A stretch of DNA of 64,000 bases from a virus (Duplodnaviria > Heunggongvirae > Uroviricota > Caudoviricetes > Crassvirales). A program made the translations under genes and the position numbers. Within the stretch, counting starts at the first letter, position 1. The number at the start of each line of letters is the position of its first letter. The stretch is taken from positions 1-64,000 of IMG/VR virus record IMGVR_UViG_3300032053_000036, one strand, 5' to 3'. Positions 1-64,000 of this stretch are shown here, piece after piece. The notes beneath the pieces are model-generated. The model was not told the DNA's origin. It searched no databases and was given only the letters and a program-made list of their open reading frames with translations.

Positions 1-30
1 CCTGATGGTGGGTCAATAATTAGTGCCATA

Positions 31-120
31 ATGGAAAATTTTCTATGAATTTAAGCTTTTAGTGGAAAATATTCTTACTAATTCTTTTTTAGTGGAAAAA
101 TATCTTGATTTTAATTGTTC
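31..120. repeat. Degenerate 30-bp direct repeat x3 (iteron-like): (A/G)TGGAAAAT(A)TTCT... starting at 31, 61 and 91.
   Basis: Three units start exactly 30 nt apart. They share the core (A)GTGGAAAA(T)AT(T)CTT and T-rich 3' halves, and they are non-coding. Confidence 0.5.
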
Positions 121-156
121 TCTATAAAATGGCACTAAACTCATTTTACTGCCAAG

Positions 157-435
157 TTATAGTTGTTTTAATTGTTCTCTATACCATTTAGCACAATCCA
201 TAAATCCACTATTATAATGTGGTGTTTCATATCTACTTTTTATTTCTTTCTCTATTTCTTCATCTGATATTTCAAGTTTACTACAATTTGTAGCCATCTC
301 TTGCTTGTGCATTTCTTTGGCTTTTTCAAATATGTTAGGTTGTAATATTGTACCTCTACTATTTATTTCTGCCATTAATTTAAAGTAATACTTTGAAGTT
401 TTTATTTCTGCTATTAACCATTCTATTGATGTCAT
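157..435 (-). CDS. Hypothetical small protein (92 aa).
   Basis: Intact ORF in the co-directional leftward gene array. No motif recognised. Confidence 0.45.
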   Translation of the reverse strand: MTSIEWLIAEIKTSKYYFKLMAEINSRGTILQPNIFEKAKEMHKQEMATNCSKLEISDEEIEKEIKSRYETPHYNSGFMDCAKWYREQLKQL

Positions 436-446
436 TTGTTTAAGTT

Positions 447-713
447 TTAATGGTTTAAAAGTTTAGCATATTCTTTACCCTTGCCATCAGGTTGTACTAT
501 AACACACCAGTCAAATTCTACATCAGGATAGGCAGCTATTCTAGCCTCTATATTATCAAACACTTGTGCATCTTTGTTTATTTGTTTGACATCATCTGGA
601 TGTAATGAATATTGGGTTCCATGTTCCACTATTGTGTCACACTCTGGTGTCTCTTCTGAGACAACTCTAACTACCCATTCTCCACTAATTGTTTTATGTA
701 TTTTACCTTTCAT
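447..713 (-). CDS. Hypothetical small protein (88 aa).
   Basis: Intact ORF, tightly spaced with its neighbours on the minus strand. Confidence 0.45.
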   Translation of the reverse strand: MKGKIHKTISGEWVVRVVSEETPECDTIVEHGTQYSLHPDDVKQINKDAQVFDNIEARIAAYPDVEFDWCVIVQPDGKGKEYAKLLNH

Positions 714-907
714 AGTTTAAATTTATTTGATTATTAGTACTTATAGTACCATTTTGTTTACTTTTTTAAACTGTTTACGTTTTTGTAAACATTTTTACTG
801 GGTAGTTTTCTGTGCAGGTTTCTGTGTAGTTTTTTGCACAAAGTGCTGTTTTTCGACACCTTGTGCAAAATGTTGATTATTTTCAACATTCCTTTGTATA
901 ATGTGTA

Positions 908-1108
908 TTATATTACACATTTTCCTTTGAATAATGTGTCCTTTAAGGTACACTGGTCACAAAATTGAACTGGTAGGTGGTCTATTTCTCCTCTAATGTA
1001 TTGTATTTCCTCAGGAGTGGACTCATGTCCTTCCTTTATTATCTTTCTACATTTAGAGCAAAGAATAGCACCTCTACCACCATTGAATTTTACGATTGCT
1101 TTTTTCAT
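908..1108 (-). CDS. Small Cys-rich zinc-ribbon protein (66 aa).
   Basis: Two CxxC pairs (CSKC...CDQC) separated by about 35 aa with conserved His residues. Its stop is 1 nt from the start of the next ORF. Confidence 0.45.
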   Translation of the reverse strand: MKKAIVKFNGGRGAILCSKCRKIIKEGHESTPEEIQYIRGEIDHLPVQFCDQCTLKDTLFKGKCVI

Positions 1109-1109
1109 G

Positions 1110-1655
1110 TTATTCTATTTTAGCTGTTGAATCAGCAGCTTTTAATGAATCAAGTCTTTGGTTATATGAATTTATAATGCTGTCCAACTGTTCCTGTGTA
1201 AGTAATGGAATCATTGGGGCTATTGTATCTTTCTTTACCTGGTATATAGTGTCAGGCTTTGCTATAATAGGACCATATTTCCATTCATCATACTTTCCTA
1301 GAACATAATCCATCCCTTTATCAAAGAATGTTTCACGATCATTATCTTCATTTGATGCAGATGTTGTAACAAGAGAAGAATGAAACAACATGTAAGTTAG
1401 GCACGACATAAAGAATATAGTCATTAATATTGTTTTAAGTTCATGCAGCCAACCATCATATCTCATTAAGTATTTAGGTTCTATATCCTCTCTACCTCTC
1501 CACACATCTCTTATAATCATCCACCATTTCATTTTAAACTCCTTTGGGTTGATTATTGGAAGAGTTTTTTTCTTATCCCATCCTTCAGGCTTACCATATT
1601 CAAATTTCTTTGTTGTGGTTTCCTCTGTTGTGTATATATTCTCTGGCTTGTTCAT
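1110..1655 (-). CDS. Membrane-anchored protein with a single predicted TM helix (181 aa).
   Basis: Hydrophobic stretch ILMTIFFMSCLTYMLF flanked by charged regions. Confidence 0.45.
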   Translation of the reverse strand: MNKPENIYTTEETTTKKFEYGKPEGWDKKKTLPIINPKEFKMKWWMIIRDVWRGREDIEPKYLMRYDGWLHELKTILMTIFFMSCLTYMLFHSSLVTTSASNEDNDRETFFDKGMDYVLGKYDEWKYGPIIAKPDTIYQVKKDTIAPMIPLLTQEQLDSIINSYNQRLDSLKAADSTAKIE

Positions 1656-1666
1656 AATTGTAATGT

Positions 1667-2008
1667 TTAAACTTCTTCTAATTGTGTTTGTTTTAGTAAT
1701 TCATCCATAGAGAACGCTGTGTTATTACAATCTTTAATCATTTGCATTAGCAGTAATAAGTTTTCATGTGTGAATGCAAATCTACTTGCTGCAAAATACT
1801 CATAAGGAAGACAGCAATCATCTAGTGCTATCTCATCAAGATGAACTCCTAGTGCTTGTGAAGGAATGCTCCACACTGTATATATAATGTAATAGGTTTC
1901 TCCCTTCTTCACCCATTTATCAACAGGAATCTCTTTAGGTCTTTTAGTGTCATCAATACATATTGCTTCTATCATAATGTGCAAATTTAAGAAATAAAAA
2001 CCCCTCAT
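1667..2008 (-). CDS. Hypothetical protein. The true start is probably the internal Met (MIEAICIDD, about 1975), because the annotated ATG lies inside the terminator hairpin.
   Basis: ORF track, plus a hairpin/terminator at 1994-2020 that overlaps the first codons. Confidence 0.4.
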   Translation of the reverse strand: MRGFYFLNLHIMIEAICIDDTKRPKEIPVDKWVKKGETYYIIYTVWSIPSQALGVHLDEIALDDCCLPYEYFAASRFAFTHENLLLLMQMIKDCNNTAFSMDELLKQTQLEEV

Positions 2009-2026
2009 GTAGAAACATAAGGGGAA
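1994..2026 (-). terminator. Rho-independent terminator downstream of the outer-membrane protein gene.
   Basis: Minus-strand hairpin CCCCTTATG-TTTCTA-CATGAGGGG (9 bp, 1 mismatch) followed by TTTTTATTTCTT. Confidence 0.45.
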
Positions 2027-2073
2027 TCAAAAAAAAATGAATATAAAAATCTATTACAAATATAATATAAATA

Positions 2074-2553
2074 TTACAAAGTGTATGCCACTACTAATGC
2101 AATGGTTTTAACAGGGTTTGTTTTCTCAACAATACTAATATAACGTGCATCAACATTAACATGATTCATTTTAACTCCTATGAATGGAGCAAATGAGAAT
2201 GATGTTGTACCATTGTCTTTCTTGTTATAAAATGATAATCCTGCTGAAGAACCAAAATAGGCACTCTCATTAACAAAATACTTTAGTCCAACCATCATTG
2301 GTACTGTAGCAAAGTTTGTCTCAGGATCAGCCTTGAAACGTACATAACCAAAGTCTACAATACCTGTAAACTTGTTATTATACTTTGTACTCACTTGAAA
2401 CCATGTAGAACCAAGATTTACATGTACTTTCTCACTGTTAGCGTCTGTAGGAAGTGCTGTTACAAGACCTACACTAAGGTTTGGCTTTTGTAATTTCTGT
2501 GCGTATGATGCAAATGATGCAAATGATGCAATAATAAGAACTAATTTCTTCAT
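2074..2553 (-). CDS. Secreted outer-membrane beta-barrel-like protein (159 aa) with a Sec signal peptide.
   Basis: N-terminus MKKLVLIIASFASFASYAQK is a Bacteroidota-style signal peptide. The remainder alternates aromatic and hydrophobic residues (FGYVRF, VGLKYFV, SFYNKK, ALVVAYTL), typical of small 8-strand OMPs. Confidence 0.5.
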   Translation of the reverse strand: MKKLVLIIASFASFASYAQKLQKPNLSVGLVTALPTDANSEKVHVNLGSTWFQVSTKYNNKFTGIVDFGYVRFKADPETNFATVPMMVGLKYFVNESAYFGSSAGLSFYNKKDNGTTSFSFAPFIGVKMNHVNVDARYISIVEKTNPVKTIALVVAYTL

Positions 2554-2577
2554 GTTTTAAAATTTTAGATGACAAAT

Positions 2578-2796
2578 TTAATATTTTTCTTTGATTTCAA
2601 GCAAAATAACATTCCTATTTATAACTTGGAGTGCTTTTCCTTCTTTCTCTGTATATATGAGCTGTCTAGCTCTTTTGGCTGTTAAGCCTCTAAAACCATA
2701 ATCAAATGGTGTATCTTCAAGCCTTACAGGCTCTTCTGTAAGAAGAGAGATGTAATTAACATACACATCTCTCTCCATTGCATAGAATCTTCTCAT
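2578..2796 (-). CDS. Hypothetical protein (72 aa).
   Basis: Intact ORF. Its start overlaps the upstream stop (ATGA-type coupling). Confidence 0.4.
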   Translation of the reverse strand: MRRFYAMERDVYVNYISLLTEEPVRLEDTPFDYGFRGLTAKRARQLIYTEKEGKALQVINRNVILLEIKEKY

Positions 2797-3017
2797 TATT
2801 TTGTTCTTTTAAACCTAACAACAAATTGTTTATACTCTTCTGAAGGAGCATAAAAGTATTTATGTTTGGTGATTGTCAATCTATTAGACTTTCTGCCTGT
2901 ATGAGCAAATATTCTATCTATAAGACAAAATGAATTAGCAGTGTTGTCTAGGACTAAAATGTTGTCTCTAGAATGGTCTCTACTACACCATTCTAAACGT
3001 GTGCTTTTAATACGCAT
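2796..3017 (-). CDS. Hypothetical basic protein (73 aa).
   Basis: Intact ORF in an operon-like array. Confidence 0.4.
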   Translation of the reverse strand: MRIKSTRLEWCSRDHSRDNILVLDNTANSFCLIDRIFAHTGRKSNRLTITKHKYFYAPSEEYKQFVVRFKRTK

Positions 3018-3037
3018 GGTTGTGGGGTTTTAATTGT

Positions 3038-3796
3038 TTACATTGTTTTGAACATTTCAAATAGTCTACCTGATTCTTGTGTAGCAAGAGCAAACCTGGT
3101 TTTATTTCTTTTTATCTTCTTGATGAATAGATCATGATCATATGAACTTATAGATCTTCTAAATTTAACATACTCACTACACAAATATCTATTCTCAAAT
3201 CTGCTCATACGATTAACAATCTTTAAAAGATCTGTTAATTGCTTAACTATTTCTACGTTTTGTTTCTCATCTATAATTCTGAATTCTCCTCTTTTTATCT
3301 TTCTTGAGGTTGATCCACCAGATCCTGCCATTCCTCCAGATAGGATATCAGCAAGGATACTGAACTCAAAATCATAAGTAGATTGATATTCGTTTAGCTT
3401 TATATAATCCTCAATCAAAGATGCCCATGCTGTAACATAATCTTGTATAGACCAATTCTTAGAACTTGCATTTAATAAAGCAAGAACCTCAATTAATTCT
3501 TTAGGATCTTTAATAGGAATAAGTACGTATGGAATATCTACGTTGTTCCTAAGGCATGCAGTGAACATGTGCTGACCATCAATTATATACTTGGTCATTC
3601 TTCCTGTAATAAAACTTAGTTCAGCAACAATTACAGGTCTCAATATATCTATTTTGCTAATAGACTCAGCAATAGGATTTACATGAGATGAAACGATTGG
3701 TCTGTTTATACCAGACAAAATACTTAACGCTTTTTTAGAACCTGCTTTCAACCATTTAATGTTTCTTAATGGTGATTTACTTAATAATGCTTTCAT
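3038..3796 (-). CDS. ParB/sulfiredoxin-fold protein with a DGQH motif (252 aa); ParB-like nuclease or DndB-like DNA-binding family.
   Basis: Segment KYIIDGQHMFTACLRNNVDIPYVLIP matches the ParBc/DGQHR-type core (Y-h-h-DGxH-x-x-A-x9-IP). There is a basic C-terminal half. Confidence 0.5.
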   Translation of the reverse strand: MKALLSKSPLRNIKWLKAGSKKALSILSGINRPIVSSHVNPIAESISKIDILRPVIVAELSFITGRMTKYIIDGQHMFTACLRNNVDIPYVLIPIKDPKELIEVLALLNASSKNWSIQDYVTAWASLIEDYIKLNEYQSTYDFEFSILADILSGGMAGSGGSTSRKIKRGEFRIIDEKQNVEIVKQLTDLLKIVNRMSRFENRYLCSEYVKFRRSISSYDHDLFIKKIKRNKTRFALATQESGRLFEMFKTM

Positions 3797-3828
3797 TGTT
3801 TTAATTTTTGATTTCTATGTTTATAAAA

Positions 3829-3866
3829 TTGTTTAAAAAGAAAATGTGCCCAGTTTCCCAGGCACA
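3829..3866 (-). terminator. Rho-independent terminator.
   Basis: Minus-strand hairpin TGTGCC-(10 nt)-GGCACA followed by TTTTCTTTTT. Confidence 0.45.
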
Positions 3867-3892
3867 TAATTCTCATCCATCCCCATAATATT

Positions 3893-4033
3893 TTATCTAT
3901 GGTGTATTCTTGAACTTACATTAAACTGTCTACACCATTGGTTATACTCTCGTACATTGAATGGTCTTTCAGTTGGTGTTAATTTGTTTAGCTGTAGGTC
4001 ATTGTTCTTTGGCTTAATGCCAAATAGTCTCAT
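3893..4033 (-). CDS. Possible small basic protein (about 46 aa, MRLFGIKPK...). The longer poly-Met version (to 4168) is probably an artefact.
   Basis: The ORF-track entry 3893..4168 overlaps the acidic-protein gene in another frame. Only the distal part is non-overlapping. Confidence 0.2.
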   Translation of the reverse strand: MRLFGIKPKNNDLQLNKLTPTERPFNVREYNQWCRQFNVSSRIHHR

Positions 4034-4046
4034 CAAAAGACTTTGT

Positions 4047-4592
4047 TTAATCTTGGTCATAAAGATTGTTTTTTGGATTAGTAAATTGATTTTCCCATTC
4101 ATCATTAGAACTTGGTGGTAAGTATTCTTCATCATCATCAAAGAAATATTCAACATCATCATCATCATTCTCTTCCTCTAGAGGATGACTTAGGATTGCT
4201 TTGTCTTGTATGAATAGAGGAATAGGAAATCCTCTAACATCATATTCATCATCTTCCACCTCTATATCAACACGACAATCATTGTCTAAGATTTGATTTA
4301 TCTCTTTAGATGTAATATCATATAGCTCATCAGACTGTTCTCCTACATCCCACCATCCTATTTGATGTGGATAGGCAATTATATAATCCTCATCAAGATT
4401 TTTATTACCTTCTAGTATTATATATGGATCTACAGGATAACCATTGAGTTGTAGATATGCATCTACATCAATTGGCATAACAGTCAATTGGAATATAACC
4501 ATGTCTTTATTCTGTCTAACAAGGAACAACATACCTCTTTCAAGTCTTAGAGGCTTGTATGATTTAAATATTAGCTTACCTGTGATGTGCAT
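4047..4592 (-). CDS. Highly acidic protein (181 aa); candidate DNA-mimic / anti-restriction-like protein.
   Basis: D/E-rich along its whole length, for example LEEENDDDDVEYFFDDDEEYL and DIEVEDDEYDV, with aromatic residues interspersed as in Ocr/ArdA-type mimics. Confidence 0.45.
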   Translation of the reverse strand: MHITGKLIFKSYKPLRLERGMLFLVRQNKDMVIFQLTVMPIDVDAYLQLNGYPVDPYIILEGNKNLDEDYIIAYPHQIGWWDVGEQSDELYDITSKEINQILDNDCRVDIEVEDDEYDVRGFPIPLFIQDKAILSHPLEEENDDDDVEYFFDDDEEYLPPSSNDEWENQFTNPKNNLYDQD

Positions 4593-4803
4593 ATTAATGT
4601 GTTTTAATTGATGGCTGTGCGTACAATGATGTACTATATCTCATAGCCTTTTTAATTTCTCTGTGTGTAGGCTTATGAGCAATTTGTCTTGTACAGCTGA
4701 GCATTGTTAAAAATAATAGATATTTCATTGATTTCAAAATTTTAATGATGTGGAATCCCCTACGCTCATAAGAGTTTCAGGGATGACCCACACACATAAT
4801 TAT

Positions 4804-4965
4804 TTATTGTGAATTAATACGTTTAACCATTTTGTTCCATGTCTGTTTAGGTGCTCCATGTCCACAACCATATTTATTAGCTGAGCATGAAGATAGAATG
4901 CAACAAACAATTAGTCCTATGACTAATGATAGCATAATTAATAACTTTTTTAATGAATCTGTCAT
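4804..4965 (-). CDS. Small lipoprotein (53 aa), not in the ORF track because it is under 60 aa.
   Basis: Manual translation gives MTDSLKKLLIMLSLVIGLIVCCILSSCSANKYGCGHGAPKQTWNKMVKRINSQ. This is a hydrophobic signal followed by a lipobox-like LSSC, and it starts immediately after a terminator. Confidence 0.4.
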   Translation of the reverse strand: MTDSLKKLLIMLSLVIGLIVCCILSSCSANKYGCGHGAPKQTWNKMVKRINSQ

Positions 4966-4992
4966 TTTAATTGATTTAAATTGTTTAATAAA

Positions 4993-5021
4993 TGAAAAAA
5001 GCCCAGTGTAGAAACACCAGG
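4993..5021 (-). terminator. Rho-independent terminator after the small membrane-protein gene.
   Basis: Minus-strand hairpin CCTGGTGT-TTCT-ACACTGGG (8 bp, 2 G.U) followed by CTTTTTTCATTT. Confidence 0.5.
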
Positions 5022-5051
5022 CGATTATTTATATCCATACCTATTAAAACT

Positions 5052-5240
5052 CTATTTTTTAGCCTTGGTGAACGAATCAAACCAAGCTATTGTTATCAAG
5101 GAACCAAATATGCAAACTGTTAATACAATAATTGCATTAGTTCTTGTACATGGCATAACGCATGTTAATGCCAAAGATACAGCAATAAAGAAGAAGAATG
5201 ATGCTGCTGTCATTAATAAATAAAATGATTTCTTTCCCAT
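5052..5240 (-). CDS. Small membrane protein with two predicted TM helices (62 aa).
   Basis: LLMTAASFFFFIAVSLALTCV and IIVLTVCIFGSLITIAWF. Confidence 0.45.
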   Translation of the reverse strand: MGKKSFYLLMTAASFFFFIAVSLALTCVMPCTRTNAIIVLTVCIFGSLITIAWFDSFTKAKK

Positions 5241-5260
5241 GTTATGTGAGTTTTTAGGGA

Positions 5261-5758
5261 TTAATTAATTTGTTTTCTTTTGTATATGACAAAATAACCT
5301 TTTTCGTTAGGTGTTACTTCTGATATTCTTTCAAACACACCCTCACCAAATACTTTTGTAACAGCAAGGTCAGAATCTGTCCAATCTAATTCTGGGTTAT
5401 ATCTACAAGATATTCCTCCATAATCACATTCAAGAAGAAGGCCATCTGCATCAGATTCAAATATAAGTGTTTCTTCTAATGCTCTAGATGTACTTGCAAT
5501 GATGTATTCAGGATTGTCAGAACGAGATTGTTCCATCTCTTGATCTGCAGACATCATTGCATCACGTAACTGTCTCTCTTCATCTATTGTATCCTGACAA
5601 TCCTCAGGCCATTGATTCTGTCCATATTCAACATCGTAATACTTGTTAATTTGAGCATCATTAAATGCATCCATTGCTCTTTGATATGTCTCTGCATATT
5701 CAAGAACTTCTTCGATGGTAACTACACCATCAGTGAGGAGTTTTTTAATTGTTTCCAT
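5261..5758 (-). CDS. Second highly acidic protein (165 aa); candidate DNA mimic or anti-defence protein.
   Basis: Strongly negative throughout (EDCQDTIDEERQ, DQEMEQSRSDNPEY, ELDWTDSDL). Confidence 0.45.
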   Translation of the reverse strand: METIKKLLTDGVVTIEEVLEYAETYQRAMDAFNDAQINKYYDVEYGQNQWPEDCQDTIDEERQLRDAMMSADQEMEQSRSDNPEYIIASTSRALEETLIFESDADGLLLECDYGGISCRYNPELDWTDSDLAVTKVFGEGVFERISEVTPNEKGYFVIYKRKQIN

Positions 5759-6011
5759 TTTCGTGTATGATTTTTACTTGTTCTATTGGAATATTCCTGA
5801 TATTAAGCCAAGATAATATTCTGCTTAATCTATCCACCTTGATAACATCATCTACATCTCTATCATATAGAGAATATATTTCTGTGCTATTACCAAAATG
5901 GTGTTCGTATTTCACTACATATCTATATTTCTCTGCTTCTATAGATTGTTCTAATTCCTTGAGAAGCTCTAATTGCTTCTCAAGTTTCTCTTTAATAAGA
6001 TTAATAGCCAT
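5745..6011 (-). CDS. Coiled-coil protein (88 aa).
   Basis: Heptad-like N-terminus LIKEKLEKQLELLKELEQSIEAEK. Confidence 0.4.
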   Translation of the reverse strand: MAINLIKEKLEKQLELLKELEQSIEAEKYRYVVKYEHHFGNSTEIYSLYDRDVDDVIKVDRLSRILSWLNIRNIPIEQVKIIHENGNN

Positions 6012-6237
6012 TGTTATTAGTTTTATTGTGATTTAATTTAATATCCTCATCTACCATTTCTATTATAAAGCCTATTAGGCATACATACATAAACCAATAG
6101 ATGATGGAAACACCCCAGAAATTACCATTCTGAAATACCTCATAAGGATTAAATGCAAATCCTGTCAATATAAAACCCATCCACACTAATAGGAAGGGTA
6201 ATGCTGCAAATGTTATTGCTATATACAACTTTCTCAT
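6001..6237 (-). CDS. Small membrane protein with two predicted TM helices (78 aa).
   Basis: ITFAALPFLLVWMGFILTGFAF and IIYWFMYVCLIGFIIEM. Confidence 0.45.
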   Translation of the reverse strand: MRKLYIAITFAALPFLLVWMGFILTGFAFNPYEVFQNGNFWGVSIIYWFMYVCLIGFIIEMVDEDIKLNHNKTNNNGY

Positions 6238-6294
6238 TGTTTAAAATTTATGACAACCCAATATATTTCAATTGGGCTGTCTTATTAGTTAATA

Positions 6295-6588
6295 TTAATA
6301 CCTTTTGAAGTTTATGTATTTTGTAACACTATTATTACATTGCTCCTTCCAAGCCTTGTTAACAAGATATTCTTCCTTCATCCTTGGTGTAGCAAGAATA
6401 ACAATAGGACAATAGTCTGTTTCCATCAATGCATAGTCTTCAGGATTGAATGTTTCAGACATTTGTGGTGTAAACCTACCTGGATTATACGTTGTGTATT
6501 TACCTTCTGAAAGGTTAAGAACAACAACTTTACCATTTACTAATTTGTTTAAGCAGTTTAGTTCTGCTAACAGTGTAATCTTTTTCAT
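6295..6588 (-). CDS. Hypothetical protein (97 aa).
   Basis: Intact ORF. Confidence 0.4.
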   Translation of the reverse strand: MKKITLLAELNCLNKLVNGKVVVLNLSEGKYTTYNPGRFTPQMSETFNPEDYALMETDYCPIVILATPRMKEEYLVNKAWKEQCNNSVTKYINFKRY

Positions 6589-6606
6589 GTGTGTGTGAAT
6601 TTGATT

Positions 6607-6960
6607 TTATAAAAATTGATTAATTACTTGCATTATGCACAAGACAAACTTACTATCAACAGGAACAAGAAATGTATTTGCTATACTATGAGCAATTACA
6701 GCAGGTTTAATTCCTTCTCTAAGCATTAGTTTTCTATGTGCTTTATATTCTCCTTCATATGTACAATCAAGGAATATCTTTCTATTGTCTATAGATAGAT
6801 ATGGTTTATCATACGTATCAATGAATATTGTTGTCTCCATGTTATTTAATTTATGTGTGAATAATAATGTCCCCTCTGCACACAGATGTGTATAATAGAT
6901 ATAACACAAGTTTCTATGACAAGCATAGTCTGTATTGTGTAACGATATTTCACTGTTCAT
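6607..6960 (-). CDS. Hypothetical protein. The start may be the internal Met at about 6840.
   Basis: Intact ORF. The N-terminal 40 aa are Cys/His/Tyr-rich and atypical. Confidence 0.35.
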   Translation of the reverse strand: MNSEISLHNTDYACHRNLCYIYYTHLCAEGTLLFTHKLNNMETTIFIDTYDKPYLSIDNRKIFLDCTYEGEYKAHRKLMLREGIKPAVIAHSIANTFLVPVDSKFVLCIMQVINQFL

Positions 6961-7099
6961 CTATTATTACATCTGTCCACCCTTGGGAACTAATCACTCC
7001 AGATTACTCTGTGTTGCATATCAGTCCTTTATACGACTAATGGTGTGATTAGGCAGTTTTTACCTGCGTGGATTGTGGTGCATTAAACAAATGGGCCTA

Positions 7100-7291
7100 T
7101 TACAGCCCATATATTATCGACTCTAAACCTAAATCATTACATATGTTAAAAGTATTCCTACTAGTCATAATTGTTTCTGTATTACCACTAGGCTGTATAA
7201 GTATAACCTTTACATCCTTAATGTCAGAACCTTTCATTAATGATATGTCATTGTATGAGAAACTAGTTCCCTTTACTACTAATGTTTCCAT
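7100..7291 (-). CDS. Possible small ORF (63 aa).
   Basis: It overlaps an equally weak plus-strand ORF (7068..7319). I chose minus only because of the neighbouring gene direction. Confidence 0.15.
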   Translation of the reverse strand: METLVVKGTSFSYNDISLMKGSDIKDVKVILIQPSGNTETIMTSRNTFNICNDLGLESIIYGL

Positions 7292-7440
7292 GTTATTGCT
7301 ATATATTTTGTTTGAATAATTGTTTCTGAGTATTGTAATTTATTGGTCTTAAGGGCTAAGTGAGTATACTGCACTCTGTTTATCAATGAGTTATGAATAT
7401 TCCCACCCAAATGAGCCACGTACATTGCTCCCACCCTTAT

Positions 7441-7475
7441 ATACGAAAAAGAAAGAGGGACAAAGTCCCCCTTTC
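7441..7475 (-). terminator. Strong rho-independent terminator after the GC-rich gene.
   Basis: Minus-strand hairpin GAAAGGGGGAC-TTT-GTCCCTCTTTC (11-bp stem) followed by TTTTTCGTAT, 18 nt past the stop. Confidence 0.6.
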
Positions 7476-7492
7476 GAGAATTGCGTCAGCAA

Positions 7493-7930
7493 TTAGACAG
7501 AAGCATTAGCCAATGTGCTGACATCACTTGTGGTTAAGCCACGAGAAGATGCAATCTTAGTGGTCTCGTGTTGAATCTCTTGTTCCAAGAGGTTCTCTTC
7601 AACGTGAGCACCAATAAGTTGTGTCTTCTTAGTGAAGACAGACAAGGCAGTAAGACGTGTCATTGTGTTAGAGCCATCAGCAAAAGGAATAGAATTCCCT
7701 TGGTCGTCTTTTCTTGCATTGAAGGTTTTAATTTCAGCAATGCAGAAAAGAGGATTGTCAACTGTGATAGGGTTTGTGCCCTTCACTTTGTCTGTGCCAA
7801 TCATTTCATTGGTCAGACCAAGTGATGTTAGTTGACGAGAGTAGATGTGAATTCTTTCGCCTTTTGATGTGTAGGCAGACACGTTACCCTTGTCTGTGCA
7901 AGTGGCAGAAGTGATGATGTAATTTTTCAT
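7493..7930 (-). CDS. Hypothetical protein (145 aa) in a GC-rich, moron-like cassette.
   Basis: It has the longest intergenic region upstream and its own terminator. Its GC looks about 10 points above its neighbours. CCCACCC motifs flank it. Confidence 0.5.
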   Translation of the reverse strand: MKNYIITSATCTDKGNVSAYTSKGERIHIYSRQLTSLGLTNEMIGTDKVKGTNPITVDNPLFCIAEIKTFNARKDDQGNSIPFADGSNTMTRLTALSVFTKKTQLIGAHVEENLLEQEIQHETTKIASSRGLTTSDVSTLANASV

Positions 7931-8151
7931 CTTTTTGAATGTTTTAGTGAAAAAATGATTAAAAATGTAGCGTGGTGGGGGATTACCCCAACACCCTTTG
8001 CGTAGGCTGGGGTGCCAATATGGAGTAGTCTCTTCTCCTATAGATATAGTATGCCTACCATTTTAGAAAAAATTTTATTTTTTTGTAACAAGAATATTCC
8101 TGACCTTTGAAGGGTGGAGGGTGGGAATAGATCTTCCTTAATACATAAACG

Positions 8152-8403
8152 ATGATTATACCTTTATTGCTTATTACGTTAATCACTTTTATAGCCTATC
8201 CTATTATATTTGGATTAAGGGATGCTATGTTTGTTGATTTTATATTAGAGGTGAAAATCCTATCTAGTCAGTATTATACATTTGGTATGTGGTTTATACA
8301 GCATGATGTAGAAGATCCTGAATATATAGAGCAGGAATTTACAATTGCTCTGTTTTTATTCTCTATGTCCCTAGTGTTTTATAAGCATAAAGACGATGCA
8401 TAA
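8152..8403 (+). CDS. Small membrane protein (83 aa).
   Basis: Hydrophobic N-terminus IIPLLLITLITFIAYPIIFGL. It is the first gene of the rightward array. Confidence 0.4.
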   Translation: MIIPLLLITLITFIAYPIIFGLRDAMFVDFILEVKILSSQYYTFGMWFIQHDVEDPEYIEQEFTIALFLFSMSLVFYKHKDDA

Positions 8404-8456
8404 TATAGCTATGTAGAAAACAATTGTATTTGGAAGTATAACAAGTTTGATTATAT

Positions 8457-8825
8457 TTGTATAAACTAAATATGGAACCAACAAAAGGAATATTACAGAA
8501 GCTCAGAAGGAAGGAAGACAATGATCTCCTAATAGCAGAGAAATATTACACCATCCTTTCAGCTGTTAACAATCTCCATTTGACAAATAGAGAGATACAG
8601 CTTATAGCGTTTACAGCTGTTAAGGGGAACATTTCTTATTCTAATATTAGGCAGGAGTTTTGTGACATTTACAAGACAACAAGTCCAACGATTAATAATA
8701 TAATCAGTAAGCTTAAGAAGATTAAAGTGCTAGTGAAGGATGGGACAAAAGTGAAGGTGAATAATATGATTGTTCTGGATTTTGCAAAGGACATAACATT
8801 AGAAATTAAGCTGACGCATGGATAA
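8457..8825 (+). CDS. Hypothetical protein (122 aa), possibly DNA-binding.
   Basis: Intact ORF. Basic, with a helix-rich composition. Confidence 0.4.
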   Translation: MYKLNMEPTKGILQKLRRKEDNDLLIAEKYYTILSAVNNLHLTNREIQLIAFTAVKGNISYSNIRQEFCDIYKTTSPTINNIISKLKKIKVLVKDGTKVKVNNMIVLDFAKDITLEIKLTHG

Positions 8826-9231
8826 GCCCATTTCACTATCTATGAAGGAATATCTTGTCAGGACACAAGCTGTCAAGATGATGATTTCTGAAAAAACAAT
8901 TGAGGCTGTAATAAACCACCAGTTTAATACAGCAAATGAGGCGTTGAAGACAAATAATAGTGTAGAAATCTCAGGATTTGGAAAGTTTACGTTCAACTAC
9001 AAGAAGGCCCTGAAGAAGATGGAGAAGATGTTGTCTCAACAGCAGCTCTTTCAAAGTAGGATAGATAATCCTGCATTGTCAGAACAGAGAAGAGCAACAG
9101 AAACAGTGAAACTAAATAATGTCATTCATAATATAAACATTTTAAAACCAAAGCTTTATGAATTTCAAACAAATCCTGGAGGGCTGGAGGAACAACACCC
9201 TGCCACCAACGCATCTGAAGGAACTGATTAG
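8818..9231 (+). CDS. HU/IHF-like histone-like DNA-binding protein (137 aa).
   Basis: MKEYLVRTQAVKMMISEKTIEAVINHQFNTANEALKTNNSVEISGFGKFTFNYKK aligns position by position with the HU N-terminal helices and the GFGxF beta-strand (E. coli HU: ...[20 protein letters not shown]). The arm region is degenerate. Confidence 0.45.
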   Translation: MDKPISLSMKEYLVRTQAVKMMISEKTIEAVINHQFNTANEALKTNNSVEISGFGKFTFNYKKALKKMEKMLSQQQLFQSRIDNPALSEQRRATETVKLNNVIHNINILKPKLYEFQTNPGGLEEQHPATNASEGTD

Positions 9232-9460
9232 TGAAACAGCTAAGAAAAGAATAAATATATGTTTAGACTGTGCATACCATTCTAAATATCATAAGACATT
9301 ACGACCTGATGCACATTGTACAAACTGTGGATGTACATTAGCAGCCAAAACTAAATGTCTTTCCTGTGAATGTCCAATAGATAAATGGACAGCTGTACTA
9401 ACAGATGATCAAGAGGAACAACTTAAAAACATGATCAATGGAGAACAACAATCAAATTAG
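9158..9460 (+). CDS. Cys-rich zinc-binding protein. The start is probably downstream of the annotated one because of the overlap with the HU-like gene.
   Basis: CLDC...HCTNCGC...CLSCEC gives three CxxC-type pairs. Confidence 0.3.
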   Translation: MNFKQILEGWRNNTLPPTHLKELISETAKKRINICLDCAYHSKYHKTLRPDAHCTNCGCTLAAKTKCLSCECPIDKWTAVLTDDQEEQLKNMINGEQQSN

Positions 9461-9734
9461 GCTGCACAAGATTCCTCTAGAAACATTCCTGGATGCTCTA
9501 TTAGAATTGTACAATGAAGGACTTGATTATATAGATATTGTAGCCACTCCTGACAAGGAACAGGATACAATAGGAATTATGTTCACACAGGATTATATGT
9601 CCAAAGAAATGAGAGACAAGTATGGTGATATTGTAGATGAAATAGCTGATGAGCTAATTAATAATATTGAAAAAGAAGAGAAGTCTAAAAAGATTGACCT
9701 CTCAAATAATGACGATTTAAACCAAATAATATGA
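9438..9734 (+). CDS. Acidic hypothetical protein (98 aa).
   Basis: Intact ORF. Confidence 0.4.
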   Translation: MENNNQIRLHKIPLETFLDALLELYNEGLDYIDIVATPDKEQDTIGIMFTQDYMSKEMRDKYGDIVDEIADELINNIEKEEKSKKIDLSNNDDLNQII

Positions 9735-9910
9735 ACCCAATACACGAAGCATGGATTGTAATTGAGAAGCTAGGAGCATTATGTGCAACACCAGGCATCT
9801 CAGAAGAAACGCAAAAGATTGCAAATGATAACATTCAAAAGCTGTTGAAGAGTGTTGTTGAACCAAGTTTAACAAAGTTGACAGCTACAAGTGCAGGAAT
9901 ATTAATATGA
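9731..9910 (+). CDS. Small ORF (59 aa), missed by the 60-aa cutoff.
   Basis: Manual translation gives MNPIHEAWIVIEKLGALCATPGISEETQKIANDNIQKLLKSVVEPSLTKLTATSAGILI. Its stop overlaps the next start (ATGA). Confidence 0.4.
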   Translation: MNPIHEAWIVIEKLGALCATPGISEETQKIANDNIQKLLKSVVEPSLTKLTATSAGILI

Positions 9911-10188
9911 GACGAGCAAGTGCATATAATCAAATCCTAGGAGTTCTTCATGAGCTACAGAAAGAATATCCTCAGTATAACATAGGGAGACATTTGGCCA
10001 CAGCACTAGATGTGTATGGAGATGTGTGGGGAGTTCCTGATACAGAAATCCTATTTGCTTTGTTTAAATACAGATCACAATTAGGAATGGACTTCAAACA
10101 CTCTGAAGTGTATGATATTGAAAGGATTATAGAAGATGGGATAGATCTTGATAACATATTAAAAGAAGAAGATAATGGCAACAGTTAA
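9907..10188 (+). CDS. Hypothetical protein (93 aa).
   Basis: Intact ORF. Confidence 0.4.
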   Translation: MRRASAYNQILGVLHELQKEYPQYNIGRHLATALDVYGDVWGVPDTEILFALFKYRSQLGMDFKHSEVYDIERIIEDGIDLDNILKEEDNGNS

Positions 10189-10552
10189 AAAACAAATGAT
10201 TAAACGTAAGGATGGTTCTACATCTCAACGTGGATTGTGGGATAACATAAGAGCTAATGCAGGCTCTGGTAAAAAGCCTACACCTGAAATGCTTAAGCAG
10301 GAAAAGAAAATAAAGCAAGCTAAAACAGGAGCATGGCAGAGAAAGGAAGGAAAGAGTCCTTCTGGTGGTCTCAATGCTAAGGGTAGAGCATCATTAAAAG
10401 CTGAGGGGCATAATATCAAACCTCCTCAGCCAGAAGGTGGTCCTAGGAAAAAGTCATTCTGTGCTAGGATGGGTGGAGTAAAAGGACCTATGAAAAAACC
10501 TGATGGATCACCAACAAGAAAAGCTTTAGCTTTAAGAAAATGGAAATGTTAA
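10175..10552 (+). CDS. Very basic Lys/Arg/Gly/Pro-rich protein (125 aa); nucleic-acid-binding or internal virion protein.
   Basis: Composition KRKDGSTSQRG...GKKPT...KKIKQAK...RKKSF. Confidence 0.45.
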   Translation: MATVKKQMIKRKDGSTSQRGLWDNIRANAGSGKKPTPEMLKQEKKIKQAKTGAWQRKEGKSPSGGLNAKGRASLKAEGHNIKPPQPEGGPRKKSFCARMGGVKGPMKKPDGSPTRKALALRKWKC

Positions 10553-10553
10553 T

Positions 10554-10886
10554 ATGGCAGCAGTAAAAAAAACTACATACATCAACACAGAGCTCGAATG
10601 GGCTGAGACACAACTCAAATCATGGAAGCAATATGTTGATGCCAATCCACTTCACGAACTGAAGGATAGGATTGAATGGAAACCTACATCTAAAGGAGGA
10701 CTACTTCCTATGGTGATAGCCTCTATAGAAGCTCAAGGTAAGTTTGTCCAAGAGACAATGAAGAACTATCTTGCACTGGTAGAAGTGGTGGACAAGCTGA
10801 GAAGCTTAGAAGAAGCAAAAGTTGAGGTGAGAGGGAAGGGAGATCTTTCAGGAATAGCTGAAGACTTCCTTAAAAACAGAAGATAA
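10554..10886 (+). CDS. Hypothetical protein directly upstream of TerL (110 aa). A small terminase subunit is possible but not supported by any motif.
   Basis: Position only. It shares the N-terminal MA(A/T)VKK with the preceding gene. Confidence 0.3.
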   Translation: MAAVKKTTYINTELEWAETQLKSWKQYVDANPLHELKDRIEWKPTSKGGLLPMVIASIEAQGKFVQETMKNYLALVEVVDKLRSLEEAKVEVRGKGDLSGIAEDFLKNRR

Positions 10887-12907
10887 TGAAACTACAAAGC
10901 ATAGATTACAAAGATTGGTTTATGAACCAGAAAAGACTTCCTGATAAGGGGTCTTCTGAATATAAATCATTCTTTGATTTTCATAAGGAGCTTTGTTTAA
11001 ATGGAGCTATGATGGGGGATGTTTACATCAACCCATTTTTGTATTGGCACTTAAACATCTGGCATACAGAGGTGGATATAATAGATGACTATGGAAGAAT
11101 AAACCAGAAATATGCCAATCCTCTTCTTAGGGACAATGAGTGGTTGGTGAGTAATGAGATAGATAGAGCTCAAAAAGACAAGAAAGGTTTAGTCATACTT
11201 GGTATACGAAGGTTTGCTAAGTCTGTTTTGGAAGCAAGTTATATAGGCTGGGGAGCAACATTTGATGAGAACTCTCAGAACATTATTGCAGGACTGAATG
11301 CTCCAGATATAAAGTTGATTACAGATAAGCTTGACAAAGGCTTAAACTTTCTTCCTGAGTATTGGAGATGGCAGAGAATTGAGGACAACTGGAAGAATCA
11401 GGTGACATTAGGTATAAAGACAAAGGCAGGAGAAAGAATACCATTCTCACAAATCCTCATCAGGAACTTAGATGAAGGTAATAATGAAGAAGCTATTGCA
11501 GGTACAAAACCTCGTAAGCTAATTATAGATGAGATTGGTAAAGGAAGTTTCTTAAGAGGTTTCCAAGCAGCTGTGCCTGGTTTCACTACACCATTTGGTT
11601 GGGGTTGTTCTCCAATCTTGACAGGAACAGGTGGTGATATGAAACGATTCATGGATGCCAAGAGTCTTATGTTTGACGTGGACAACTTTAACTTCCTTAC
11701 ATATAACAATGAAAAGGATGAGAGAAGAATCCATGGCTTATTCATTTCTCATAAGTATAGAATGGAGGCAAAGGAAGATTCTACATTAGGAGCTTTCTTA
11801 AATCAGCCTATAGGTTCAGACTTGTACAACGTAAAAATGCTTGTGTCTAATGAGGAGAAAGCTAAGCTGATAACAGATACAAACCTTGATAGATTAAAAA
11901 AGGCTGGAGACAGGATTGCATATTTGAAAGAGAAGATGTACTATCCTCAGGAAGTGGATGATATATTCCTGAATGAAGACACAAACATCTTTGATATTGA
12001 GGCTGCCAAGAGACAGAAGACAAGACTATTGAATCAGGAGAGAACAGGAATACCTGTAGTGTTATTTAATGATGGAGAGAAGATTTGCCATGAGTTTACA
12101 GATAAGCAACCCATATCAAACTTCCCCCTTAAGAATAGCGATCTGAAGGATGCTCCAGTTGTTATATATGAATTCCCTGTAGAAAATCCTCCATATGGAT
12201 TGTATGTAGCAGGAGTCGATCCCTACAGACAAGGAAAGTCTGAATACAGTTCTTCTTTAGGAGCTGTATACATATATAAGAGAATGCATGAGCTGACAGG
12301 CGAGAAGTATCAAGATATGTTTGTAGCCAGTTACTGTGCAAGACCTGATAAGAAGGAAGTGTGGGAAGAACAAGCACGTCTACTCATAAAGTATTTTAAT
12401 GCTAGAACACTTTGTGAGAATGATGATATCTCCTTCATAGAATATATGAAAAGCAAGGGAGATGCTCACTACCTAGAAAAACAACCTGGATGGTTATTGG
12501 AAGTGGTTCCAAATACTACTGTCAAACGTGAGTATGGCGTGCATCGTTCTTCAGATAAGATTAGAGACTATCTGCATAACTGTCTTAAGAAGTATCTAGA
12601 GGAAGTGGTATATAAAGAAACAAATGAGGATGGGGATACAATACGAGAGCTAACAGGTGTCACTAAAATATTTGATCCTGTTTTGCTTGAGGAGATTATA
12701 CAGTATAATGATGTAAGTAACTTTGATAGAATCATTGCAGCAGAACTAGCTATTGCACAGGCACTCAAGATGGACCCTATAATGGGAAAGGTGGGAGGTT
12801 CAGGTGATGAAAGAGTGAAGGCTATGTTCTCATCACAAAAGAAAAACACATTGTTCTCTGAATCAAGAGGACTATTTAATAGTAAAAAACGTAAACTGTT
12901 TACATAA
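10886..12907 (+). CDS. terL: Terminase large subunit (673 aa).
   Basis: Walker-A-like GIRRFAKS, Walker-B-like KLIIDEIGK, and a C-terminal RNaseH-fold nuclease signature YVAGVDPYRQGKSEYSSSLGAVYIY. It lies immediately upstream of the portal gene. Confidence 0.75.
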   Translation: MKLQSIDYKDWFMNQKRLPDKGSSEYKSFFDFHKELCLNGAMMGDVYINPFLYWHLNIWHTEVDIIDDYGRINQKYANPLLRDNEWLVSNEIDRAQKDKKGLVILGIRRFAKSVLEASYIGWGATFDENSQNIIAGLNAPDIKLITDKLDKGLNFLPEYWRWQRIEDNWKNQVTLGIKTKAGERIPFSQILIRNLDEGNNEEAIAGTKPRKLIIDEIGKGSFLRGFQAAVPGFTTPFGWGCSPILTGTGGDMKRFMDAKSLMFDVDNFNFLTYNNEKDERRIHGLFISHKYRMEAKEDSTLGAFLNQPIGSDLYNVKMLVSNEEKAKLITDTNLDRLKKAGDRIAYLKEKMYYPQEVDDIFLNEDTNIFDIEAAKRQKTRLLNQERTGIPVVLFNDGEKICHEFTDKQPISNFPLKNSDLKDAPVVIYEFPVENPPYGLYVAGVDPYRQGKSEYSSSLGAVYIYKRMHELTGEKYQDMFVASYCARPDKKEVWEEQARLLIKYFNARTLCENDDISFIEYMKSKGDAHYLEKQPGWLLEVVPNTTVKREYGVHRSSDKIRDYLHNCLKKYLEEVVYKETNEDGDTIRELTGVTKIFDPVLLEEIIQYNDVSNFDRIIAAELAIAQALKMDPIMGKVGGSGDERVKAMFSSQKKNTLFSESRGLFNSKKRKLFT

Positions 12908-15501
12908 TGGCAATTATAAGGTATACAAAAGATGCTACTATACGCTATGCGTATCTAAACATATTTCCTGATCAGTTCAAAACTGATAAAGAGAAACAAG
13001 ATGAAAGCTGGGTGAAGAATACAATGGACTACTTTGCAAATAAGGCTTATGCTGAGTATGTAAAGAATAGAGATACATTTGTTAAGAACTATGACTTGGT
13101 AAAGGGTATTCTAAGAATGGAAGACTTCTATCAGGAACCACAAGTGAAGAGCTTCACTGATATGCTCACTACAGATCTTCAGCTTCCTGCGTATGTGAAG
13201 CACTATTCAATCATCACCACACCAATCAATGAACTTGTAGGAGAGATATCAAAACGTCCTGATGCATTTAGAGTGAAGGCTTTTGATGAAGATAGTCAGG
13301 CTGAAGAGCTACAATTCAAGACAGAATTATTGCAACAGTTTGTAATAGGAACTGCAAAACAGAAACTATTAGAAAAAGCTGCAATGAGTGGTCAGGAATT
13401 AGGAGAAGAAGAAATGGAACAAATTGAACAGATGTCAATGGATCAGGTGAAAGATCAACTTGATACATACACATCTGTAGCTGAGAAATGGGCCAACCAC
13501 ATCTTAACTTGTCAAAAGGCAGAATTTAATTTAAAAGAAAAAAGTGAAGATGCTTTCAGAGATATGCTTATTTCTGCAAGAGAATTCTATCATATATATG
13601 AAGACAATAGCAAACTTGGGTTTAACATTGAGGTGGCGAATCCTAAGAACACATGGTTCCTTACCACTCCTGATAGAAAATATATCTCTGATCCCACAGG
13701 AAGAGCTCAGGGGGCTTACGCAGCTGGTACAGTTCAAGTCATGGAGCTTTCTGAAATTATTGAGTCAATTCCTGACCTAACAAAAGATGAGATTGACCAC
13801 TTACGTTCATCTCTCCAGGATTATGGTTTGATCAATGTTAGAGAATCAAACCTTGGTAATCCTAATGCAATCCCTGGTCAAGACTCAGTACAATATGATA
13901 CATTTGATCCATTAGTCCTTCAGACAAGAATGATTATTGAATCTGAAATGAAGAACAATGATGATGGGTTACAAGATTTCTTAGGACTTACATCTAATGT
14001 ATCTTCATTTGGATATAAGTATGTAGTGGTTAGAGCTTATTGGATTTCTAAGAAGAAGATTGGTAAGCTAATCTATATAGATGAAATGGACAATGAGCAA
14101 TCTATGCTTGTTGATGAAACATACAAGAGTGGAGCTATACCTACACAACAATCTTTAGATTGGGGATGGGTAAATCAATGGTATCAAGGAATTAAGATTG
14201 GTCCAGACATCTATCACATTAAGCCATACAAACTACTCAACTATTGTCCAATCATAGGACTTACGCATGAGATTAAGAATACAGAAGCAAGATCTTTGGT
14301 AGACTTAATGAAACCTTTCCAGGTGTTATATAATGTTTGTATGAATCAGCTTTACAAACTTCTTGAGAAAGAGGTTGGTAAGGTTTATCTTACATCTATC
14401 AGACACATTCCTATTCCTAAGGATGGTGATGCTCAAGATGCTCTTGACATATGGGAAATGGAAGCACGTAACAGAGGGGTGATGTTTATAGATGATTCTC
14501 CAGAGAATCTAAAATCTCCATCTAGCTTCAATCAGTTTAGAGATATTGATCTTACACGTACGCAGGAGATACAGTCTAGATATAATCTAGCAATGCAGTT
14601 GAAGAATGAGTGTTGGGAACTTATAGGTATGTCAAGACAAAGAATGGGATCTATATCAGCAAGTGAATCTGCAACAGGTACAAATACAGCTATACAACAA
14701 TCTTATTCTCAGACAGAACCTATATTTGTAGCACATGAGTATGTAATGGGTCAGTTGTATCAAGCAATTATAGATGCTGCTTTATATGTAGAAGCTAAAA
14801 AGCCACAGTCAACCCTTTCATACATTACATCTGAAGGAGAATCTGCCTTTGTTCAAGTGAATGGCGCAGATCTCAGATTTAGAGATCTTAAAGTGTTCTT
14901 AACTAACAGACCAGAAGACAAACAAATGTTCCAAGAGATCAGAGCACTTTCTCAGGCTGTTCTACAAAATGGTGGTTCGTTACATGATGTGATTGAGTTG
15001 TATTCTACAAACTCTATGAGAGAAATGAAGAAGGTGTTTAAGACTCTTAAAGAAAGACAAGAGTCTATGCAAGATCAGCAGATGCAACAGCAACAACAAC
15101 AAATGGAACAACAGCAACAACAAGCTCAGGCTCAGTTGCAACAAACAGCTCAAATGGCTCAAGAGAAACAAGCTAATGATGATTATCAAAAAGAACTCGA
15201 TAGATTGTCTAAAGAGAAAATTGCTATCATTCAAGCTACAGGATATGGTAATGTTCCAGGAGAAGATGTTGATAAGAATGCAATTCCTGATGTTCTAGAG
15301 ATGAGCAAACTCACTCATGACCAAGAGAAAGCTGCTAAAGATTACCAAGTAAAACTTGCTGAGATTAATTCTAAAAACAAACAAGCTTCAGATAAGATGG
15401 CTATTGAGAGAGAGAAGCTTCAAGTGGCTAGAGAGAATCAAGCTAATGACTTAGCTGTAGCTAAAGAGAATGCTAAAGGTAGAGCTAAAAAATCTAAATA
15501 A
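12907..15501 (+). CDS. Portal protein (864 aa) with a C-terminal poly-Gln coiled coil.
   Basis: Size and position between TerL and the scaffold/MCP genes. C-terminal QDQQMQQQQQQMEQQQQQAQAQLQQ plus a basic tail. Confidence 0.55.
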   Translation: MAIIRYTKDATIRYAYLNIFPDQFKTDKEKQDESWVKNTMDYFANKAYAEYVKNRDTFVKNYDLVKGILRMEDFYQEPQVKSFTDMLTTDLQLPAYVKHYSIITTPINELVGEISKRPDAFRVKAFDEDSQAEELQFKTELLQQFVIGTAKQKLLEKAAMSGQELGEEEMEQIEQMSMDQVKDQLDTYTSVAEKWANHILTCQKAEFNLKEKSEDAFRDMLISAREFYHIYEDNSKLGFNIEVANPKNTWFLTTPDRKYISDPTGRAQGAYAAGTVQVMELSEIIESIPDLTKDEIDHLRSSLQDYGLINVRESNLGNPNAIPGQDSVQYDTFDPLVLQTRMIIESEMKNNDDGLQDFLGLTSNVSSFGYKYVVVRAYWISKKKIGKLIYIDEMDNEQSMLVDETYKSGAIPTQQSLDWGWVNQWYQGIKIGPDIYHIKPYKLLNYCPIIGLTHEIKNTEARSLVDLMKPFQVLYNVCMNQLYKLLEKEVGKVYLTSIRHIPIPKDGDAQDALDIWEMEARNRGVMFIDDSPENLKSPSSFNQFRDIDLTRTQEIQSRYNLAMQLKNECWELIGMSRQRMGSISASESATGTNTAIQQSYSQTEPIFVAHEYVMGQLYQAIIDAALYVEAKKPQSTLSYITSEGESAFVQVNGADLRFRDLKVFLTNRPEDKQMFQEIRALSQAVLQNGGSLHDVIELYSTNSMREMKKVFKTLKERQESMQDQQMQQQQQQMEQQQQQAQAQLQQTAQMAQEKQANDDYQKELDRLSKEKIAIIQATGYGNVPGEDVDKNAIPDVLEMSKLTHDQEKAAKDYQVKLAEINSKNKQASDKMAIEREKLQVARENQANDLAVAKENAKGRAKKSK

Positions 15502-16031
15502 TGTTTGATAAACTGATAGATCTTATTGTACAATGGATTTCAGACATCCTTCCTATAGTGATTATTCCATCATATGAGGAGGGTGTTCGTCTTAGTTTTG
15601 GTAAATATAAAAGAACTCTTCAGCCAGGACTACATTTTAAGATTCCATTTGTTGATGAAATCCTTCACCAGCACGTAGTGGTAACAACACTCAGTCTTCC
15701 AGCACAATCATTATACACTTTAGATAAACAAAACTTTGTAGTGAAGGGTGTTGTAAAATATAAGATAGCTGATGTAAAAACATTTCTTCTAGAAGTATAT
15801 GATGCTAAAGATGCATTATCAGATATGACTATGAGTATAATAAAAAACATAGTTATATCTATTCCTGCAGAGAGATGTATAGATCCTGAATTAGATGCAC
15901 TTCTTACTAAGAAGGCAAGAGTGGAAGCTAAGAAATGGGGAGTTGATATACAACAAGTTACCCTAACAGATGTAGCACCTATTAGAAGCTTTAGACTGAT
16001 AAATGATGTGGCTGCAAACAAAATCGATTAG
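15501..16031 (+). CDS. SPFH/band-7 (stomatin/HflC/prohibitin-like) domain protein (176 aa).
   Basis: EEGVRLSFGKYKRTLQPGLHFKIPFVDEI, NFVVKGVVKYKIADVKTFLLEV, MSIIKNIV and a C-terminal KKWGVDIQQVTLTDV follow the SPFH consensus (GxxxRFGK..L.PGLHF.iPfiD.v ... wGi.v..V.i.D). Confidence 0.65.
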   Translation: MFDKLIDLIVQWISDILPIVIIPSYEEGVRLSFGKYKRTLQPGLHFKIPFVDEILHQHVVVTTLSLPAQSLYTLDKQNFVVKGVVKYKIADVKTFLLEVYDAKDALSDMTMSIIKNIVISIPAERCIDPELDALLTKKARVEAKKWGVDIQQVTLTDVAPIRSFRLINDVAANKID

Positions 16032-16089
16032 AGTAAAAAACATTAATGCTATATTATCGTGCAAATTCATACATAAAATGTTCTAACTC

Positions 16090-16120
16090 TTTGATATTAA
16101 ATAGCTAAAATCTAGATTTA
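16090..16120 (+). promoter_or_regulatory. Candidate Bacteroidota-type promoter TTTG-N19-TAGATTTA upstream of the scaffold/MCP genes.
   Basis: TTTG at 16090-16093 and TAGATTTA at 16113-16120, in a 118-nt non-coding gap. The last base is A, not the consensus G. Confidence 0.3.
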
Positions 16121-16149
16121 CAATAACAAACCAATAAAAACAACTACAT

Positions 16150-17388
16150 ATGGCAGAGAACTTAGATAACAACTTTGGCAATTTCAGTATTGAAAACACC
16201 ATGGACATGGGAATGGGAAGTGCTGAATTATTAAATGATCTTATTGCTCCAGAAACTTCAACAGGAAGTCCTGATGAGATTAAAGAGATTAAAGATGAAC
16301 CAAAGCAAGAAGCTCCTAAAACAGAACCTAAGAAGGAAGAACCTAAAGAAGATCCTTCAAAGAGTATTCAAGACTTTTTACTAGGTGGGGATGATGATGA
16401 AGAAACAGAGGAAGAAGAACCACCAGCTCCTGTAAAAAAGGCTGCTCCTGCAGAAGGTGCTAAAGAAGAACCAGTTGCTGAAGGAGAGGAAGAACAAGAA
16501 GTAAGTAGATTTGAAGCATTAGCAAATGATCTTTTTAAACTTGGTGTTTTTTCAAAAGATGAAGATGAAGATGATTCTCCAATATCTACTCCTGAGGAAT
16601 TCCTTGAAAGATTTGAAGCAGAGAAAAGAAAAGGTGCTATTGAAACAGTGAACAACTTCATTGGTCAATTTGGAGATGATTATCAAAAAGCTTTTGATGC
16701 CATATTTGTAAAAGGAGTTAATCCTAAAGAATACTTTGGTGCATATGAGTCTGTTGCAAACTTTGCAGAAATGGACTTAGCTGATGAAGCAAACCAAGTA
16801 AGAATAATTAAACAAGCATTAGCTGATCAAGGGTTTGAGGCTGATGATGTAAATAGTGAGGTTGAGAGGTTAAAAAATTATGGAGATTTAGAAAGCGTTG
16901 CTACAAAACATCACAAGGTGCTAGTAAAGAAAGAAGCTGCTAAGTTGCAACAGATGGAACAGAATGCTCAATATGAGCTTCAACAAAAACAAGCAGTTAA
17001 ACAACAGTATTTCACCAACGTACAGTCTGTTCTTCAGGAAAAACTAAAAACTAAGGAATTTGATGGTATTCCATTAAATCCCAAATTAGTAAACGAACTA
17101 CAAGATTTTCTGCTAGTAGACAAGTATAAGACCAATTCTGGAGAGACACTTACAGACTTTGATCGTACAATACTTGAACTAAAAAGACCTGAGAACCATG
17201 CTATGAAGGTTAAAGTTGGATTGCTTTTAAAGATTTTAGAAAAAGATCCATCATTATCAACAATTCAAAAGTCAGGTGTTTCAAAGAAGTCCAATGAGCT
17301 TTTCAGCGAAGTGGCTAGACAGGTTAGTAAAGGTGGAAAATCATCAAGTGGTGGTAGTGCTCAAAAAGCAAATTCTTGGTTCTTATAA
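16150..17388 (+). CDS. Acidic coiled-coil scaffold-like protein (412 aa).
   Basis: Low-complexity acidic N-terminus (KEEPKEDP, DDDEETEEEE) and position just upstream of the MCP. Confidence 0.45.
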   Translation: MAENLDNNFGNFSIENTMDMGMGSAELLNDLIAPETSTGSPDEIKEIKDEPKQEAPKTEPKKEEPKEDPSKSIQDFLLGGDDDEETEEEEPPAPVKKAAPAEGAKEEPVAEGEEEQEVSRFEALANDLFKLGVFSKDEDEDDSPISTPEEFLERFEAEKRKGAIETVNNFIGQFGDDYQKAFDAIFVKGVNPKEYFGAYESVANFAEMDLADEANQVRIIKQALADQGFEADDVNSEVERLKNYGDLESVATKHHKVLVKKEAAKLQQMEQNAQYELQQKQAVKQQYFTNVQSVLQEKLKTKEFDGIPLNPKLVNELQDFLLVDKYKTNSGETLTDFDRTILELKRPENHAMKVKVGLLLKILEKDPSLSTIQKSGVSKKSNELFSEVARQVSKGGKSSSGGSAQKANSWFL

Positions 17389-17417
17389 ACATTTGTAATA
17401 ATTAAACAACAATTAAA

Positions 17418-18977
17418 ATGGCAATTCAAACAATCCCAGGCTTAACTGGTTTTACGTATGCGAGAGTAGCCTCTATGGATAAGCGTGCTGTGGGTAAGCT
17501 CACTGACTCGAATCACTTAGAGAGCTTTCACAGCACTGAACCTGCTGACTATGACAAAAAGATCATTAGTCTTTACACTCAGAGCTCATTGTATAGCAAT
17601 GACTTCTTAGACATGATTAACAAAAGCACACCTTATTACATCGATAATAATAGTGATGCTTGGAAATGGCAAGTAGCTGTTCCCTACAAATTCCCTAAGA
17701 TTATCAATGTTCCAGAAGCAACTGCTGCTTTGGATAAAATTGGTATCGATGGTCAAGAGTTCACTCTTGTTTTGGACACTAATGAATTCTCTAAGAACGC
17801 AATCGTTTCTGTGGGTTCTCGTCAGTATGGTCCTCGTTTCTATGTAATCAAAGATCCAGTTCCTTGGAACATGGGTTACTTGTATTCTTTCAATTTGGTG
17901 ACTGACAATCCAACTGTTGACTACATTTCTTCAGGTTCTCAATTCTTACAAGTAGGTGTTGAGCTTGAATTAGTTGATGCTGCAATTGGTGAGTTTGATC
18001 AAGACTTATTAGGTCTTCCTCGTTTGGGTGAGCAAATCACAATGTTTGAATCTTTAGGTTCTGCATATGGTTATGAGCACAAAATCACTGAGTGGGCTGA
18101 TGACAAGATGATGGTTGATTCAAAAGGAAATCCTTTAGATATTTTGGTATATGCTCCTCAGCGTAGAAACCAACTTCCTTTAACTCGTAATGATGTTAAG
18201 TGGGAACCATTCATTGAGTTCTGGATGCGTAAAAGCATGTTGGAATTGAAAGTTAAGCGTATGATCTGGTCTAAACCAGGTACAGTTAAAACTGGTGGTG
18301 GCAAGCAAGAATTAAAGCGTACATCTGCTGGTGTTTACCACAGAATGCGTAACAATGGTAACTTGGTACAATACAATCGTGGTGAATTCTCTGCTAACTT
18401 GATCAGAAGCGTGTTTGGAGATTTGTTCTACAGACGTGTGGATGTTAAAGATCGTAAGGTTAAAATGTACACAAATGAAGCTGGATTTGACGTATTCCAA
18501 CAAGCTTTGAAGGCTGACGCTTTAAACAGTGGCTTGACTTTCATGGCTGATTCTGGAAATCGTTACATGCAGGGAGAAGGTCAACACATCACTTATAACT
18601 TTGCATTCGATGCAATGGTTACACGTGAAACAGGTCGTGTTGAACTTATTCACTTGAAAGAACTTGATTTGCCACAATCTAACTTAGAGTTTGGTCAAAA
18701 CAAGAAAAGCACTCCAGTGTTTATGGTATTTGATGTTAGTCCTATGAGCGATGGTTCAATGGTTAACAACATCAGAGAAGTGAGAATGAAAGGTGCTCCT
18801 TCTATGACTTGGGGTTATATCGATGGTACTCGTCACCACTTAGGTTTTGCTAAGTCTCAAGGTATGAGTTCTGCGAACAAATTCCCAGGTTATGAAATCT
18901 GGATGAAAGATCGTTGTGATGTATTCATTGAAGATTTGTCTCGTACAGTCTTGATTGAAGAGATTCCACAATTGTAA
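17418..18977 (+). CDS. Major capsid protein (519 aa, HK97-fold candidate).
   Basis: Position after the scaffold, size, strong start context (aaacaac..ATGGCA), and a terminator immediately downstream. Confidence 0.55.
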   Translation: MAIQTIPGLTGFTYARVASMDKRAVGKLTDSNHLESFHSTEPADYDKKIISLYTQSSLYSNDFLDMINKSTPYYIDNNSDAWKWQVAVPYKFPKIINVPEATAALDKIGIDGQEFTLVLDTNEFSKNAIVSVGSRQYGPRFYVIKDPVPWNMGYLYSFNLVTDNPTVDYISSGSQFLQVGVELELVDAAIGEFDQDLLGLPRLGEQITMFESLGSAYGYEHKITEWADDKMMVDSKGNPLDILVYAPQRRNQLPLTRNDVKWEPFIEFWMRKSMLELKVKRMIWSKPGTVKTGGGKQELKRTSAGVYHRMRNNGNLVQYNRGEFSANLIRSVFGDLFYRRVDVKDRKVKMYTNEAGFDVFQQALKADALNSGLTFMADSGNRYMQGEGQHITYNFAFDAMVTRETGRVELIHLKELDLPQSNLEFGQNKKSTPVFMVFDVSPMSDGSMVNNIREVRMKGAPSMTWGYIDGTRHHLGFAKSQGMSSANKFPGYEIWMKDRCDVFIEDLSRTVLIEEIPQL

Positions 18978-18994
18978 TCTTAAAATAAATAAGA

Positions 18995-19025
18995 GAAGGG
19001 CCTCAAACTCTGGGGCTCTTCTTTA
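18995..19025 (+). terminator. Intrinsic terminator after the MCP gene.
   Basis: Hairpin GAAGGGCCTCA-AACTC-TGGGGCTCTTC (11 bp, 2 G.U) followed by TTT. Confidence 0.4.
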
Positions 19026-19114
19026 AATACACAGAGATTTGAATTGGGTAATAACCAATTGCTAGAACTTCGATGTTCACTTCTCTGCAAACAAAACCAA
19101 ATAAACAACTACAT

Positions 19115-20083
19115 ATGGGAAAGATAGGAAAAATCTCTACGATTAAAAAAGACTATAACAATAGTCAGTTACAAACAATGCAAGGTGGACTATCGTTGAA
19201 AGGTCTAACAAGAATTCCTGGTACAGGTGTTTTCAAGTATCCTTACAAAGAACTTGATGGACAGTATAGAACAGGACTTGATCCAAAGGCATCCTATATC
19301 AGAAGGATCCAAGATCCTCTTGAAAAAGAAATGGAAATTGAACGTGTAATAAATCTTAAAGCAAAACTTGAGGAAGCTCTTGGAGATGTTGATCTTGGAC
19401 CTCGCTCTTCTTTTTGGAACTATGGACTTTCAACATCTAATGATGACATGATGCATGTTCAACCTGTTAAATTGATAGATGGAGATAACTTCTTTGATCT
19501 TAGCGTTCCTTTTCAAGAATTAGCATTTTCATGGTTGCGTGTGCATCCTACAATTGCAAGTTCTTATCAAGCTTGGGAGCGTGGTGAGTTCTCTGCAGAA
19601 ACTCAGTTTTATGTAGCAGATGAAGAGATAGAAAATGCAGTGATGTTTAAGAAAAAACAACTTATTAATAAAGCTATTGTTAAGTTTGATTCTATGACTC
19701 CTGAGAGAAAAAAGAAAGTTGCAAGATTACTTGGTCTTCCAGTAACTGATGATAGCAAGGAAGAGGTGGTATATAATCTAGTAGATAATGTCCTAAAACA
19801 AACTGAATTCAAGAATGGCAAATATGCAGGATTAAGTCCTGTTGAGATTTTTAATAGATTTGCAGACATGAAGGAAAACTTACTCCATATTAAAGACTTG
19901 GTTAAACAAGCAATTGCACATTCTGTATATAGAGCAAAACCAAATGGTAAAATCTATGAAGGAGAATATGAAGTTGCAAAGGATGAAGATGACCTAGTTA
20001 AATTTTTAGCTGATGATGATAATCAAGAGGAGTTAATTACTCTTGAACAAAAATTGAAAACAAAGAAACTTGCTTCTGTATGA
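19115..20083 (+). CDS. Virion structural protein; start revised to 19115 (the track gives 19073).
   Basis: The leader AAACAACTACATATGG at 19102-19118 is identical to the leader of the scaffold gene (16137-16153). Confidence 0.4.
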   Translation: MGKIGKISTIKKDYNNSQLQTMQGGLSLKGLTRIPGTGVFKYPYKELDGQYRTGLDPKASYIRRIQDPLEKEMEIERVINLKAKLEEALGDVDLGPRSSFWNYGLSTSNDDMMHVQPVKLIDGDNFFDLSVPFQELAFSWLRVHPTIASSYQAWERGEFSAETQFYVADEEIENAVMFKKKQLINKAIVKFDSMTPERKKKVARLLGLPVTDDSKEEVVYNLVDNVLKQTEFKNGKYAGLSPVEIFNRFADMKENLLHIKDLVKQAIAHSVYRAKPNGKIYEGEYEVAKDEDDLVKFLADDDNQEELITLEQKLKTKKLASV

Positions 20084-20811
20084 TACCAATAGATAGTTTA
20101 TTATATAAGATCGACCAAAGGTTAAATAAACTATCTACTAATGATCACCAACAGATTCAGTTAGAAGATAAAATCTTAGCCTTGAATGAGGCTCAGATTA
20201 AATTGATAAAGCAAAAGATTGATGGAATAAGTGTTGTTGCAGGTCTTGGGTTTGACGCATTTAAAAAGCGTTATGAAGATTTACAAAGCCTAGTTGTAAC
20301 ATATAATAATCAACCTCTTAGTTTAGCAATTAAAAACCCACAACTAAATCAATGGACTGCAGGACTACATCAACTGTCTCCAAAATATATGTTCTATGTA
20401 GATGCATATGTTTTGGCTGATAAAGGAAGATGTAAAGACAGAAAGATTTGGATTAATAAGGAACTATCTAAACATGGTGATCTTACTCTCCTCTTGACAA
20501 ACGATCATTACAAACCTTCGTTTGAATATCAGGAAACATTCAACTTTCTATCCTCAGATGAAATCAGTATATTCACTGATGGTACATTTACACCATCTGA
20601 TATATACATCTCATACATGAGATATCCTGTTTACATTGATAAGGTTGGTTATATAAGGTTTGATGGAACACCCTCGATAGATCAAGACTGTGAACTTGAA
20701 ACCTATCTAGAGGATGAACTCCTAGATCTAACAGTTGAGAACTTAGCAATGTACACTGAAAATGCTTCAGCTGTACAAAGTGCTCAGGCAAGGATTCAAA
20801 CAAATGAATAA
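20080..20811 (+). CDS. Virion structural protein (243 aa).
   Basis: ATGA overlap with the upstream gene, within the structural module. Confidence 0.4.
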   Translation: MIPIDSLLYKIDQRLNKLSTNDHQQIQLEDKILALNEAQIKLIKQKIDGISVVAGLGFDAFKKRYEDLQSLVVTYNNQPLSLAIKNPQLNQWTAGLHQLSPKYMFYVDAYVLADKGRCKDRKIWINKELSKHGDLTLLLTNDHYKPSFEYQETFNFLSSDEISIFTDGTFTPSDIYISYMRYPVYIDKVGYIRFDGTPSIDQDCELETYLEDELLDLTVENLAMYTENASAVQSAQARIQTNE

Positions 20812-20838
20812 GTTTTTTCACAATTAAATATAAACAAA

Positions 20839-21939
20839 ATGGCAGATTTTTCATTAACTACGCTCTTCGTAGTGCCAGTAGGACAAACAACGTTTCCTAG
20901 CACTGACTCTACGCAAGATTTGACAGCTGGCCAAGTTGGAGTATTCTCTAACGCCTATGCTGCAACAAACACACCTGGATCATTTCCTTATTTCTACATT
21001 GCACAAGGTAGGACAAACACGTATTTACAAGGTTCTAAAAGATCTGACAAGATCTCTGGTGTTGATAGCACTGGTAGTAAGAACGTGAATGTTACTGAGT
21101 GGTATGCAACTGCAGGTAATGCAACAGCTGTAAATCAAATTACTCAAGTTACAGATTGGAACGTAAAATGTGGTGACATTGTTACATTGACTTTACGTGC
21201 TCATTCTAGCTACTTGGATACTTTGTATTTCAATGGCTTAACTCGTTCAGTAACTGTTCAAGCTCCTTGCTGCGATTGTGGTGGAGATCCTTGTACTACT
21301 GTTGACACAGATGCATTGATTGATGCGTTCATTGCTAAATTAGAAGCTGCTGCTCCTAGCTTTATCGATGGTGATCCAACAACTGGTACAAACCCTGACA
21401 ACATCAGATTGAGCCAATTCTTTACATTCACAAACGTTGGTGGAACTATTCTTGAGATTGAAGGTAAGCCTTTAACTAAGTATGGTCAACCTTGTGATGT
21501 TGCTGCATTCCCTTTTGAGTATGACAGAATGTATTTCAGAACATTTGTTTACAGTGGTCCTGCAACTACAGCTGACTTTATTGTTGCTGATAATTGTAAC
21601 ATTGTAGCAGTTGCAACTGTAACACAAACTTCTGGTTATCCTTCAGGTACTTCAGAAGAAATCATCCAATTAGAAAAGAACTTCTACAGCTACCAAGCTG
21701 GTTACTTGAAGCATCTTTACAGAATGGCTGGTTACAATGAGAACTTTGAGTCTTGGGTAACTGCTGGTACTGTGTATGATGTATTCTACATCAAGTTCAA
21801 TGAGTATGAGAAATCAGCATACCAATGGGGTGATTATATCTATGAAGATTCAATGGTAATTGTTGCTGTTCCAGCAGCTGCTTCTGCAACTCTTCAAGCA
21901 ATTCTTGAAGATGCATTAGGAACTGTAAGCTTTACCTAA
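20839..21939 (+). CDS. Virion structural protein (366 aa).
   Basis: Intact ORF with strong start context (aaacaaaATGGCA). Confidence 0.4.
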   Translation: MADFSLTTLFVVPVGQTTFPSTDSTQDLTAGQVGVFSNAYAATNTPGSFPYFYIAQGRTNTYLQGSKRSDKISGVDSTGSKNVNVTEWYATAGNATAVNQITQVTDWNVKCGDIVTLTLRAHSSYLDTLYFNGLTRSVTVQAPCCDCGGDPCTTVDTDALIDAFIAKLEAAAPSFIDGDPTTGTNPDNIRLSQFFTFTNVGGTILEIEGKPLTKYGQPCDVAAFPFEYDRMYFRTFVYSGPATTADFIVADNCNIVAVATVTQTSGYPSGTSEEIIQLEKNFYSYQAGYLKHLYRMAGYNENFESWVTAGTVYDVFYIKFNEYEKSAYQWGDYIYEDSMVIVAVPAAASATLQAILEDALGTVSFT

Positions 21940-22026
21940 TCTGAAGAGTTAGTAATAATATCATATAACCTATGCCAGAGGTGAGAGGATCAAACTCAAT
22001 CCTCTGGCATAATTATTTTAAACAAC

Positions 22027-22578
22027 ATGGCAACAAAGCTTGATTTTTTAGTAGTTCCTACATACAACACATTAACGCTGGGTATTGCTGATGCCTCTAT
22101 ATATGTTGGTGTTCCAGCATCTCCCTCAATTGAGATAAGCGTTCCAGGTTTTTCAAAAGTGAATCTTCCATTCGTTCCAAACGATTTCAATATATTCAAT
22201 TCTGCTTCTTTAGGATTAAGTGATCCTGGAGTTAATAATCCCATACCTGATGGTGTTTATTATTTAAAATATTCAATTGCTCCATCGTTTGAAAACTATG
22301 TAGAGAAATCTATAATAAGAGTGGAGCAGTTACAAGAAAGATTTGATGCAGCATTTATGCAACTTGATATGATGGAGTGTGATCTTGCTATCAAGACACA
22401 ATCAAAAGTTGAACTAAACAGTATATATTTCTTCATACAAGGAGCTGTTGCTGCTGCAAACAACTGTGCTGTTGATACAGCAAACAAGTTATATGCTCAG
22501 GCAAGTAAAATGTTAACTAACTTTACAAGGGGTGGCTGTGGCTGCTCAGGAAATAATTATATAACCAACTTTTACTAA
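22027..22578 (+). CDS. Virion structural protein (183 aa).
   Basis: Intact ORF. C-terminal GGCGCSG. Confidence 0.4.
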   Translation: MATKLDFLVVPTYNTLTLGIADASIYVGVPASPSIEISVPGFSKVNLPFVPNDFNIFNSASLGLSDPGVNNPIPDGVYYLKYSIAPSFENYVEKSIIRVEQLQERFDAAFMQLDMMECDLAIKTQSKVELNSIYFFIQGAVAAANNCAVDTANKLYAQASKMLTNFTRGGCGCSGNNYITNFY

Positions 22579-22579
22579 T

Positions 22580-22723
22580 ATGGCTAAGTGTTCAAAATGT
22601 GGAGCTAACGTAGGATGTGGATGTCAATTAATTAATGGTCTCTGTGCATATTGTCATGGACAGTTGCAAAAGGGAATAAACAGTTTAAAAAATGTTATCA
22701 CCCAGATTAACCAATTGTATTGA
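22580..22723 (+). CDS. Small Cys-rich zinc-ribbon ORF (47 aa), not in the track.
   Basis: Manual translation gives MAKCSKCGANVGCGCQLINGLCAYCHGQLQKGINSLKNVITQINQLY. It starts 2 nt after the previous stop. Confidence 0.3.
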   Translation: MAKCSKCGANVGCGCQLINGLCAYCHGQLQKGINSLKNVITQINQLY

Positions 22724-22772
22724 GTGTACTACCATCTCAGCCCTTCTATCTGATATAGATTGTAAGCTTACT

Positions 22773-22958
22773 GAGATGGCAAACAATTATTATAACAATA
22801 TTGTATTTTCATTGAATCTTCCTGCTAAGGGTGTTGTAATGCTAGATCTTCTTAACTACAAAAGAATACTTACGTACAAGCTTTGTAATGAGAATTATGC
22901 ATCACCTTTTACAGTGCAGATGATAGCTAGTAGAGTTAAACTTTTAAAATTTAAATAA
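22773..22958 (+). CDS. Small protein. The track's 22692 start overlaps the zinc-ribbon ORF, so the internal Met (MANNYY...) is preferred.
   Basis: ORF track frame. It ends 1 nt before the fibre gene. Confidence 0.25.
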   Translation, partial: EMANNYYNNIVFSLNLPAKGVVMLDLLNYKRILTYKLCNENYASPFTVQMIASRVKLLKFK

Positions 22959-24095
22959 ATGAGTTGTTCAAATTGCTTCAATGGTTGCGCTGAGATTGTC
23001 TCAGACCAATGCGTTAGATATACAGGAATAGATATTCCTGTTCTAGGAATTAAGAATGGAGATTCTCTATCATTCGTAGAGCAAGCTCTTATAACATTCC
23101 TCACCTCAACATTAGATGGATCAGGAATTAAACCTGACATCAGTTCCACTATTATATGTAACCTTGTTAAAGACTATCTTCCTACGTGTGGAGATCTTAC
23201 AGTGGTAGATTTCTTAACAGCCCTTATAAAAGCCACATGTGATCTCCAGGAACAAGTAGATCTTATAGTTGCAGACATAGTAGTAATCAATAATCAATTA
23301 GATGTAATTGAAGGTGATTATGATGTAAACTGTCTCACAGGTGTAACTGCAGGTAGTGGCACACATGCTGTTCTCCAGGCTACACTAGATGCATTATGTG
23401 CATTTATTGTAGATGTAGAAACAAACTATGTATTGCTTGCTGATTTTAATACATTAGTTGCTGATTATTTAGCAGGTCTTCCTTCAAGTACATTAGTAAG
23501 TCAAAAGATGGTTCCATATGTTGCTTATGAATATTATGGTTCATTAACTCAATTTGATGCTACAGGTAAGGGAATAGGAGATTGGGATAAAATCTATTTA
23601 TGTAATGGATTAAATGGCACTCCTGATAGAAGAGGTGTTGTTGCTGTAGGTGCTATATCAAGTGTTCCTGGTGGACCTCTTCCATCAGCAACAAATCCTG
23701 CATCTTCTCCTTTCAATCCAAACTATGCGTTTGCAGGCCCAATTGTAGGAAGTAATAGTGTTACATTAAATGCTAATCAAATACCAAGTCATGTTCATGA
23801 TAATACATTAGTATTTACTAATCCTGATCATACACATTTTACTTTTACTGCAAATAGTCTTGTAAGTGGTGCAGCTATTATTACTTCTACAACCTCTCCA
23901 GCATATCAGTTAACAGGTGCTGCAGATTTTAGTTATAATATGGTTGGAAACAATGTAACTCCTACAATTGGTTTAACTAGTCCTAGTAAATCAGCTCTTA
24001 CAATAACTCTTACAAACGTTGTTGCTGGTGGAAATCAAGCACATGCTAACAATCAACCAGCAATTGCTGCATATTATATAATGTATCGTCCATAA
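22959..24095 (+). CDS. Tail fibre protein with HxH motifs (378 aa).
   Basis: PSHVHDNTLVFTNPDHTHFTF has two His-x-His motifs, as in metal-binding fibre needle domains. The N-terminus is Cys-rich (CSNCFNGC). Confidence 0.5.
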   Translation: MSCSNCFNGCAEIVSDQCVRYTGIDIPVLGIKNGDSLSFVEQALITFLTSTLDGSGIKPDISSTIICNLVKDYLPTCGDLTVVDFLTALIKATCDLQEQVDLIVADIVVINNQLDVIEGDYDVNCLTGVTAGSGTHAVLQATLDALCAFIVDVETNYVLLADFNTLVADYLAGLPSSTLVSQKMVPYVAYEYYGSLTQFDATGKGIGDWDKIYLCNGLNGTPDRRGVVAVGAISSVPGGPLPSATNPASSPFNPNYAFAGPIVGSNSVTLNANQIPSHVHDNTLVFTNPDHTHFTFTANSLVSGAAIITSTTSPAYQLTGAADFSYNMVGNNVTPTIGLTSPSKSALTITLTNVVAGGNQAHANNQPAIAAYYIMYRP

Positions 24096-24111
24096 TTTAA
24101 ACTTAATATAA

Positions 24112-25734
24112 ATGTCTTGTTTACCAGGTACCCCTTGCTACACTAGCACAATACATACTACAGGAGGATTAACAGGAGGTTGTAATATCGATCCTTGTAT
24201 AACTCTTAAGTTATCATCTGATTCTGTGTTGTACACAGGACCAAATCTTCCTTGTTCAGGAATAAACCCATGTGATAACATGTCATTAGCTCTTCAGAAA
24301 ATAGATGCTGTGATTTGTAATCCTCCAGCTCTTTCTGTAACAGCAGACAATGGACTGACCAAAACTGCAAATAACATACAACTTGGAGGCCCACTAATTC
24401 AACAAACTGTTATTACAACAAGTCACGCAAACACATTCTCCTTACTAGGACTAGATGATGACTTAACTCCTACATACGTACTTTCTCAAACAAGTGGTGG
24501 TGTAACTAAAAGAACAACAATAGCAAGTATTATTTCTACAATCATTGTCAATAATGGTCTTACTAATACAGCAGGAACTTTACAATTAAGTGGTCCATTA
24601 ATTAAACCAACCACTGTAACAACAGATGTCACAAACACATTATCTTTAGCAGGCCTTCAGGCAGATGCAAATCCTGATTTTATTGTTACAGAAACAACAG
24701 CAGGAGTTGTAAGAAGAATCTCTACATCAGCTCTTGCTACATTGATTGTTCCACCAGCTCCTCCAACTGTTACAGCAGACAATGGTCTTACAAAGACAGT
24801 GAACAACATTCGACTGGGTGGGCCATTACTTCAAAATACATCAATAGATCTTGCTACATATAATCTAACATTAAACGATTCAACCTCTCCTCAAAAACTT
24901 TCAAAAATAACATTAGGAGTAAAGACTCTTGATGTATATTCTGAATATACACAAATTGGTAATAATTCTATTCCTCTACAAAAATTTGGAACAGCTATTG
25001 GTAGAGCTAATAGTTTATTAGGAACTGGACAAAATGGATTTGCTGCAGGTGTAGCCAATACTATATATACAGGATCAAGCAGTTATGCAATAGGTGAAAG
25101 TAATTCAATTTACACTAGTCAATGTGGTGCTCTTGGATATGCTCAAATAGTTCGAGGATCCTATTGTCATTCTATTGGATATGATAATGAAACGCCTATA
25201 GGGGCTTTAGGAACATTCCAAGTTGGTATATTTAATGATAGCACTGCTGTAGATTATATTACTAAATTCTCAGATCCTGGTTTACCAGCATTTAGTGTTG
25301 CTCATGGTAAACAATCAGGCAATAATCCTGCAGAGCGTCTTAATGTATTTCATGTAATGACCAATGGTCTTGTAAAGTCAAAAGATGGACATGATGCAAG
25401 AGCAGGAGAAAGAGGAATTGTTCCTGCTCATTGGAGCACAACAGGATGGACTGATACAGTGGTACGTACATTTGATACTGGTGCAAAGTATATAATTATG
25501 CAGATTGTAGCAGGAGATGACTTTTCAAATATTGTAGATGAAGTATTATGGGGATCAACAAATAAAACAGGATTTACATTTATCTCTATTGGTGGTTTTC
25601 CTACAACCTGGACAAATGGATCTACAGTACGTAAGGTGGGAAGACCAGGAACACCTGCAATAGGAGAATTAGGATTTAATCTTGACTTAAGTCAAATGGA
25701 ATACTGGAATGGCAGTGCGTGGACACAGTTTTAA
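24112..25734 (+). CDS. Tail fibre protein with three roughly 75-aa tandem repeats (540 aa).
   Basis: Units beginning TADNGLTKTANNIQLGGPLIQQT, VNNGLTNTAGTLQLSGPLIKPT and TADNGLTKTVNNIRLGGPLLQNT. Confidence 0.5.
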   Translation: MSCLPGTPCYTSTIHTTGGLTGGCNIDPCITLKLSSDSVLYTGPNLPCSGINPCDNMSLALQKIDAVICNPPALSVTADNGLTKTANNIQLGGPLIQQTVITTSHANTFSLLGLDDDLTPTYVLSQTSGGVTKRTTIASIISTIIVNNGLTNTAGTLQLSGPLIKPTTVTTDVTNTLSLAGLQADANPDFIVTETTAGVVRRISTSALATLIVPPAPPTVTADNGLTKTVNNIRLGGPLLQNTSIDLATYNLTLNDSTSPQKLSKITLGVKTLDVYSEYTQIGNNSIPLQKFGTAIGRANSLLGTGQNGFAAGVANTIYTGSSSYAIGESNSIYTSQCGALGYAQIVRGSYCHSIGYDNETPIGALGTFQVGIFNDSTAVDYITKFSDPGLPAFSVAHGKQSGNNPAERLNVFHVMTNGLVKSKDGHDARAGERGIVPAHWSTTGWTDTVVRTFDTGAKYIIMQIVAGDDFSNIVDEVLWGSTNKTGFTFISIGGFPTTWTNGSTVRKVGRPGTPAIGELGFNLDLSQMEYWNGSAWTQF

Positions 25735-25745
25735 ACCAAACATAA

Positions 25746-26915
25746 ATGACAGTAACAATAACATTAACTATTGCTGGTGCTGATACAGGTCCTTTTCTTT
25801 TATTCTCTGATGCAGATGGATATTCTTCTGCATTTGAGGTGGGGGTAACTAAAGCTGCTCTTGAGGCAGGATATACAACAATTCTTGTTCCTCCATTTAC
25901 AACAACAATTAGAGTGATGTCAGCAGGAATATGTACAAACTATATTGATATTCCTATAGACCTTGCTAATTACTGTTACACTGCAAACGTGACAGGAGGA
26001 GGAGGACAATGTACAATTAGTTGGACTAATCCTGATGGAACTGCTAGTAGTGAGATTATTAATGATAAAGTTACAAGTATAACTTTCTGTGCTGAGGAAG
26101 GAAGTGTTAATTCTTTATGTATAGGTGGTGAAGTTTCTACAATTACAGGAGGTACACTTGTTTGTTCAGTTGATGGAGATTGTCCAACAACAACAACTAC
26201 AACTACACAAAATCCATATCTTTTAATAGATATGTGTTTTACTGTTGTTGGTAGAAGTCAAAATTTGTTATGTACTATAACTGGTGTTGGGGGTGTTGCA
26301 ACAGGACTATATAACAATCATCCCTACTATGAATTACTATGTAACTTTAATTGTCCTTTAGGACCAAGTTCAAGAACAGTGTATGTTATATATAGTGTAC
26401 TTAATACTAGATGGGAATCATGGGATACTTTTGATCCTATATTAGGACCTTCAGGAATTTTATTAGCATCTTTAGTTACTACGCAACCATACCCTGAAAT
26501 GCTAACATCTTATTGGGATAATTACACTACAGGTTTTAGATTCTATTCATCTGTTGATGTTAGTAAGGTGGGTGGTGTTTGTGAAACAAATATAAATAGA
26601 ACTGATGTATTTTATGAAGTGGATACATGTTCTTCAGGTGGAGTGTTTGAAATAGATATTGTTGATACTAATTTATTTACTCAAGCTACACCTTATGTTG
26701 GTTCAGGATCTCTTCCAATAACTGTATACCCTGGTTATTTATTGCAAGTTTTTGGAACTACAGGAAGTGGTGGAACTACAACAATAACAATATTAGAAGG
26801 TGCAACTATTGTATTTACAAATACATATCCTCCAAGTACAGTAATTCCACAGTTTGCTGCATCTGTTGTATTAGGATATGATAGTTACACAGTTCAAATT
26901 ATAGAAACTTGTTAA
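25746..26915 (+). CDS. Tail fibre or receptor-binding accessory protein with a poly-Thr linker (389 aa).
   Basis: CSVDGDCPTTTTTTTQNP linker. Its N-terminal module and Cys-rich domain are shared with other genes (see findings). Confidence 0.5.
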   Translation: MTVTITLTIAGADTGPFLLFSDADGYSSAFEVGVTKAALEAGYTTILVPPFTTTIRVMSAGICTNYIDIPIDLANYCYTANVTGGGGQCTISWTNPDGTASSEIINDKVTSITFCAEEGSVNSLCIGGEVSTITGGTLVCSVDGDCPTTTTTTTQNPYLLIDMCFTVVGRSQNLLCTITGVGGVATGLYNNHPYYELLCNFNCPLGPSSRTVYVIYSVLNTRWESWDTFDPILGPSGILLASLVTTQPYPEMLTSYWDNYTTGFRFYSSVDVSKVGGVCETNINRTDVFYEVDTCSSGGVFEIDIVDTNLFTQATPYVGSGSLPITVYPGYLLQVFGTTGSGGTTTITILEGATIVFTNTYPPSTVIPQFAASVVLGYDSYTVQIIETC

Positions 26916-26960
26916 TAATTTATATAAAAACTCCTGCTTTGTTGGTTTTGTAGGAATGTT

Positions 26961-26993
26961 CTCCTAGCATCTCTATGCTGGGAGTTTCTTTTT
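26961..26993 (+). terminator. Strong rho-independent terminator.
   Basis: CTCCTAGCAT-CTCT-ATGCTGGGAG (10-bp stem, 1 G.U) followed by TTTCTTTTT. Confidence 0.6.
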
Positions 26994-27035
26994 AACTAAT
27001 CTAATTATATACAATAATTATCTCTGTTAATTTAA

Positions 27036-27068
27036 TTTGGACAATTACAAAAAAAATAATTATCTTTA
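27036..27068 (+). promoter_or_regulatory. Candidate promoter TTTG-N21-TATCTTTA.
   Basis: Same architecture as the 16090 candidate, about 30 nt upstream of the next ATG. Confidence 0.25.
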
Positions 27069-27095
27069 AAAAGTTTTAATCAAACTTACCTCTAT

Positions 27096-28343
27096 ATGAA
27101 TAACAATCAACAGATGATTGAACGATTGAAGGAAATGTTGTATAAGAAAAAAAGTAAAGCATATTATGCAGAAGCTTTAGGGGTAAGTGAAGAAAAGATC
27201 TCAGAACTTTATAAGGAGATGGGTAGACGACAAACAATCAACAGAGCACCAAAGAAGTTACATAGTGCTGCTAATAAATCAGTTAAGTATGAGGAGGATA
27301 TTGTAAGTGGTACAGGTGAGCTAGTTTTTAATACAGATGAGGAAATAAAAAGTCTTGATGATCTTATAAAGAAGTCAAAGATTGATACAGATAAGTGGAA
27401 TATAACTAAATACATACAGAACTATTGGGGGAATACAAACAATCCCTGTTGGCAGGTAAAAGCTTGGTTAAGTAAGAAAGGTGATGAACAGCTCTTTCAG
27501 GATTATTTTGTTGAGTTTCTAACTACCTATAAACCAGTAGCAAAGAAAACATCTGCTCCTAAGGAAACAGATAAATCAGAAGCTTGTCTAATAATAAATA
27601 AACAAGATTCTCATTTAAACAAACATGACATTAATGGTGACAATAAGATTGAATGGAGAGGTGCTGATATTGAAACAAGAGTTAGCACTATACTTGCTCA
27701 GGCAAAACTATCCAATGATCTTACAACAGTCACTTACATAATAGGATCTGATGAGTTTAATAGTGAGTGGACAGGCATGACCACTAAAGGAACTCCTCAA
27801 CAGAACACAGACGATTATCAGAAGTCTTTTGAAGAAATATGTAATCATGAGATAGATATGATTACACTTCTTTTAAGAAATGCCAAGTATGTAGAGGTTA
27901 TATATGTTCCTGGGAACCATGATGAGTATGTAGGGTGGCATTTGATAAAGTGGTTAGATGCATACTTTAGACATGATGTGCAAGATGAAAGAGTGGTGTT
28001 TAATACAGAACCAAGCTATAGGAAGTATATATCCTATGGAACTACAGCAATGATGTTTAATCATGGAGATGCTATAAAGCCTTCAAAGCTTGCAAGTATA
28101 TTTCCAATGGAATTTAGAGATGAGTGGTCATATTATGATCACTTTTATATTTTTACAGGAGATAAACACCATGAGGTTTCACAAGACTTTAATGGTATTA
28201 AGTTCTACCAGATTCCTGCCTTTTCAAAGGCAAAAAGTAAATGGGATGATAAACATGGCTACACTTGCTCTAAAGGAGAGATTACAGCTTTCCTAATAGA
28301 AAAAGGACAAGGCATGACAAACATATTTAAACAGTATTTATAA
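27096..28343 (+). CDS. Calcineurin-like metallophosphoesterase domain protein (415 aa).
   Basis: VIYVPGNHDEY (GNH[DE] motif III), MFNHGDAIKP and IFTGDKHHEV match the phosphoesterase motifs in the right order. Confidence 0.45.
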   Translation: MNNNQQMIERLKEMLYKKKSKAYYAEALGVSEEKISELYKEMGRRQTINRAPKKLHSAANKSVKYEEDIVSGTGELVFNTDEEIKSLDDLIKKSKIDTDKWNITKYIQNYWGNTNNPCWQVKAWLSKKGDEQLFQDYFVEFLTTYKPVAKKTSAPKETDKSEACLIINKQDSHLNKHDINGDNKIEWRGADIETRVSTILAQAKLSNDLTTVTYIIGSDEFNSEWTGMTTKGTPQQNTDDYQKSFEEICNHEIDMITLLLRNAKYVEVIYVPGNHDEYVGWHLIKWLDAYFRHDVQDERVVFNTEPSYRKYISYGTTAMMFNHGDAIKPSKLASIFPMEFRDEWSYYDHFYIFTGDKHHEVSQDFNGIKFYQIPAFSKAKSKWDDKHGYTCSKGEITAFLIEKGQGMTNIFKQYL

Positions 28344-29071
28344 TGTCAACATTAAGAAAACTAGTTTCAGATGTACGATCAATGCATAAGCTTCTATCTA
28401 CAGATAGCTTAATAACAGATCGTGTTATAGCTTCTGAAATCAAAAATAATGCTCAGCTTCTTATAAAGAGAGAAACAAATCTTAGAAAGCTTTGGGCTAC
28501 ATCAACTCTCTTCACTACCATTCCTTGTTTAGAGATGATGGAAGTTTCTATTTCAGAGTGTTGTAATTATGTAGACCCCTGTACAGTGGCAAGAACTAGA
28601 TTCAAGCTCCCAAGAATAGGAGAAGGTAATTACCAATATCTTATACAGGGTGTGTATTCAATTAACGCAATGAGTGGTTCTGGAAAGAAGCTTAAAGAAA
28701 TTACTATCAATAGGTATATAAATCTATTGAAGCTTCCTATTATAAAGAATGAAGAATACTACTGGATTGTGAATGACTACTTGTATGTAAGCAATCCTCT
28801 TCTTCAAGCTATAAGAATAGCTGCATTCTTTGAACAGGATGTTCCTAATGAGATTATGTATCCTGAATGTGATTGTGGAGATGCAAGACCTACAGATGAA
28901 GAGTGGTGTAAAAACCCTTTGGACAAACCTTATGGTCTTCCAGGATACCTAGAGAGTCAAGTTTTACAATTAACATCGCAGAAACTTTTAACTACATATT
29001 TTGCATTGAAAACAGATTTCACAGATAATCAGTTAGATGGACAAGCACCAAACGCACCAGCAGGAAAATAA
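28343..29071 (+). CDS. Virion or tail-associated protein (242 aa).
   Basis: TAATG coupling within the module. Confidence 0.4.
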   Translation: MSTLRKLVSDVRSMHKLLSTDSLITDRVIASEIKNNAQLLIKRETNLRKLWATSTLFTTIPCLEMMEVSISECCNYVDPCTVARTRFKLPRIGEGNYQYLIQGVYSINAMSGSGKKLKEITINRYINLLKLPIIKNEEYYWIVNDYLYVSNPLLQAIRIAAFFEQDVPNEIMYPECDCGDARPTDEEWCKNPLDKPYGLPGYLESQVLQLTSQKLLTTYFALKTDFTDNQLDGQAPNAPAGK

Positions 29072-29544
29072 TGAGAGTAAAAGTAGATTGGAGAAGTGCT
29101 AGTAGAGATAATTACAATAGTTTTTGTAAATTACACCCATCAATAAAACTTACATTTGATGAGTGGAGAAATATTGTCTACTCATTCAATGATTCTTTTA
29201 AAAACTACATATTAGAGACAGGAGAAAAAGCAAGACTTCCTTTTGGGTTTGGAGAGTTTTCAATTAATAAAAAGAAGAGAAAAAAGAGGAAAGGGTTGAG
29301 TGATGAGTTTGTAAATCTTCCTATTGATTGGCAAAAGACTAAAGAGAAAGGAAAACGTATTTACAATTTCAATTTTCACACAGAAGGGTTTTTCTTTGGA
29401 TGGATGTGGTTTAAAAATTCAGCCAGAATAAAGAATGTTGACCTTTGGTATTTCAAAGCATCGAGGGTTACATCAAGACTCTTGTCTCATTATATAAAGA
29501 CTAATGAGAAATATCAACATATGTATAACGAGTGGAAAAAATAA
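29071..29544 (+). CDS. Basic protein (157 aa).
   Basis: NKKKRKKRKG basic patch, TAATG coupled. Confidence 0.4.
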   Translation: MRVKVDWRSASRDNYNSFCKLHPSIKLTFDEWRNIVYSFNDSFKNYILETGEKARLPFGFGEFSINKKKRKKRKGLSDEFVNLPIDWQKTKEKGKRIYNFNFHTEGFFFGWMWFKNSARIKNVDLWYFKASRVTSRLLSHYIKTNEKYQHMYNEWKK

Positions 29545-29550
29545 AATAAT

Positions 29551-30516
29551 ATGAGCTACTACTATAAATATAATTTCACAACGCCTGAGATAGTTTATTC
29601 CACAGTAAAAGAGGAATTAAAAAGCTATTTTGATACAGGAGCAATTGATGATCTTTTGTTCCCAACCTATCTTGACAAGTGTCTCAGGAAGTTAGGAAGA
29701 ACAACGTATGTCATAGCTGAAACTGCTCTGTTTATAGAAGACTTTCAATGTAGGCTTCCAGATAACTTTTATGCTGTAAGAGAAGCATGGATGTGTTCTG
29801 AAATTCCAGGCAATCCATATCAAGGTGCAAGTTCATTCTATTCCCAAGCTCTTACACAGACAACTATACAAGTGAGTCCTGTAATATCAAACCAAGTGGC
29901 TTGTAATAGTAATTGTCCTCCTAATAATTGTACATGTATGCCAGAACTTATTCAGGCTGTGTATAAAACAAATCAACAGATCCCAAGGTCTTACAAAAAA
30001 CAATATCTCCTGAAACCAGGAAATATTTCTGTTAGACAACATTGTAATGTAGATTATACAAATAATTGGAGCTTTGCACAACAAGGTGTTCCTGTTAATG
30101 AGTTTACACCAGGATCAGCATCTCTTGACTCATTTGATATTAGAGATAATAAGTTTGTTACAAATTTTAGAAATGGTATAGTTCATTTAGTTTTCTATGC
30201 TACAGAGTATGATAATGGTGGGAATCAAATGATTCCAGATAACTATCGTATCAGAGAATATATTGAAGCTTTCATTAAGTTTAAAATGTTTGAAACACTA
30301 ACAAACCAAACAAATGATGAAACCTTTCAACAGCTACAACAAAAGCTTGTATATCACAAGCAATTGTCTGAAGAAGCATTCATCATGGCAGATATTGAAA
30401 TTAAGAAACAAGACGCATATGCTAAACAGAGAAGGATCAAGAATGATCTAAACAGATTTAACATGTACGAATTACCAAATAGAACAAACAGATATGGCTG
30501 GAGAAGAAACAACTAA
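29551..30516 (+). CDS. Tail-associated protein (321 aa).
   Basis: Intact ORF. Its end overlaps the giant ORF by 23 nt. Confidence 0.4.
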   Translation: MSYYYKYNFTTPEIVYSTVKEELKSYFDTGAIDDLLFPTYLDKCLRKLGRTTYVIAETALFIEDFQCRLPDNFYAVREAWMCSEIPGNPYQGASSFYSQALTQTTIQVSPVISNQVACNSNCPPNNCTCMPELIQAVYKTNQQIPRSYKKQYLLKPGNISVRQHCNVDYTNNWSFAQQGVPVNEFTPGSASLDSFDIRDNKFVTNFRNGIVHLVFYATEYDNGGNQMIPDNYRIREYIEAFIKFKMFETLTNQTNDETFQQLQQKLVYHKQLSEEAFIMADIEIKKQDAYAKQRRIKNDLNRFNMYELPNRTNRYGWRRNN

Positions 30517-33500
30517 TCAGGGAAATAACATAAACCCAGAGTATAACGTAGGTAGACTTGGCCTTAATATGGATCAATCTGTTAATCAGATTCCAAAGGG
30601 CACGTTATCTTATGCACTGAACGCTGCTGTTGAGAACTTTGATGCTAATTCTGTCAACTATCAGAATGAGCCAGGTAATGAGTTTTGTCTAAACTTTCCT
30701 ACAGGGTATCATCTTATAGGAGAGCATTTTATAAATGAAAAGAGTAAGCATGTATTCTTCTTAGCAAATCCTGATTCAGAAGAATCTGAGATTGGTTATA
30801 TGGATAATACTGATTGTGTCTATCGCACATTTGTAAATGCTAAGTGTTTAAACTTTAATATAAAAAATCCAATACATAAAGTTGTTCATAAAATATCAAA
30901 CTGTACTACAGAGATATATTGGACAGATGGATTAAATCCTAGAAGATATGTTGATCTTGAGGACATAACAAAAATATATACAGTTACTCCTGGTACAGAT
31001 GTTTGTGATAATCAGCGACTACCTATAATTGATTGTAATAAATTTAAAATACAACCCAACTTTGAAATCCCTGAACTTAGTATTGTAGATGTTAGAAATG
31101 GTGGAGACCTAACAGCAGGAACCTATCAGTTTGCAATACAATATTGTGATTCCTTAGGAACAGGATATACATCATATTATTCTGTAACAAACCCTACACC
31201 AATATTTGATCCTAATAAAGTAACACTTGATTTTAATTATCAAGTGGGTAAGTCTATTGTGGTGAACATCAATAACATAGACATAACAGGATATTTTCAA
31301 TTTTTTAATGTTGCTGTAATTAAAACAGTGAATAATATAAGTTCTGTAGAACTAGTTGGAACATATTTTATAGACAGAGTTACAAAAGAAATCATCTACA
31401 CAGGTCAGAATGTAACACAGATAAGGCTTACAATAGATGATATATTTGAAAAGTTTCCTTACTATGATGTAGCTCAAGATATTACAGCTGTACAGGATAT
31501 TCTTGTATGGGATAATCTTACATCTGCTGAAAGAATAAATTATCAACAAATAGCAAATAGAATAACTCTTCAATGGCAGAGTTATAGAATTCCAAATACA
31601 GAAACATACGCTGATGAATTAAACGCAACTAATCTTCGTGGGTACATGCGTGATGAGGTTTATGCATTTGAAATAGTCTTTCTCCTAAGGAATGGTAAAC
31701 AAACAGATGGCTTTCATATTCCTAGTAGAGCAGTAAATCCTCAAGATGTTGTTCTTGTTGATGAGACAAATCAAGACTTTATAGGAGAACCTGAAACAAC
31801 AGTTGGTAACTTAGGCTATAGTCCTTATTGGAAAATATATAACACAGCATACAAAGTTGCAGATGCTCCAGGTAAAACAGGACTATCTTCTTACAAAGGA
31901 GACTGGGAATATGGTGAGTTTGCATATTGGGAATCAACAGAAACCTATCCTTGCAATGAGGAAGTTTGGGGTGATCTTTCAAACCAACCAATCAGACATC
32001 ACAAGTTTCCTGATGTTCTCGTAAGTCCTATATTTGAAAGTCCTACAATAGCAATTGATGGTAATGGAAAGTATGCTCCTGTAACACAAAAAGATGCCAT
32101 CTATCCACTTGGTGTAAAACTTGACGTTGCTCAAGTGCTTACATTAATACAGCAATCAAATCTAACAGCTGATCAAAAGGCAGAAGTTGTAGCATTTAAA
32201 ATAGTGAGAGGTGATCGTGGCACAAACAAGTCTGTAATTGCAAAAGGTATATTGAGGAATGTAGGAAAGTATAGTAGAGAAGGAACAGACTATTACTATC
32301 CAAACTATCCATACAATGATCTTAGACCAGATCCATTTATCAATGATGCAAGTAATGCGTACACCACTGCATTCATCTCAGGACTAAATGCAAGCATTAC
32401 GTGTAGAAGTTTTACAATCACAGCTAAGACAGACTCTGTAATTGAATATCAAAGTTGTGCAACAACATTAACAGATACAATAGAAGTTAAAGCTGGTGAG
32501 GTAAAAGAAGTGTGTTCTTTTGATTTTCCAAAACCAAAAATTATATCAGGACAAGCTTTTATAACATGCAATACATATAAAAGATATAGTATCTATGCAC
32601 GGGGAGGAGAGTTTAATATTACATGGCCTCATATTCCTGGAGTTAACAACTGGCCTTATTTTAGACCAATAGGAACGAATCAAGCAGATCCTGATAATTA
32701 TCCTTATGGGGCACCACCATTAGGATACTCTTCTTGGGAGTTATATTGTATTGATAATCCAGGTAACACTGCTTGTGCATCTTGTTTAAATCCAAATGCT
32801 ACATGGAATCCTGGATGGCCTACAGAGTTTTGGTATTCTCATTATTGTGGAAGATATGATGCTAGAGATTGTGGGTATACTTGGTATGTAGATTCTATTG
32901 TTCCTCCTGTATGGAATGGTGTAGGCTATACTAGTTTTATAATAAAAGAAGTAGCATCCTTTAATAAAGGTAATTGTACACCAAACCCTTTAGATGGGTT
33001 TAAATTTCCTGAGGCTGCATATAGACTTGTATTTAATTCTCCTGAAACATCATTTGGACAACCATTCCTTGGAAATATTCTAAGACTTGAGAATGTAATG
33101 TATGGAGCTGGTCATGCTCATTTTGTACAAGTAAAAGGTAATGCAAACTATAAACTTCTTACAGCTGAGGCTCAAGGAGATGCTCTTGATTCATCACTTA
33201 ATCTTGCAAATATTACAGGAACATTTGATCCTGCAGCTATGTTTGTTGCCTACCAAGCATATCTAACAATATATGTAAATGGTATCACAAGAAGAAACTA
33301 TGCATATTCATTCAACTCTATTGCTGGGTATGATTATTCTTCAATTATAGCAAATGGTCTTGGTGTAAAACAAAGAGAGATAGATCTTACACAATATCTT
33401 ATTCCTGTTGTACAAAATGTTGGAGATGATCATAGTATAAATAACTGGTATAGAGAATCCTCTGTATACATTAAAACTAATAGTAACACAGATACATATG

Positions 33501-36500
33501 ATGTTCCATATATAGTTTATGAGATTTGTAACAATTCAATATTCCCTCTTAATAATTTAAGAGTTCAAATAACAGATCCAGCTACAGGAGTGACAATAGT
33601 TACTATTCCTGGTGCAAGCACTTGTATAAATTATAACTCAACAACCTACCCTGTTCGTATTTCTGGTCCTTCAACCTATACAATTACAGCATTAGGTAAT
33701 GGTGTACAGCCTGTAGCTTTAACAAGATCAGCTCTACCTTTTCCAAGTAATACACCAAGTCTTTCTCCTGGAGGAGTTAGTCTTATAGAGGATGATACAA
33801 GATTTATTCTTTCTGATGCCACAAGAGGTGGTGATTGTAATAAGCCTCAGAAGGAACTAGATACAAAAGTGGTTGCATACTATGCATCTATGAAGAATGA
33901 TTTTGTTAATCAGTGGGGACAGATGTATTCATATGATACTATCGACACAGGATTTCAAAGAAATATTGATCTTCAAAAAGCATTAAATCCATATGCTCAA
34001 GGAACTGTAACAGTGTTTGGTGGAGATACATTTATTAATAAGTTTGCATTCAAAACAAAGCTTCCATTCTTTATAGATAACAGAGTGAATGCTCCTGATG
34101 ATTCAGATATATTCTACGATGAGATTGGTAATGTTGCCTATCCTACATACTGGCACTCTGCAAGATCTGTACTAGGAAATTACTTTGCTGGAAATGTAGT
34201 TGGTACTAGTGATGTAGACATGACAAATATGATCTCTATAAAAGCTCATAATTTTGATTGTCCTAATAGCCAAACTCCTAAAGCAAACAATCCTGGAAGA
34301 ACTTATTATGATGGTAAGTTTTATCTATTTGCTTATGGTGTTCCATCATTCTATTGTGAGAGTGTAGTGAACGTAGATCTTCGTCAAGCATTTAATAATA
34401 GAGAAGGAGAATTCTGGCCTCATGTAAGCACAAGTATTCCTGATGATTGGTTCCAAGAGAATTTTGTAACTATTGCTCAGGATAATACATACTATTATAA
34501 TGTTACATTCTCTAAACAGAATAGAGAAAACTATTTCTCACATCTACCTGTAGATTGGGAAAAGAAACTTTGTTACACTTATTATCCATTCAGAGCTATA
34601 TATTCTGATATGCAAATAGACATTGTAACAAATCAAACAAACAACTGGTTGATTTATCGTCCAGTGTCTTATTTTGATTTTCCTCAGAACTATGGTAAGC
34701 TTACATCATTAGATGGTGTTCAGAATAAAGAGATTCTTGCAAGGTTTGAGAACAAGACACTTCTATACAATCAGTTGATAACAATTGATACAAGTAATCC
34801 AAAAGCTGCATACATAGGAAACAGTAAATTATTTGAAGGAGCTCCTCCTGTAGATTTTGCAGATACAGACCTTGGCTACATAGGATGTCAGAACAAGATG
34901 TTATTAAAGATTCCACAAGGACAAGTTACAGTTGATGCTAAAAGAGGACAAATATTTCTTTTAACAGGACAAGGTGCAAAAGATCTTTCTGCATTTGGTT
35001 CAGGATTGAATAGATTCTTTACAGACCACTTAGCCTTTGAAATCCTTAGATATTTCCCTGAGGTGGATACAGATAATCATTTTGATGGTATTGGATTACA
35101 TGGTGTATACGATTCTAAGTATGATAGAATCATAATAACAAAACTTGACTACATTCCAGTTGCAGGAAAGAATGTAATGTTTGATGCTATAAACAATAAG
35201 TTTTATGTAGAGAGAATCTTAGGAAATGCAACAATTATAGATGAGGTTTTTGTAACAGATTATGAATACTTCTGTAATAAATCATGGAGTCTTTCATTCA
35301 ACTTCAATACAAACAGTTGGATCAGTTTCCATAGCTATATTCCAAACTGGTATGTAGCTGAGAACAACTTCTTCTATTCAGGACTTAATGGAGGTTGTGA
35401 CATTGCTGCTATTGCGTATGAGGAAGTCATATACACCACATCAAGTACAACTACTCCTTGTATAGGATGTAAACCTCCAGAGTCTACAACATCAACAACA
35501 ACAGTTTATGTAGATTGTGATCTCGAAGGAACAGCTATATTAGAACCAGAACCAACAACCACTACCACTAGTTCTAGCAGTACAAGCACATCTACTAGCA
35601 CAAGTACGACAACTATAACTACAACACTTTGTCCTTCATGTAGTACATACACAGTAACAAACTCAACAGCATTTTCACAACCAGTTACAATAACATCATG
35701 TTATACAAATGAAGAGTTTGTAGTTTATGTAAGTGCAAATAGTTTCATAAATATATGTTCTTGTATACCACCAGAAGTTACAATTGGTGTAACACAATCA
35801 CTTCTTGCAGAAGAGTGTGTTGGTTGCTTCTGTTATACAGTAACAAATGATACAGGAAAAGATTCAGACTTTAGTTACACCACGTGTAATGGTGTAGATT
35901 TAACTCTATCAATATTGAATGGACAATCACTACAAGTTTGTGCTCAACAGTTTTCAGTGACATCATTCTTCCCAGTCTTAATAGAAGGAGGAATGCTTCC
36001 TTGTAGTGTGGATGGAGATTGTACACCAATACCTACAACTACAACTACCAGTAGTTCTACAAGTACAACTACTACCACTACAACAGTGGGTCCTATAAGT
36101 GTACCTCTTTGTGCAGTTCTTTATAATGATACTGATGGACTAATCTACTACTATAATCTCATAACAGATACTTCAACGTTATTGCCTGTACCAGCAACTA
36201 GTTCAATGTACAATCTTGACATTGCTCACACTCAGAATAAATTATGGACACTTTCAACTAATAAACTTTTAGAATGGGACATAACACTAACTCCATTCAC
36301 TGCAGTGTATAATAGAAATATAACTTTACCACACATAGTTGGAGTAGGATTAGGTGCAATAAATGATACAACATTAATTTCTGTAAATCCTCTAACTACA
36401 CCTCAGAGTGTTGTTACATTAGATATATCAATAACTCCTGCAACATCAACTTATAAGTTTGATATGATTGCTAATAGAACAGTTGCTGGAGATATTCTAC

Positions 36501-39013
36501 TTACAACAAATAATAAAGTTTTAATATTGACTGGATCGTATATTGATGGTAGTCAGTATATAACTCAGTATGATTATCTCACTGGTTCTGTAGAAGTTGA
36601 TATTCAAGTTTCTCCAACTATAAATAATCCTTTTGGGTTATTTGAAGATAGTGGAGACATTTACATAATGGAAACATTTCCTCCAGGAAATGTGTATAAA
36701 ATTGATCTTACGCCTCCTTATGGACTAACTTCAATGGGAAGTACAATATCCTATGTAAATGGTGCATCACAAGTACCAAGTTGCCTAACAGTTTCTTTTG
36801 AAGCAACTACTACCACAACAACCACCACTATAAGTGGGCCTAGATCATGGTATATTGATGGTAGAGGAAAAGGATGTACTGATTGTACAGATTTAATATT
36901 TATTGGATCATTTAGAAACGTTGAACCTCTTACTGTTGGTAAATGGTATTTGTTTGATGGTGCTCCTGATTTTCCATCACCAACAAGACTTCTTGTAGAA
37001 AATGTGAATCCTGTTGAGCCATATGCACCAAGTTTCTTTGTTCATGATGCAGATCAACTTGCTACTTGTGAGGATGTTATATGTCCTACAACAACTACAA
37101 CTACTACCATACCACCTACAACAACTACTACAACAACAGTTCAAAACTTTGCTAAATGTGCTGATTGTACTCCTACATTATCTGATGTTACAATTAATGG
37201 TGTTGGTTTATTAGGTGTAGGTAATATGATTTCTAGTCTATGTACTCTTGGTGATTATGTTATAGATTGGTATTTAGATAGTGCATCAGGTCCTATAGAA
37301 TTTACATCTGGTAACACTGGTAATACAGATCCTGCCATTCAACAGTTCCATCCATTTACAGGAAGTGCAGCAAGACCTTCTAAAGGAGGATCTTGGATTC
37401 CTGTAATCAGATATGCATTCTTAGATGGTATAGAATATACTTCTGTAATAACTCCAGGGGTAGCATACGCAAGTGATCTTGCAACATGTCTTGCACCAAT
37501 AACAGTTCTAGATCTTAATTGTACTAATGGAACAAATACCACTGTAGGATTTGAACAATACTCTCACAAGTTTGCATATTTAAATGGTAATCAAGTTGCA
37601 TCAGATGCTTCTAAATCATTAGTGTTCACTCTTAACTCTGATGGATCTACACAATACTTTGCATGGTATTTTGCTGGGTATAATGTAGCTGATAGGATTA
37701 AATTTACATATGTAAGTCCTTTGAACAGTACATCAAATCTTCTTCAAGATTTTGCAATTGGGTATGATGTTTCAACTAACTTCACAGGAACAACTAAGAA
37801 AGTAAGTTCTGGTACTTATAAGTATGTAATAGACTTTACAGGAATAACGTATGCTACAGGTGATTATATTTTAATTGATATTATAGCAAACTATGTAACG
37901 CTTACTACTAATACAAACTGGACAGTATATTTCAAATGCTTAACAACATTTGATACAACATGGGCAGCTACAACAGGATTAGTTCCTTGTAGTTCAACAA
38001 TGACATTTAATCCTACCACATGTTTAATATCAGCAACTGAAACTGTTACAGGTTATTTTGACAAGAAAAATACAGACATCTATAAATATCTTGTTACAGT
38101 TGATTCAATAGCTGGAAATACATCTCCTAGTGAAGCTGTTCCAACAACTAGTGCTCTTCTTAGTGCAGGAAAATATGATTGTACTTATGGTTGTAGTGCT
38201 GGTGGTTCAATAAATTACAACCCTGCTTGTGCACCAGCTACAGGAACAATTACTTTTAGTAGAACAAATGACACTTACACTCTTGTTTACAGTAATATTG
38301 CTGAGTACAATAAAGCATTAAATGATTATAATGCTGCGCAAGCTTCATTATCAGCAACATACACAAGCGATCCAACAAACATAAATCATTATAAGTTCTA
38401 TGAATTCTTCTTTTATAAATTTAATAATGATAGTTGTGGCGATACAACAATTACAAATCGTAATACAATTGTACACTATGATTCAACATTTACATTTGAT
38501 TTAGGAACACTTACATTAACAGTGGTAGCAGTTCCTATTGATGCATCTGCATATTATGCAACATTACCAACCAGTGATTGTAATGGAAATTGTGATAATT
38601 TAATATTAGTTGGAATTGCTAATTCTGCAGCAGGATCTGGTACAAGTGCTCCTATCACTACAGGAACAGATGTTGTTCATCCAATTTGTGGATTTGGATA
38701 TTGTCAAACTATAGGGCAAGATGTAAAAGCAAATGTATATAGACTATATGTATACAACTTACCATATTGGCCAATTGTACCAATTACTATAGCTAACAAC
38801 TGGCATAGTCAAAATATAAATCCAAGTGCAGCTATAAATAGAGCATATTATTATGACTATAATTTAGACTTTAATATTACTAACGTTCTTGATCCAACAA
38901 ATAACTTTAATGTTAGTAATCATTTAAGTGTAGATGGTACATACAATTCAACAGGTACAGTGGTGTATGAAAAAATAGCAGGAGTGGTAACAACACCAAT
39001 TGGAGGATGCTAA
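30494..39013 (+). CDS. Giant modular receptor-binding/tail protein (2839 aa) with at least five poly-Thr/Ser linkers and repeated Cys-rich modules.
   Basis: Uninterrupted 8.5-kb ORF. Linkers at about 35480-35640, 36033-36090, 36805-36830 and 37087-37140. Many Cys pairs. Confidence 0.55.
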   Translation: MAGEETTNQGNNINPEYNVGRLGLNMDQSVNQIPKGTLSYALNAAVENFDANSVNYQNEPGNEFCLNFPTGYHLIGEHFINEKSKHVFFLANPDSEESEIGYMDNTDCVYRTFVNAKCLNFNIKNPIHKVVHKISNCTTEIYWTDGLNPRRYVDLEDITKIYTVTPGTDVCDNQRLPIIDCNKFKIQPNFEIPELSIVDVRNGGDLTAGTYQFAIQYCDSLGTGYTSYYSVTNPTPIFDPNKVTLDFNYQVGKSIVVNINNIDITGYFQFFNVAVIKTVNNISSVELVGTYFIDRVTKEIIYTGQNVTQIRLTIDDIFEKFPYYDVAQDITAVQDILVWDNLTSAERINYQQIANRITLQWQSYRIPNTETYADELNATNLRGYMRDEVYAFEIVFLLRNGKQTDGFHIPSRAVNPQDVVLVDETNQDFIGEPETTVGNLGYSPYWKIYNTAYKVADAPGKTGLSSYKGDWEYGEFAYWESTETYPCNEEVWGDLSNQPIRHHKFPDVLVSPIFESPTIAIDGNGKYAPVTQKDAIYPLGVKLDVAQVLTLIQQSNLTADQKAEVVAFKIVRGDRGTNKSVIAKGILRNVGKYSREGTDYYYPNYPYNDLRPDPFINDASNAYTTAFISGLNASITCRSFTITAKTDSVIEYQSCATTLTDTIEVKAGEVKEVCSFDFPKPKIISGQAFITCNTYKRYSIYARGGEFNITWPHIPGVNNWPYFRPIGTNQADPDNYPYGAPPLGYSSWELYCIDNPGNTACASCLNPNATWNPGWPTEFWYSHYCGRYDARDCGYTWYVDSIVPPVWNGVGYTSFIIKEVASFNKGNCTPNPLDGFKFPEAAYRLVFNSPETSFGQPFLGNILRLENVMYGAGHAHFVQVKGNANYKLLTAEAQGDALDSSLNLANITGTFDPAAMFVAYQAYLTIYVNGITRRNYAYSFNSIAGYDYSSIIANGLGVKQREIDLTQYLIPVVQNVGDDHSINNWYRESSVYIKTNSNTDTYDVPYIVYEICNNSIFPLNNLRVQITDPATGVTIVTIPGASTCINYNSTTYPVRISGPSTYTITALGNGVQPVALTRSALPFPSNTPSLSPGGVSLIEDDTRFILSDATRGGDCNKPQKELDTKVVAYYASMKNDFVNQWGQMYSYDTIDTGFQRNIDLQKALNPYAQGTVTVFGGDTFINKFAFKTKLPFFIDNRVNAPDDSDIFYDEIGNVAYPTYWHSARSVLGNYFAGNVVGTSDVDMTNMISIKAHNFDCPNSQTPKANNPGRTYYDGKFYLFAYGVPSFYCESVVNVDLRQAFNNREGEFWPHVSTSIPDDWFQENFVTIAQDNTYYYNVTFSKQNRENYFSHLPVDWEKKLCYTYYPFRAIYSDMQIDIVTNQTNNWLIYRPVSYFDFPQNYGKLTSLDGVQNKEILARFENKTLLYNQLITIDTSNPKAAYIGNSKLFEGAPPVDFADTDLGYIGCQNKMLLKIPQGQVTVDAKRGQIFLLTGQGAKDLSAFGSGLNRFFTDHLAFEILRYFPEVDTDNHFDGIGLHGVYDSKYDRIIITKLDYIPVAGKNVMFDAINNKFYVERILGNATIIDEVFVTDYEYFCNKSWSLSFNFNTNSWISFHSYIPNWYVAENNFFYSGLNGGCDIAAIAYEEVIYTTSSTTTPCIGCKPPESTTSTTTVYVDCDLEGTAILEPEPTTTTTSSSSTSTSTSTSTTTITTTLCPSCSTYTVTNSTAFSQPVTITSCYTNEEFVVYVSANSFINICSCIPPEVTIGVTQSLLAEECVGCFCYTVTNDTGKDSDFSYTTCNGVDLTLSILNGQSLQVCAQQFSVTSFFPVLIEGGMLPCSVDGDCTPIPTTTTTSSSTSTTTTTTTVGPISVPLCAVLYNDTDGLIYYYNLITDTSTLLPVPATSSMYNLDIAHTQNKLWTLSTNKLLEWDITLTPFTAVYNRNITLPHIVGVGLGAINDTTLISVNPLTTPQSVVTLDISITPATSTYKFDMIANRTVAGDILLTTNNKVLILTGSYIDGSQYITQYDYLTGSVEVDIQVSPTINNPFGLFEDSGDIYIMETFPPGNVYKIDLTPPYGLTSMGSTISYVNGASQVPSCLTVSFEATTTTTTTTISGPRSWYIDGRGKGCTDCTDLIFIGSFRNVEPLTVGKWYLFDGAPDFPSPTRLLVENVNPVEPYAPSFFVHDADQLATCEDVICPTTTTTTTIPPTTTTTTTVQNFAKCADCTPTLSDVTINGVGLLGVGNMISSLCTLGDYVIDWYLDSASGPIEFTSGNTGNTDPAIQQFHPFTGSAARPSKGGSWIPVIRYAFLDGIEYTSVITPGVAYASDLATCLAPITVLDLNCTNGTNTTVGFEQYSHKFAYLNGNQVASDASKSLVFTLNSDGSTQYFAWYFAGYNVADRIKFTYVSPLNSTSNLLQDFAIGYDVSTNFTGTTKKVSSGTYKYVIDFTGITYATGDYILIDIIANYVTLTTNTNWTVYFKCLTTFDTTWAATTGLVPCSSTMTFNPTTCLISATETVTGYFDKKNTDIYKYLVTVDSIAGNTSPSEAVPTTSALLSAGKYDCTYGCSAGGSINYNPACAPATGTITFSRTNDTYTLVYSNIAEYNKALNDYNAAQASLSATYTSDPTNINHYKFYEFFFYKFNNDSCGDTTITNRNTIVHYDSTFTFDLGTLTLTVVAVPIDASAYYATLPTSDCNGNCDNLILVGIANSAAGSGTSAPITTGTDVVHPICGFGYCQTIGQDVKANVYRLYVYNLPYWPIVPITIANNWHSQNINPSAAINRAYYYDYNLDFNITNVLDPTNNFNVSNHLSVDGTYNSTGTVVYEKIAGVVTTPIGGC

Positions 39014-39027
39014 TAAATAATTAAACT

Positions 39028-39909
39028 ATGTCAAAAGTAATAACCATAAAATTAACAAAGGCAGGATCAAGAACTGGTCCTTTTGATGTAACAGATAACT
39101 TTGGTGACGTCTTAGGAACTTCTGTTCCTAAGAGTTCTCTTATTGCAGGGCTTACAGTTACAATAGATGATGGTGTATCTGTTATAATAATAAAGTCTGT
39201 AAAGGGATGTGGTACAAACTGCGAGGTGGAAATAAGAATTCCTATTACACAGCTTACAATATTAGATGTTGTAGGACTTACGTTCACCAATACAAACACT
39301 GCATCACTCTGGAGACATCTTACAAACCCAAGGATATACAACTACTATTATAATACAATATATCCTTACATAATAGAATATCCTTTTACATATCAGTTCA
39401 ATGATGAAATCTTACAGAATGTAAAAGACTACACTAAGGCATATCAATATCTTGACATGCCTGATGGTGTATGGAATTACAATAATAGAATTGAGACAGA
39501 TGATGTTTGGTTTAACAAAGCTGTTCTATATAATGGTCAGCAGTCTTCTGGTGTGTTAGAACTTGTTCCTAAACCATTACGTAATCTCAGTGAATACATG
39601 AAATATCCTATTTACAACACTGATAGTAAAACAATCACTTACACAAAGAGTGATAACTTCTATCAATACAATACATTCTGGTCTTTGGTGAAAGACAAAA
39701 GAACACCTATGTTTGTAACAGACTGTTGTTCAACTCTCTCCTTGGATAAATTAGTGAACCAACCAAACATGGACTATGGAAAAAGATCATTTAAGAAGGA
39801 ACCTCTAAGAGCAAAAGAATTAAAAGTAAGACACATATTAGATAATCGCTCAGATGCACATTTAACTAGTCAGTTCATTGTGACTCCAGCACAAATCTCT
39901 TATAAATAA
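39028..39909 (+). CDS. Tail accessory protein (293 aa) whose N-terminal module is shared with 25746..26915.
   Basis: MSKVITIKLTKAGSRTGPFDVTD versus MTVTITLTIAGADTGPFLLFSD. Confidence 0.45.
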   Translation: MSKVITIKLTKAGSRTGPFDVTDNFGDVLGTSVPKSSLIAGLTVTIDDGVSVIIIKSVKGCGTNCEVEIRIPITQLTILDVVGLTFTNTNTASLWRHLTNPRIYNYYYNTIYPYIIEYPFTYQFNDEILQNVKDYTKAYQYLDMPDGVWNYNNRIETDDVWFNKAVLYNGQQSSGVLELVPKPLRNLSEYMKYPIYNTDSKTITYTKSDNFYQYNTFWSLVKDKRTPMFVTDCCSTLSLDKLVNQPNMDYGKRSFKKEPLRAKELKVRHILDNRSDAHLTSQFIVTPAQISYK

Positions 39910-42764
39910 TGCCTGACAAAAAACCCAAATATCAAACTCTGCCAGGAGTAATTATAAACGCTAAGCGTAAGTATAAAACGCTTCCAGGAATCACTGTGAA
40001 CGCTAAGACTAAAAAGAAAGCATCAAGTACAACAGATTGGAAGATGACTCCTTCAAGAAATGTATCAGAGTCTACATCTCCAGCATCAACAAGACTTAAG
40101 CAAAATATTGAATTAGAGAATGATGTTGATCAGTATAAAAGAATGAATCGTGATGGGCTGAAAGAAATATCAAAAGAAGATTTTAATAATATCCCAGAAC
40201 GTGATACTAGATCTTGGTGGAGTGATTCTAGAGCAAAAGAAAGAGGGGATGCTTTTTGGAATGGTACAAAAAAAGTAACAGCAGTTGGTCAATTTTCTCC
40301 TGAGCCAGTATCAAGATATTCATCAATTGCATTAAACTCATTAATGGGAGCAGCAGATACATACTTCTCAATAGAAGATGGTGATCTTACTAATGCAAAA
40401 ATTAATGCAATTGGAGCAATTCCTCTTCCAGGATATGGTAGCATTAAAGCATTAAAAAATGTGCCAGGTCTTAGCAATAGACAAAAACTTAGTATATTAA
40501 AAACATCCTTGTCAACACTTGGAGTTGATTTATTTGGAACAGTTGCAGATCTTACAGATAACTTTGGTCTTGAACAACAAAAGAATGGTGGAACTTCTAG
40601 CAAAACAGTAACTTGTACATGTGGACATTCCTGGGATAAATCAGATTCTAGTAAGAAGGATGCAACAGTGTGTCACATCTGTGGAAAGAATAATATGAAA
40701 GATGGTGGTTGGTTAGATAAATATCAAGATGATATCACTCCTGCTAAAGCTCAGAAGGGTAATAAAGTTATTATAGATGGAAAGGAGTATGATACAGATA
40801 GTAATGAGTATAGAAATATGCTTGATAAGGGACAAGTTGGTACAATGAAAGATGATGTTTGGTATGGTAATAAATCAGAACTTCAACCAGTTACAATTTA
40901 CAGTAGTAAAGATAAAAACACTCAAAAGTTTTATGATAGATTAAAAGATGAAAATGGTCTTACAACTTATGAATCATTATTAAAACTAGGAGCAAAATAT
41001 GGAGCTCCTCATGTTACTATAAAAGATAAACCTGGTTTTTTTGATCCAAAGTATACTAATTACCCAGATAGAGTAAGACCTCATTACGATCCTCTTTCTC
41101 AAAATATAACTTTAGGAAATGATCCTTATACCTGGTATGATGAATATATATCAGAATTAGCACATCAAAAACAATTAATGAATAAAGGAGCTTTAGATTT
41201 TGTAATGAGAGGTGTAGAAAACTTTCCTCGTATTGTAAAAAATAAAATTGATCCAAATAAAAAAGGTTATAATGAAGAATATGATATTCCAGGATCTATA
41301 GAATATGAAGCTCATAAAAAAATTGAACCTGAATTAATAAAAGAATTTGATGATATATGGTATAAAAAATCTTATGAGGGAGATTATTATGAAAAGCCTG
41401 GTACATTTAGTTCATCTAAACCTAATGCAACATTTAAATCAGGAGGTTGGTTAGATAAATACGGTAAAGAAATAAACGCTAATGAAGGACGTTCTTCTGC
41501 TCCAGAGAACTGGGTAGGAGAAGGATATAGTAATGTAGGTAGAAACTATTCTCCTGCATGGGGTGGACAGTTTGCAATGGGAGGTTCTCTTCCTGGTTCT
41601 GTAGGATTCACATACGCACGTACACAAGACGCTGCTCCTGTTAATGGTCCTTATGCTAAGAAGACAAAAGCTTCTGCACAGAATGGACAAGTGCCTTACA
41701 ATATAAATGATATACAATCAGAACTTCGTAATTTTATTAAACAAGGAGAAAAATTAAAAGAATACCCTAATATAAAAACAAATATATACAAAAATAAATT
41801 ACTTACAGATAAATTGAATAATTTAAATAATAGTATACCTAACTATTCAACTGTTGTAAAAAAACAAAAAGAAGGTGGAATAATAGAAGATGATAGAGGA
41901 CAATGGGCACATCCTGGAAAGATAACAAAGATCAACTCTAATCAAATAACAATGAAAGGTGTGGACTATCCTGTACTAGGAATATCAGATGCAGGTGATC
42001 AACAAATGATGTACCCAGAACAAGAATATACATTTAAAGGAAAGAAGGTTACAGAATTCCCTATGGCTCAAGATGGTACAAGGATGCCCATATATACAAC
42101 AGATCCTAAAAAGATACAGGCATATGCTGATAGTTTAGCATTACACAATATATCATTAAATTGTTTTAATTTAACTAAAAAATTTGCTGAAACACTTGGA
42201 AAAGGAAAAGATTATAATAAATCTGTATTAGCACAGAAAGCAGCAAATGATGCAGAACTATGGAGAACTGATGTTACAAATAGTTATAATAACCTTTCTA
42301 GTTTAAATAAAAAAGAACCTACTCCTGTAGAACGTATAGAAAATATTCCTCTAAGTGAACAAGAGAAGAAAGGTTGGGATATTCATGGGATTTATTCAGC
42401 TGAGCTATATAAAAAACCAGTACAGCCATATATACTAAAAAAAGAAGAAGAACCTACATTAAAAAGAAAACCTGTAAAGGTGGAAACTATAAAGTCTAAG
42501 TCTGCAAGCACACCAGGTTTAAAAACTATACCAGGCACTCCTGTAGAACAACAACCTGTTCCACAGAGAGGAGAATACAGAGTGAGCTATTACAATCCTG
42601 ATATAAAAGATTGGAGTGAACAAGCGTTCCAGACAGAAAAAGAAAGTGAAAAGTTTGCTAGTGAGATGAGTGGACGAGGATATGGAGGTTCATATGGCAA
42701 TGTCACTCAAACTAGAAAAGTTAACAAAAAAGAGAATGGTGGTTGGTTAAGTCAATATAAATAA
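39909..42764 (+). CDS. Cargo/ejection-type virion protein 1 (951 aa) with a zinc ribbon and GGWL(D/S)xY repeats.
   Basis: CTCGHSWDK...CHICGK ribbon, GGWLDKY x2 plus a C-terminal GGWLSQY, GAIPLPGYG motif, Lys-rich composition. Confidence 0.45.
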   Translation: MPDKKPKYQTLPGVIINAKRKYKTLPGITVNAKTKKKASSTTDWKMTPSRNVSESTSPASTRLKQNIELENDVDQYKRMNRDGLKEISKEDFNNIPERDTRSWWSDSRAKERGDAFWNGTKKVTAVGQFSPEPVSRYSSIALNSLMGAADTYFSIEDGDLTNAKINAIGAIPLPGYGSIKALKNVPGLSNRQKLSILKTSLSTLGVDLFGTVADLTDNFGLEQQKNGGTSSKTVTCTCGHSWDKSDSSKKDATVCHICGKNNMKDGGWLDKYQDDITPAKAQKGNKVIIDGKEYDTDSNEYRNMLDKGQVGTMKDDVWYGNKSELQPVTIYSSKDKNTQKFYDRLKDENGLTTYESLLKLGAKYGAPHVTIKDKPGFFDPKYTNYPDRVRPHYDPLSQNITLGNDPYTWYDEYISELAHQKQLMNKGALDFVMRGVENFPRIVKNKIDPNKKGYNEEYDIPGSIEYEAHKKIEPELIKEFDDIWYKKSYEGDYYEKPGTFSSSKPNATFKSGGWLDKYGKEINANEGRSSAPENWVGEGYSNVGRNYSPAWGGQFAMGGSLPGSVGFTYARTQDAAPVNGPYAKKTKASAQNGQVPYNINDIQSELRNFIKQGEKLKEYPNIKTNIYKNKLLTDKLNNLNNSIPNYSTVVKKQKEGGIIEDDRGQWAHPGKITKINSNQITMKGVDYPVLGISDAGDQQMMYPEQEYTFKGKKVTEFPMAQDGTRMPIYTTDPKKIQAYADSLALHNISLNCFNLTKKFAETLGKGKDYNKSVLAQKAANDAELWRTDVTNSYNNLSSLNKKEPTPVERIENIPLSEQEKKGWDIHGIYSAELYKKPVQPYILKKEEEPTLKRKPVKVETIKSKSASTPGLKTIPGTPVEQQPVPQRGEYRVSYYNPDIKDWSEQAFQTEKESEKFASEMSGRGYGGSYGNVTQTRKVNKKENGGWLSQYK

Positions 42765-42787
42765 TTAATTTTAATAAAATTTGCCCA

Positions 42788-45700
42788 ATGGTAAAAAAGT
42801 TTTTAAAAATAGCAGGTGTTAAGACAGAACAAGAGTTCTATAATAAATATCCTTCAGAGGGTGCTTTCTTTAAAGCTCATCCTGAGGCCAAAGATTTTAA
42901 ACAGTATAAGCAAGGTGGTCAGATGAAAAAGCTGAACCAACTCACTAACTGGACTAATGATGTAGACAACATGATTCCAACAGCCCAATATGGTTGTAAG
43001 GGAAAGAGTTGTACACAGACAGGAGAAGGTATAAAGAAACATGATAGTAGACTTGGTCTTGATGATACTCATTCTGGTAGTGGTGGTTTTATAGACTATG
43101 CTGCATATAATGCTCCTAGTACATGGGAAGAACTTCAAACATATAACGAAACTAATCCCAAGGACAAAGCTTTTAAAAATCAGCTCAAAACTTTACAGGG
43201 TCAGTTTCCAGGATTGACACAACAGCAAATGCTTGCTGCTGGTGCAGATTCTGCTAGAATCAGACAAAGAATGGGAAACCTTCCTAGATATGATAAGCCT
43301 GAAGAACAGACATATGATAAAGCATATCATCAGTTTTACAGACCATTGATGGATCAATCGAAGCCTGTAACCATTCCACAAATCCTTCAGTTTCAGTCTC
43401 AACAGCCTGGTGGACTAGAAGGATATGAAGGAACAGTAAGAAGTAACTATGGTAAAAAGAAAGCACAGAATGGTGCTCCTATAGGAAGCTATATGTCTTC
43501 TCCTTCCTATGAAACTAAAATGATGAACTTCTCAGAATACATGAATCCTGTAGATAAGATGATTACAGGTTCTACACAGGAAGAAAGAGATGCTGCAGCA
43601 AAGAAACAAGCTGAAGATGCTGCTAAACAAAAATCTGGTGGAGGTGGAGGATTAGGAAACATATTAAATATGGCTAGTCAGTTTATGGGGAAAGGTGCAG
43701 GAGGAAGTGATATGGGTGCAATAGGTGCTTCTGCATTAGGTGGTGTTGGTAAAGGAAAGAATGGTCTTAAAAGAGCACAGATAGGTCTTAATCAACCACA
43801 GAACGGATCTATGCCAAGTAATAATAATCCATATATGTATAATAGTCTTCAACCACTTGGAGGAAGTCAACAGGCTGTAACGAACCCTTATCAAAATCCT
43901 CTAATGCTTGATCCTAATCAAACAGGAACATTTGAACAACAAGTAGCTGGGTCTGCAGGAGCTGTAAATCCAAAAAAGAAATTTAATCCTCTTGGAGCAA
44001 TTCCTATTGCAGGACAAATATTTGGTGGTATACAACAAATTAAAGCAGCTAAAACAGCAGAGAAAGAAGCTAATAAGCAATTTCAACTTAGTGGTCTTAC
44101 TAAACAAGCAGGTCTCACAAGAGGAGAACCTATCAAAAGGAAGTATGTAAGACCAGAAGATCAAGTTATAAATGAAAATGAAATGTTTCCTACATATGGT
44201 GTAGGAACAAACTATATAGCTGAAGATGGTGCTGAGGTTACAAGAGGTGGTATAGGTGGTAATCCTACAGAGATTCAAAACATGTACAACCCTTATGATC
44301 TATTCAAAGACCTTGGTTATGAATCTCTTGAGGATTCTGAGAGAGTTAAACAATATCAAGGTGGTGGATTAGTGAGTGGTTCTCAGTTTGGTCAAATAGG
44401 CAATCAACTTGGTGCTATGGTAGGTGGTGGAGGACAAGGTACTCCTGGAGGATGGAGTCAGGCATTGGGTGCTATTCCTGGTCCAATAGGAATGATAGGT
44501 GGTATGGTTGGTTCTGTAATAGATGGAAAACAACAAGCTAAAATTAGAAACTTCCAAGAAAGAGCTCAGAAGAATGTTGTTGATACAGCAATGCAACAAG
44601 GTATGCAGAATGTACAAAGTCAATATTCAAATGTGATGGAAGATGGTGGATATGTAAGTCATGATTGGCAGCCACAAGTGATTTCACAATTTGATGGTGT
44701 TCCTATTAAGAGTCTTTTAACAAAAGATCCTATGATGGATACATTGAGAACTGGTGGAAACATTACACAAAATAATATGTTCTCTACAGATCAATACGCT
44801 ATGGGTGGGGAATTGAAAACTACATGGGGTGGATATGCAGAACCTATATCACACAATCCTTATCTCCCAGGAACAGGAGAAACTGTGATGTTCAGAGGTA
44901 AATCTCATGAAGAAGGTGATGGTAATGGACATACAGGAATAGGAGTTAAGTATGGTGGAGGAGACCATGATAGCTATACAGACTATGCTGAATATGGTAC
45001 AGAGCAAGCTGATGCTGATGTTGAAGTTGAAAGAGGTGAGCCTGCTCAAGAAATGATGGACCCTCAGACAGGGGAAAAGAACATGGTGGTATATGGTAAC
45101 CTCAAAATACCAAACCAATACCTTTCTGAGATAGGAGATCCAAAAGCTAAAGGTAAGAAGTTCAAAAACTACGTAGCTGATCTCTCTAGACAGGAAGCAA
45201 GACATAATAAAACAGTAGAGAAAAACATGAACACAGTTGATGAAATGGATGACATTACATCATTTGATCAAATGAAGTTCTTGTCTGCTAAAGCAAACAT
45301 AGATGGAGCTAATATGAAACTAAAAAATATTGCTGAAAAGAAAATGAATGCTTCTGCTGTGCAGAATGCAATCAATGAAGCTGCGCAAGAGCATGGCTTA
45401 GATGCTGATTCTCTAGCAAAGGGTAAGTTCAGGATTGACAAGAAAGCTATGGATGAATCTGCTAAATGGGGAAAGAGTATTAAGAAAGCTCAGAATGGTA
45501 CAACTGAGGGTAATTTTGTAGGACCAACTCCTACTGATTATTTAGATGGTCTATATGAGCAATCTAAAAATGAAACAAATAAAAACCTTCGTAAGAAATA
45601 CACTGAGATATTTCAAAAGGAATTTCATAGATTTTATCCTGAACAAGCTAAAGAAATAATTCTAGGTTCTTCAGATGTTACCACTAAAGGTAAAAAGATG

Positions 45701-46699
45701 GGTATTAAGAATGTAGATCAGCTTGGTAAAAAGGATGATAAAACTATACTTAATACAAATGTTGATGGTATATTTGGAGATAGAACAGAACAATATCATG
45801 CTATAGCAGAAGATTTTAGAAAACCTTACACACCAACAACTATACCAGTTCCTGGAACATCAGTTACAAAAACAACAACAGATCAAACAACACACTATCC
45901 TGTCACTCCATATAAAGGAAGTAAGTTAATGGATGCATATAGTCAACTTATTCCTTACTTAAGACCTTCAGATCAAGAAGCTCTTGATCCAACACAAATG
46001 TATGGAGAGATGTATGCATTAGCTACCAATCAGTTAGATCCTGTACAAGCTCAAAAGTATAATCCTTTATTAGAACAACCTTATGACATATCTCTACAGG
46101 ATCAACTAAATGCTAATCAAGCAGACTTCAATGCTATCCAAAGACAAACAGGATATAATCCTGCAGCTGCTGCAACCTTAGCAGGTCAGAAATATGCAGC
46201 CAATAGTAAAGTGTTAGCAGATCAGTTTAGAATGAACCAAGGTATGAAAGCTGAGGTTTATAATAAAAACAGAGGAACATTAAACGATGCTCAACTCAAG
46301 AACCTTGGAATCCTTGATCAACAGATGGTTAGACAAGAAACAGCTAAGTCTAGAACTAAAGAAGTGGGACAAGCAGCTCTTAATTCTATATCTGATAAGA
46401 TCTTGAAACAGAAGCTTGCTAACAGAACATTAAGTATATATGAGAATATGTACAACTACAGATTTGATAAGAGTGGTAGAGCAGTTAATATGAACCCTGC
46501 ATTCCAGCCAAACATACCAAATGTTCTTCCTGTGTACGATGATCAAGGTAATGTTGTAGCATATCAGAAAGGAACCACCACTACAAATCAAACAACAGCA
46601 ATTCCTCTACCACCACTAGCTCTTCCTACAGGTGGTAAAAATGGAACTAAAGTTCCTAGTAGGAATAGAGATATTTTAAGAGCAATGAAGAATCTCTAA
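42788..46699 (+). CDS. Cargo/ejection-type virion protein 2 (1303 aa), Gly/Gln/Asn-rich.
   Basis: Poly-Gly tracts and two GAIP glycine-zipper-like segments. Confidence 0.45.
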   Translation: MVKKFLKIAGVKTEQEFYNKYPSEGAFFKAHPEAKDFKQYKQGGQMKKLNQLTNWTNDVDNMIPTAQYGCKGKSCTQTGEGIKKHDSRLGLDDTHSGSGGFIDYAAYNAPSTWEELQTYNETNPKDKAFKNQLKTLQGQFPGLTQQQMLAAGADSARIRQRMGNLPRYDKPEEQTYDKAYHQFYRPLMDQSKPVTIPQILQFQSQQPGGLEGYEGTVRSNYGKKKAQNGAPIGSYMSSPSYETKMMNFSEYMNPVDKMITGSTQEERDAAAKKQAEDAAKQKSGGGGGLGNILNMASQFMGKGAGGSDMGAIGASALGGVGKGKNGLKRAQIGLNQPQNGSMPSNNNPYMYNSLQPLGGSQQAVTNPYQNPLMLDPNQTGTFEQQVAGSAGAVNPKKKFNPLGAIPIAGQIFGGIQQIKAAKTAEKEANKQFQLSGLTKQAGLTRGEPIKRKYVRPEDQVINENEMFPTYGVGTNYIAEDGAEVTRGGIGGNPTEIQNMYNPYDLFKDLGYESLEDSERVKQYQGGGLVSGSQFGQIGNQLGAMVGGGGQGTPGGWSQALGAIPGPIGMIGGMVGSVIDGKQQAKIRNFQERAQKNVVDTAMQQGMQNVQSQYSNVMEDGGYVSHDWQPQVISQFDGVPIKSLLTKDPMMDTLRTGGNITQNNMFSTDQYAMGGELKTTWGGYAEPISHNPYLPGTGETVMFRGKSHEEGDGNGHTGIGVKYGGGDHDSYTDYAEYGTEQADADVEVERGEPAQEMMDPQTGEKNMVVYGNLKIPNQYLSEIGDPKAKGKKFKNYVADLSRQEARHNKTVEKNMNTVDEMDDITSFDQMKFLSAKANIDGANMKLKNIAEKKMNASAVQNAINEAAQEHGLDADSLAKGKFRIDKKAMDESAKWGKSIKKAQNGTTEGNFVGPTPTDYLDGLYEQSKNETNKNLRKKYTEIFQKEFHRFYPEQAKEIILGSSDVTTKGKKMGIKNVDQLGKKDDKTILNTNVDGIFGDRTEQYHAIAEDFRKPYTPTTIPVPGTSVTKTTTDQTTHYPVTPYKGSKLMDAYSQLIPYLRPSDQEALDPTQMYGEMYALATNQLDPVQAQKYNPLLEQPYDISLQDQLNANQADFNAIQRQTGYNPAAAATLAGQKYAANSKVLADQFRMNQGMKAEVYNKNRGTLNDAQLKNLGILDQQMVRQETAKSRTKEVGQAALNSISDKILKQKLANRTLSIYENMYNYRFDKSGRAVNMNPAFQPNIPNVLPVYDDQGNVVAYQKGTTTTNQTTAIPLPPLALPTGGKNGTKVPSRNRDILRAMKNL

Positions 46700-46715
46700 T
46701 CAATTCAATTATATA

Positions 46716-46751
46716 AGATTACCAGAAATTGTTATGGTTTTTGGTAATCTT
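46716..46751. repeat. Perfect 9-bp inverted repeat AGATTACCA...TGGTAATCT with an 18-nt spacer.
   Basis: Read directly in the gap between the cargo genes. Confidence 0.4.
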
Positions 46752-46786
46752 AATTCATTCAGTTACATTTGATAACATAATTTAAG

Positions 46787-49474
46787 ATGGCATCATTTAC
46801 AGATACAGTCCCCCAATTTAACCCATTTGTTGATCAATTGCCTATAGATGCAATGGTTAAGGTGGGCACGTACAAGCAAGAGAAGTATGATCAGGGCATT
46901 CAAAAAATTCAAGGATACATAGATAACATCGCTGGCCTTGATATCTATAAAGATATACATAAAGAATATCTCCAATCTAAACTTAATGAGCTTGGTAACA
47001 ATCTAACAAAAGTGGCAGGAGGAGATTTCTCAAACTTCCAATTAGTCAATTCTGTCTCAGGAATGGCAACACAAATTTCTAAAGATCCTGTTATACAAGG
47101 TGCTGTAAACTCTACAGCTAAAATAAGAAAGAATTTCCAAACAATAGAAACTGCTAAAAAAGAAGGAAAGTCTTCTATTCAAAACGAAGCATGGTTTAGT
47201 GACCAACTTAACAGCTGGGCAAATGATGGAAATATAAAGTCTTCATACTCAGGAGAATATGTACAATACACTGATATGGAGAAGAAGCTTAGAGAAGTGG
47301 CTGAAAAAGTTCACGAAGCTGATAACTCTATAGAAATTCCATTTAAGAGAGACAATAAAGGAAATACATTATATTATAAAAGAGATCCAAATACAGGAAG
47401 AACATCTGTGTCTACAGATCCTAACTCAGGAGGAGTCACTCAAATAGATGATGCAATTCTTAGTATCAAAACAAAAGGTAAGTCTGCAGATAAAATTCTA
47501 TCAAACTTTTATGACAGCCTTGATGAGAACGATAAGAGACAATTAAAAATAGATGGATGGTATCATTATAAAGGTTCTACACAAGAAACATTTATAAAAG
47601 ACGCTACAACAAACTATAATGCAAATATAAAGATGTTGTCTGATAAGATTGTCACTCTTAATACAGAACTACAAACTAATACAAAACTAACACAAGCTGA
47701 AAGATCAAAAATACAAGCAGTGATAAATGACACTGATAAAACTCTTACTAATGGTAGTCTTGAGAAAGATCTGCAAAAACAGTATGATGATATAACTGCT
47801 TCTAAAGATGTTGAAGACTATAAGTATAAATTGTATACACAAACATTCTTAACCAATCTTGCCAAGGACATATCATATCAAGACATTCAACAGGAATATA
47901 AAGCCAACCCATATGAACAAGCAGACAATAGAAGAAAAGAACTGCAGTTCAAATACGATGATGCAAGAAGACAACAAGCTAATTCAGATCGTACATTTAT
48001 GTGGGAGAAGACTAAGTTTTTTACAGAACAAATGCAAAAAGCACAAGCTGCAACAGGCTCTCAACCTATTGTTACTCCTGGAAGTCTTCCAACAGATATA
48101 AATGCACCAGATATTAGCAAACTAGATAAAGAAATTATGGGTATTGCTGGAGATCCTTCTACAAAAACTCCTGGGGCAATTGATAAATTAAATGCTGACT
48201 ATGCTCCATTATTAGCAGATAAGTCTTTAAAAACTCCTGAGCAAAAACTACAATATTTAAATAACTTAGCTAGCACTTATGCAAAAGATCCATCTAGCAT
48301 TAATGGAATCAAAGATCCAAACTTAAGAGAATACCTTGAGAGAAGGAGGGCTTTTGACATAATGCTTGGGCAAAAACAAAATCTTTATGCAGCTACAGTA
48401 AATGCATCTAAATCTTTTGATGATCAATTAAATAATGTTTTTTCTAAGGATAAAGCAATTGCTGATAGAAATGGTAAAGTTATATTCTCTCCAAGAGAAA
48501 TATATGAAGTTGTTAAAGATGTAAAAGCGATGCAAGTGGGAGCATCTTTTGACTATGACACTTTTTTAAAAAAATATCAAGGAACAAAAAAAGAAGCAAT
48601 TGCAAGAGCTTATGTTAAGAATGCTCAAATAAATGAAGCAATTAGACTTGGAGATGTAAGATATGGTAGACCTAATGCACCTGAATTAACAGCCACTGAA
48701 AAATCTATTTTAGAAATAGGTACAAGTACAATAAACACTAGGGATGCTGATGTTAGTAATATTCTTAAACAAAAACAAAAATTTCAATCTGACTATCTTG
48801 CTAAAAGAATGCCTGAGAGACAAACACAAATTGGAACATTAAGTGCTGACAATAAAATTGATATGGATCATGTTAATCAATTGATTGGAACTAAAATAAA
48901 AGAACATTCTACATATGGAACAATTGATGGTCTTAGAGATGAAGACGACTTTGATCCAGAAACTGTTGGAGAACTTCAAGGAGAAAAGGATGTTAAATAT
49001 AATATAGAAAAGAAATACGATGGTTCTGCAACTCTTACAGTGTTTGCTAAAGGAAAAACTCAAATTATTCCAATGAACAGTAATGAGTTTGCTTCTTTCT
49101 TTCCAAACTATCGCAAGAATAATCCTATCAACGATATCAAACAGACTGTTTTTGGTTCTCCAAATTACACAACAAATCTTCTTGGTGGAAAAGATTCATC
49201 AGCTGCAGTGAATGCTTATATGAGTGGGTATGATATTCCTAATTTAACTAATACAATACTTGCACCATTAGTAAGACTTGATGTTGAAGGAAGTCCTTTT
49301 AATGATGGTGGTGCAAATGATAAATTTGTTGTTAGAATGTATGTAAATGACAATGGTCAATGGAAAACAGATATTGTAACTCAAGGAGGATATGTTTCAG
49401 AAGCAGCTGTTCAACAGGTTATTAATAATATAGGTGCAACTACAGTTTCAGATTTACTAAAGAAAAACCCATAA
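46787..49474 (+). CDS. Cargo/ejection-type virion protein 3 (895 aa), coiled-coil rich.
   Basis: Position and composition. Confidence 0.45.
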   Translation: MASFTDTVPQFNPFVDQLPIDAMVKVGTYKQEKYDQGIQKIQGYIDNIAGLDIYKDIHKEYLQSKLNELGNNLTKVAGGDFSNFQLVNSVSGMATQISKDPVIQGAVNSTAKIRKNFQTIETAKKEGKSSIQNEAWFSDQLNSWANDGNIKSSYSGEYVQYTDMEKKLREVAEKVHEADNSIEIPFKRDNKGNTLYYKRDPNTGRTSVSTDPNSGGVTQIDDAILSIKTKGKSADKILSNFYDSLDENDKRQLKIDGWYHYKGSTQETFIKDATTNYNANIKMLSDKIVTLNTELQTNTKLTQAERSKIQAVINDTDKTLTNGSLEKDLQKQYDDITASKDVEDYKYKLYTQTFLTNLAKDISYQDIQQEYKANPYEQADNRRKELQFKYDDARRQQANSDRTFMWEKTKFFTEQMQKAQAATGSQPIVTPGSLPTDINAPDISKLDKEIMGIAGDPSTKTPGAIDKLNADYAPLLADKSLKTPEQKLQYLNNLASTYAKDPSSINGIKDPNLREYLERRRAFDIMLGQKQNLYAATVNASKSFDDQLNNVFSKDKAIADRNGKVIFSPREIYEVVKDVKAMQVGASFDYDTFLKKYQGTKKEAIARAYVKNAQINEAIRLGDVRYGRPNAPELTATEKSILEIGTSTINTRDADVSNILKQKQKFQSDYLAKRMPERQTQIGTLSADNKIDMDHVNQLIGTKIKEHSTYGTIDGLRDEDDFDPETVGELQGEKDVKYNIEKKYDGSATLTVFAKGKTQIIPMNSNEFASFFPNYRKNNPINDIKQTVFGSPNYTTNLLGGKDSSAAVNAYMSGYDIPNLTNTILAPLVRLDVEGSPFNDGGANDKFVVRMYVNDNGQWKTDIVTQGGYVSEAAVQQVINNIGATTVSDLLKKNP

Positions 49475-49477
49475 CCA

Positions 49478-52400
49478 ATGCCAATTTTTGATAAAGAGCT
49501 TATAGATAATATTTCTAATAGAGAAAATGTACTTCCTAATATGCCACTTGGTTCTCCTGTTACAAGGGAACTTAATACTGACATGGGAGGATATGGACTT
49601 GAAACTGATTCAAAAGGAGGATTGACAATTGATCAATTATCAAATATTAAAGCTAGTAATAGTACAGGATTTGATTCTCCTTTTCAAATGATTCCTAAGA
49701 GTGAACTCTTGTCAAATCAAAGATACTCAATGTATGAAAGAGACAAAGATCTTGAAAATACATATGGGTTACAACAAGGAGCATTGTCACAGCTTGGTAA
49801 TGGTGTTGTTAAAATGGCTGCTACACTTGGTGGAACATTCTTACAGGGGTTTGCAACTATTCCTAATACAATCGCTTCTTTCAAAGGAGGAGTTAAAGAA
49901 CTATCTGGTGTTGAAGGATATGAATCTGATATAGATAATTGGTTAAAGAACATAGAAGATAGATTCCCAAACTATGTAACAAAAAAAGAACAAGAACATC
50001 CTTTCTTAGCAGCTATTCCTGGATTTGCAGGAAGTGCTAATTTCTGGGGAGATAAGATTATTAAAAACATTGGTTTTACAGTGGGTGCTATTGGCAGTGC
50101 CTTAGTACAAGATGCTGTTGTGGGATTTGCTACAGAGGGTCTTGGAGAGATTCCATTAGTTGCAAATCAAATTGGTAAAGCTTCACTATATTTAAATAAA
50201 CTTTTTACAGGAACAAACGATATTGAAAAAACATTACAGATTGCAACATCTTTAGGAAAGAGTGAAAAGGCAATGTTGAATATAAAAAGACTTGGAGAAC
50301 TTGCTGCTGCTGAAAAAGTAAGTAATGGGTTTAGATATGGATTGAATATATACAGTTCTGCAAGAACAGAAGCTGCTATTGAGGCTAGAGATGGATATAG
50401 ACAAGTTAAAGAAATATTAACCACTCAATACAAAGAAGGAAATTTAGGAGAAGAACCTTCAGGAAAAGATCTTACAGACATTGAACAATATGCAACAGAT
50501 GCTATGAATACTAGATTTGGTATTAACATGGCTATCCTTACAGTGAGTAATGCTTTTCAATTTGATAATCTATTTAAGTCTGTTAGTAATGGAGCTACTA
50601 CAAAAGGTGTAGGTTCAGGACTTATAAAAGATATTCAAGATGCTGGTAAGGTAGGTCTTAAGGAAGGATCTTTAGATGTATTTGAGAAGAAACTTCCAAC
50701 AAGCTTTATGGGTAAAGTTTGGGAAAGTGTTAAGCCTAAAACAGCAAGTATATTCAGAGAGGGTGTATATGAAGAAGGTGGACAGTATGCTGCTGAGCGT
50801 GGTACATATGATTATTATACAAGAAAGTATAAAGATCCAAAAAGAAGAGAAAGTATAGATAACTGGAATACACTAAATGAAGTTATAGATTCTACAGTTA
50901 AGGGTCTTAATGATCAGTTTGGTACCACTGAGGGTATAGAGAATATGTTGATTGGTGGTATATCAGGAATGTTGATGGATGCAGGAATGCAAACATATGA
51001 TAGAGCTAAAGGTAAAGGAAAAGATAAGAGATTGGACACTGCAGTGAGTCTACTTAATAGATATGGTCTTACAGGAATTCTTGGTCAAAAATATACAGAT
51101 ACATTAAACTCTGTAAACATTGCACAGGAAATGACTAAAGCTGCTAGAACAGGTAATGTGTTTAGATATCAAAATCTAAAAGATGACATGTTCTTTGGAT
51201 TTGTTAATTCTAGACTTGGATCTAACATGCACGATGTAACCATTGAGCAGTTAAGAATGTTGAAAGATCTTGATAAGGAGGAGTTTGAAAAAACCTTTGG
51301 AATGAACTTCAGTGAATCAAACAAATCTACTGTTGGTGAATATGTTGATGGATTGATAAGTAAAGCAAATGAAATAAAGAAAATCTCTGATTCTGTAAAT
51401 AATACATACAAGAATGTTTTCACTTTCTATGATGATCCTGGAGATGATCAAGATAAAAAAGAAAGTAATAAAAACTACAACACATTTGAGACCTGGAAAA
51501 CAAACCTCATCTATGAAGGTAGTGTTATGAAAAACACAAACCAGAGATTGGTTGATGTACAACAATCTCTTAGTAAGATAAATCCCCTTATAACAAATGA
51601 TCTTGCTAGTAGATTGATGGATGAAGATTCTCTTAGAGAACTTAGTCAAGATTATGAAGAACAAGCCAAAACACTTCTTGGTACATTGAATGATGCTATG
51701 TCATTTGATGAGAGAAGAAAAGTTAAAGAGCAGGCTAAACAATTACGTACAGCATCAGAGATAGCAATGATGGCTGCTAATGATGGACAAATTTCGCAGA
51801 AAGATTTTGCAAAAATTCTTAATTATGAATTAAATGGTAGAGATGGCTCTAAAGATGATGTTGTCACTATAGATAGAGTTAACGACATTCAAACATTAGG
51901 ACACGATATCAATATGATTAATGCTAGAAAGAAAGATGCATCTAATGCGTTTGAAATTCTTTCTAGTGAAAAAGGTTTTGAAAAGTTTTTCAAAGATGAA
52001 AACGATATTGCAGCAGCAGCAGAAAAAGCAGCCTTTGATAGAGAGGAGGTTAAGAAAAGACCTCTTCCAGAATTTACAAATGTTGGAGGTGTAAAAGAAG
52101 CAATACAACTTGAAAGAGAATACCAAGCTCAACCTAAGAAAGGATCTAAGGTTAGAAAACTTGCTGCAGATAGATTTAGAGTTATAGATCCTGATGGTAA
52201 GGTGACATTCTACCCAACTAGAGAAAAGGCTCAAGAGGCAGCTGCTGATATTGATCTTAGATACACTGAGCTCTCAAAGATTAAAATACTTGCTGTTAAT
52301 GCTGATGGTACAATTAAAGTGCAAGATGTTAAAGGTAACATCCAAAACATTGGATTAGGAGAACTTGAAGGATATGAAAAGATAATCACTGAGCAAGAAA

Positions 52401-55400
52401 GACTACAACAGTTTGCTGATCAGATGAAACAAGATCAAGAAGATATAGAAAAATCTTCTGGTGTAGTGGGTACAAATCCTTCTGATGAAGAGACTGTTGT
52501 ATGGGAAGATAAAAAAAGAGATATCTCTCATTTATTCAATGGAGGAATTACAGAATCTGAGAGATGGGAGAATCCTGAAGGATCTCCTATTCATATTCAG
52601 AACTCTAGATATTTCTTAAACAATGCAAGAAACTTTCCTAATAGAGCAAACCTTAGAGCAATTCTTATTCCTGCTACACATGAGGCAGCGTTTGGTTTAG
52701 CAGGACTTACAGCCATCTCTTATAAATCAGAAGAGAAAGATCCAACTAAAATTCCTGGTGCCACTGATCCTAAAACAGGATTCATAGCTCAGGTATTTGT
52801 TGAACAAGATGGATCAGATGTTTACTTTGTAGACAAAGAAGGAAATAGAATTGGTAAGCTTGGAGAAGCTATAGATATTGAAAAGGTTATATTCCAAGCT
52901 ATGCCTGCAGCATCATTAGAATATAGTGATGGTAGTCCAAGATATAGAAATAGTCAGGCAGCAGACGCTGAAGTTTATAAGAAGGCGTGGGAAATAAAAA
53001 GAGAAAGATTATTTGGTGCAACTCCTGGTACATATCAACTTTATACATTCAAGATATCAAGAGGTATAGCAAGAGAGATTAAGATAGATGGTAAACTTGA
53101 AAGAAATCCTATATCAGATATTCTTGTTGACATGAATCTAATTCCTACACAGGAAGGACTAATACAGATATCAACAACAGGAAACCTTGCTCACCAGGGA
53201 GAACAATTAAACTTTCCTAAAGGAAGACCTATTCTTCAATTTGAAGATGTATTTGTTCCTTTGAACAATAGAAAGTTTACAGCAAATGAGGCTGAAACAA
53301 TATTTGAACTTCTCAACAGGATTGGTAAAGAAACAGTTAGACAGTCAAAGCTTCCTGGAGGTCCTGCAATAAGAACTAATAGAAGGTATGCTAGATTCTT
53401 ACAAGGATTGTTGTTCTGGAAATCAGACATCACTGGAAAGAAGAATCCTAACAACATGTACATCAATGAGAAAGAAGGTAATCTCTATCTTGGTGGAGTA
53501 GCTTATGATCTTACAAATCTTGAAGCAAGTAAAACTGCTATAGTAGATCATCTTAAAGCAACATATAATAATATAAACAATAGTCATCTAACTGAAACGT
53601 TCAGTGAACCATTTGTTGAATACAGAATGGAGAATGGAAACCTTGTAGAAGTTGAATGGCAAAACTATCAAACATACCTTTTATCAAAAGAAAATCCTGA
53701 TGGTTCTTCTAGAGGAATAGAGAACATCCCATTAGTTACATCTGTTCAAAAAGCAACAAATACATTACAACCTTTTGAACAAAAGTATGCTATCATGGAA
53801 GACCTTGAACTTCCTATAGCAGAAGTACCAAAGCCTGAAACAAAAGTTTCTACAGATGGTAGTGGAGCTGTTGAAGTTGATGGATTTAAAATAGATGGTT
53901 CAGTACAAATCTATAGAGAATTTAATGCTGGTCCAGTTGAATTTACAGCCACATTAGATAAAGATGGTTTTATAGAAACAGACGTTAAAGATGGTGATAC
54001 AGTCAATGCTCTTGCAGGTAGCGAGAAGACAATGAATGATGTAATCATTGCAACTCTAAAAGCTCTAGGTAAACTAGATGAAAAAGCTCTTGAGGCTAAT
54101 GATAATGTAAGACTTGTAAAAGATTTCTTAGGACTTAAGATAGCAGTGGATCTTCAGGCTAAATTAGATGCTGCAAAAACAAAACCAACATCTACAGCAC
54201 CAAAAGCTTCTGCTCCTATTGAGATAAGTTCTAATGCTAAAGGATTTGGAGCTGTTCTTACAAACCCTACAGAGATTGCTAGTAGTAAGAAGAACGTAAC
54301 CAATGTAGTAAATATTAAGAAGACATATGGTGATAAGTATAAAATCTTAAAAAGATTTGTAATAGGAAGAGGAATTGTTGATGTATCAGTAACAGATACA
54401 ACAAATGCTGCCTATCCTATAGAATTTGAAGGTCAGTTATATGCAGACGCTGAAGCAGCATATCAAGATCAAAAAACTAAGTATTCAAATAAGACCAAGT
54501 CTGCAGGATCTACGTATGATCTTATGGTGAAGATTCTTACAGCTAAGCTTCAACAATATCCTCAGATGATTGATGAGATTAAGAAACAAGGTGGTACACC
54601 ATGGTTATCAAAGGCTGTACATCAACCTACTAATAAGAATAGTGTATGGGAAACAGGTGGTCAGAACTGGTTTGTATTAAGCTTAGTTGATGCATATACG
54701 AAAGTTCTTCCTACAACTCCTGAAAAAAAGGATGATGATAAGAAGGAACCACCAACACCCCCTCCCCCTCCTGCTCCTTCAGGACCTGCTCCAACAGTAA
54801 CATTTGAGGGAGAAGATACTCCTGATGATGCATTCAGAAAGCTCTCTAAAGGAAAAGAAAGATCTTGGAGAACTACACAAGGAGATATTGAGATATTCAA
54901 GAAATGGGTTGCTGAAAATGCTCCAGGGATCCCTTATGAGATTCTTGAACAAATGATTGATACATATGATGGAGAGAAAGCTTGGGGTGTATACGAAAAT
55001 GGTATAGCTAAGTTTTTCAAAGGTGGATTAAGAGGTACAGAATACCATGAGGTATTTGAAGCTATATGGAAACATTTCCTTACAGACTCTGAGAAACAAG
55101 CAATTATTGATGAGTTTAGAACAAAAGCTGGGAAGTTTACAGATAGAGAATCTGGAAAGAAGTTTAACTATGATGATTCTAGTGTAACTGATAAGATGAT
55201 TAAAGAAAGAATTGCTGATGACTTTGCTGATTTTAGATTGGGTAAAATACCTGCTACATCTCTTGGTGGAAAGATTATGCAATTCTTCAAAAGGATTATA
55301 GACTTTATTAAATCTTTCTTATTCAAACCAGATCTTAAAACAAAACTGTTCCAACAAATAGATACAGGAAGATTCAAAACAGCTACACTACAGATTACAA

Positions 55401-58400
55401 AAGAAGATGTAGAAAATACATTCAGAGATAACTTAGAACTTGAAAACCAAGTTGTAGAAACTATTGAAGATAATAGTCCAGAAGCTGCTAAAATGCTTTA
55501 TACAAAATATATAAAGAGTGTTCAGTCTAGAGGAAGTGAAACTGACATGGATAAGTTTAGACAGTGGGCTAAGAACTATGGAATTCCTGAATACAGTAGA
55601 GCTGGTATACTTACAGAAACTCAAACACATCAGTTTGTACAAGATCTTACAGCAAGAGCTGCAGGAATTATATTCAATGAGAATGATGTACAAGCTTTAT
55701 ATGAGCCTGCTAAACTAACTAGTGTTGAACTATTCACTAAGATTGCTAATCAAAAAGATATGGTTAGCAAGAAGGCTAAGATGGGTGAAGAAACATGGAA
55801 CGCACTTATTGTAAAAACAAAAGAACAATTACGTACCCTTGGTATAGACTTTACTGAGGAAGATAGAGTGAGTGTGAATGATTCAGAAAAAACAAATAGA
55901 GATTATGCTCCTGAGCCATTTGCAACAGACTGGAAAAAGTATTCATACTTTCCAATAAAGATTCTTCTTGCAACATTGATTGAGACAGAACCAATGAATC
56001 AATCAACTTCTACAGAATTAAAGATGCCTAATGCAAAGTTTTCATCTGAAGCAAGAGGATTATCTCTTGTAAACTTTAGTAGAACCTTTGCTACACTAAT
56101 GGATAGATTGAGCAATACGACTGATGTTGATGAGTTTATTGCTAAACTTACAGAACTTGCAAAAGAAGATAGCAAATTTGTTAGATTGTTTGTAAGACTT
56201 GGAGGAGGAACAGATTGGAAAATAGATTTTAGTCAAGCTAAATATAAGTCTGCCAATTGGAGATTGTTTACACAGTTCTATCAAACTTTCACAAAACAAA
56301 ATCCTGATGCAATAGCTCAGTACATAAATGATACACAGGTTTATTCTGGATCTGCAGCTCTCACAGGAGCATCAAATATGATAAAGAAAGAGTGGGTAGA
56401 AAATATTAAAGCTCTCTCTAAGAAATCTGATTCGTTAATAACGTACGAATCAGGTAGTAGAACATATAAAGTAAAAAACATTTCAGAAATTCCTATTAAG
56501 GAACTAGATGATCAAATTGAATTTCTAAAAAAGATGGGCGTATTATTTGATAAAGATGCCTATCTAGGATTGAACACTACAGATAGAAATAGATTTGGTA
56601 GAGCTGTAAGTAACATACATGCTTTCCTTCAGAAGGCAAATGATATATTCTCTGTTACATCTAAGACATTGAATATCGAAGGTCATCTAAATACATTGTC
56701 TGAACTGTACGTTAAGTCTACTAATCCCAATCAAGATACTACGCATTTTAATATTGATGGTAATAGAACAAACTCATTTGCTGAGAACAATGCACCTTCA
56801 GTGTTTGAGAATGAATTTAATGAATCAAAGACAATTCAAGAGCTTCTTAAGAAGAGACCTGACATGAATGATGTGTTTTCAAAACATTCTATTCTTTTAC
56901 AATTAGGAGGTCCTTTCTGGACTAAAGATGGTAAACGTACAGCTCGTCAATTAAAGATTGGTTATATAGGTGGGACAATTAATGTAAATAAAAACAAGGG
57001 TGTTTCTACACAAAGATTAAATATTGGTACACGTTTTACACAAGAGATAAACCAAAACCTTGCTGGTAACTATTACATTCTTGTTCCTGCAGATAGCTCT
57101 ACAGAGTGGATGATGAACCTTGGAAACAACATATCGTTTGTTGATATAGATAGTGAGAATGGTAAATCTGCATGGAAGAAGATAAACAGTATATTCAGAG
57201 GATATTTGATAGATGAAGTTGCTCTTGCTCTTGATTATAAGAATAGAGAGAAGCTTCGTAACATTAGTGCAAAGAGAGTTAAGCAACTTAGATTCTTCAA
57301 AGAAATTCTTAGCGACTCTCTTCTTACAAAGATTCATAACATGATCTTAGATAAGAAATCGCTAACAGAAATTACAGCTGAAATAGATAGTAACATAGGG
57401 GAAGTAAATACATCTATAAAAGAATTTATAGAAAGAACAACTAAAGAAACAAGAGGAAATCTTGAGAAAACAGGAAAGATTAAAGTGGTTGATGAAAACA
57501 ATTTCTCATACGCTGAACTTGATAATGACTTTACTGATGATGAGAATGTTAGCATCAACAAATTCAAAATGTCAGATGAGCTTGTAAACAATGTATTATT
57601 GTTTGCTAATGCTAACTACATCATCAATAACATTGAACTTCATAAAATAATCTTTGGTGATCCTTATCAGTTTGAAGAGAAAACTAAGAATGGTAAAACT
57701 TTATTGGATGAAACTAAACGTATCAAATCTTTCCTTTCTCCAAGAAGAACAACTTTTGATCATGCTGCATTTAGATCTTTCTTAAATAATGAATATAATA
57801 AGACAGGTCTTCCTGAAGAAACAGGCAGGATACAATTAAAACCATCTGATCCAGGTTATCATACAGCAAAGCGTTATTTAAGAACAATCACTGCTAGTGA
57901 TGTAAATATTATAGGTAGAGTTTTAGGTAAGGCTAAAGAGACAGATGGTATGTCTTGGTTAACAATTGATGGGTACAGAGAAATCAAACAAAGAAATGGT
58001 CAATGGTCAAATGATGCTGAAACATGGTATCAGTGGCAGATGGCATACATGAGAAATAAAATGGCTGAAAAGGGTGATTATACATATGACAACCCTGCTC
58101 TTGAAAAACACGATAGTGATCTGATTAAGAAAAAAGAACCAGTATACAAGCTTGATGTTCTTAAGCCTATTGTTACAGGGTCTAAATACAATAAGAATAA
58201 TATAGATCTTGTTCTTGATAAATTTTCTCAGATGCCTATGTATTACAAGGCTGTAGAAGGAAGGACTCTTGAGAAACTTCTTGTTAAAATGTTTAACGAA
58301 AAGATAGACTATCTTATTGTACAAAGTGGTAGAAAAGTTGGTGCTGAGTCTTTACACGATCTTTATAATCCAGGTGGAACTTTTAATCAAGAGGTGTTCA

Positions 58401-61400
58401 CAGATCCAATAGATATTTCTTGGAAGACATATGGTATACAAGTTGAGAATGCTAACGAAGGATCTGGTGGACAACAAACAATGGGATCACAGGTTACAAA
58501 GATTGTAACAATGGATCTTTTTGAGAATGGAGAAGCTGTTTCAAAACAAGGGGCTATTCTTTATAAAAAGTACAATACAATTCTTACAAACATTTTTACC
58601 AATGGTTATGAAAGATTATTAAAAGATCTTGGTATAGAAGACCTTGGATTTTCATTCAAGCTTATAAACAATGATTCTATTGCTAACACTCTTAGACAAG
58701 AGATGCTTAGAAGAGAACTTCCTGAGAACGCTAAAGACACTTTGCAATTAAAAGATGGAGAATTCCCTTTACCTTTTGAAGCATCATCTTCATACAAGCA
58801 AATAAAAGATATTCTTTATTCTATGGTGAATAAAGCAATTATTTCTCCAAGAATGAATGGTGGTGGTTATGTACAGGTTCCTGTAACAATGTGGGAGAAT
58901 GCTAAAGAAGGAAGACGTGTTGGTGTAAAAGAAAATGGAAAATCAAGGATTGTAACAAGCGAAGAATTTAAAAATCTTTCTCCAGAGATACAAGAAACAG
59001 CATTTTTTACAGATGATACATTAAGTTTCTATAGCAAAGATAAACCTTATTGTGAAATATTATTACCCCATTGGTTTAAAGATAAGTTTGAAGGAACGCA
59101 GTATGATACAGATGAGAAGATATTAAAGTATCTGAATGATTCTGAAGAAGGAAAAGAGATATTGAAAGGTATAGCTTTTCGTATTCCTACACAATTGCAA
59201 TCGTCTATTGAAGCAGTTGTTATAAAAGGATTCTTACCACAATCTATGGGTAAGACAGTAGTTGTTCCTTCAGAGATTGTTACAAAAGCTGGATCTGATT
59301 TTGATATAGATAAGCTTAACATGTATCTAAAGTCTGTATATATGGATGCTGATGGAGAAATTCGTCTTGCTAGATTTATGCAAGATGAAGCATCTACAAG
59401 AGAATTTTATGGAGATGTATTTGATGAAACAATTGGTAGAGAGATTGAGAAGCTTGAGAAATATGAAGGCTTTAGAGAAAAGATTGTAAGTATATTTGAA
59501 ACAATTGAATCATTAGAGGTAGTAGATACTGACTCTATTCAAAACAAGTTATCAGAGGAAGACTATAATTTCTACAAATTACATAACAAATTACTTTCTG
59601 AAATTGTAAACCAAGCAGCAGAGAAGGACATGAACCCTTCATCCTATATTAAGGAACAAATAAAAGCTCTTGGAGAAAAGAAAGAAAGTCTGATAGCAAA
59701 ACAATTGAATCAGACTCTTAGAGAAAATTATGTAGAAGACATGTACAGACGTGCTCTTGAGAATGAGTATTATGATACAATGTATAAAATAATTACACTT
59801 CCAGAAAACCTTGAGAGATTACTTTCTCCTGTAGATGATGATGGATTGAGTGAACTTGCTGATGAATTAGATGAACTTAGGGGATATGATGAGTCTAATA
59901 TTAAGAATAGAATTCTTGATAGAAACTATATGACTACATTAAGACATGCGTTTGTATCTGCTAAAAGATGGATTGGTATAGCTGCTGTAAACATTACAGG
60001 ACATTCACTTTATCAAAAAACTAAAGTGTATATTGATCCTGAGATGTTTGAAAATGTTAGCAAGGCTGATCAAAAGATTCTTGGTGATGGATTTATAGCA
60101 TTAGATCATAATACAGTTGATATAAATGGTAACAAATACATATCTCTTTCAGGAAGAAAGGATAGTGCTGGAAGATTTATATCAAATGGATTGTCTGGTT
60201 TTGCTACAACATTTGTGGATGTAGCTAGAGATCCATACATCATGAAGATTATTAAGAATGAAATGGTTGTAGGAACATTCATGTTTGCTAGAAGGATTGG
60301 TATATCTAGAGAAGACATTGTAATGTTTATGAACCAACCTATAATAGATGCATATCTTACAATGCTTGATAACTCTGGAGATAAGAGTTTATTCAAGGAT
60401 GCTAATATTATAGCAACAAGAATGCAGTTTCCTGCAGGTGGTGAACAAGGTGTTATTGATGTTAATAATTTTAGAGGGGCTATAAAAGAATACTACCAAG
60501 GAAAACTTTCAGATAAACAGAATGCTGATCAACAGGAAATATTTACACAATTCTTAAGACTGGCAAAGATGGCTGACTATTCATATAGAATGAGTCAGGC
60601 TGTAAACTATGACACTACAAGATTTAAAAGTGGTGATTCTCTTTTCCAAAAACAAGTGAGAACACAGCTTGCAAGAGAGGCTAACATAATTAACTCTGTA
60701 GATAACATCCTTAACAATTCACACATAGGTCACCAGGAACTTCTATTAGATTATTCTATGGAAGCTTTAGGAGAGATTATGAAATTAGAAAGAGATGACT
60801 TCAGGGAGATTACAGATGAGCTTCTTAGGAGACATGCTGAGAACTTTTACATGAGTGCTGATGATTATGAGAGGATAGCAATTAGAATCAAAGCTTCTTT
60901 CTTAGACTACATCATTCAGACTAAATCAAACATTGCTAGTAATATCAGTCGTTTATTAGTTGAGGGAGGGGATGTTCTTGTAGATAGACTTGCAGTATTA
61001 AAAGTAAAATATCCTAACTTACAGATTCTCAAGGATTTAGTTCCTGCCACTTCAATAAGAATTGATGGTGCTAAATCTATAGAACTCAAAGCAAACTTAA
61101 AAGATGCTTATGATGAGAATCTATATACAGGAATGATGAGAGAACTTAGAGATAGTGGTAACCTAGAACTAAATGAATTCTATCATGATCTTGTAACACT
61201 TTCCATCTTGCAGGGAACATTACAATCTCCTATATCTATCAAGAATATCATTCCAATAGAAGACTATTCAGCACAGATAAAAGATATAATTGCTCCTCTT
61301 ACAGTGGATGAAGATGTGAGAAACTTCAACAAAGGTGCATTCCAAAGGAACAACTGGAAGAATGATGATGTGTTTGAAGAATACGAACCTAGATTTTTCC

Positions 61401-62686
61401 AATCTGAAGAGCCTGTCGATATAGATCCTTACACAATGGAGGACATCTATGAATATTTCTCATATTCATTCCAACAAAACAAGAAATTAAATCTTGGAAG
61501 AAACCAAAGAATGCTTATGTTTGTAAGCGAAAATTCATACGCAGCTCAAAGTGATTATTTGAAAGTGAGAAGAACAATACAACAAAAAGATAAGGATGGT
61601 AAACCTGTTCAATCTTGGGTTGATTTGAGATCAGGAGTTAACATATTTGCTGCAGATTTTGTTGTTAGAAAGAAAAGAGGAGACCTTGCTTTACAAGACT
61701 ACTATGGTTATGAGAGAGTTACATATGAAGATGGAACACCATTGACAATAACTAACTCAAAAGGATATACAAGTTATATATACAAACTTATAAATCTTTT
61801 GGGTGATGGAATGTATGCTTCTGAATACTATCTTGATAGAAGACCTTCAGCAATGAATAATGGTACAGTGAAAGTGGAGAAAGAACTTACTAATGGTGAA
61901 ATCATACAAGCATTTACAGAAAGAACAGAGAAAGCAAACACAGACACTTCTTCTCCAACATCTTTAGCTAATACAATAACGTCTACAGAAACTAATATTG
62001 ATGCACTAAGAGCAGAAGAAAAAGCTGCACTAGATGTTCTTGATTTTGTTAAAGCTAGAGAGATTAGAGATAGGATTGATGCACTTTCTACAAGTACTGA
62101 AAGAGAATACACTCCTGAAAAACTTACAAAAGCAAACATGCCTGCAAATGGAATATTTGTATTTGGAAGTAATACAGAAGGTAGACATGGTAAAGGTGCT
62201 GCTGAAGATGCTAAAGATATGTTTGGTGCTATACAAGGACAAGCTGAAGGATTACAAGGAAAGTCTTATGCTATTATAACAAAAGACTTATCAAAAGGGA
62301 AAAGAAGTGTTCCTTTATATTCAATGGATGATACTTCAATTGCTTATGGAATTAAGAGATTTATGGAATATGCAAATTCTCATCCTGAACTTAAATTCTA
62401 TGTTACTAAGTTAGGATCTAGTCTTGCTGGATATTCTATAGAAGAAATAAAAGATATATTTAATTCTATTAACACCTTATATGCATATGAAGGAATTCAA
62501 AATTATATACCTAATAATGTAATTCTTCCTAGAGAATATGAGGTAAGATTAGAGAAAAAACCTGCAACTGAATTAAAACTTAGAGATGGTTTGATGTATC
62601 AATCTGCTGATATCAATGGAACAATGCTTGAGAATATGGGATATAGTCCTTTGGAAATTGCTGAAATTTTAAAACAAATTTGTTAA
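49478..62686 (+). CDS. Giant multidomain virion protein (4402 aa). It has RNAP-like DPBB catalytic-loop similarity with DFDID, an internal NADAR-like domain, a Pro-rich linker and a C-terminal LOG/DprA-like Rossmann domain.
   Basis: RIPTQLQSSIEAVVIKGFLPQSMGKTVVVPSEIVTKAGSDFDIDKLNMY resembles the beta-prime RQPSLHRMSIQAF...AFNADFDGDQMAVH loop. NADAR-like motifs are PIEFEGQLYADAEAAYQDQK and SVWETGGQNWFVLSLV. The C-terminus has GIFVFGSNTEGRHGKGAA and GSSLAGYSIEEI. Confidence 0.65.
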   Translation: MPIFDKELIDNISNRENVLPNMPLGSPVTRELNTDMGGYGLETDSKGGLTIDQLSNIKASNSTGFDSPFQMIPKSELLSNQRYSMYERDKDLENTYGLQQGALSQLGNGVVKMAATLGGTFLQGFATIPNTIASFKGGVKELSGVEGYESDIDNWLKNIEDRFPNYVTKKEQEHPFLAAIPGFAGSANFWGDKIIKNIGFTVGAIGSALVQDAVVGFATEGLGEIPLVANQIGKASLYLNKLFTGTNDIEKTLQIATSLGKSEKAMLNIKRLGELAAAEKVSNGFRYGLNIYSSARTEAAIEARDGYRQVKEILTTQYKEGNLGEEPSGKDLTDIEQYATDAMNTRFGINMAILTVSNAFQFDNLFKSVSNGATTKGVGSGLIKDIQDAGKVGLKEGSLDVFEKKLPTSFMGKVWESVKPKTASIFREGVYEEGGQYAAERGTYDYYTRKYKDPKRRESIDNWNTLNEVIDSTVKGLNDQFGTTEGIENMLIGGISGMLMDAGMQTYDRAKGKGKDKRLDTAVSLLNRYGLTGILGQKYTDTLNSVNIAQEMTKAARTGNVFRYQNLKDDMFFGFVNSRLGSNMHDVTIEQLRMLKDLDKEEFEKTFGMNFSESNKSTVGEYVDGLISKANEIKKISDSVNNTYKNVFTFYDDPGDDQDKKESNKNYNTFETWKTNLIYEGSVMKNTNQRLVDVQQSLSKINPLITNDLASRLMDEDSLRELSQDYEEQAKTLLGTLNDAMSFDERRKVKEQAKQLRTASEIAMMAANDGQISQKDFAKILNYELNGRDGSKDDVVTIDRVNDIQTLGHDINMINARKKDASNAFEILSSEKGFEKFFKDENDIAAAAEKAAFDREEVKKRPLPEFTNVGGVKEAIQLEREYQAQPKKGSKVRKLAADRFRVIDPDGKVTFYPTREKAQEAAADIDLRYTELSKIKILAVNADGTIKVQDVKGNIQNIGLGELEGYEKIITEQERLQQFADQMKQDQEDIEKSSGVVGTNPSDEETVVWEDKKRDISHLFNGGITESERWENPEGSPIHIQNSRYFLNNARNFPNRANLRAILIPATHEAAFGLAGLTAISYKSEEKDPTKIPGATDPKTGFIAQVFVEQDGSDVYFVDKEGNRIGKLGEAIDIEKVIFQAMPAASLEYSDGSPRYRNSQAADAEVYKKAWEIKRERLFGATPGTYQLYTFKISRGIAREIKIDGKLERNPISDILVDMNLIPTQEGLIQISTTGNLAHQGEQLNFPKGRPILQFEDVFVPLNNRKFTANEAETIFELLNRIGKETVRQSKLPGGPAIRTNRRYARFLQGLLFWKSDITGKKNPNNMYINEKEGNLYLGGVAYDLTNLEASKTAIVDHLKATYNNINNSHLTETFSEPFVEYRMENGNLVEVEWQNYQTYLLSKENPDGSSRGIENIPLVTSVQKATNTLQPFEQKYAIMEDLELPIAEVPKPETKVSTDGSGAVEVDGFKIDGSVQIYREFNAGPVEFTATLDKDGFIETDVKDGDTVNALAGSEKTMNDVIIATLKALGKLDEKALEANDNVRLVKDFLGLKIAVDLQAKLDAAKTKPTSTAPKASAPIEISSNAKGFGAVLTNPTEIASSKKNVTNVVNIKKTYGDKYKILKRFVIGRGIVDVSVTDTTNAAYPIEFEGQLYADAEAAYQDQKTKYSNKTKSAGSTYDLMVKILTAKLQQYPQMIDEIKKQGGTPWLSKAVHQPTNKNSVWETGGQNWFVLSLVDAYTKVLPTTPEKKDDDKKEPPTPPPPPAPSGPAPTVTFEGEDTPDDAFRKLSKGKERSWRTTQGDIEIFKKWVAENAPGIPYEILEQMIDTYDGEKAWGVYENGIAKFFKGGLRGTEYHEVFEAIWKHFLTDSEKQAIIDEFRTKAGKFTDRESGKKFNYDDSSVTDKMIKERIADDFADFRLGKIPATSLGGKIMQFFKRIIDFIKSFLFKPDLKTKLFQQIDTGRFKTATLQITKEDVENTFRDNLELENQVVETIEDNSPEAAKMLYTKYIKSVQSRGSETDMDKFRQWAKNYGIPEYSRAGILTETQTHQFVQDLTARAAGIIFNENDVQALYEPAKLTSVELFTKIANQKDMVSKKAKMGEETWNALIVKTKEQLRTLGIDFTEEDRVSVNDSEKTNRDYAPEPFATDWKKYSYFPIKILLATLIETEPMNQSTSTELKMPNAKFSSEARGLSLVNFSRTFATLMDRLSNTTDVDEFIAKLTELAKEDSKFVRLFVRLGGGTDWKIDFSQAKYKSANWRLFTQFYQTFTKQNPDAIAQYINDTQVYSGSAALTGASNMIKKEWVENIKALSKKSDSLITYESGSRTYKVKNISEIPIKELDDQIEFLKKMGVLFDKDAYLGLNTTDRNRFGRAVSNIHAFLQKANDIFSVTSKTLNIEGHLNTLSELYVKSTNPNQDTTHFNIDGNRTNSFAENNAPSVFENEFNESKTIQELLKKRPDMNDVFSKHSILLQLGGPFWTKDGKRTARQLKIGYIGGTINVNKNKGVSTQRLNIGTRFTQEINQNLAGNYYILVPADSSTEWMMNLGNNISFVDIDSENGKSAWKKINSIFRGYLIDEVALALDYKNREKLRNISAKRVKQLRFFKEILSDSLLTKIHNMILDKKSLTEITAEIDSNIGEVNTSIKEFIERTTKETRGNLEKTGKIKVVDENNFSYAELDNDFTDDENVSINKFKMSDELVNNVLLFANANYIINNIELHKIIFGDPYQFEEKTKNGKTLLDETKRIKSFLSPRRTTFDHAAFRSFLNNEYNKTGLPEETGRIQLKPSDPGYHTAKRYLRTITASDVNIIGRVLGKAKETDGMSWLTIDGYREIKQRNGQWSNDAETWYQWQMAYMRNKMAEKGDYTYDNPALEKHDSDLIKKKEPVYKLDVLKPIVTGSKYNKNNIDLVLDKFSQMPMYYKAVEGRTLEKLLVKMFNEKIDYLIVQSGRKVGAESLHDLYNPGGTFNQEVFTDPIDISWKTYGIQVENANEGSGGQQTMGSQVTKIVTMDLFENGEAVSKQGAILYKKYNTILTNIFTNGYERLLKDLGIEDLGFSFKLINNDSIANTLRQEMLRRELPENAKDTLQLKDGEFPLPFEASSSYKQIKDILYSMVNKAIISPRMNGGGYVQVPVTMWENAKEGRRVGVKENGKSRIVTSEEFKNLSPEIQETAFFTDDTLSFYSKDKPYCEILLPHWFKDKFEGTQYDTDEKILKYLNDSEEGKEILKGIAFRIPTQLQSSIEAVVIKGFLPQSMGKTVVVPSEIVTKAGSDFDIDKLNMYLKSVYMDADGEIRLARFMQDEASTREFYGDVFDETIGREIEKLEKYEGFREKIVSIFETIESLEVVDTDSIQNKLSEEDYNFYKLHNKLLSEIVNQAAEKDMNPSSYIKEQIKALGEKKESLIAKQLNQTLRENYVEDMYRRALENEYYDTMYKIITLPENLERLLSPVDDDGLSELADELDELRGYDESNIKNRILDRNYMTTLRHAFVSAKRWIGIAAVNITGHSLYQKTKVYIDPEMFENVSKADQKILGDGFIALDHNTVDINGNKYISLSGRKDSAGRFISNGLSGFATTFVDVARDPYIMKIIKNEMVVGTFMFARRIGISREDIVMFMNQPIIDAYLTMLDNSGDKSLFKDANIIATRMQFPAGGEQGVIDVNNFRGAIKEYYQGKLSDKQNADQQEIFTQFLRLAKMADYSYRMSQAVNYDTTRFKSGDSLFQKQVRTQLAREANIINSVDNILNNSHIGHQELLLDYSMEALGEIMKLERDDFREITDELLRRHAENFYMSADDYERIAIRIKASFLDYIIQTKSNIASNISRLLVEGGDVLVDRLAVLKVKYPNLQILKDLVPATSIRIDGAKSIELKANLKDAYDENLYTGMMRELRDSGNLELNEFYHDLVTLSILQGTLQSPISIKNIIPIEDYSAQIKDIIAPLTVDEDVRNFNKGAFQRNNWKNDDVFEEYEPRFFQSEEPVDIDPYTMEDIYEYFSYSFQQNKKLNLGRNQRMLMFVSENSYAAQSDYLKVRRTIQQKDKDGKPVQSWVDLRSGVNIFAADFVVRKKRGDLALQDYYGYERVTYEDGTPLTITNSKGYTSYIYKLINLLGDGMYASEYYLDRRPSAMNNGTVKVEKELTNGEIIQAFTERTEKANTDTSSPTSLANTITSTETNIDALRAEEKAALDVLDFVKAREIRDRIDALSTSTEREYTPEKLTKANMPANGIFVFGSNTEGRHGKGAAEDAKDMFGAIQGQAEGLQGKSYAIITKDLSKGKRSVPLYSMDDTSIAYGIKRFMEYANSHPELKFYVTKLGSSLAGYSIEEIKDIFNSINTLYAYEGIQNYIPNNVILPREYEVRLEKKPATELKLRDGLMYQSADINGTMLENMGYSPLEIAEILKQIC

Positions 62687-62687
62687 G

Positions 62688-64000
62688 ATGGGATGTCCAA
62701 ATAAAAATTTAGAATCTTGGAAAACTCTTGTGGAGGCACAGGGTGAGAAGATGGCCTACTATCTATGGGATAAGTATGAAGGAAATGTTCCTGAGAGATT
62801 CAATAAGTCTATCAATCAAACACTTATAGATGGCTTTCTAAAGGACTTCAATATTACCACTGAGGAATTTGATAACTTAAAAGATATACTTGGGTTTGAT
62901 GCAAAAACAGCATCTGATTTTCTTGAGAAGGTGATTGCATATGAGAAAGGTCAGAAGATATCTGGTGAAGCTGCTTATTTTGCATTCAACCTGCTTGGTA
63001 AACAGAATAGTAAGATACGTTCCAATTTAAGATATTTGATATATCAATGGCCTAAGTTTAAAGAAAGGTTTACGTTTCATACTAATGAACTAAAGAAACA
63101 GAAAGAGTTTTATAAGGATAAAAAGCAATGGAAAAATGTTGTAAGAGATAGAGTGATATATGACTTTCTAAAGGAAAATATAGAATCATACTATTTAAAT
63201 CCTGTAAAGTTTGAAAAAGATCTTAATACAAGATGGGTTTCAAAAGATTTCAGAGAGAACATGAACTTATGGGAAAAATTTATTAAATGGCTTGAAGATA
63301 TTCTATCTAACTTCTCAAATAAACATGAGAGTAAACAAGAACAACTTAATACTCTAGGTCTTGGTATTGCTAGTGAAATCCTTGATAGGAACTATGAATA
63401 CTTCAAATATGATCTTTCAGAAGGTCAGATACAAAAGTATTACGACAGTACAATAGCTTCAGATCCATTTGCAAAGGAGTTAGTTGAGTTTGGTCAAAAA
63501 GATCTTAAACTTATTCTTACAGGAAGTCTTGCTGTAAGAAAAGCTGGTACTGTTTATAGAACTGAAAATGAAAACATTCATGATATAGATTGGGTGGTAC
63601 CTTATGATTTAAGTACTGAAAATGAAGAAAATTTATCAATTGTAGAAAAAATAAAAGCATATCAAAAAGGTAACACTAAAGAAGATCGTGATTATGCAGC
63701 AGGTATGGCCAAACCTCTTGTTGAAAGACTAAGTTGGTATAAAGACTTTATTAAAAAATATCCATCTTTTATAATAACAAGGTGTTTCTATGGAGCAGAG
63801 CATGATTCTTATGAATCACTTACTGTAACTGGAGTTATTGATGTAGAATTTTATGAAAGTGATGGTACTCATGAAAAAGAAGTTTCATACTATGTGAAAG
63901 ATCGTAAAACACAAAAACCTGTAAAAGTAAAAGAAACAAGAACAATTAAACATAAAAAAGGAGACATGATAGAAGATACAGGATATGTAGTTGATTTCTT
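62688..64000 (+). CDS. Partial ORF (runs off the window) with a minimal nucleotidyltransferase-like motif.
   Basis: Open frame from the ATG at 62688 to the window end. LTGSLAVRKAGTVYRTENENIHDIDWVV shows a GS...DxD pattern. Confidence 0.4.
   Translation, partial: MGCPNKNLESWKTLVEAQGEKMAYYLWDKYEGNVPERFNKSINQTLIDGFLKDFNITTEEFDNLKDILGFDAKTASDFLEKVIAYEKGQKISGEAAYFAFNLLGKQNSKIRSNLRYLIYQWPKFKERFTFHTNELKKQKEFYKDKKQWKNVVRDRVIYDFLKENIESYYLNPVKFEKDLNTRWVSKDFRENMNLWEKFIKWLEDILSNFSNKHESKQEQLNTLGLGIASEILDRNYEYFKYDLSEGQIQKYYDSTIASDPFAKELVEFGQKDLKLILTGSLAVRKAGTVYRTENENIHDIDWVVPYDLSTENEENLSIVEKIKAYQKGNTKEDRDYAAGMAKPLVERLSWYKDFIKKYPSFIITRCFYGAEHDSYESLTVTGVIDVEFYESDGTHEKEVSYYVKDRKTQKPVKVKETRTIKHKKGDMIEDTGYVVDF

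What the first reader, a model, noticed from the sequence alone, without database searches (positions are those of the whole stretch)
40408..50045. Shared [L/G][GA]AIPx(x)G glycine-zipper-like motif across three consecutive cargo proteins
NAIGAIPLPGYGS appears in the 951-aa protein at about 40408. PLGAIPIAGQIFGG at about 43990 and ALGAIPGPIGMIGGMVGS at about 44461 appear in the 1303-aa protein. FLAAIPGFAGSANFWG at about 50003 appears in the 4402-aa protein. Each sits in a Gly-rich hydrophobic stretch. This suggests a common membrane-insertion or channel-forming element, or a shared virion-docking signal, for ejected proteins.
Basis: seen in the sequence. Interest (0 to 1): 0.55.

Follow-up and report, generated by a model that had tools for sequence, protein, structure and literature searches.

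The report
Chance motif over real glycine zippers
The four "GAIP"-like strings are really there but are not one shared signal; they lie in four unrelated sequence contexts, and the one relevant to membranes is the glycine-zipper segment of a distant relative of crassvirus cargo protein 1, a feature already proposed to insert into the host membrane.

Summary
All four quoted peptides exist at the stated places. As a shared motif they do not exceed chance: 85% of shuffles give an equally surprising 4-mer, window similarity scores stay below shuffled maxima, and profile comparisons give under 1% probability. The proteins are not consecutive, because a motif-free 895-aa ORF separates the 1303-aa and 4402-aa proteins.

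Each site does sit in or beside the most hydrophobic stretch of its protein.
- **p951**: G-A-x-P is the signature (P in 34 of 35) of an undescribed mobile ~140-aa module, not a zipper.
- **p4402** is a gp47-like N-terminus fused to the virion RNA polymerase. "AAIP" is limited to one subclade, and the conserved part is the downstream "SANFWGDKxIKNxGFxxGA" helix.

This is a new member of a known kind, of low to moderate interest.

The parts
39909..42764 (+). p951: a mosaic (polyvalent-type) presumed virion cargo protein lying between the muzzle-like genes and the C1 homologue.
   Evidence: ORF list. Orthologues range from 286 to 1725 aa and share only some modules. Relatives carry SET, SLT, amidase, LysM/YkuD and Zn-peptidase-like segments; these were assigned by reading the sequences, not by a family scan.
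40191..40604 (+). The p951 'GAxP module' (aa ~95-232), a conserved mobile domain of about 140 aa: D.R..SDSRAKERG ... GQ..P.P..RYPS.A.NS.MGA.DAY ... N..GA[ILVMAF]P.PG ... DLTDNFG.EKKKNGG.
   Evidence: Exhaustive phmmer found 35 cluster representatives. Alignment and column counts give G169 27/35, A170 31/35 and P172 34/35. No Pfam hit. The module is absent from the orthologues in L014 and L016 and present in L017.
40404..40442 (+). Quoted string 1, NAIGAIPLPGYGS (p951 aa 166-178), which is the signature motif of the module above.
42738..42761 (+). C-terminal GGWLSQYK of p951. Internal copies lie at aa 266-272 (nt 40704-40724) and aa 512-518 (nt 41442-41462).
   Evidence: GGWLxx[YFL] sits at the extreme C-terminus in 13 of 14 orthologues and also occurs internally, and occurs almost only in this protein family.
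42788..46699 (+). p1303: a divergent homologue of crassvirus cargo protein 1 (C1, phicrAss001 gp45).
   Evidence: - Foldseek BFVD hits to 'Cargo protein 1 compact domain-containing' proteins, E 6.3e-7.
- Collinear weak HMM and hhalign matches.
- Same gene position as gp45.
- At least 798 homologues.
43985..44116 (+). p1303 site 1 (aa 400-443): a short Gly-rich hydrophobic stretch (contains quoted string 2, nt 43988-44029) followed by a conserved basic helix G[IF]QxLKxEK.
   Evidence: Column counts out of 121: G409 95, G414 108, K419 82, but P406 only 33. It is the hydrophobic maximum in 24 of 121 homologues. AF2 gives coil followed by a helix at aa 410-443, with pLDDT below about 60.
44420..44629 (+). 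p1303 site 2 (aa 545-614): a Pro-capped glycine zipper (core aa 559-580, containing quoted string 3, nt 44462-44515) followed by a long basic helix.
   Evidence: - Column counts out of 121: G561 107, G565 84, P566 112, G571 109, G575 111, and Gly 99 at column 579; P564 only 13.
- It is the hydrophobic maximum in 85 of 121 homologues, and GxxxGxxxG is present in 115 of 121.
- Pfam glycine-zipper hits are found in homologues.
- It resembles gp45 aa 131-158, 'GASVGGPIGAIVGGVVGLGSAIGGWLGG'.
44813..45247 (+). [quoted passage not shown]
46787..49474 (+). p895: the intervening ORF with no motif and no hydrophobic segment. It sits where C2 (gp46) would be, but no homology to gp46 was detected.
49478..62686 (+). 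p4402: a giant polyprotein made of a gp47-like N-terminal region fused to a virion RNA polymerase core (aa ~2815-3624, nt 57920-60349).
   Evidence: blastp of gp47 69-524 against p4402 84-512, E 1e-20. gp50 against p4402 2815-3623, E 3.7e-29. PDB 6vr4 (phi14:2 RNA polymerase), E 8.5e-19.
50003..50182 (+). Quoted string 4 (nt 50003-50050) and the conserved hydrophobic Gly/Ala-rich helix that follows it (aa 186-235), SANFWGDKxIKNxGFxxGAxxxA.
   Evidence: Column counts out of 36 (3 rows are gaps at these columns): P181 27, I180 17, A179 9; N188 32, N197, G199 and G203 33 each. The helix is conserved as far as crAss001 gp47, 'SANFIGDKFLKNLGFAVGAA'. The hydrophobic maximum of the whole protein lies at aa 200-218. 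The AF2 model is uninformative (pLDDT 38).

Best explanation
**Setting.** The window is the structural and cargo module of a freshwater crAss-like podophage.

**Overall reading.** The four [ILV][GA]AIP strings are a coincidence of preferred residues and codons, laid over four unrelated features.

**1. p1303.**
- p1303 is a divergent cargo protein 1 (C1, phicrAss001 gp45).
- It has two Gly-rich, marginally hydrophobic segments. Each is followed by a long basic helix.
- The second segment is a Pro-capped glycine zipper (G-x3-G-P-x4-G-x3-G-x3-G with I/V/L/A between the glycines). It corresponds to the predicted transmembrane helix of gp45.
- Inferred mechanism:
  - The protein is kept soluble and largely unfolded inside the tail and capsid.
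  - It is extruded N-terminus first at infection.
  - The zipper helices then self-associate through their glycine faces and insert into the host envelope, helping to form the conduit for DNA and the RNA polymerase. This is analogous to T7 gp14 and N4 gp52.

**2. p951.** The string is the G-A-x-P signature of an undescribed mobile domain of about 140 aa. The domain is found in mosaic cargo proteins and inside some C1-like proteins. It is probably a small folded adaptor, not a membrane element.

**3. p4402.** The string is a subclade-specific linker in front of a conserved hydrophobic helix in the gp47-like N-terminal domain of the giant RNA-polymerase polyprotein. The role of that helix is unknown.

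**Shown versus inferred.** Shown: the anatomy, the conservation patterns and the homology to C1, gp47 and gp50. Inferred: membrane insertion and channel formation.

**Confidence.** About 0.85 that the four sites are unrelated and that p1303 is a C1 homologue. About 0.45 that the zipper works by membrane insertion. The single figure given is a blend of the two.
For: **No shared element.** Shuffle and window-score controls. Profile-profile probability below 1% between contexts. Different conserved columns at each site.

**crAss-like identity.** The portal matches phicrAss001 gp20 (7qog_A), E 1e-32. A gene just upstream of the muzzle-like gene in the related locus L017 hits CrAss_Ring_1. The related contig L014 comes from a freshwater metagenome.

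**p1303 is C1.**
- BFVD Foldseek hits to C1 compact-domain proteins, E 6.3e-7 and weaker, and to crAss002 gp30 'putative transmembrane protein'.
- Three collinear weak profile matches.
- Synteny muzzle -> C1 -> ... -> gp47-like.

**The zipper.**
- Sites 1 and 2 hold the hydrophobic maximum in 109 of 121 homologues, and GxxxGxxxG is present in 115 of 121.
- P566, G571 and G575 are each present in at least 109 of 121 sequences.
- Pfam glycine-zipper matches are found in homologues, one above the gathering score.
- Canonical Crassvirales C1 proteins have their hydrophobic maximum in the same kind of segment: crAss001 'VGGPIGAIVGGVVGLGSAIGG', IAS virus 'AAAIPGPWGAVASAGLNVAGG', DAC17 'SNIPGIGGVIGAGVNVLGG'.
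- Published proposal that the gp45 TM helix (136-158) inserts into the membrane as T7 gp14 does (PMC10172136).
- N4 gp51 and gp52 form channels in bilayers (PMC13434306).
- Neither site is in a globular core.

**p951 module.**

**p4402.**
Against: - No segment reaches classical transmembrane thresholds. In the window KD is at most 1.55, and the Hessa and Wimley-White sums are unfavourable.
- The window's own zipper gives no Pfam hit and lacks a strict GxxxGxxxG; it reads G568-G572-S576-G580.
- AF2 models the zipper as low-confidence coil, not as a helix.
- Sequence-level homology to gp45 is weak. The Pfam PF25725 HMM does not hit p1303, a PDB profile search finds nothing, and the hhalign probability is 22% at best.
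- Membrane insertion has not been shown experimentally for any crassvirus C1.
- No dedicated TM predictor was available.
Confidence: 0.6

Rival explanations
1. [L/G][GA]AIPx(x)G is a single functional element, either a membrane-insertion or channel element or a virion-docking signal, shared by the three cargo proteins.
For: The strings exist, and each lies in or near the most hydrophobic part of its protein. The nominal Poisson P is 2e-8 for the post-hoc pattern. In the p951 module G-A-x-P is nearly invariant. IAS virus C1 has 'AAAIPGPWG'.
Against: - The pattern was defined after it was seen, and shuffles give equally surprising 4-mers 85% of the time.
- There is no significant similarity between windows or between profiles.
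- In p1303 the conserved proline is P566 (112 of 121), not P564 (13 of 121).
- [GA]AIP occurs at either p1303 site in 10 of 121 homologues or fewer.
- In the p4402 family the motif is replaced by 'WYS..PDN' in the other clade and in crAss001 gp47.
- p895, which lies between the proteins, lacks it.
Confidence: 0.04
2. The Gly-rich segments of p1303, and the p4402 N-terminal helices, are flexible and easily unfolded hinges. Their role would be to let very large proteins thread through the portal and tail channel ('beads on a string'), not to enter membranes.
For: AF2 gives low-confidence coil at both p1303 sites. Glycine content is high. Partial unfolding during extrusion is proposed for crassvirus cargo (PMC10172136), and a beads-on-a-string architecture is proposed for N4 vRNAP (PMC13434306).
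Against: The spacing of the glycines is periodic (i, i+4). The positions between them are conserved as I/V/L/A/M/F rather than the polar residues typical of linkers. These segments are the hydrophobic maxima of the family. Pfam glycine-zipper models, which describe membrane helices, match them.
Confidence: 0.2
3. The glycine zippers drive tight helix-helix packing of many C1 copies inside the virion, for example a 12-fold bundle or plug in the tail barrel or portal channel. On this reading they are an assembly or gating element, not a host-membrane element.
For: In phicrAss001, gp45 residues 1-245, which include the zipper at 136-158, are assigned to the tail barrel in about 12 copies. A helix at 214-245 binds the barrel wall (PMC10172136). 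Glycine zippers are general motifs for close helix packing (own knowledge).
Against: No density was assigned to the zipper in the virion map. This reading does not exclude later membrane insertion, so the two roles could be sequential.
Confidence: 0.2

Closest known systems
Crassvirus cargo protein 1 (C1; phicrAss001 gp45, PDB 7QOG chain M; Pfam PF25725 crAss_CARG1)
   Same: - Same gene position, after the muzzle gene and before the gp47-like gene.
- N-terminal Gly-rich hydrophobic glycine-zipper segment(s), each followed by a basic helix.
- A similar C-terminal helical region.
   Different: - 1303 aa against 842 aa.
- Sequence identity is too low for the Pfam HMM or PDB sequence searches to detect.
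- The zipper lies at aa ~545-580 rather than 136-158, because of a long extra N-terminal region.
- The window's zipper is less hydrophobic (KD 1.55 against 1.73).
- An additional mosaic protein (p951) and a 293-aa ORF lie between the muzzle gene and C1.
Transmembrane glycine zippers (Pfam PF13488 Gly-zipper_Omp, PF13441 Gly-zipper_YMGG, PF05433 glycine zipper 2TM; microcin V PF17508)
   Same: A periodic G-x3-G-x3-G pattern with small or aliphatic residues between the glycines. One homologue passes the PF13488 gathering score and several give sub-threshold hits.
   Different: The window's own segment gives no Pfam hit and has Ser at one rung. It is embedded in a 1303-aa soluble virion protein rather than in a small membrane protein or lipoprotein. 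Membrane location is unproven.
Podophage ejection proteins that form envelope channels (T7 gp14/gp15/gp16; N4 gp51/gp52; P22 gp7/gp20/gp16)
   Same: They are packaged inside the virion and ejected before the DNA. They carry hydrophobic helices thought or shown to insert into host membranes (PMC8954989; PMC13434306).
   Different: No sequence or fold similarity was detected. Those proteins have several strongly predicted TM helices. p1303 has one or two marginal glycine-rich ones.
phicrAss001 gp47 (RNA-polymerase-associated cargo) and gp50 / phi14:2 gp66 virion RNA polymerase
   Same: p4402 aa 84-512 is homologous to gp47 aa 69-524 (E 1e-20), including the 'SANF.GDK..KN.GF.VGA' helix. p4402 aa ~2815-3624 is homologous to gp50 and to PDB 6VR4.
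   Different: Here the parts are fused into one 4402-aa polypeptide. The 'AAIP' string just upstream of the helix is absent from gp47.
Polyvalent proteins of phages (Iyer et al. 2017, PMC5512222)
   Same: The p951 family consists of long mosaic proteins that combine variable enzymatic domains and are probably packaged in the virion.
   Different: The GAxP module and the GGWLxKY boundary and C-terminal motif were not found in that paper by the term searches run. Membership of the class was not formally tested.

Membership tests
Crassvirus cargo protein 1 (C1, gp45) | Compact portal-binding domain recognised by the Pfam PF25725 (crAss_CARG1) HMM | tested here: not met
   hmmscan of p1303 aa 660-880 at E up to 10 gives no PF25725 hit, while gp45 aa 425-553 scores 8e-67. 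Profile and single-sequence searches of PDB sequences also find nothing.
Crassvirus cargo protein 1 (C1, gp45) | The same fold as the solved portal-bound domain of gp45 | tested here: met
   - Foldseek BFVD hits to several 'Cargo protein 1 compact domain-containing' proteins, best E 6.3e-7.
- hhalign aligns p1303 695-838 with gp45 438-532, including the shared SHEE and VE.GE motifs.
- Caveat: the query is a predicted model, with pLDDT about 80-90 in that domain.
Crassvirus cargo protein 1 (C1, gp45) | Gene position immediately downstream of the muzzle gene and upstream of the gp47-like RNAP-associated gene | tested here: met
   The window order is p2839 (muzzle-like; blastp to gp44 2e-5), p293, p951, p1303, p895, p4402 (gp47-like N-terminus). 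It is not strictly adjacent to the muzzle gene, because p293 and p951 intervene.
Crassvirus cargo protein 1 (C1, gp45) | Predicted transmembrane, Gly-rich hydrophobic helix in the N-terminal part | tested here: inconclusive
   The zipper at aa 559-580 is the hydrophobic maximum (KD 1.55), just under the usual cut-off of 1.6. 22 of 121 homologues reach 1.6. No TMHMM or DeepTMHMM was available.
Crassvirus cargo protein 1 (C1, gp45) | Physical presence in the virion, in both the tail barrel and the capsid | not testable with these tools
   This needs virion mass spectrometry or cryo-EM.
Transmembrane glycine zipper (Pfam PF13488 / PF13441 / PF05433) | GxxxGxxxG periodicity with aliphatic residues between the glycines | tested here: met
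   For the family, 115 of 121 members have it, and the conserved columns are G561, G565, G571, G575 and column 579. For the window itself the pattern is degenerate: G568-G572-S576-G580.
Transmembrane glycine zipper (Pfam PF13488 / PF13441 / PF05433) | Score above the Pfam gathering threshold | tested here: not met
   The window segment gives no hit. Homologue P0041 scores 26.1 against a cut-off of 25 for PF13488. Other homologues score 14-18 bits, below threshold.
gp47-like RNAP-associated cargo protein (N-terminal domain) | Sequence homology to the phicrAss001 gp47 N-terminal region | tested here: met
   blastp of gp47 69-524 against p4402 84-512: 25% identity, E 1e-20.
T7 gp14 / N4 gp52-type ejectosome membrane proteins | Sequence or fold similarity, and several strongly predicted TM helices | tested here: not met
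   No PDB sequence hit. Foldseek against the PDB finds nothing at E of 1e-3 or below. Only one or two marginal hydrophobic segments are present. The comparison is functional analogy only.

The most novel reading that the evidence does not exclude
The cargo proteins of this lineage may be built from exchangeable modules that carry short address or boundary peptides.

- GGWLxKY sits at the extreme C-terminus of 13 of 14 p951 orthologues and between their modules.
- The related 'FGGWLNTQGG' opens the portal-bound domain of phicrAss001 gp45.
- Together with the GAxP module, this peptide could be a virion-packaging or portal-docking signal, or a processing site. It would load variable enzymatic payloads (peptidoglycan hydrolases, SET domain, peptidases) into the particle.
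- Separately, the Pro-capped glycine zippers of C1 would form the membrane conduit.

This would be a capsid-targeting code for crassvirus cargo, analogous to the T4 capsid-targeting sequence.
Probability: 0.15. Interest if true: 0.6.

Novelty: new member of a known kind. Interest (0 to 1): 0.27.

Why it matters
How crassviruses, which are short-tailed phages of Bacteroidota, get megadaltons of protein and 100 kb of DNA across the host envelope is unresolved. The only published hint is one predicted transmembrane helix in phicrAss001 gp45.

This analysis shows three things. That segment is a family-wide glycine zipper capped by a proline. It is conserved from gut Crassvirales to very distant freshwater relatives. 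It is accompanied by a second Gly-rich segment. This gives a precise and mutable target for testing the channel hypothesis: P566, and the Gly rungs at 561, 565, 571 and 575.

The analysis also removes a false lead, because the GAIP string is not a common signal. The by-products are leads for how cargo is addressed to the virion, but they go beyond the finding as written. They are the GAxP module, the GGWLxKY terminal motif, and the fused gp47-RNAP polyprotein.

Tried and rejected
- **Cultured-phage records.** Megablast and tblastn of p951 and p1303 against the INPHARED phage collection found no match.
- **Family libraries.** Pfam and PHROGs scans of p951, p1303 and p895 found nothing useful.
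- **PDB sequence searches.** Single-sequence and profile searches with p1303, p951, p895 and p2839 found nothing meaningful.
- **Word-indexed search.** The p951 N-terminal query returned nothing, although the exhaustive HMMER search then found 35 representatives.
- **AF2 of the p4402 N-terminus.** pLDDT was 38, so the model is unusable and cannot say whether the site is buried.
- **p895 as the C2 (gp46) homologue.** Not supported; the hhalign probability is 0.1%.
- **A DNA-level repeat behind the motif.** Rejected. There is only a 14-nt identity built from the preferred codons GGA GCA ATT CCT, which is expected by chance in 64 kb.
- **Internal duplication of p1303 site 1 and site 2.** Only weak support: probability 33% over 13 columns.
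- **Literature.** Searches for 'glycine zipper' together with ejection proteins, and for GGWL in phage papers, turned up nothing relevant.
Full report
**1. What the window is**

The + strand from about 10.9 kb onward carries a long run of large ORFs.
- PHROGs identifies a terminase, a portal, a major head protein and several virion structural proteins.
- The portal matches phicrAss001 gp20 (7qog_A, E 1e-32) and Crassvirales portals at about 25% identity.
- In the related locus L017, the gene just upstream of the muzzle-like gene hits Pfam CrAss_Ring_1.
- The related contig L014 comes from a freshwater metagenome.

This is a distant, environmental crAss-like podophage. No cultured-phage record matches the cargo region by DNA or protein.

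The gene order around the finding is:
- p2839 (30494-39013), muzzle-like: blastp to gp44 2e-5, and a match to phrog_15100
- p293 (39028-39909)
- p951 (39909-42764)
- p1303 (42788-46699)
- p895 (46787-49474)
- p4402 (49478-62686)

**2. Checking the observation**

All four quoted peptides exist, within a few bases of the stated coordinates. Two parts of the description fail.

First, the proteins are not consecutive. p895 lies between p1303 and p4402. It has no [GA]AIP and no hydrophobic segment; its maximum Kyte-Doolittle (KD) 19-residue hydrophobicity is 0.76.

Second, the motif does not exceed chance once its post-hoc definition is allowed for.
- GAIP x3 has a nominal P of 9e-5. However, 23 four-mers occur at least 3 times in these three proteins, and in 85% of composition-preserving shuffles some 4-mer is equally surprising.
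- The best ungapped BLOSUM62 12-mer score between any two sites is 30. Shuffled proteins reach 31-41.
- Profile-profile comparison of the four family contexts gives a probability below 1% for every pair except p1303 site 1 against site 2, which gives 33% over 13 columns.
- At the DNA level there is only a 14-nt identity, made of the preferred codons.

One part of the description holds. Each string lies in or next to the most hydrophobic 19-mer of its protein:
- p1303 560-578, KD 1.55
- p4402 200-218, KD 1.48
- p951 194-212, KD 1.16

**3. Conservation in relatives**

The comparison set was:
- thirteen syntenic IMG/VR loci at 36-49% identity
- three closer contigs
- 120 of at least 798 p1303 homologues
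- 22 N-terminal fragments of the giant protein
- 35 representatives of the p951 N-terminal module

*p1303 site 2*
- The conserved columns, out of 121, are G561 (107), G565 (84), P566 (112), G571 (109), G575 (111) and Gly at column 579 (99). Aliphatic residues lie between them.
- P564, the proline of 'AIP', is present in only 13 of 121.
- GxxxGxxxG is found in 115 of 121, and the family's hydrophobic maximum falls here in 85 of 121.

*p1303 site 1*
- The conserved features, out of 121, are G409 (95), G414 (108), [IL]411, [IL]418 and K419 (82). That is a short Gly-rich hydrophobic stretch running into a basic helix, G[IF]QxLKxEK.
- P406 is present in 33 of 121.
- This site is the hydrophobic maximum in a further 24 of 121 homologues.

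*p4402*
- '[AM][IV]P[GF]' is kept only in a subclade of at least about 50% identity.
- The other clade, which includes L014, L016 and L017, and crAss001 gp47 itself have 'WYS..PDN..TANF' instead.
- The invariant part is downstream: N188, F189, N197, G199, F200, G203 and A204.

*p951*
- The N-terminal 230 aa are absent from most orthologues.
- An exhaustive search shows that residues ~95-232 form a conserved mobile module. In it G169, A170 and P172 are present in 27, 31 and 34 of 35 sequences.
- So the literal motif is a real family signature only here. The context carries many conserved polar and aromatic positions, which suggests a small folded domain rather than a zipper.

**4. What the proteins are**

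*p1303 is a divergent cargo protein 1.* The AF2 model of aa 380-1303 has a mean pLDDT of 59, with confident domains at aa 676-880, 915-1010 and 1090-1210.
- By Foldseek against BFVD it matches several 'Cargo protein 1 compact domain-containing' proteins (best E 6.3e-7) and crAss002 gp30.
- Three weak but collinear profile matches link the two proteins: zipper to gp45 114-201, p1303 695-838 to gp45 438-532, and p1303 1083-1172 to gp45 642-745.
- The Pfam crAss_CARG1 HMM itself does not detect p1303, so the relationship is remote.

*Canonical C1 proteins share the segment.* Their hydrophobic maximum lies in the same kind of Pro-containing Gly zipper:
- crAss001: 'VGGPIGAIVGGVVGLGSAIGG'
- IAS virus: 'AAAIPGPWGAVASAGLNVAGG'
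- DAC17: 'SNIPGIGGVIGAGVNVLGG'

Bayfield et al. predicted residues 136-158 of gp45 as a TM helix. They proposed that it inserts into the host membrane as T7 gp14 does, with gp45 ejected N-terminus first from the tail barrel (PMC10172136).

*p4402 is a fusion.* A gp47-like region (E 1e-20 to gp47 69-524) is joined to a virion RNA polymerase core (gp50 E 3.7e-29; phi14:2 gp66, PDB 6VR4, E 8.5e-19).

*p895 has no detectable similarity to gp46*.

**5. Mechanism**

Shown:
- The two p1303 sites are conserved, periodic, marginally hydrophobic Gly-rich segments. Each precedes a long basic helix.
- Neither is in a globular core; AF2 gives coil with pLDDT below 50.
- Homologous segments match Pfam glycine-zipper models, once above the gathering score.

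Inferred:
- After extrusion these helices self-associate through their glycine faces and enter the host envelope to help build the conduit. This follows the proposal for gp45 and the bilayer results for N4 gp51 and gp52 (PMC13434306).
- The marginal hydrophobicity fits a protein that must stay soluble in the virion. In the window KD is below 1.6 and the Hessa and Wimley-White sums are unfavourable. The same numbers also leave room for the rival readings below.

Rivals:
- The segments are flexible hinges for threading through the channel.
- They are helix-packing elements inside the tail lumen.

For p951 and p4402 no membrane role can be argued from the data.

**6. Novelty and verdict**

The shared-motif idea is not supported. 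The real feature underneath, a glycine-zipper membrane candidate in C1, is a known kind seen here in a remote new member. This work adds detail on which residues are conserved.

Several by-products are worth recording: the GAxP module, the GGWLxKY terminal and boundary motif, the mosaic payloads of the p951 family, and the fused gp47-RNAP polyprotein. They are listed under things noticed in passing.

Noticed in passing
window 42738-42761 (p951 C-terminus); also 40704-40724 and 41442-41462; loci L001-L017: GGWL[DNS]x[YF] sits at the extreme C-terminus in 13 of 14 p951 orthologues (e.g. 'KKENGGWLSQYK*', 'KPQPGGWLNKYN*'). One or two internal copies appear to lie at module boundaries. Many proteins from the exhaustive search also begin or end with it. 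It is the second most surprising repeated 4-mer in these proteins. phicrAss001 gp45 has 'FGGWLNTQGG' at the start of its portal-bound domain (aa 425-552). It could be a docking, processing or module-boundary signal. No literature was found on it.
   Followed up: partly
window 40191-40604 (p951 aa ~95-232); proteins P0144-P0177: This ~140-aa module has no Pfam match. It occurs at variable positions in mosaic proteins. By reading their sequences, these also carry SET-like, SLT lytic transglycosylase, amidase, LysM/YkuD and Zn-peptidase-like segments. In P0155, P0160 and P0173 the module lies inside C1-like proteins. In P0155 and P0160 it sits between the glycine zipper and the 'G.SH..GG' portal-domain-like region; in P0173 it lies N-terminal to both. 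The architecture resembles the polyvalent proteins of Iyer et al. 2017.
   Followed up: partly
window 49478-62686 (p4402): A single 4402-aa ORF joins a gp47-like N-terminal region to a gp50 / phi14:2 gp66-like virion RNA polymerase core (aa ~2815-3624). In phicrAss001 these are separate genes on opposite strands.
   Followed up: partly
L014, L016, L017 against window 49478-50200: There is mosaicism between neighbouring genes. The loci whose p1303 orthologue is closest to the window (62-77% identity) carry the other type of giant-protein N-terminus ('WYS..DN..T.NF'). Loci with more distant p1303 orthologues (L001, L012) share the window's type ('A[AM]IPGF.GSANFWG').
   Followed up: no
window 42788-46699 and homologues P0070, P0108: Some p1303 (C1-like) homologues carry an inserted YkuD L,D-transpeptidase domain (PF03734) plus PF12200. 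This suggests that peptidoglycan-active payloads sit in C1 itself in some lineages.
   Followed up: no
L014 6150-6671: A 173-aa HNH/NUMOD4-type homing-endonuclease ORF is inserted between the 293-aa gene and the p951 orthologue in a close relative. Similar ORFs of about 173 aa are present in L008 and L010. It is absent from the window.
   Followed up: no
window 30494-39909 (p2839 and p293): p2839 aa 23-414 matches the N-terminal part of phrog_15100. The separate 293-aa ORF matches that profile's C-terminal end (profile positions 1588-1781 of 1783). The muzzle-type structural protein may therefore be split into two genes here. The 288-293-aa ORF is conserved in the syntenic loci where that region is covered.
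   Followed up: no
p951 aa 590 and 720; p1303 aa 226 and 901; orthologues: '[KS]AQ[ND]G' and 'x[QND]GG' peptides recur in p951, p1303 and their relatives, for example KKAQNGAP, KKAQNGTT, SAQNGQ and MAQDGT. AQNG is among the over-represented 4-mers. Their meaning is unknown.
   Followed up: no

Follow-up and report, generated by a model that had tools for sequence, protein, structure and literature searches.

A giant ORF of a divergent crAss-like phage carries a new member of the phi14:2 gp66 family of RNA polymerases with isoleucine in its predicted catalytic loop

Introduction

Cellulophaga phage phi14:2, a member of the crAss-like group, has a gene for a DNA-dependent RNA polymerase (RNAP) with two barrels in a single chain, gp66, which is packaged in the virion and to which the rifampicin-resistant early phi14:2 transcripts have been attributed. 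Each single aspartate-to-alanine change in the DFDID motif of gp66 abolishes Mg-dependent transcription (Drobysheva et al., bioRxiv 10.1101/2020.03.07.982082, later in Nature). All previously studied RNAPs possess a glycine at the fourth position of this motif, and in all crAss-like phages the position is reported to be occupied by isoleucine or valine (bioRxiv 10.1101/2020.03.07.982082). In the gp66 crystal (PDB 6VR4) the DFDID loop adopts a conformation that is unable to bind Mg2+, and its refolding is needed for activity (bioRxiv 10.1101/2020.03.07.982082). Fused polyproteins are already known. RNAP-associated cargo proteins have been detected in crAss001 virions (Bayfield et al., Nature 2023, PMC10172136).

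Here, we describe a computational analysis of a 64,000-nucleotide stretch of DNA (the window; positions 1 to 64,000 of virus record IMGVR_UViG_3300032053_000036). An original prediction, made from the sequence of the window, had recognized an RNAP beta-prime-like catalytic loop at 59170-59320 in which isoleucine replaces the usual glycine, and had proposed that it represents either a variant active site or an inactivated or regulatory barrel. The evidence presented below places the RNAP of this giant ORF in the phi14:2 gp66 family as a new and divergent member, rather than as a new kind of active site.

Results

The DFDID motif and its upstream element

The RNAP module is housed in a 4,402-residue ORF identified from the ORF list and its translation (Table 1). 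The predicted span encodes residues 3231-3281 (GIAFRIPTQLQSSIEAVVIKGFLPQSMGKTVVVPSEIVTKAGSDFDIDKLN), within which positions 59297-59311 (gat ttt gat ata gat) are read in frame as DFDID. Numbered from the ATG of the ORF, the three aspartates are D3274, D3276 and D3278, and the codon ata does specify isoleucine (I3277) in place of the usual glycine of DxDGD. The sequence of the loop, the numbering of its aspartates and the presence of the upstream R-x-P-[ST]-x-x-x-x-S-I motif were as predicted, and the comparison with beta' holds. In a manual alignment with residues 424-472 of E. coli beta' (NRAPTLHRLGIQAF...YNADFDGDQMAVH; sequence verified), R-x-P-T-x-x-x-x-[GS]-I and DFDxD are common to both proteins, the spacing between R-x-P and DFDxD being four residues longer in the giant protein. 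At the position aligned with the upstream element, gp66 reads R-I-P-N-Q-G-Q-S-S-N.

DFDID is the sole DxDxD within the 4,402 residues, and a six-frame search of the window found no other D[FYWLIVM]DxD inside an ORF; the one further occurrence in the window, DVDSD near 40078, lies on the minus strand opposite plus-strand genes. A true DxDGD elsewhere, which would have marked the match as spurious, was not found: DxDGD has no occurrence anywhere in the window, and glycine was never seen at position 4 among the approximately 215 homologues examined.

Table 1. Features of the giant ORF and its RNAP module
Feature	Residues	Position	Strand	Remarks
Giant ORF	4,402 aa	49478..62686	+	Predicted virion cargo polyprotein of crAss-like phage
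N-terminal module	80-838	49715..51991	+	Separate gene product in other phages
Lineage-specific insertion 1	1580-1775	54215..54802	+	Ends in proline-rich stretch PPTPPPPPAPSGPAP
Two-barrel RNAP core	2676-3623	57503..60346	+	Sequence homology to phi14:2 gp66 832-1654
First (beta-like) double-psi beta-barrel	~2900-2983	58175..58426	+	Putative limits; precedes Connector equivalent
S-G-R-K-V-G, in beta-like barrel	K2953	58325-58342	+	K2953 in 42/42 ungapped rows
gp66/QDE-1 Connector equivalent	2984-3131	58427..58870	+	Mapped from gp66 1095-1238 via BLASTP alignment
G-S-Q-x-T-K, in Connector equivalent	G3003, Q3005, K3008	58484-58501	+	The three residues nearly invariant
Second (beta'-like) double-psi beta-barrel	~3132-3290	58871..59347	+	Bears catalytic loop
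R-I-P-T-Q-L-Q-S-S-I	from R3235	59180..59209	+	Counterpart of E. coli beta' R-A-P-T-L-H-R-L-G-I
Catalytic loop	D3274-F-D3276-I3277-D3278-K3279	59297..59314	+	Predicted Mg2+-binding aspartate triad; aligned with gp66 1361-DFDID-1365
Bridge-helix equivalent	3481-3514	59918..60019	+	gp66 1529-1559 maps to 3481-3511 (BLASTP alignment)
Trigger-loop equivalent	3568-3605	60179..60292	+	gp66 trigger loop 1598-1636 mapped; conserved F-V-D-V-A-R-D-P-Y
Lineage-specific insertion 2	4167-4361	61976..62560	+	Bears A1S_2505-family N-terminal domain
A1S_2505-family N-terminal domain		about 62153-62539	+	NCBIfam NF049995, E 1.4e-33, 115 bits (cutoff 45)

Relationship to phi14:2 gp66

Alignment with a Crassvirales virion RNAP, proposed together with the original prediction, paired the two motifs directly: BLASTP matched approximately 950 residues of the giant protein (2676-3623) to gp66 832-1654 with an E value of 1e-30 and placed DFDID opposite DFDID. 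A phmmer search of the PDB returned gp66 (6VR4) as its sole match (E 8.5e-19), and the identity of the two proteins is approximately 24%. Sequence similarity thus spans the two-barrel core, the gp66 position 1361-1365 is occupied by a DFD[I/V]D motif, and the architecture is gp66-like, comprising two double-psi beta-barrels, a connector, a bridge helix and a trigger loop. The D-[FY]-D-G-D motif of the wider two-barrel superfamily, with its glycine at position 4, is replaced here by one bearing Ile3277. The absence of glycine at this position is a signature of the crAss-type subfamily.

The family has 3,743 representatives at E<=1e-3. A tblastn search of 50,697 phage records matched 130; all 40 of these 130 that were listed belong to crAss-like phages or unclassified phage contigs from faecal metagenomes, frequently with an annotation as putative RNA polymerase. 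A blastn search of the same 50,697 records with positions 57500-61500 gave no match. Comparison of the whole giant protein with Pfam and PHROGs detected no RNAP family, returning only a sub-threshold UVR motif and a C-terminal match to PHROG 2072, and Pfam searches of six sub-segments yielded nothing significant. No similarity in sequence or fold to the T7-like, single-subunit N4-type virion RNAP of Schitoviridae (N4 mini-vRNAP / T7 RNAP palm-fingers-thumb) was found.

Conservation of the predicted catalytic site

The three aspartates and the lysine that follows them are kept in approximately 215 homologues covering the site. In an alignment of 44 homologues, D3274, D3276, D3278, K3279, R3235 and P3237 are invariant (44/44), and conservation is 90% or more at I3236, Q3239 and S3243. 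The first search gave 71 homologues spanning the site, with isoleucine at position 4 in 67 (65 DFDID, 2 DYDID), valine in 3 and phenylalanine in 1. Among the proteins newly returned by a second search, limited to the best 150 50%-identity representatives, 142 span the site, and in these the residue is isoleucine (117), valine (23) or phenylalanine (2). Phenylalanine is therefore also tolerated, which adds a data point to the family. One homologue, P0143, also contains a DFDGD that is unrelated to its true site and lies 385 residues downstream of it.

RNAP core elements in a structure model

A structure model, also proposed with the original prediction, was obtained for the RNAP region with a pLDDT of 85.4, and the three-aspartate loop is carried on a double-psi beta-barrel. 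Confidence is lowest at D3274-D3276, where pLDDT falls below 50. The bridge helix and trigger loop mapped from gp66 coincide with elements of the model, which contains a single long helix at residues 3482-3514, and within the trigger loop FVDNAKDPY of gp66 aligns with FVDVARDPY. Beta strands are modelled at residues 2897-2988, in the region of the beta-like barrel. The basic residues K2953 (SGRKVG) and K3008 (GSQxTK), candidate counterparts of the beta-subunit lysines, are nearly invariant in the sequence alignment.

A counterpart of the N-terminal Cleft-blocking domain of gp66, which fills the hybrid-binding cleft and touches the DFDID motif, was sought in residues 1776-2700. Comparison of an 18-sequence family alignment with gp66 by hhalign gave nothing significant, the model of this region was poor (pLDDT 59.5), Foldseek found no match at E<=0.001, and a second homologue search returned 6 proteins only.

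Organization of the giant ORF

The RNAP module forms the C-terminal half of a predicted cargo polyprotein. Relatives are likewise single ORFs, of 3,655-4,746 residues with one DFDID apiece, and the 144 representatives newly returned by the second search have a median length of 4,124 residues. In this clade, to which the present ORF adds a data point, giant fusions (4-5.6 thousand residues) are the norm. The N-terminal module matches residues 70-810 of a 1,552-residue protein of Leptolyngbya phage Lbo-JY46 (E 7e-52) and, weakly, residues 65-398 of phi14:2 gp078 (E 9e-5), the product of the gene immediately upstream of the phi14:2 RNAP gene.

Two insertions are lineage-specific. Insertion 1, whose last residues (1755-1775) form the proline-rich stretch, has no BLAST match (E<=1e-4) in the ORFs of 19 relatives, 2 of which lack that part of the protein; it interrupts the alignment to the giant ORF of L001 and matches nothing in Pfam, NCBIfam or the PDB. 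It may serve to link modules or as a site of cleavage. A NADAR-like domain suspected by eye at residues ~1584-1745 gained no support from sequence searches of Pfam (E<=10), NCBIfam and the PDB and was rejected. PF08719 is present in one relative, P0056. Insertion 2 is missing from the giant ORFs of all 19 relatives and, in addition to bearing the A1S_2505-family domain, matches PHROG 2072, of unknown function, with an E value of 1.6e-30. Accessory domains are inserted in some family members, a further data point for the family. The zincin protease motif HExxH (compare phi14:2 gp65) occurs neither in the giant ORF nor in the protein encoded downstream of the L001 giant ORF, which is without significant similarity to gp65.

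Genomic setting

The giant ORF lies in a crAss-like virion and cargo gene block, with terminase and portal encoded upstream on the same strand and virion structural proteins encoded directly upstream. The major capsid protein matches Pfam Crass_capsid (93.6 bits; cutoff 27) and the muzzle protein matches crAss_MUZ (116 bits; cutoff 27). Capsid and terminase are nearer to an unclassified cyanophage (Lbo-JY46) than to classified Crassvirales, and extrapolation from phi14:2 biology therefore spans a large evolutionary distance. At the syntenic position Lbo-JY46 encodes the N-terminal module as its own gene, followed by an unrelated 2,748-residue protein that showed no relationship to the PDB or to an RNAP profile. 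No RNAP module was detected in the examined part of the genome of the nearest cultured phage. An exact search for contigs that encode the giant protein yielded none on record, although its sequence is present in the protein collection. Scans of the window for tRNAs and Rfam families returned nothing.

Discussion

We conclude, with a probability of roughly 0.9, that the segment encodes the catalytic loop, binding Mg2+, of a crAss-type virion RNAP, a single-chain, two-barrel, DNA-dependent enzyme of the phi14:2 gp66 family. The isoleucine in place of the universal glycine is not a defect but the usual condition in this family, in which it is conserved. By analogy with gp66 and crAss001, the protein would be a late product that enters the capsid by packaging, and the polyprotein would be ejected into the host before or along with the DNA. 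The RNAP, which may be excised from the polyprotein, would then transcribe early phage genes independently of the rifampicin-sensitive RNAP of the host. The catalytic Mg2+ is predicted to be bound by D3274, D3276 and D3278, which sit on the beta'-like barrel's loop; the rest of the active centre would be supplied by the beta-like barrel together with the bridge helix and the trigger loop. Since isoleucine accompanies the non-Mg2+-binding loop in the gp66 crystal, it may belong to an off/on switch built into the enzyme. Homology, fold, conservation and genomic setting are shown here, whereas activity, packaging, timing and the switch are extrapolated from gp66 and crAss001.

The same crystal conformation lends some weight to the other half of the original prediction, that the change from glycine to isoleucine locks the loop in a metal-free state and the protein serves solely as a structural or ejection component, as do the minimum in model confidence at D3274-D3276 and the fusion of the ORF to a non-polymerase N-terminal module. 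This reading is extremely unlikely, however: gp66, with an identical DFDID, is an active RNAP that is inactivated by each single aspartate-to-alanine change, and bridge-helix and trigger-loop equivalents are retained. Furthermore, an aspartate triad, lysine and upstream arginine and proline that are invariant in 44/44 homologues, in a motif kept in approximately 215 divergent proteins, would not be expected of a dead site. The two possibilities of the original prediction have consequently parted: the variant active site is favoured by the catalytic role of DFDID in gp66, the conserved triad and the crAss-like gene setting, and the inactivated barrel is disfavoured.

An active enzyme might also have a main role other than making early mRNA on double-stranded phage DNA, such as QDE-1-like activity on single-stranded DNA or RNA, primer making, or the production of double-stranded or decoy RNA. 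We regard this as highly unlikely, as transcription of the early phi14:2 genes depends on a rifampicin-resistant activity that has been ascribed to gp66, and the position of the present gene within the virion cargo block is the one expected if an early transcriptase is injected. Five-residue acidic motifs do arise by chance, the additional DFDGD of P0143 being an example, and a very long protein might contain a short DxDxD-like motif of no significance; this explanation is negligible, having already been refuted by the phmmer and BLASTP alignments to gp66 and by the conservation of the site.

The change from glycine to isoleucine in an otherwise universal motif is striking, yet it is a documented signature of crAss-like virion RNAPs for which a crystal structure and mutagenesis data exist, and the main value of the finding is therefore as a secure annotation: the 4,402-residue ORF is predicted to encode the early transcriptase injected by a crAss-like phage that is divergent and abundant in the environment. 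The finding neither opens nor closes a long-standing question, and how an isoleucine-bearing loop refolds to bind Mg2+ was a question already posed by the gp66 structure. A more speculative and, in our estimation, rather improbable reading takes the crAss-type RNAP for a cargo module that can be exchanged and has no fixed place in the virion gene block, with the bulky residue at position 4 acting as a conformational latch. This reading rests on the Lbo-JY46-like capsid and terminase, the fusion of the RNAP behind a putative ejection-protein module, the lineage-specific, putatively enzymatic insertions (including the A1S_2505-family domain) and the syntenic contrast with Lbo-JY46. If it is true, the latch (isoleucine, valine or phenylalanine) would keep the metal-binding loop off in the polyprotein until ejection or cleavage, and an abundant unclassified lineage would exhibit exchange of the crAss-type RNAP module.

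Of the described systems, phi14:2 gp66 is alike in its aligned DFDID, the upstream R-I-P-x-Q-x-Q-S-S, a two-barrel core with connector and bridge-helix and trigger-loop equivalents, and the location of its gene, which closes the block of virion genes in a crAss-like genome. It differs in that the identity of ~24% is detectable only over gp66 832-1654, and in that gp66, at 2,180 residues, is half as long and without the two insertions, one with an A1S_2505-family domain, of the giant protein; the N-terminal module fused here is a separate gene in both phi14:2 and Lbo-JY46. The RNAP-associated proteins gp47, gp49 and gp50 of Bacteroides phage crAss001 belong to the same class of very large cargo proteins of the virion, and their genes too lie downstream of the muzzle gene (PMC10172136). 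crAss001-like Bacteroides phages are among the tblastn matches, annotated as putative RNA polymerase; in crAss001, however, the function is spread over three proteins, whereas at least two modules are joined here in one ORF, and the identity is ~23%. The two-barrel polymerases of RNA interference, Neurospora QDE-1 and plant RDR2, are more remote, with an identity of 9-11% and a different biological role, and QDE-1 has the canonical glycine (DYDGD). Finally, the giant protein differs from the beta'/Rpb1 barrel of multisubunit RNAPs, with its NADFDGD loop, in bearing isoleucine for the invariant glycine and in carrying both barrels in one chain.

The catalytic motif and its conservation

The window's longest ORF (49478..62686, plus strand) encodes a giant protein of 4,402 amino acids, and in frame within it the codons gat ttt gat ata gat (59297-59311) specify DFDID, bearing out the original prediction that this sequence replaces the DFDGD of the cellular RNA polymerase (RNAP) catalytic loop. 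The residue numbers assigned to the aspartates (D3274, D3276 and D3278) are exact when counted from the ATG. Nucleotides 59170-59320 encode GIAFRIPTQLQSSIEAVVIKGFLPQSMGKTVVVPSEIVTKAGSDFDIDKLN; the upstream R-x-P-[ST]-x4-S-I motif that had also been described is therefore present too, as R-x-P-T-x4-S-I at 59180-59209. The proposed likeness to the cellular loop is seen in residues 424-472 of E. coli beta' (NRAPTLHRLGIQAF...YNADFDGDQMAVH), which share both the R-x-P-T and the DFDxD elements with the giant protein, although in a manual alignment the spacing between the two is four residues longer in the giant protein. DFDID is the only DxDxD among the 4,402 residues, and a six-frame search of the window showed no DxDGD.

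A word-indexed search returned 74 homologues, mostly database fragments of giant ORFs, with DFDID in 65, DFDVD in three, DYDID in two and DFDFD in one; the remaining three fragments stop short of the site. In a 44-row alignment D3274, D3276, D3278, K3279, R3235 and P3237 are invariant, and position 3277 is Ile in 41 rows, Val in two and Phe in one. An exhaustive phmmer search with aa 3120-3300 against 1.84 billion 50%-identity representatives yielded 3,743 proteins at E<=1e-3. Among the best 150 of these, 144 were newly returned, carrying DFDID (117), DFDVD (23) or DFDFD (2), with the site uncovered in two. Glycine at the fourth position was found in none of the approximately 215 homologues covering the site. 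None of these homologues showed a true DxDGD elsewhere; a DFDGD in one protein (P0143, residue 3633) is a coincidence, lying 385 residues past the aligned DFDID of the same protein at 3248. The variant motifs, with Phe at the fourth position in three relatives and Tyr at the second in two, are carried by homologues P0025, P0066 and P0068 and two phmmer representatives. Phe at the fourth position extends the published "Ile or Val" rule slightly.

At 18 related IMG/VR loci the corresponding ORFs are 3,655-4,746 aa long, each with a single DFDID, and one locus is split. At L018 (IMGVR_UViG_3300033064_000349) the RNAP part is a 2,426-aa ORF beginning close to the first barrel, with DFDID at residue 346; gene splitting, a frameshift from sequencing or recoding could explain this short ORF. 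The giant ORFs occur in the word-indexed database only as pieces of at most 1,568 aa, and in the representative library at full lengths of 3,500-5,650 aa; domain architecture read from the former alone would be misleading. At another relative locus, L001, a gene call of 1,166 aa sits within a 4,025-aa ORF (L001 1424-13501).

Relationship to gp66 and predicted fold

When the whole giant protein was searched by sequence against all PDB chains, the sole entry matched was 6VR4 (E 8.5e-19), the virion-packaged RNAP gp66 of Cellulophaga phage phi14:2, with "...YRIPNQGQSS...TKTGSDFDIDKM" of gp66 opposite "...FRIPTQLQSS...TKAGSDFDIDKL" of the giant protein. Pairwise BLASTP with the gp66 sequence from KC821624 aligned aa 2676-3623 to gp66 832-1654 (E 1e-30, 24% identity). 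No Pfam or PHROGs model detects a polymerase in the giant protein. A tblastn search of 50,697 phage records with the RNAP core matched 130 records at identities of at most 52%, and a nucleotide search of the same records revealed no relative of the RNAP region. The 40 listed of the 130 consist entirely of crAss-like phages and unclassified faecal-metagenome phage contigs, including Bacteroides, Flavobacterium, Cellulophaga and uncultured gut crAss phages, often labelled "putative RNA polymerase".

An AlphaFold model of aa 2650-3750, built from the 44-sequence alignment, had a mean pLDDT of 85.4 and a pTM of 0.81. Foldseek against the PDB placed 6vr4_A at the top (E 6.7e-30); the remaining matches were weak and mostly to RNAP largest subunits. 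The motif lies in the model on a loop linking a short helix to a strand of the barrel, whose strands are aa 3230-3234, 3244-3253, 3260-3263 and 3279-3284. Thus, the homologues and the barrel together produced neither of the observations that the original prediction had named as evidence against it, a true DxDGD elsewhere or a loop outside the barrel. The sole low-confidence point of the barrel is D3274-F-D3276 (window 59297-59305, model residues 625-627; pLDDT <50), a predicted drop that recalls the unusual, non-canonical loop conformation of the gp66 crystal.

Architecture of the giant ORF

The N-terminal region (aa 80-838, window 49715-51991) matches a separate 1,552-aa protein of Leptolyngbya phage Lbo-JY46 (locus L004, 8603-13261; E 7e-52) and, weakly, phi14:2 gp078, the product of the gene upstream of the phi14:2 RNAP (E 9e-5). 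At least two virion/cargo proteins are therefore fused in the giant ORF. Two further segments (Table) have no match in any ORF of 19 relatives. Both are specific to the lineage. The first, aa 1580-1775, sits where the N-terminal modules adjoin the RNAP half, and could serve as a linker or cleavage region; two of the 19 relatives lack the corresponding part of the protein. A NADAR-like domain, suspected at aa ~1640-1745 from the look of the sequence, was supported by no search. The A1S_2505-family domain forms an insertion close to the C-terminus of the RNAP polyprotein and is missing from all 19 related giant ORFs examined; the segment has no PDB sequence match. A zincin motif was looked for in the giant ORF and not found.

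The Lbo-JY46 genome (PP438436.1) has a block syntenic with the window, comprising capsid, exonuclease, muzzle-like and cargo-like genes. Where the RNAP module would stand, after the N-terminal-module gene, it encodes instead a 2,748-aa protein (L004 355-8601; PP438436.1 62354-70600) with no DFDxD, no RNAP-profile similarity and no PDB match, and a crAss-type motif was not detected across Lbo-JY46 positions 1-111,500.

Table. Features of the giant protein and of the genes upstream of its ORF
Feature	Window position	Strand	Giant-protein aa	Remarks
Terminase large subunit	10886-12907	+		Upstream of giant ORF
Portal	12907-15501	+		Upstream of giant ORF
Band_7 (SPFH, PF01145) protein, 176 aa	15501-16031			Between portal and capsid-region genes; so recorded in identical contigs
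Major capsid protein	17418-18977	+		Pfam Crass_capsid, 93.6 bits (cutoff 27)
Tail and virion proteins		+		Upstream of giant ORF
Muzzle homologue, 2,839 aa	30494-39013	+		Pfam crAss_MUZ, 116 bits (cutoff 27)
Three large unannotated ORFs		+		Upstream of giant ORF
Lineage-specific segment	54215-54802		1580-1775	Ends in proline-rich PPTPPPPPAPSGPAP
Bridge-helix equivalent			3481-3511	gp66 1529-1559 via alignment; coincides with one long model helix, 3482-3514
Trigger-loop equivalent			3568-3605	gp66 1598-1636 via alignment
Lineage-specific segment carrying an A1S_2505-family N-terminal domain	61976-62560		4167-4361	NCBIfam NF049995, E 1.4e-33; PHROG 2072

Genomic setting and lineage

The gene order upstream of the giant ORF is that of the crassviruses, in which cargo and RNAP-associated proteins come after the muzzle gene (PMC10172136). 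The Band_7 protein is an unusual item for a head module. A 293-aa ORF (39028-39909) comes after the crAss_MUZ ORF and matches the C-terminal end of the muzzle's PHROG (15100, positions 1588-1781), so the muzzle gene appears split into two ORFs; the same ORF also matches the C-terminal end of a single 1,654-aa Lbo-JY46 protein. Small minus-strand genes occupy 1-7930; they diverge from the long plus-strand virion block at a junction near 7930-8152, and GC skew passes from negative to positive across ~6-10 kb. Scans of the whole window for tRNA genes and Rfam families gave no hits.

Among cultured phages, tblastn with the capsid protein gave a single match, Lbo-JY46 (26%). The terminase is closest to that of Lbo-JY46 (40%), followed by those of Cellulophaga phi4:1/phi17:2 (33%) and then of crAss-like phages (~27-30%). 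These comparisons set the lineage far apart from classified Crassvirales. The 90%-identity cluster that contains the exact capsid protein has 3,829 member sequences, drawn from JGI, ENA, NCBI and Logan assemblies; the phage lineage is thus a common one in public metagenomes, though without a close cultured relative.

Discussion

The giant ORF, with its homology to gp66, the fold of its RNAP module, its invariant catalytic residues and its crassvirus context, encodes an RNAP that joins a known, experimentally characterised family as a new and divergent member. gp66 is a Mg2+-dependent DNA-dependent RNAP to which rifampicin-resistant early transcription has been attributed, and Ala at any one aspartate of its 1361-DFDID-1365 abolishes activity; at the fourth motif position crAss-like phages are all reported to have Ile or Val, where RNAPs studied earlier have Gly (Drobysheva et al., bioRxiv 10.1101/2020.03.07.982082). 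In a 2026 paper such a protein of a Flavobacterium phage was annotated from its "conserved DFDID motif". What the original prediction had noticed is therefore the published hallmark of the gp66 family.

That prediction had left a choice between a true variant active site and an inactivated or regulatory barrel. An inactive catalytic loop is unlikely, as the aspartate triad is invariant in the homologues and the gp66 precedent, with the same DFDID, is active; both observations support a variant active site. A non-canonical, QDE-1-like template role is compatible with the sequence, though improbable.

By analogy with gp66 and crAss001, the giant protein would be packaged as capsid cargo and then ejected, the RNAP might be cut out of the polyprotein, and it would transcribe early genes. 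In the gp66 crystal the motif loop has a shape incompatible with Mg2+ binding, stabilised by the Cleft-blocking domain, and must refold (10.1101/2020.03.07.982082). Likewise, the Ile-containing loop of the giant protein would refold before D3274, D3276 and D3278 bind the catalytic Mg2+; a Cleft-blocking region was sought in aa 1776-2700 and not found. The giant ORF is roughly double gp66 in length, and its fusion is of the kind mentioned in the gp66 literature, in which the RNAP and two neighbours of some phages form one polyprotein that is probably cleaved (10.1101/2020.03.07.982082).
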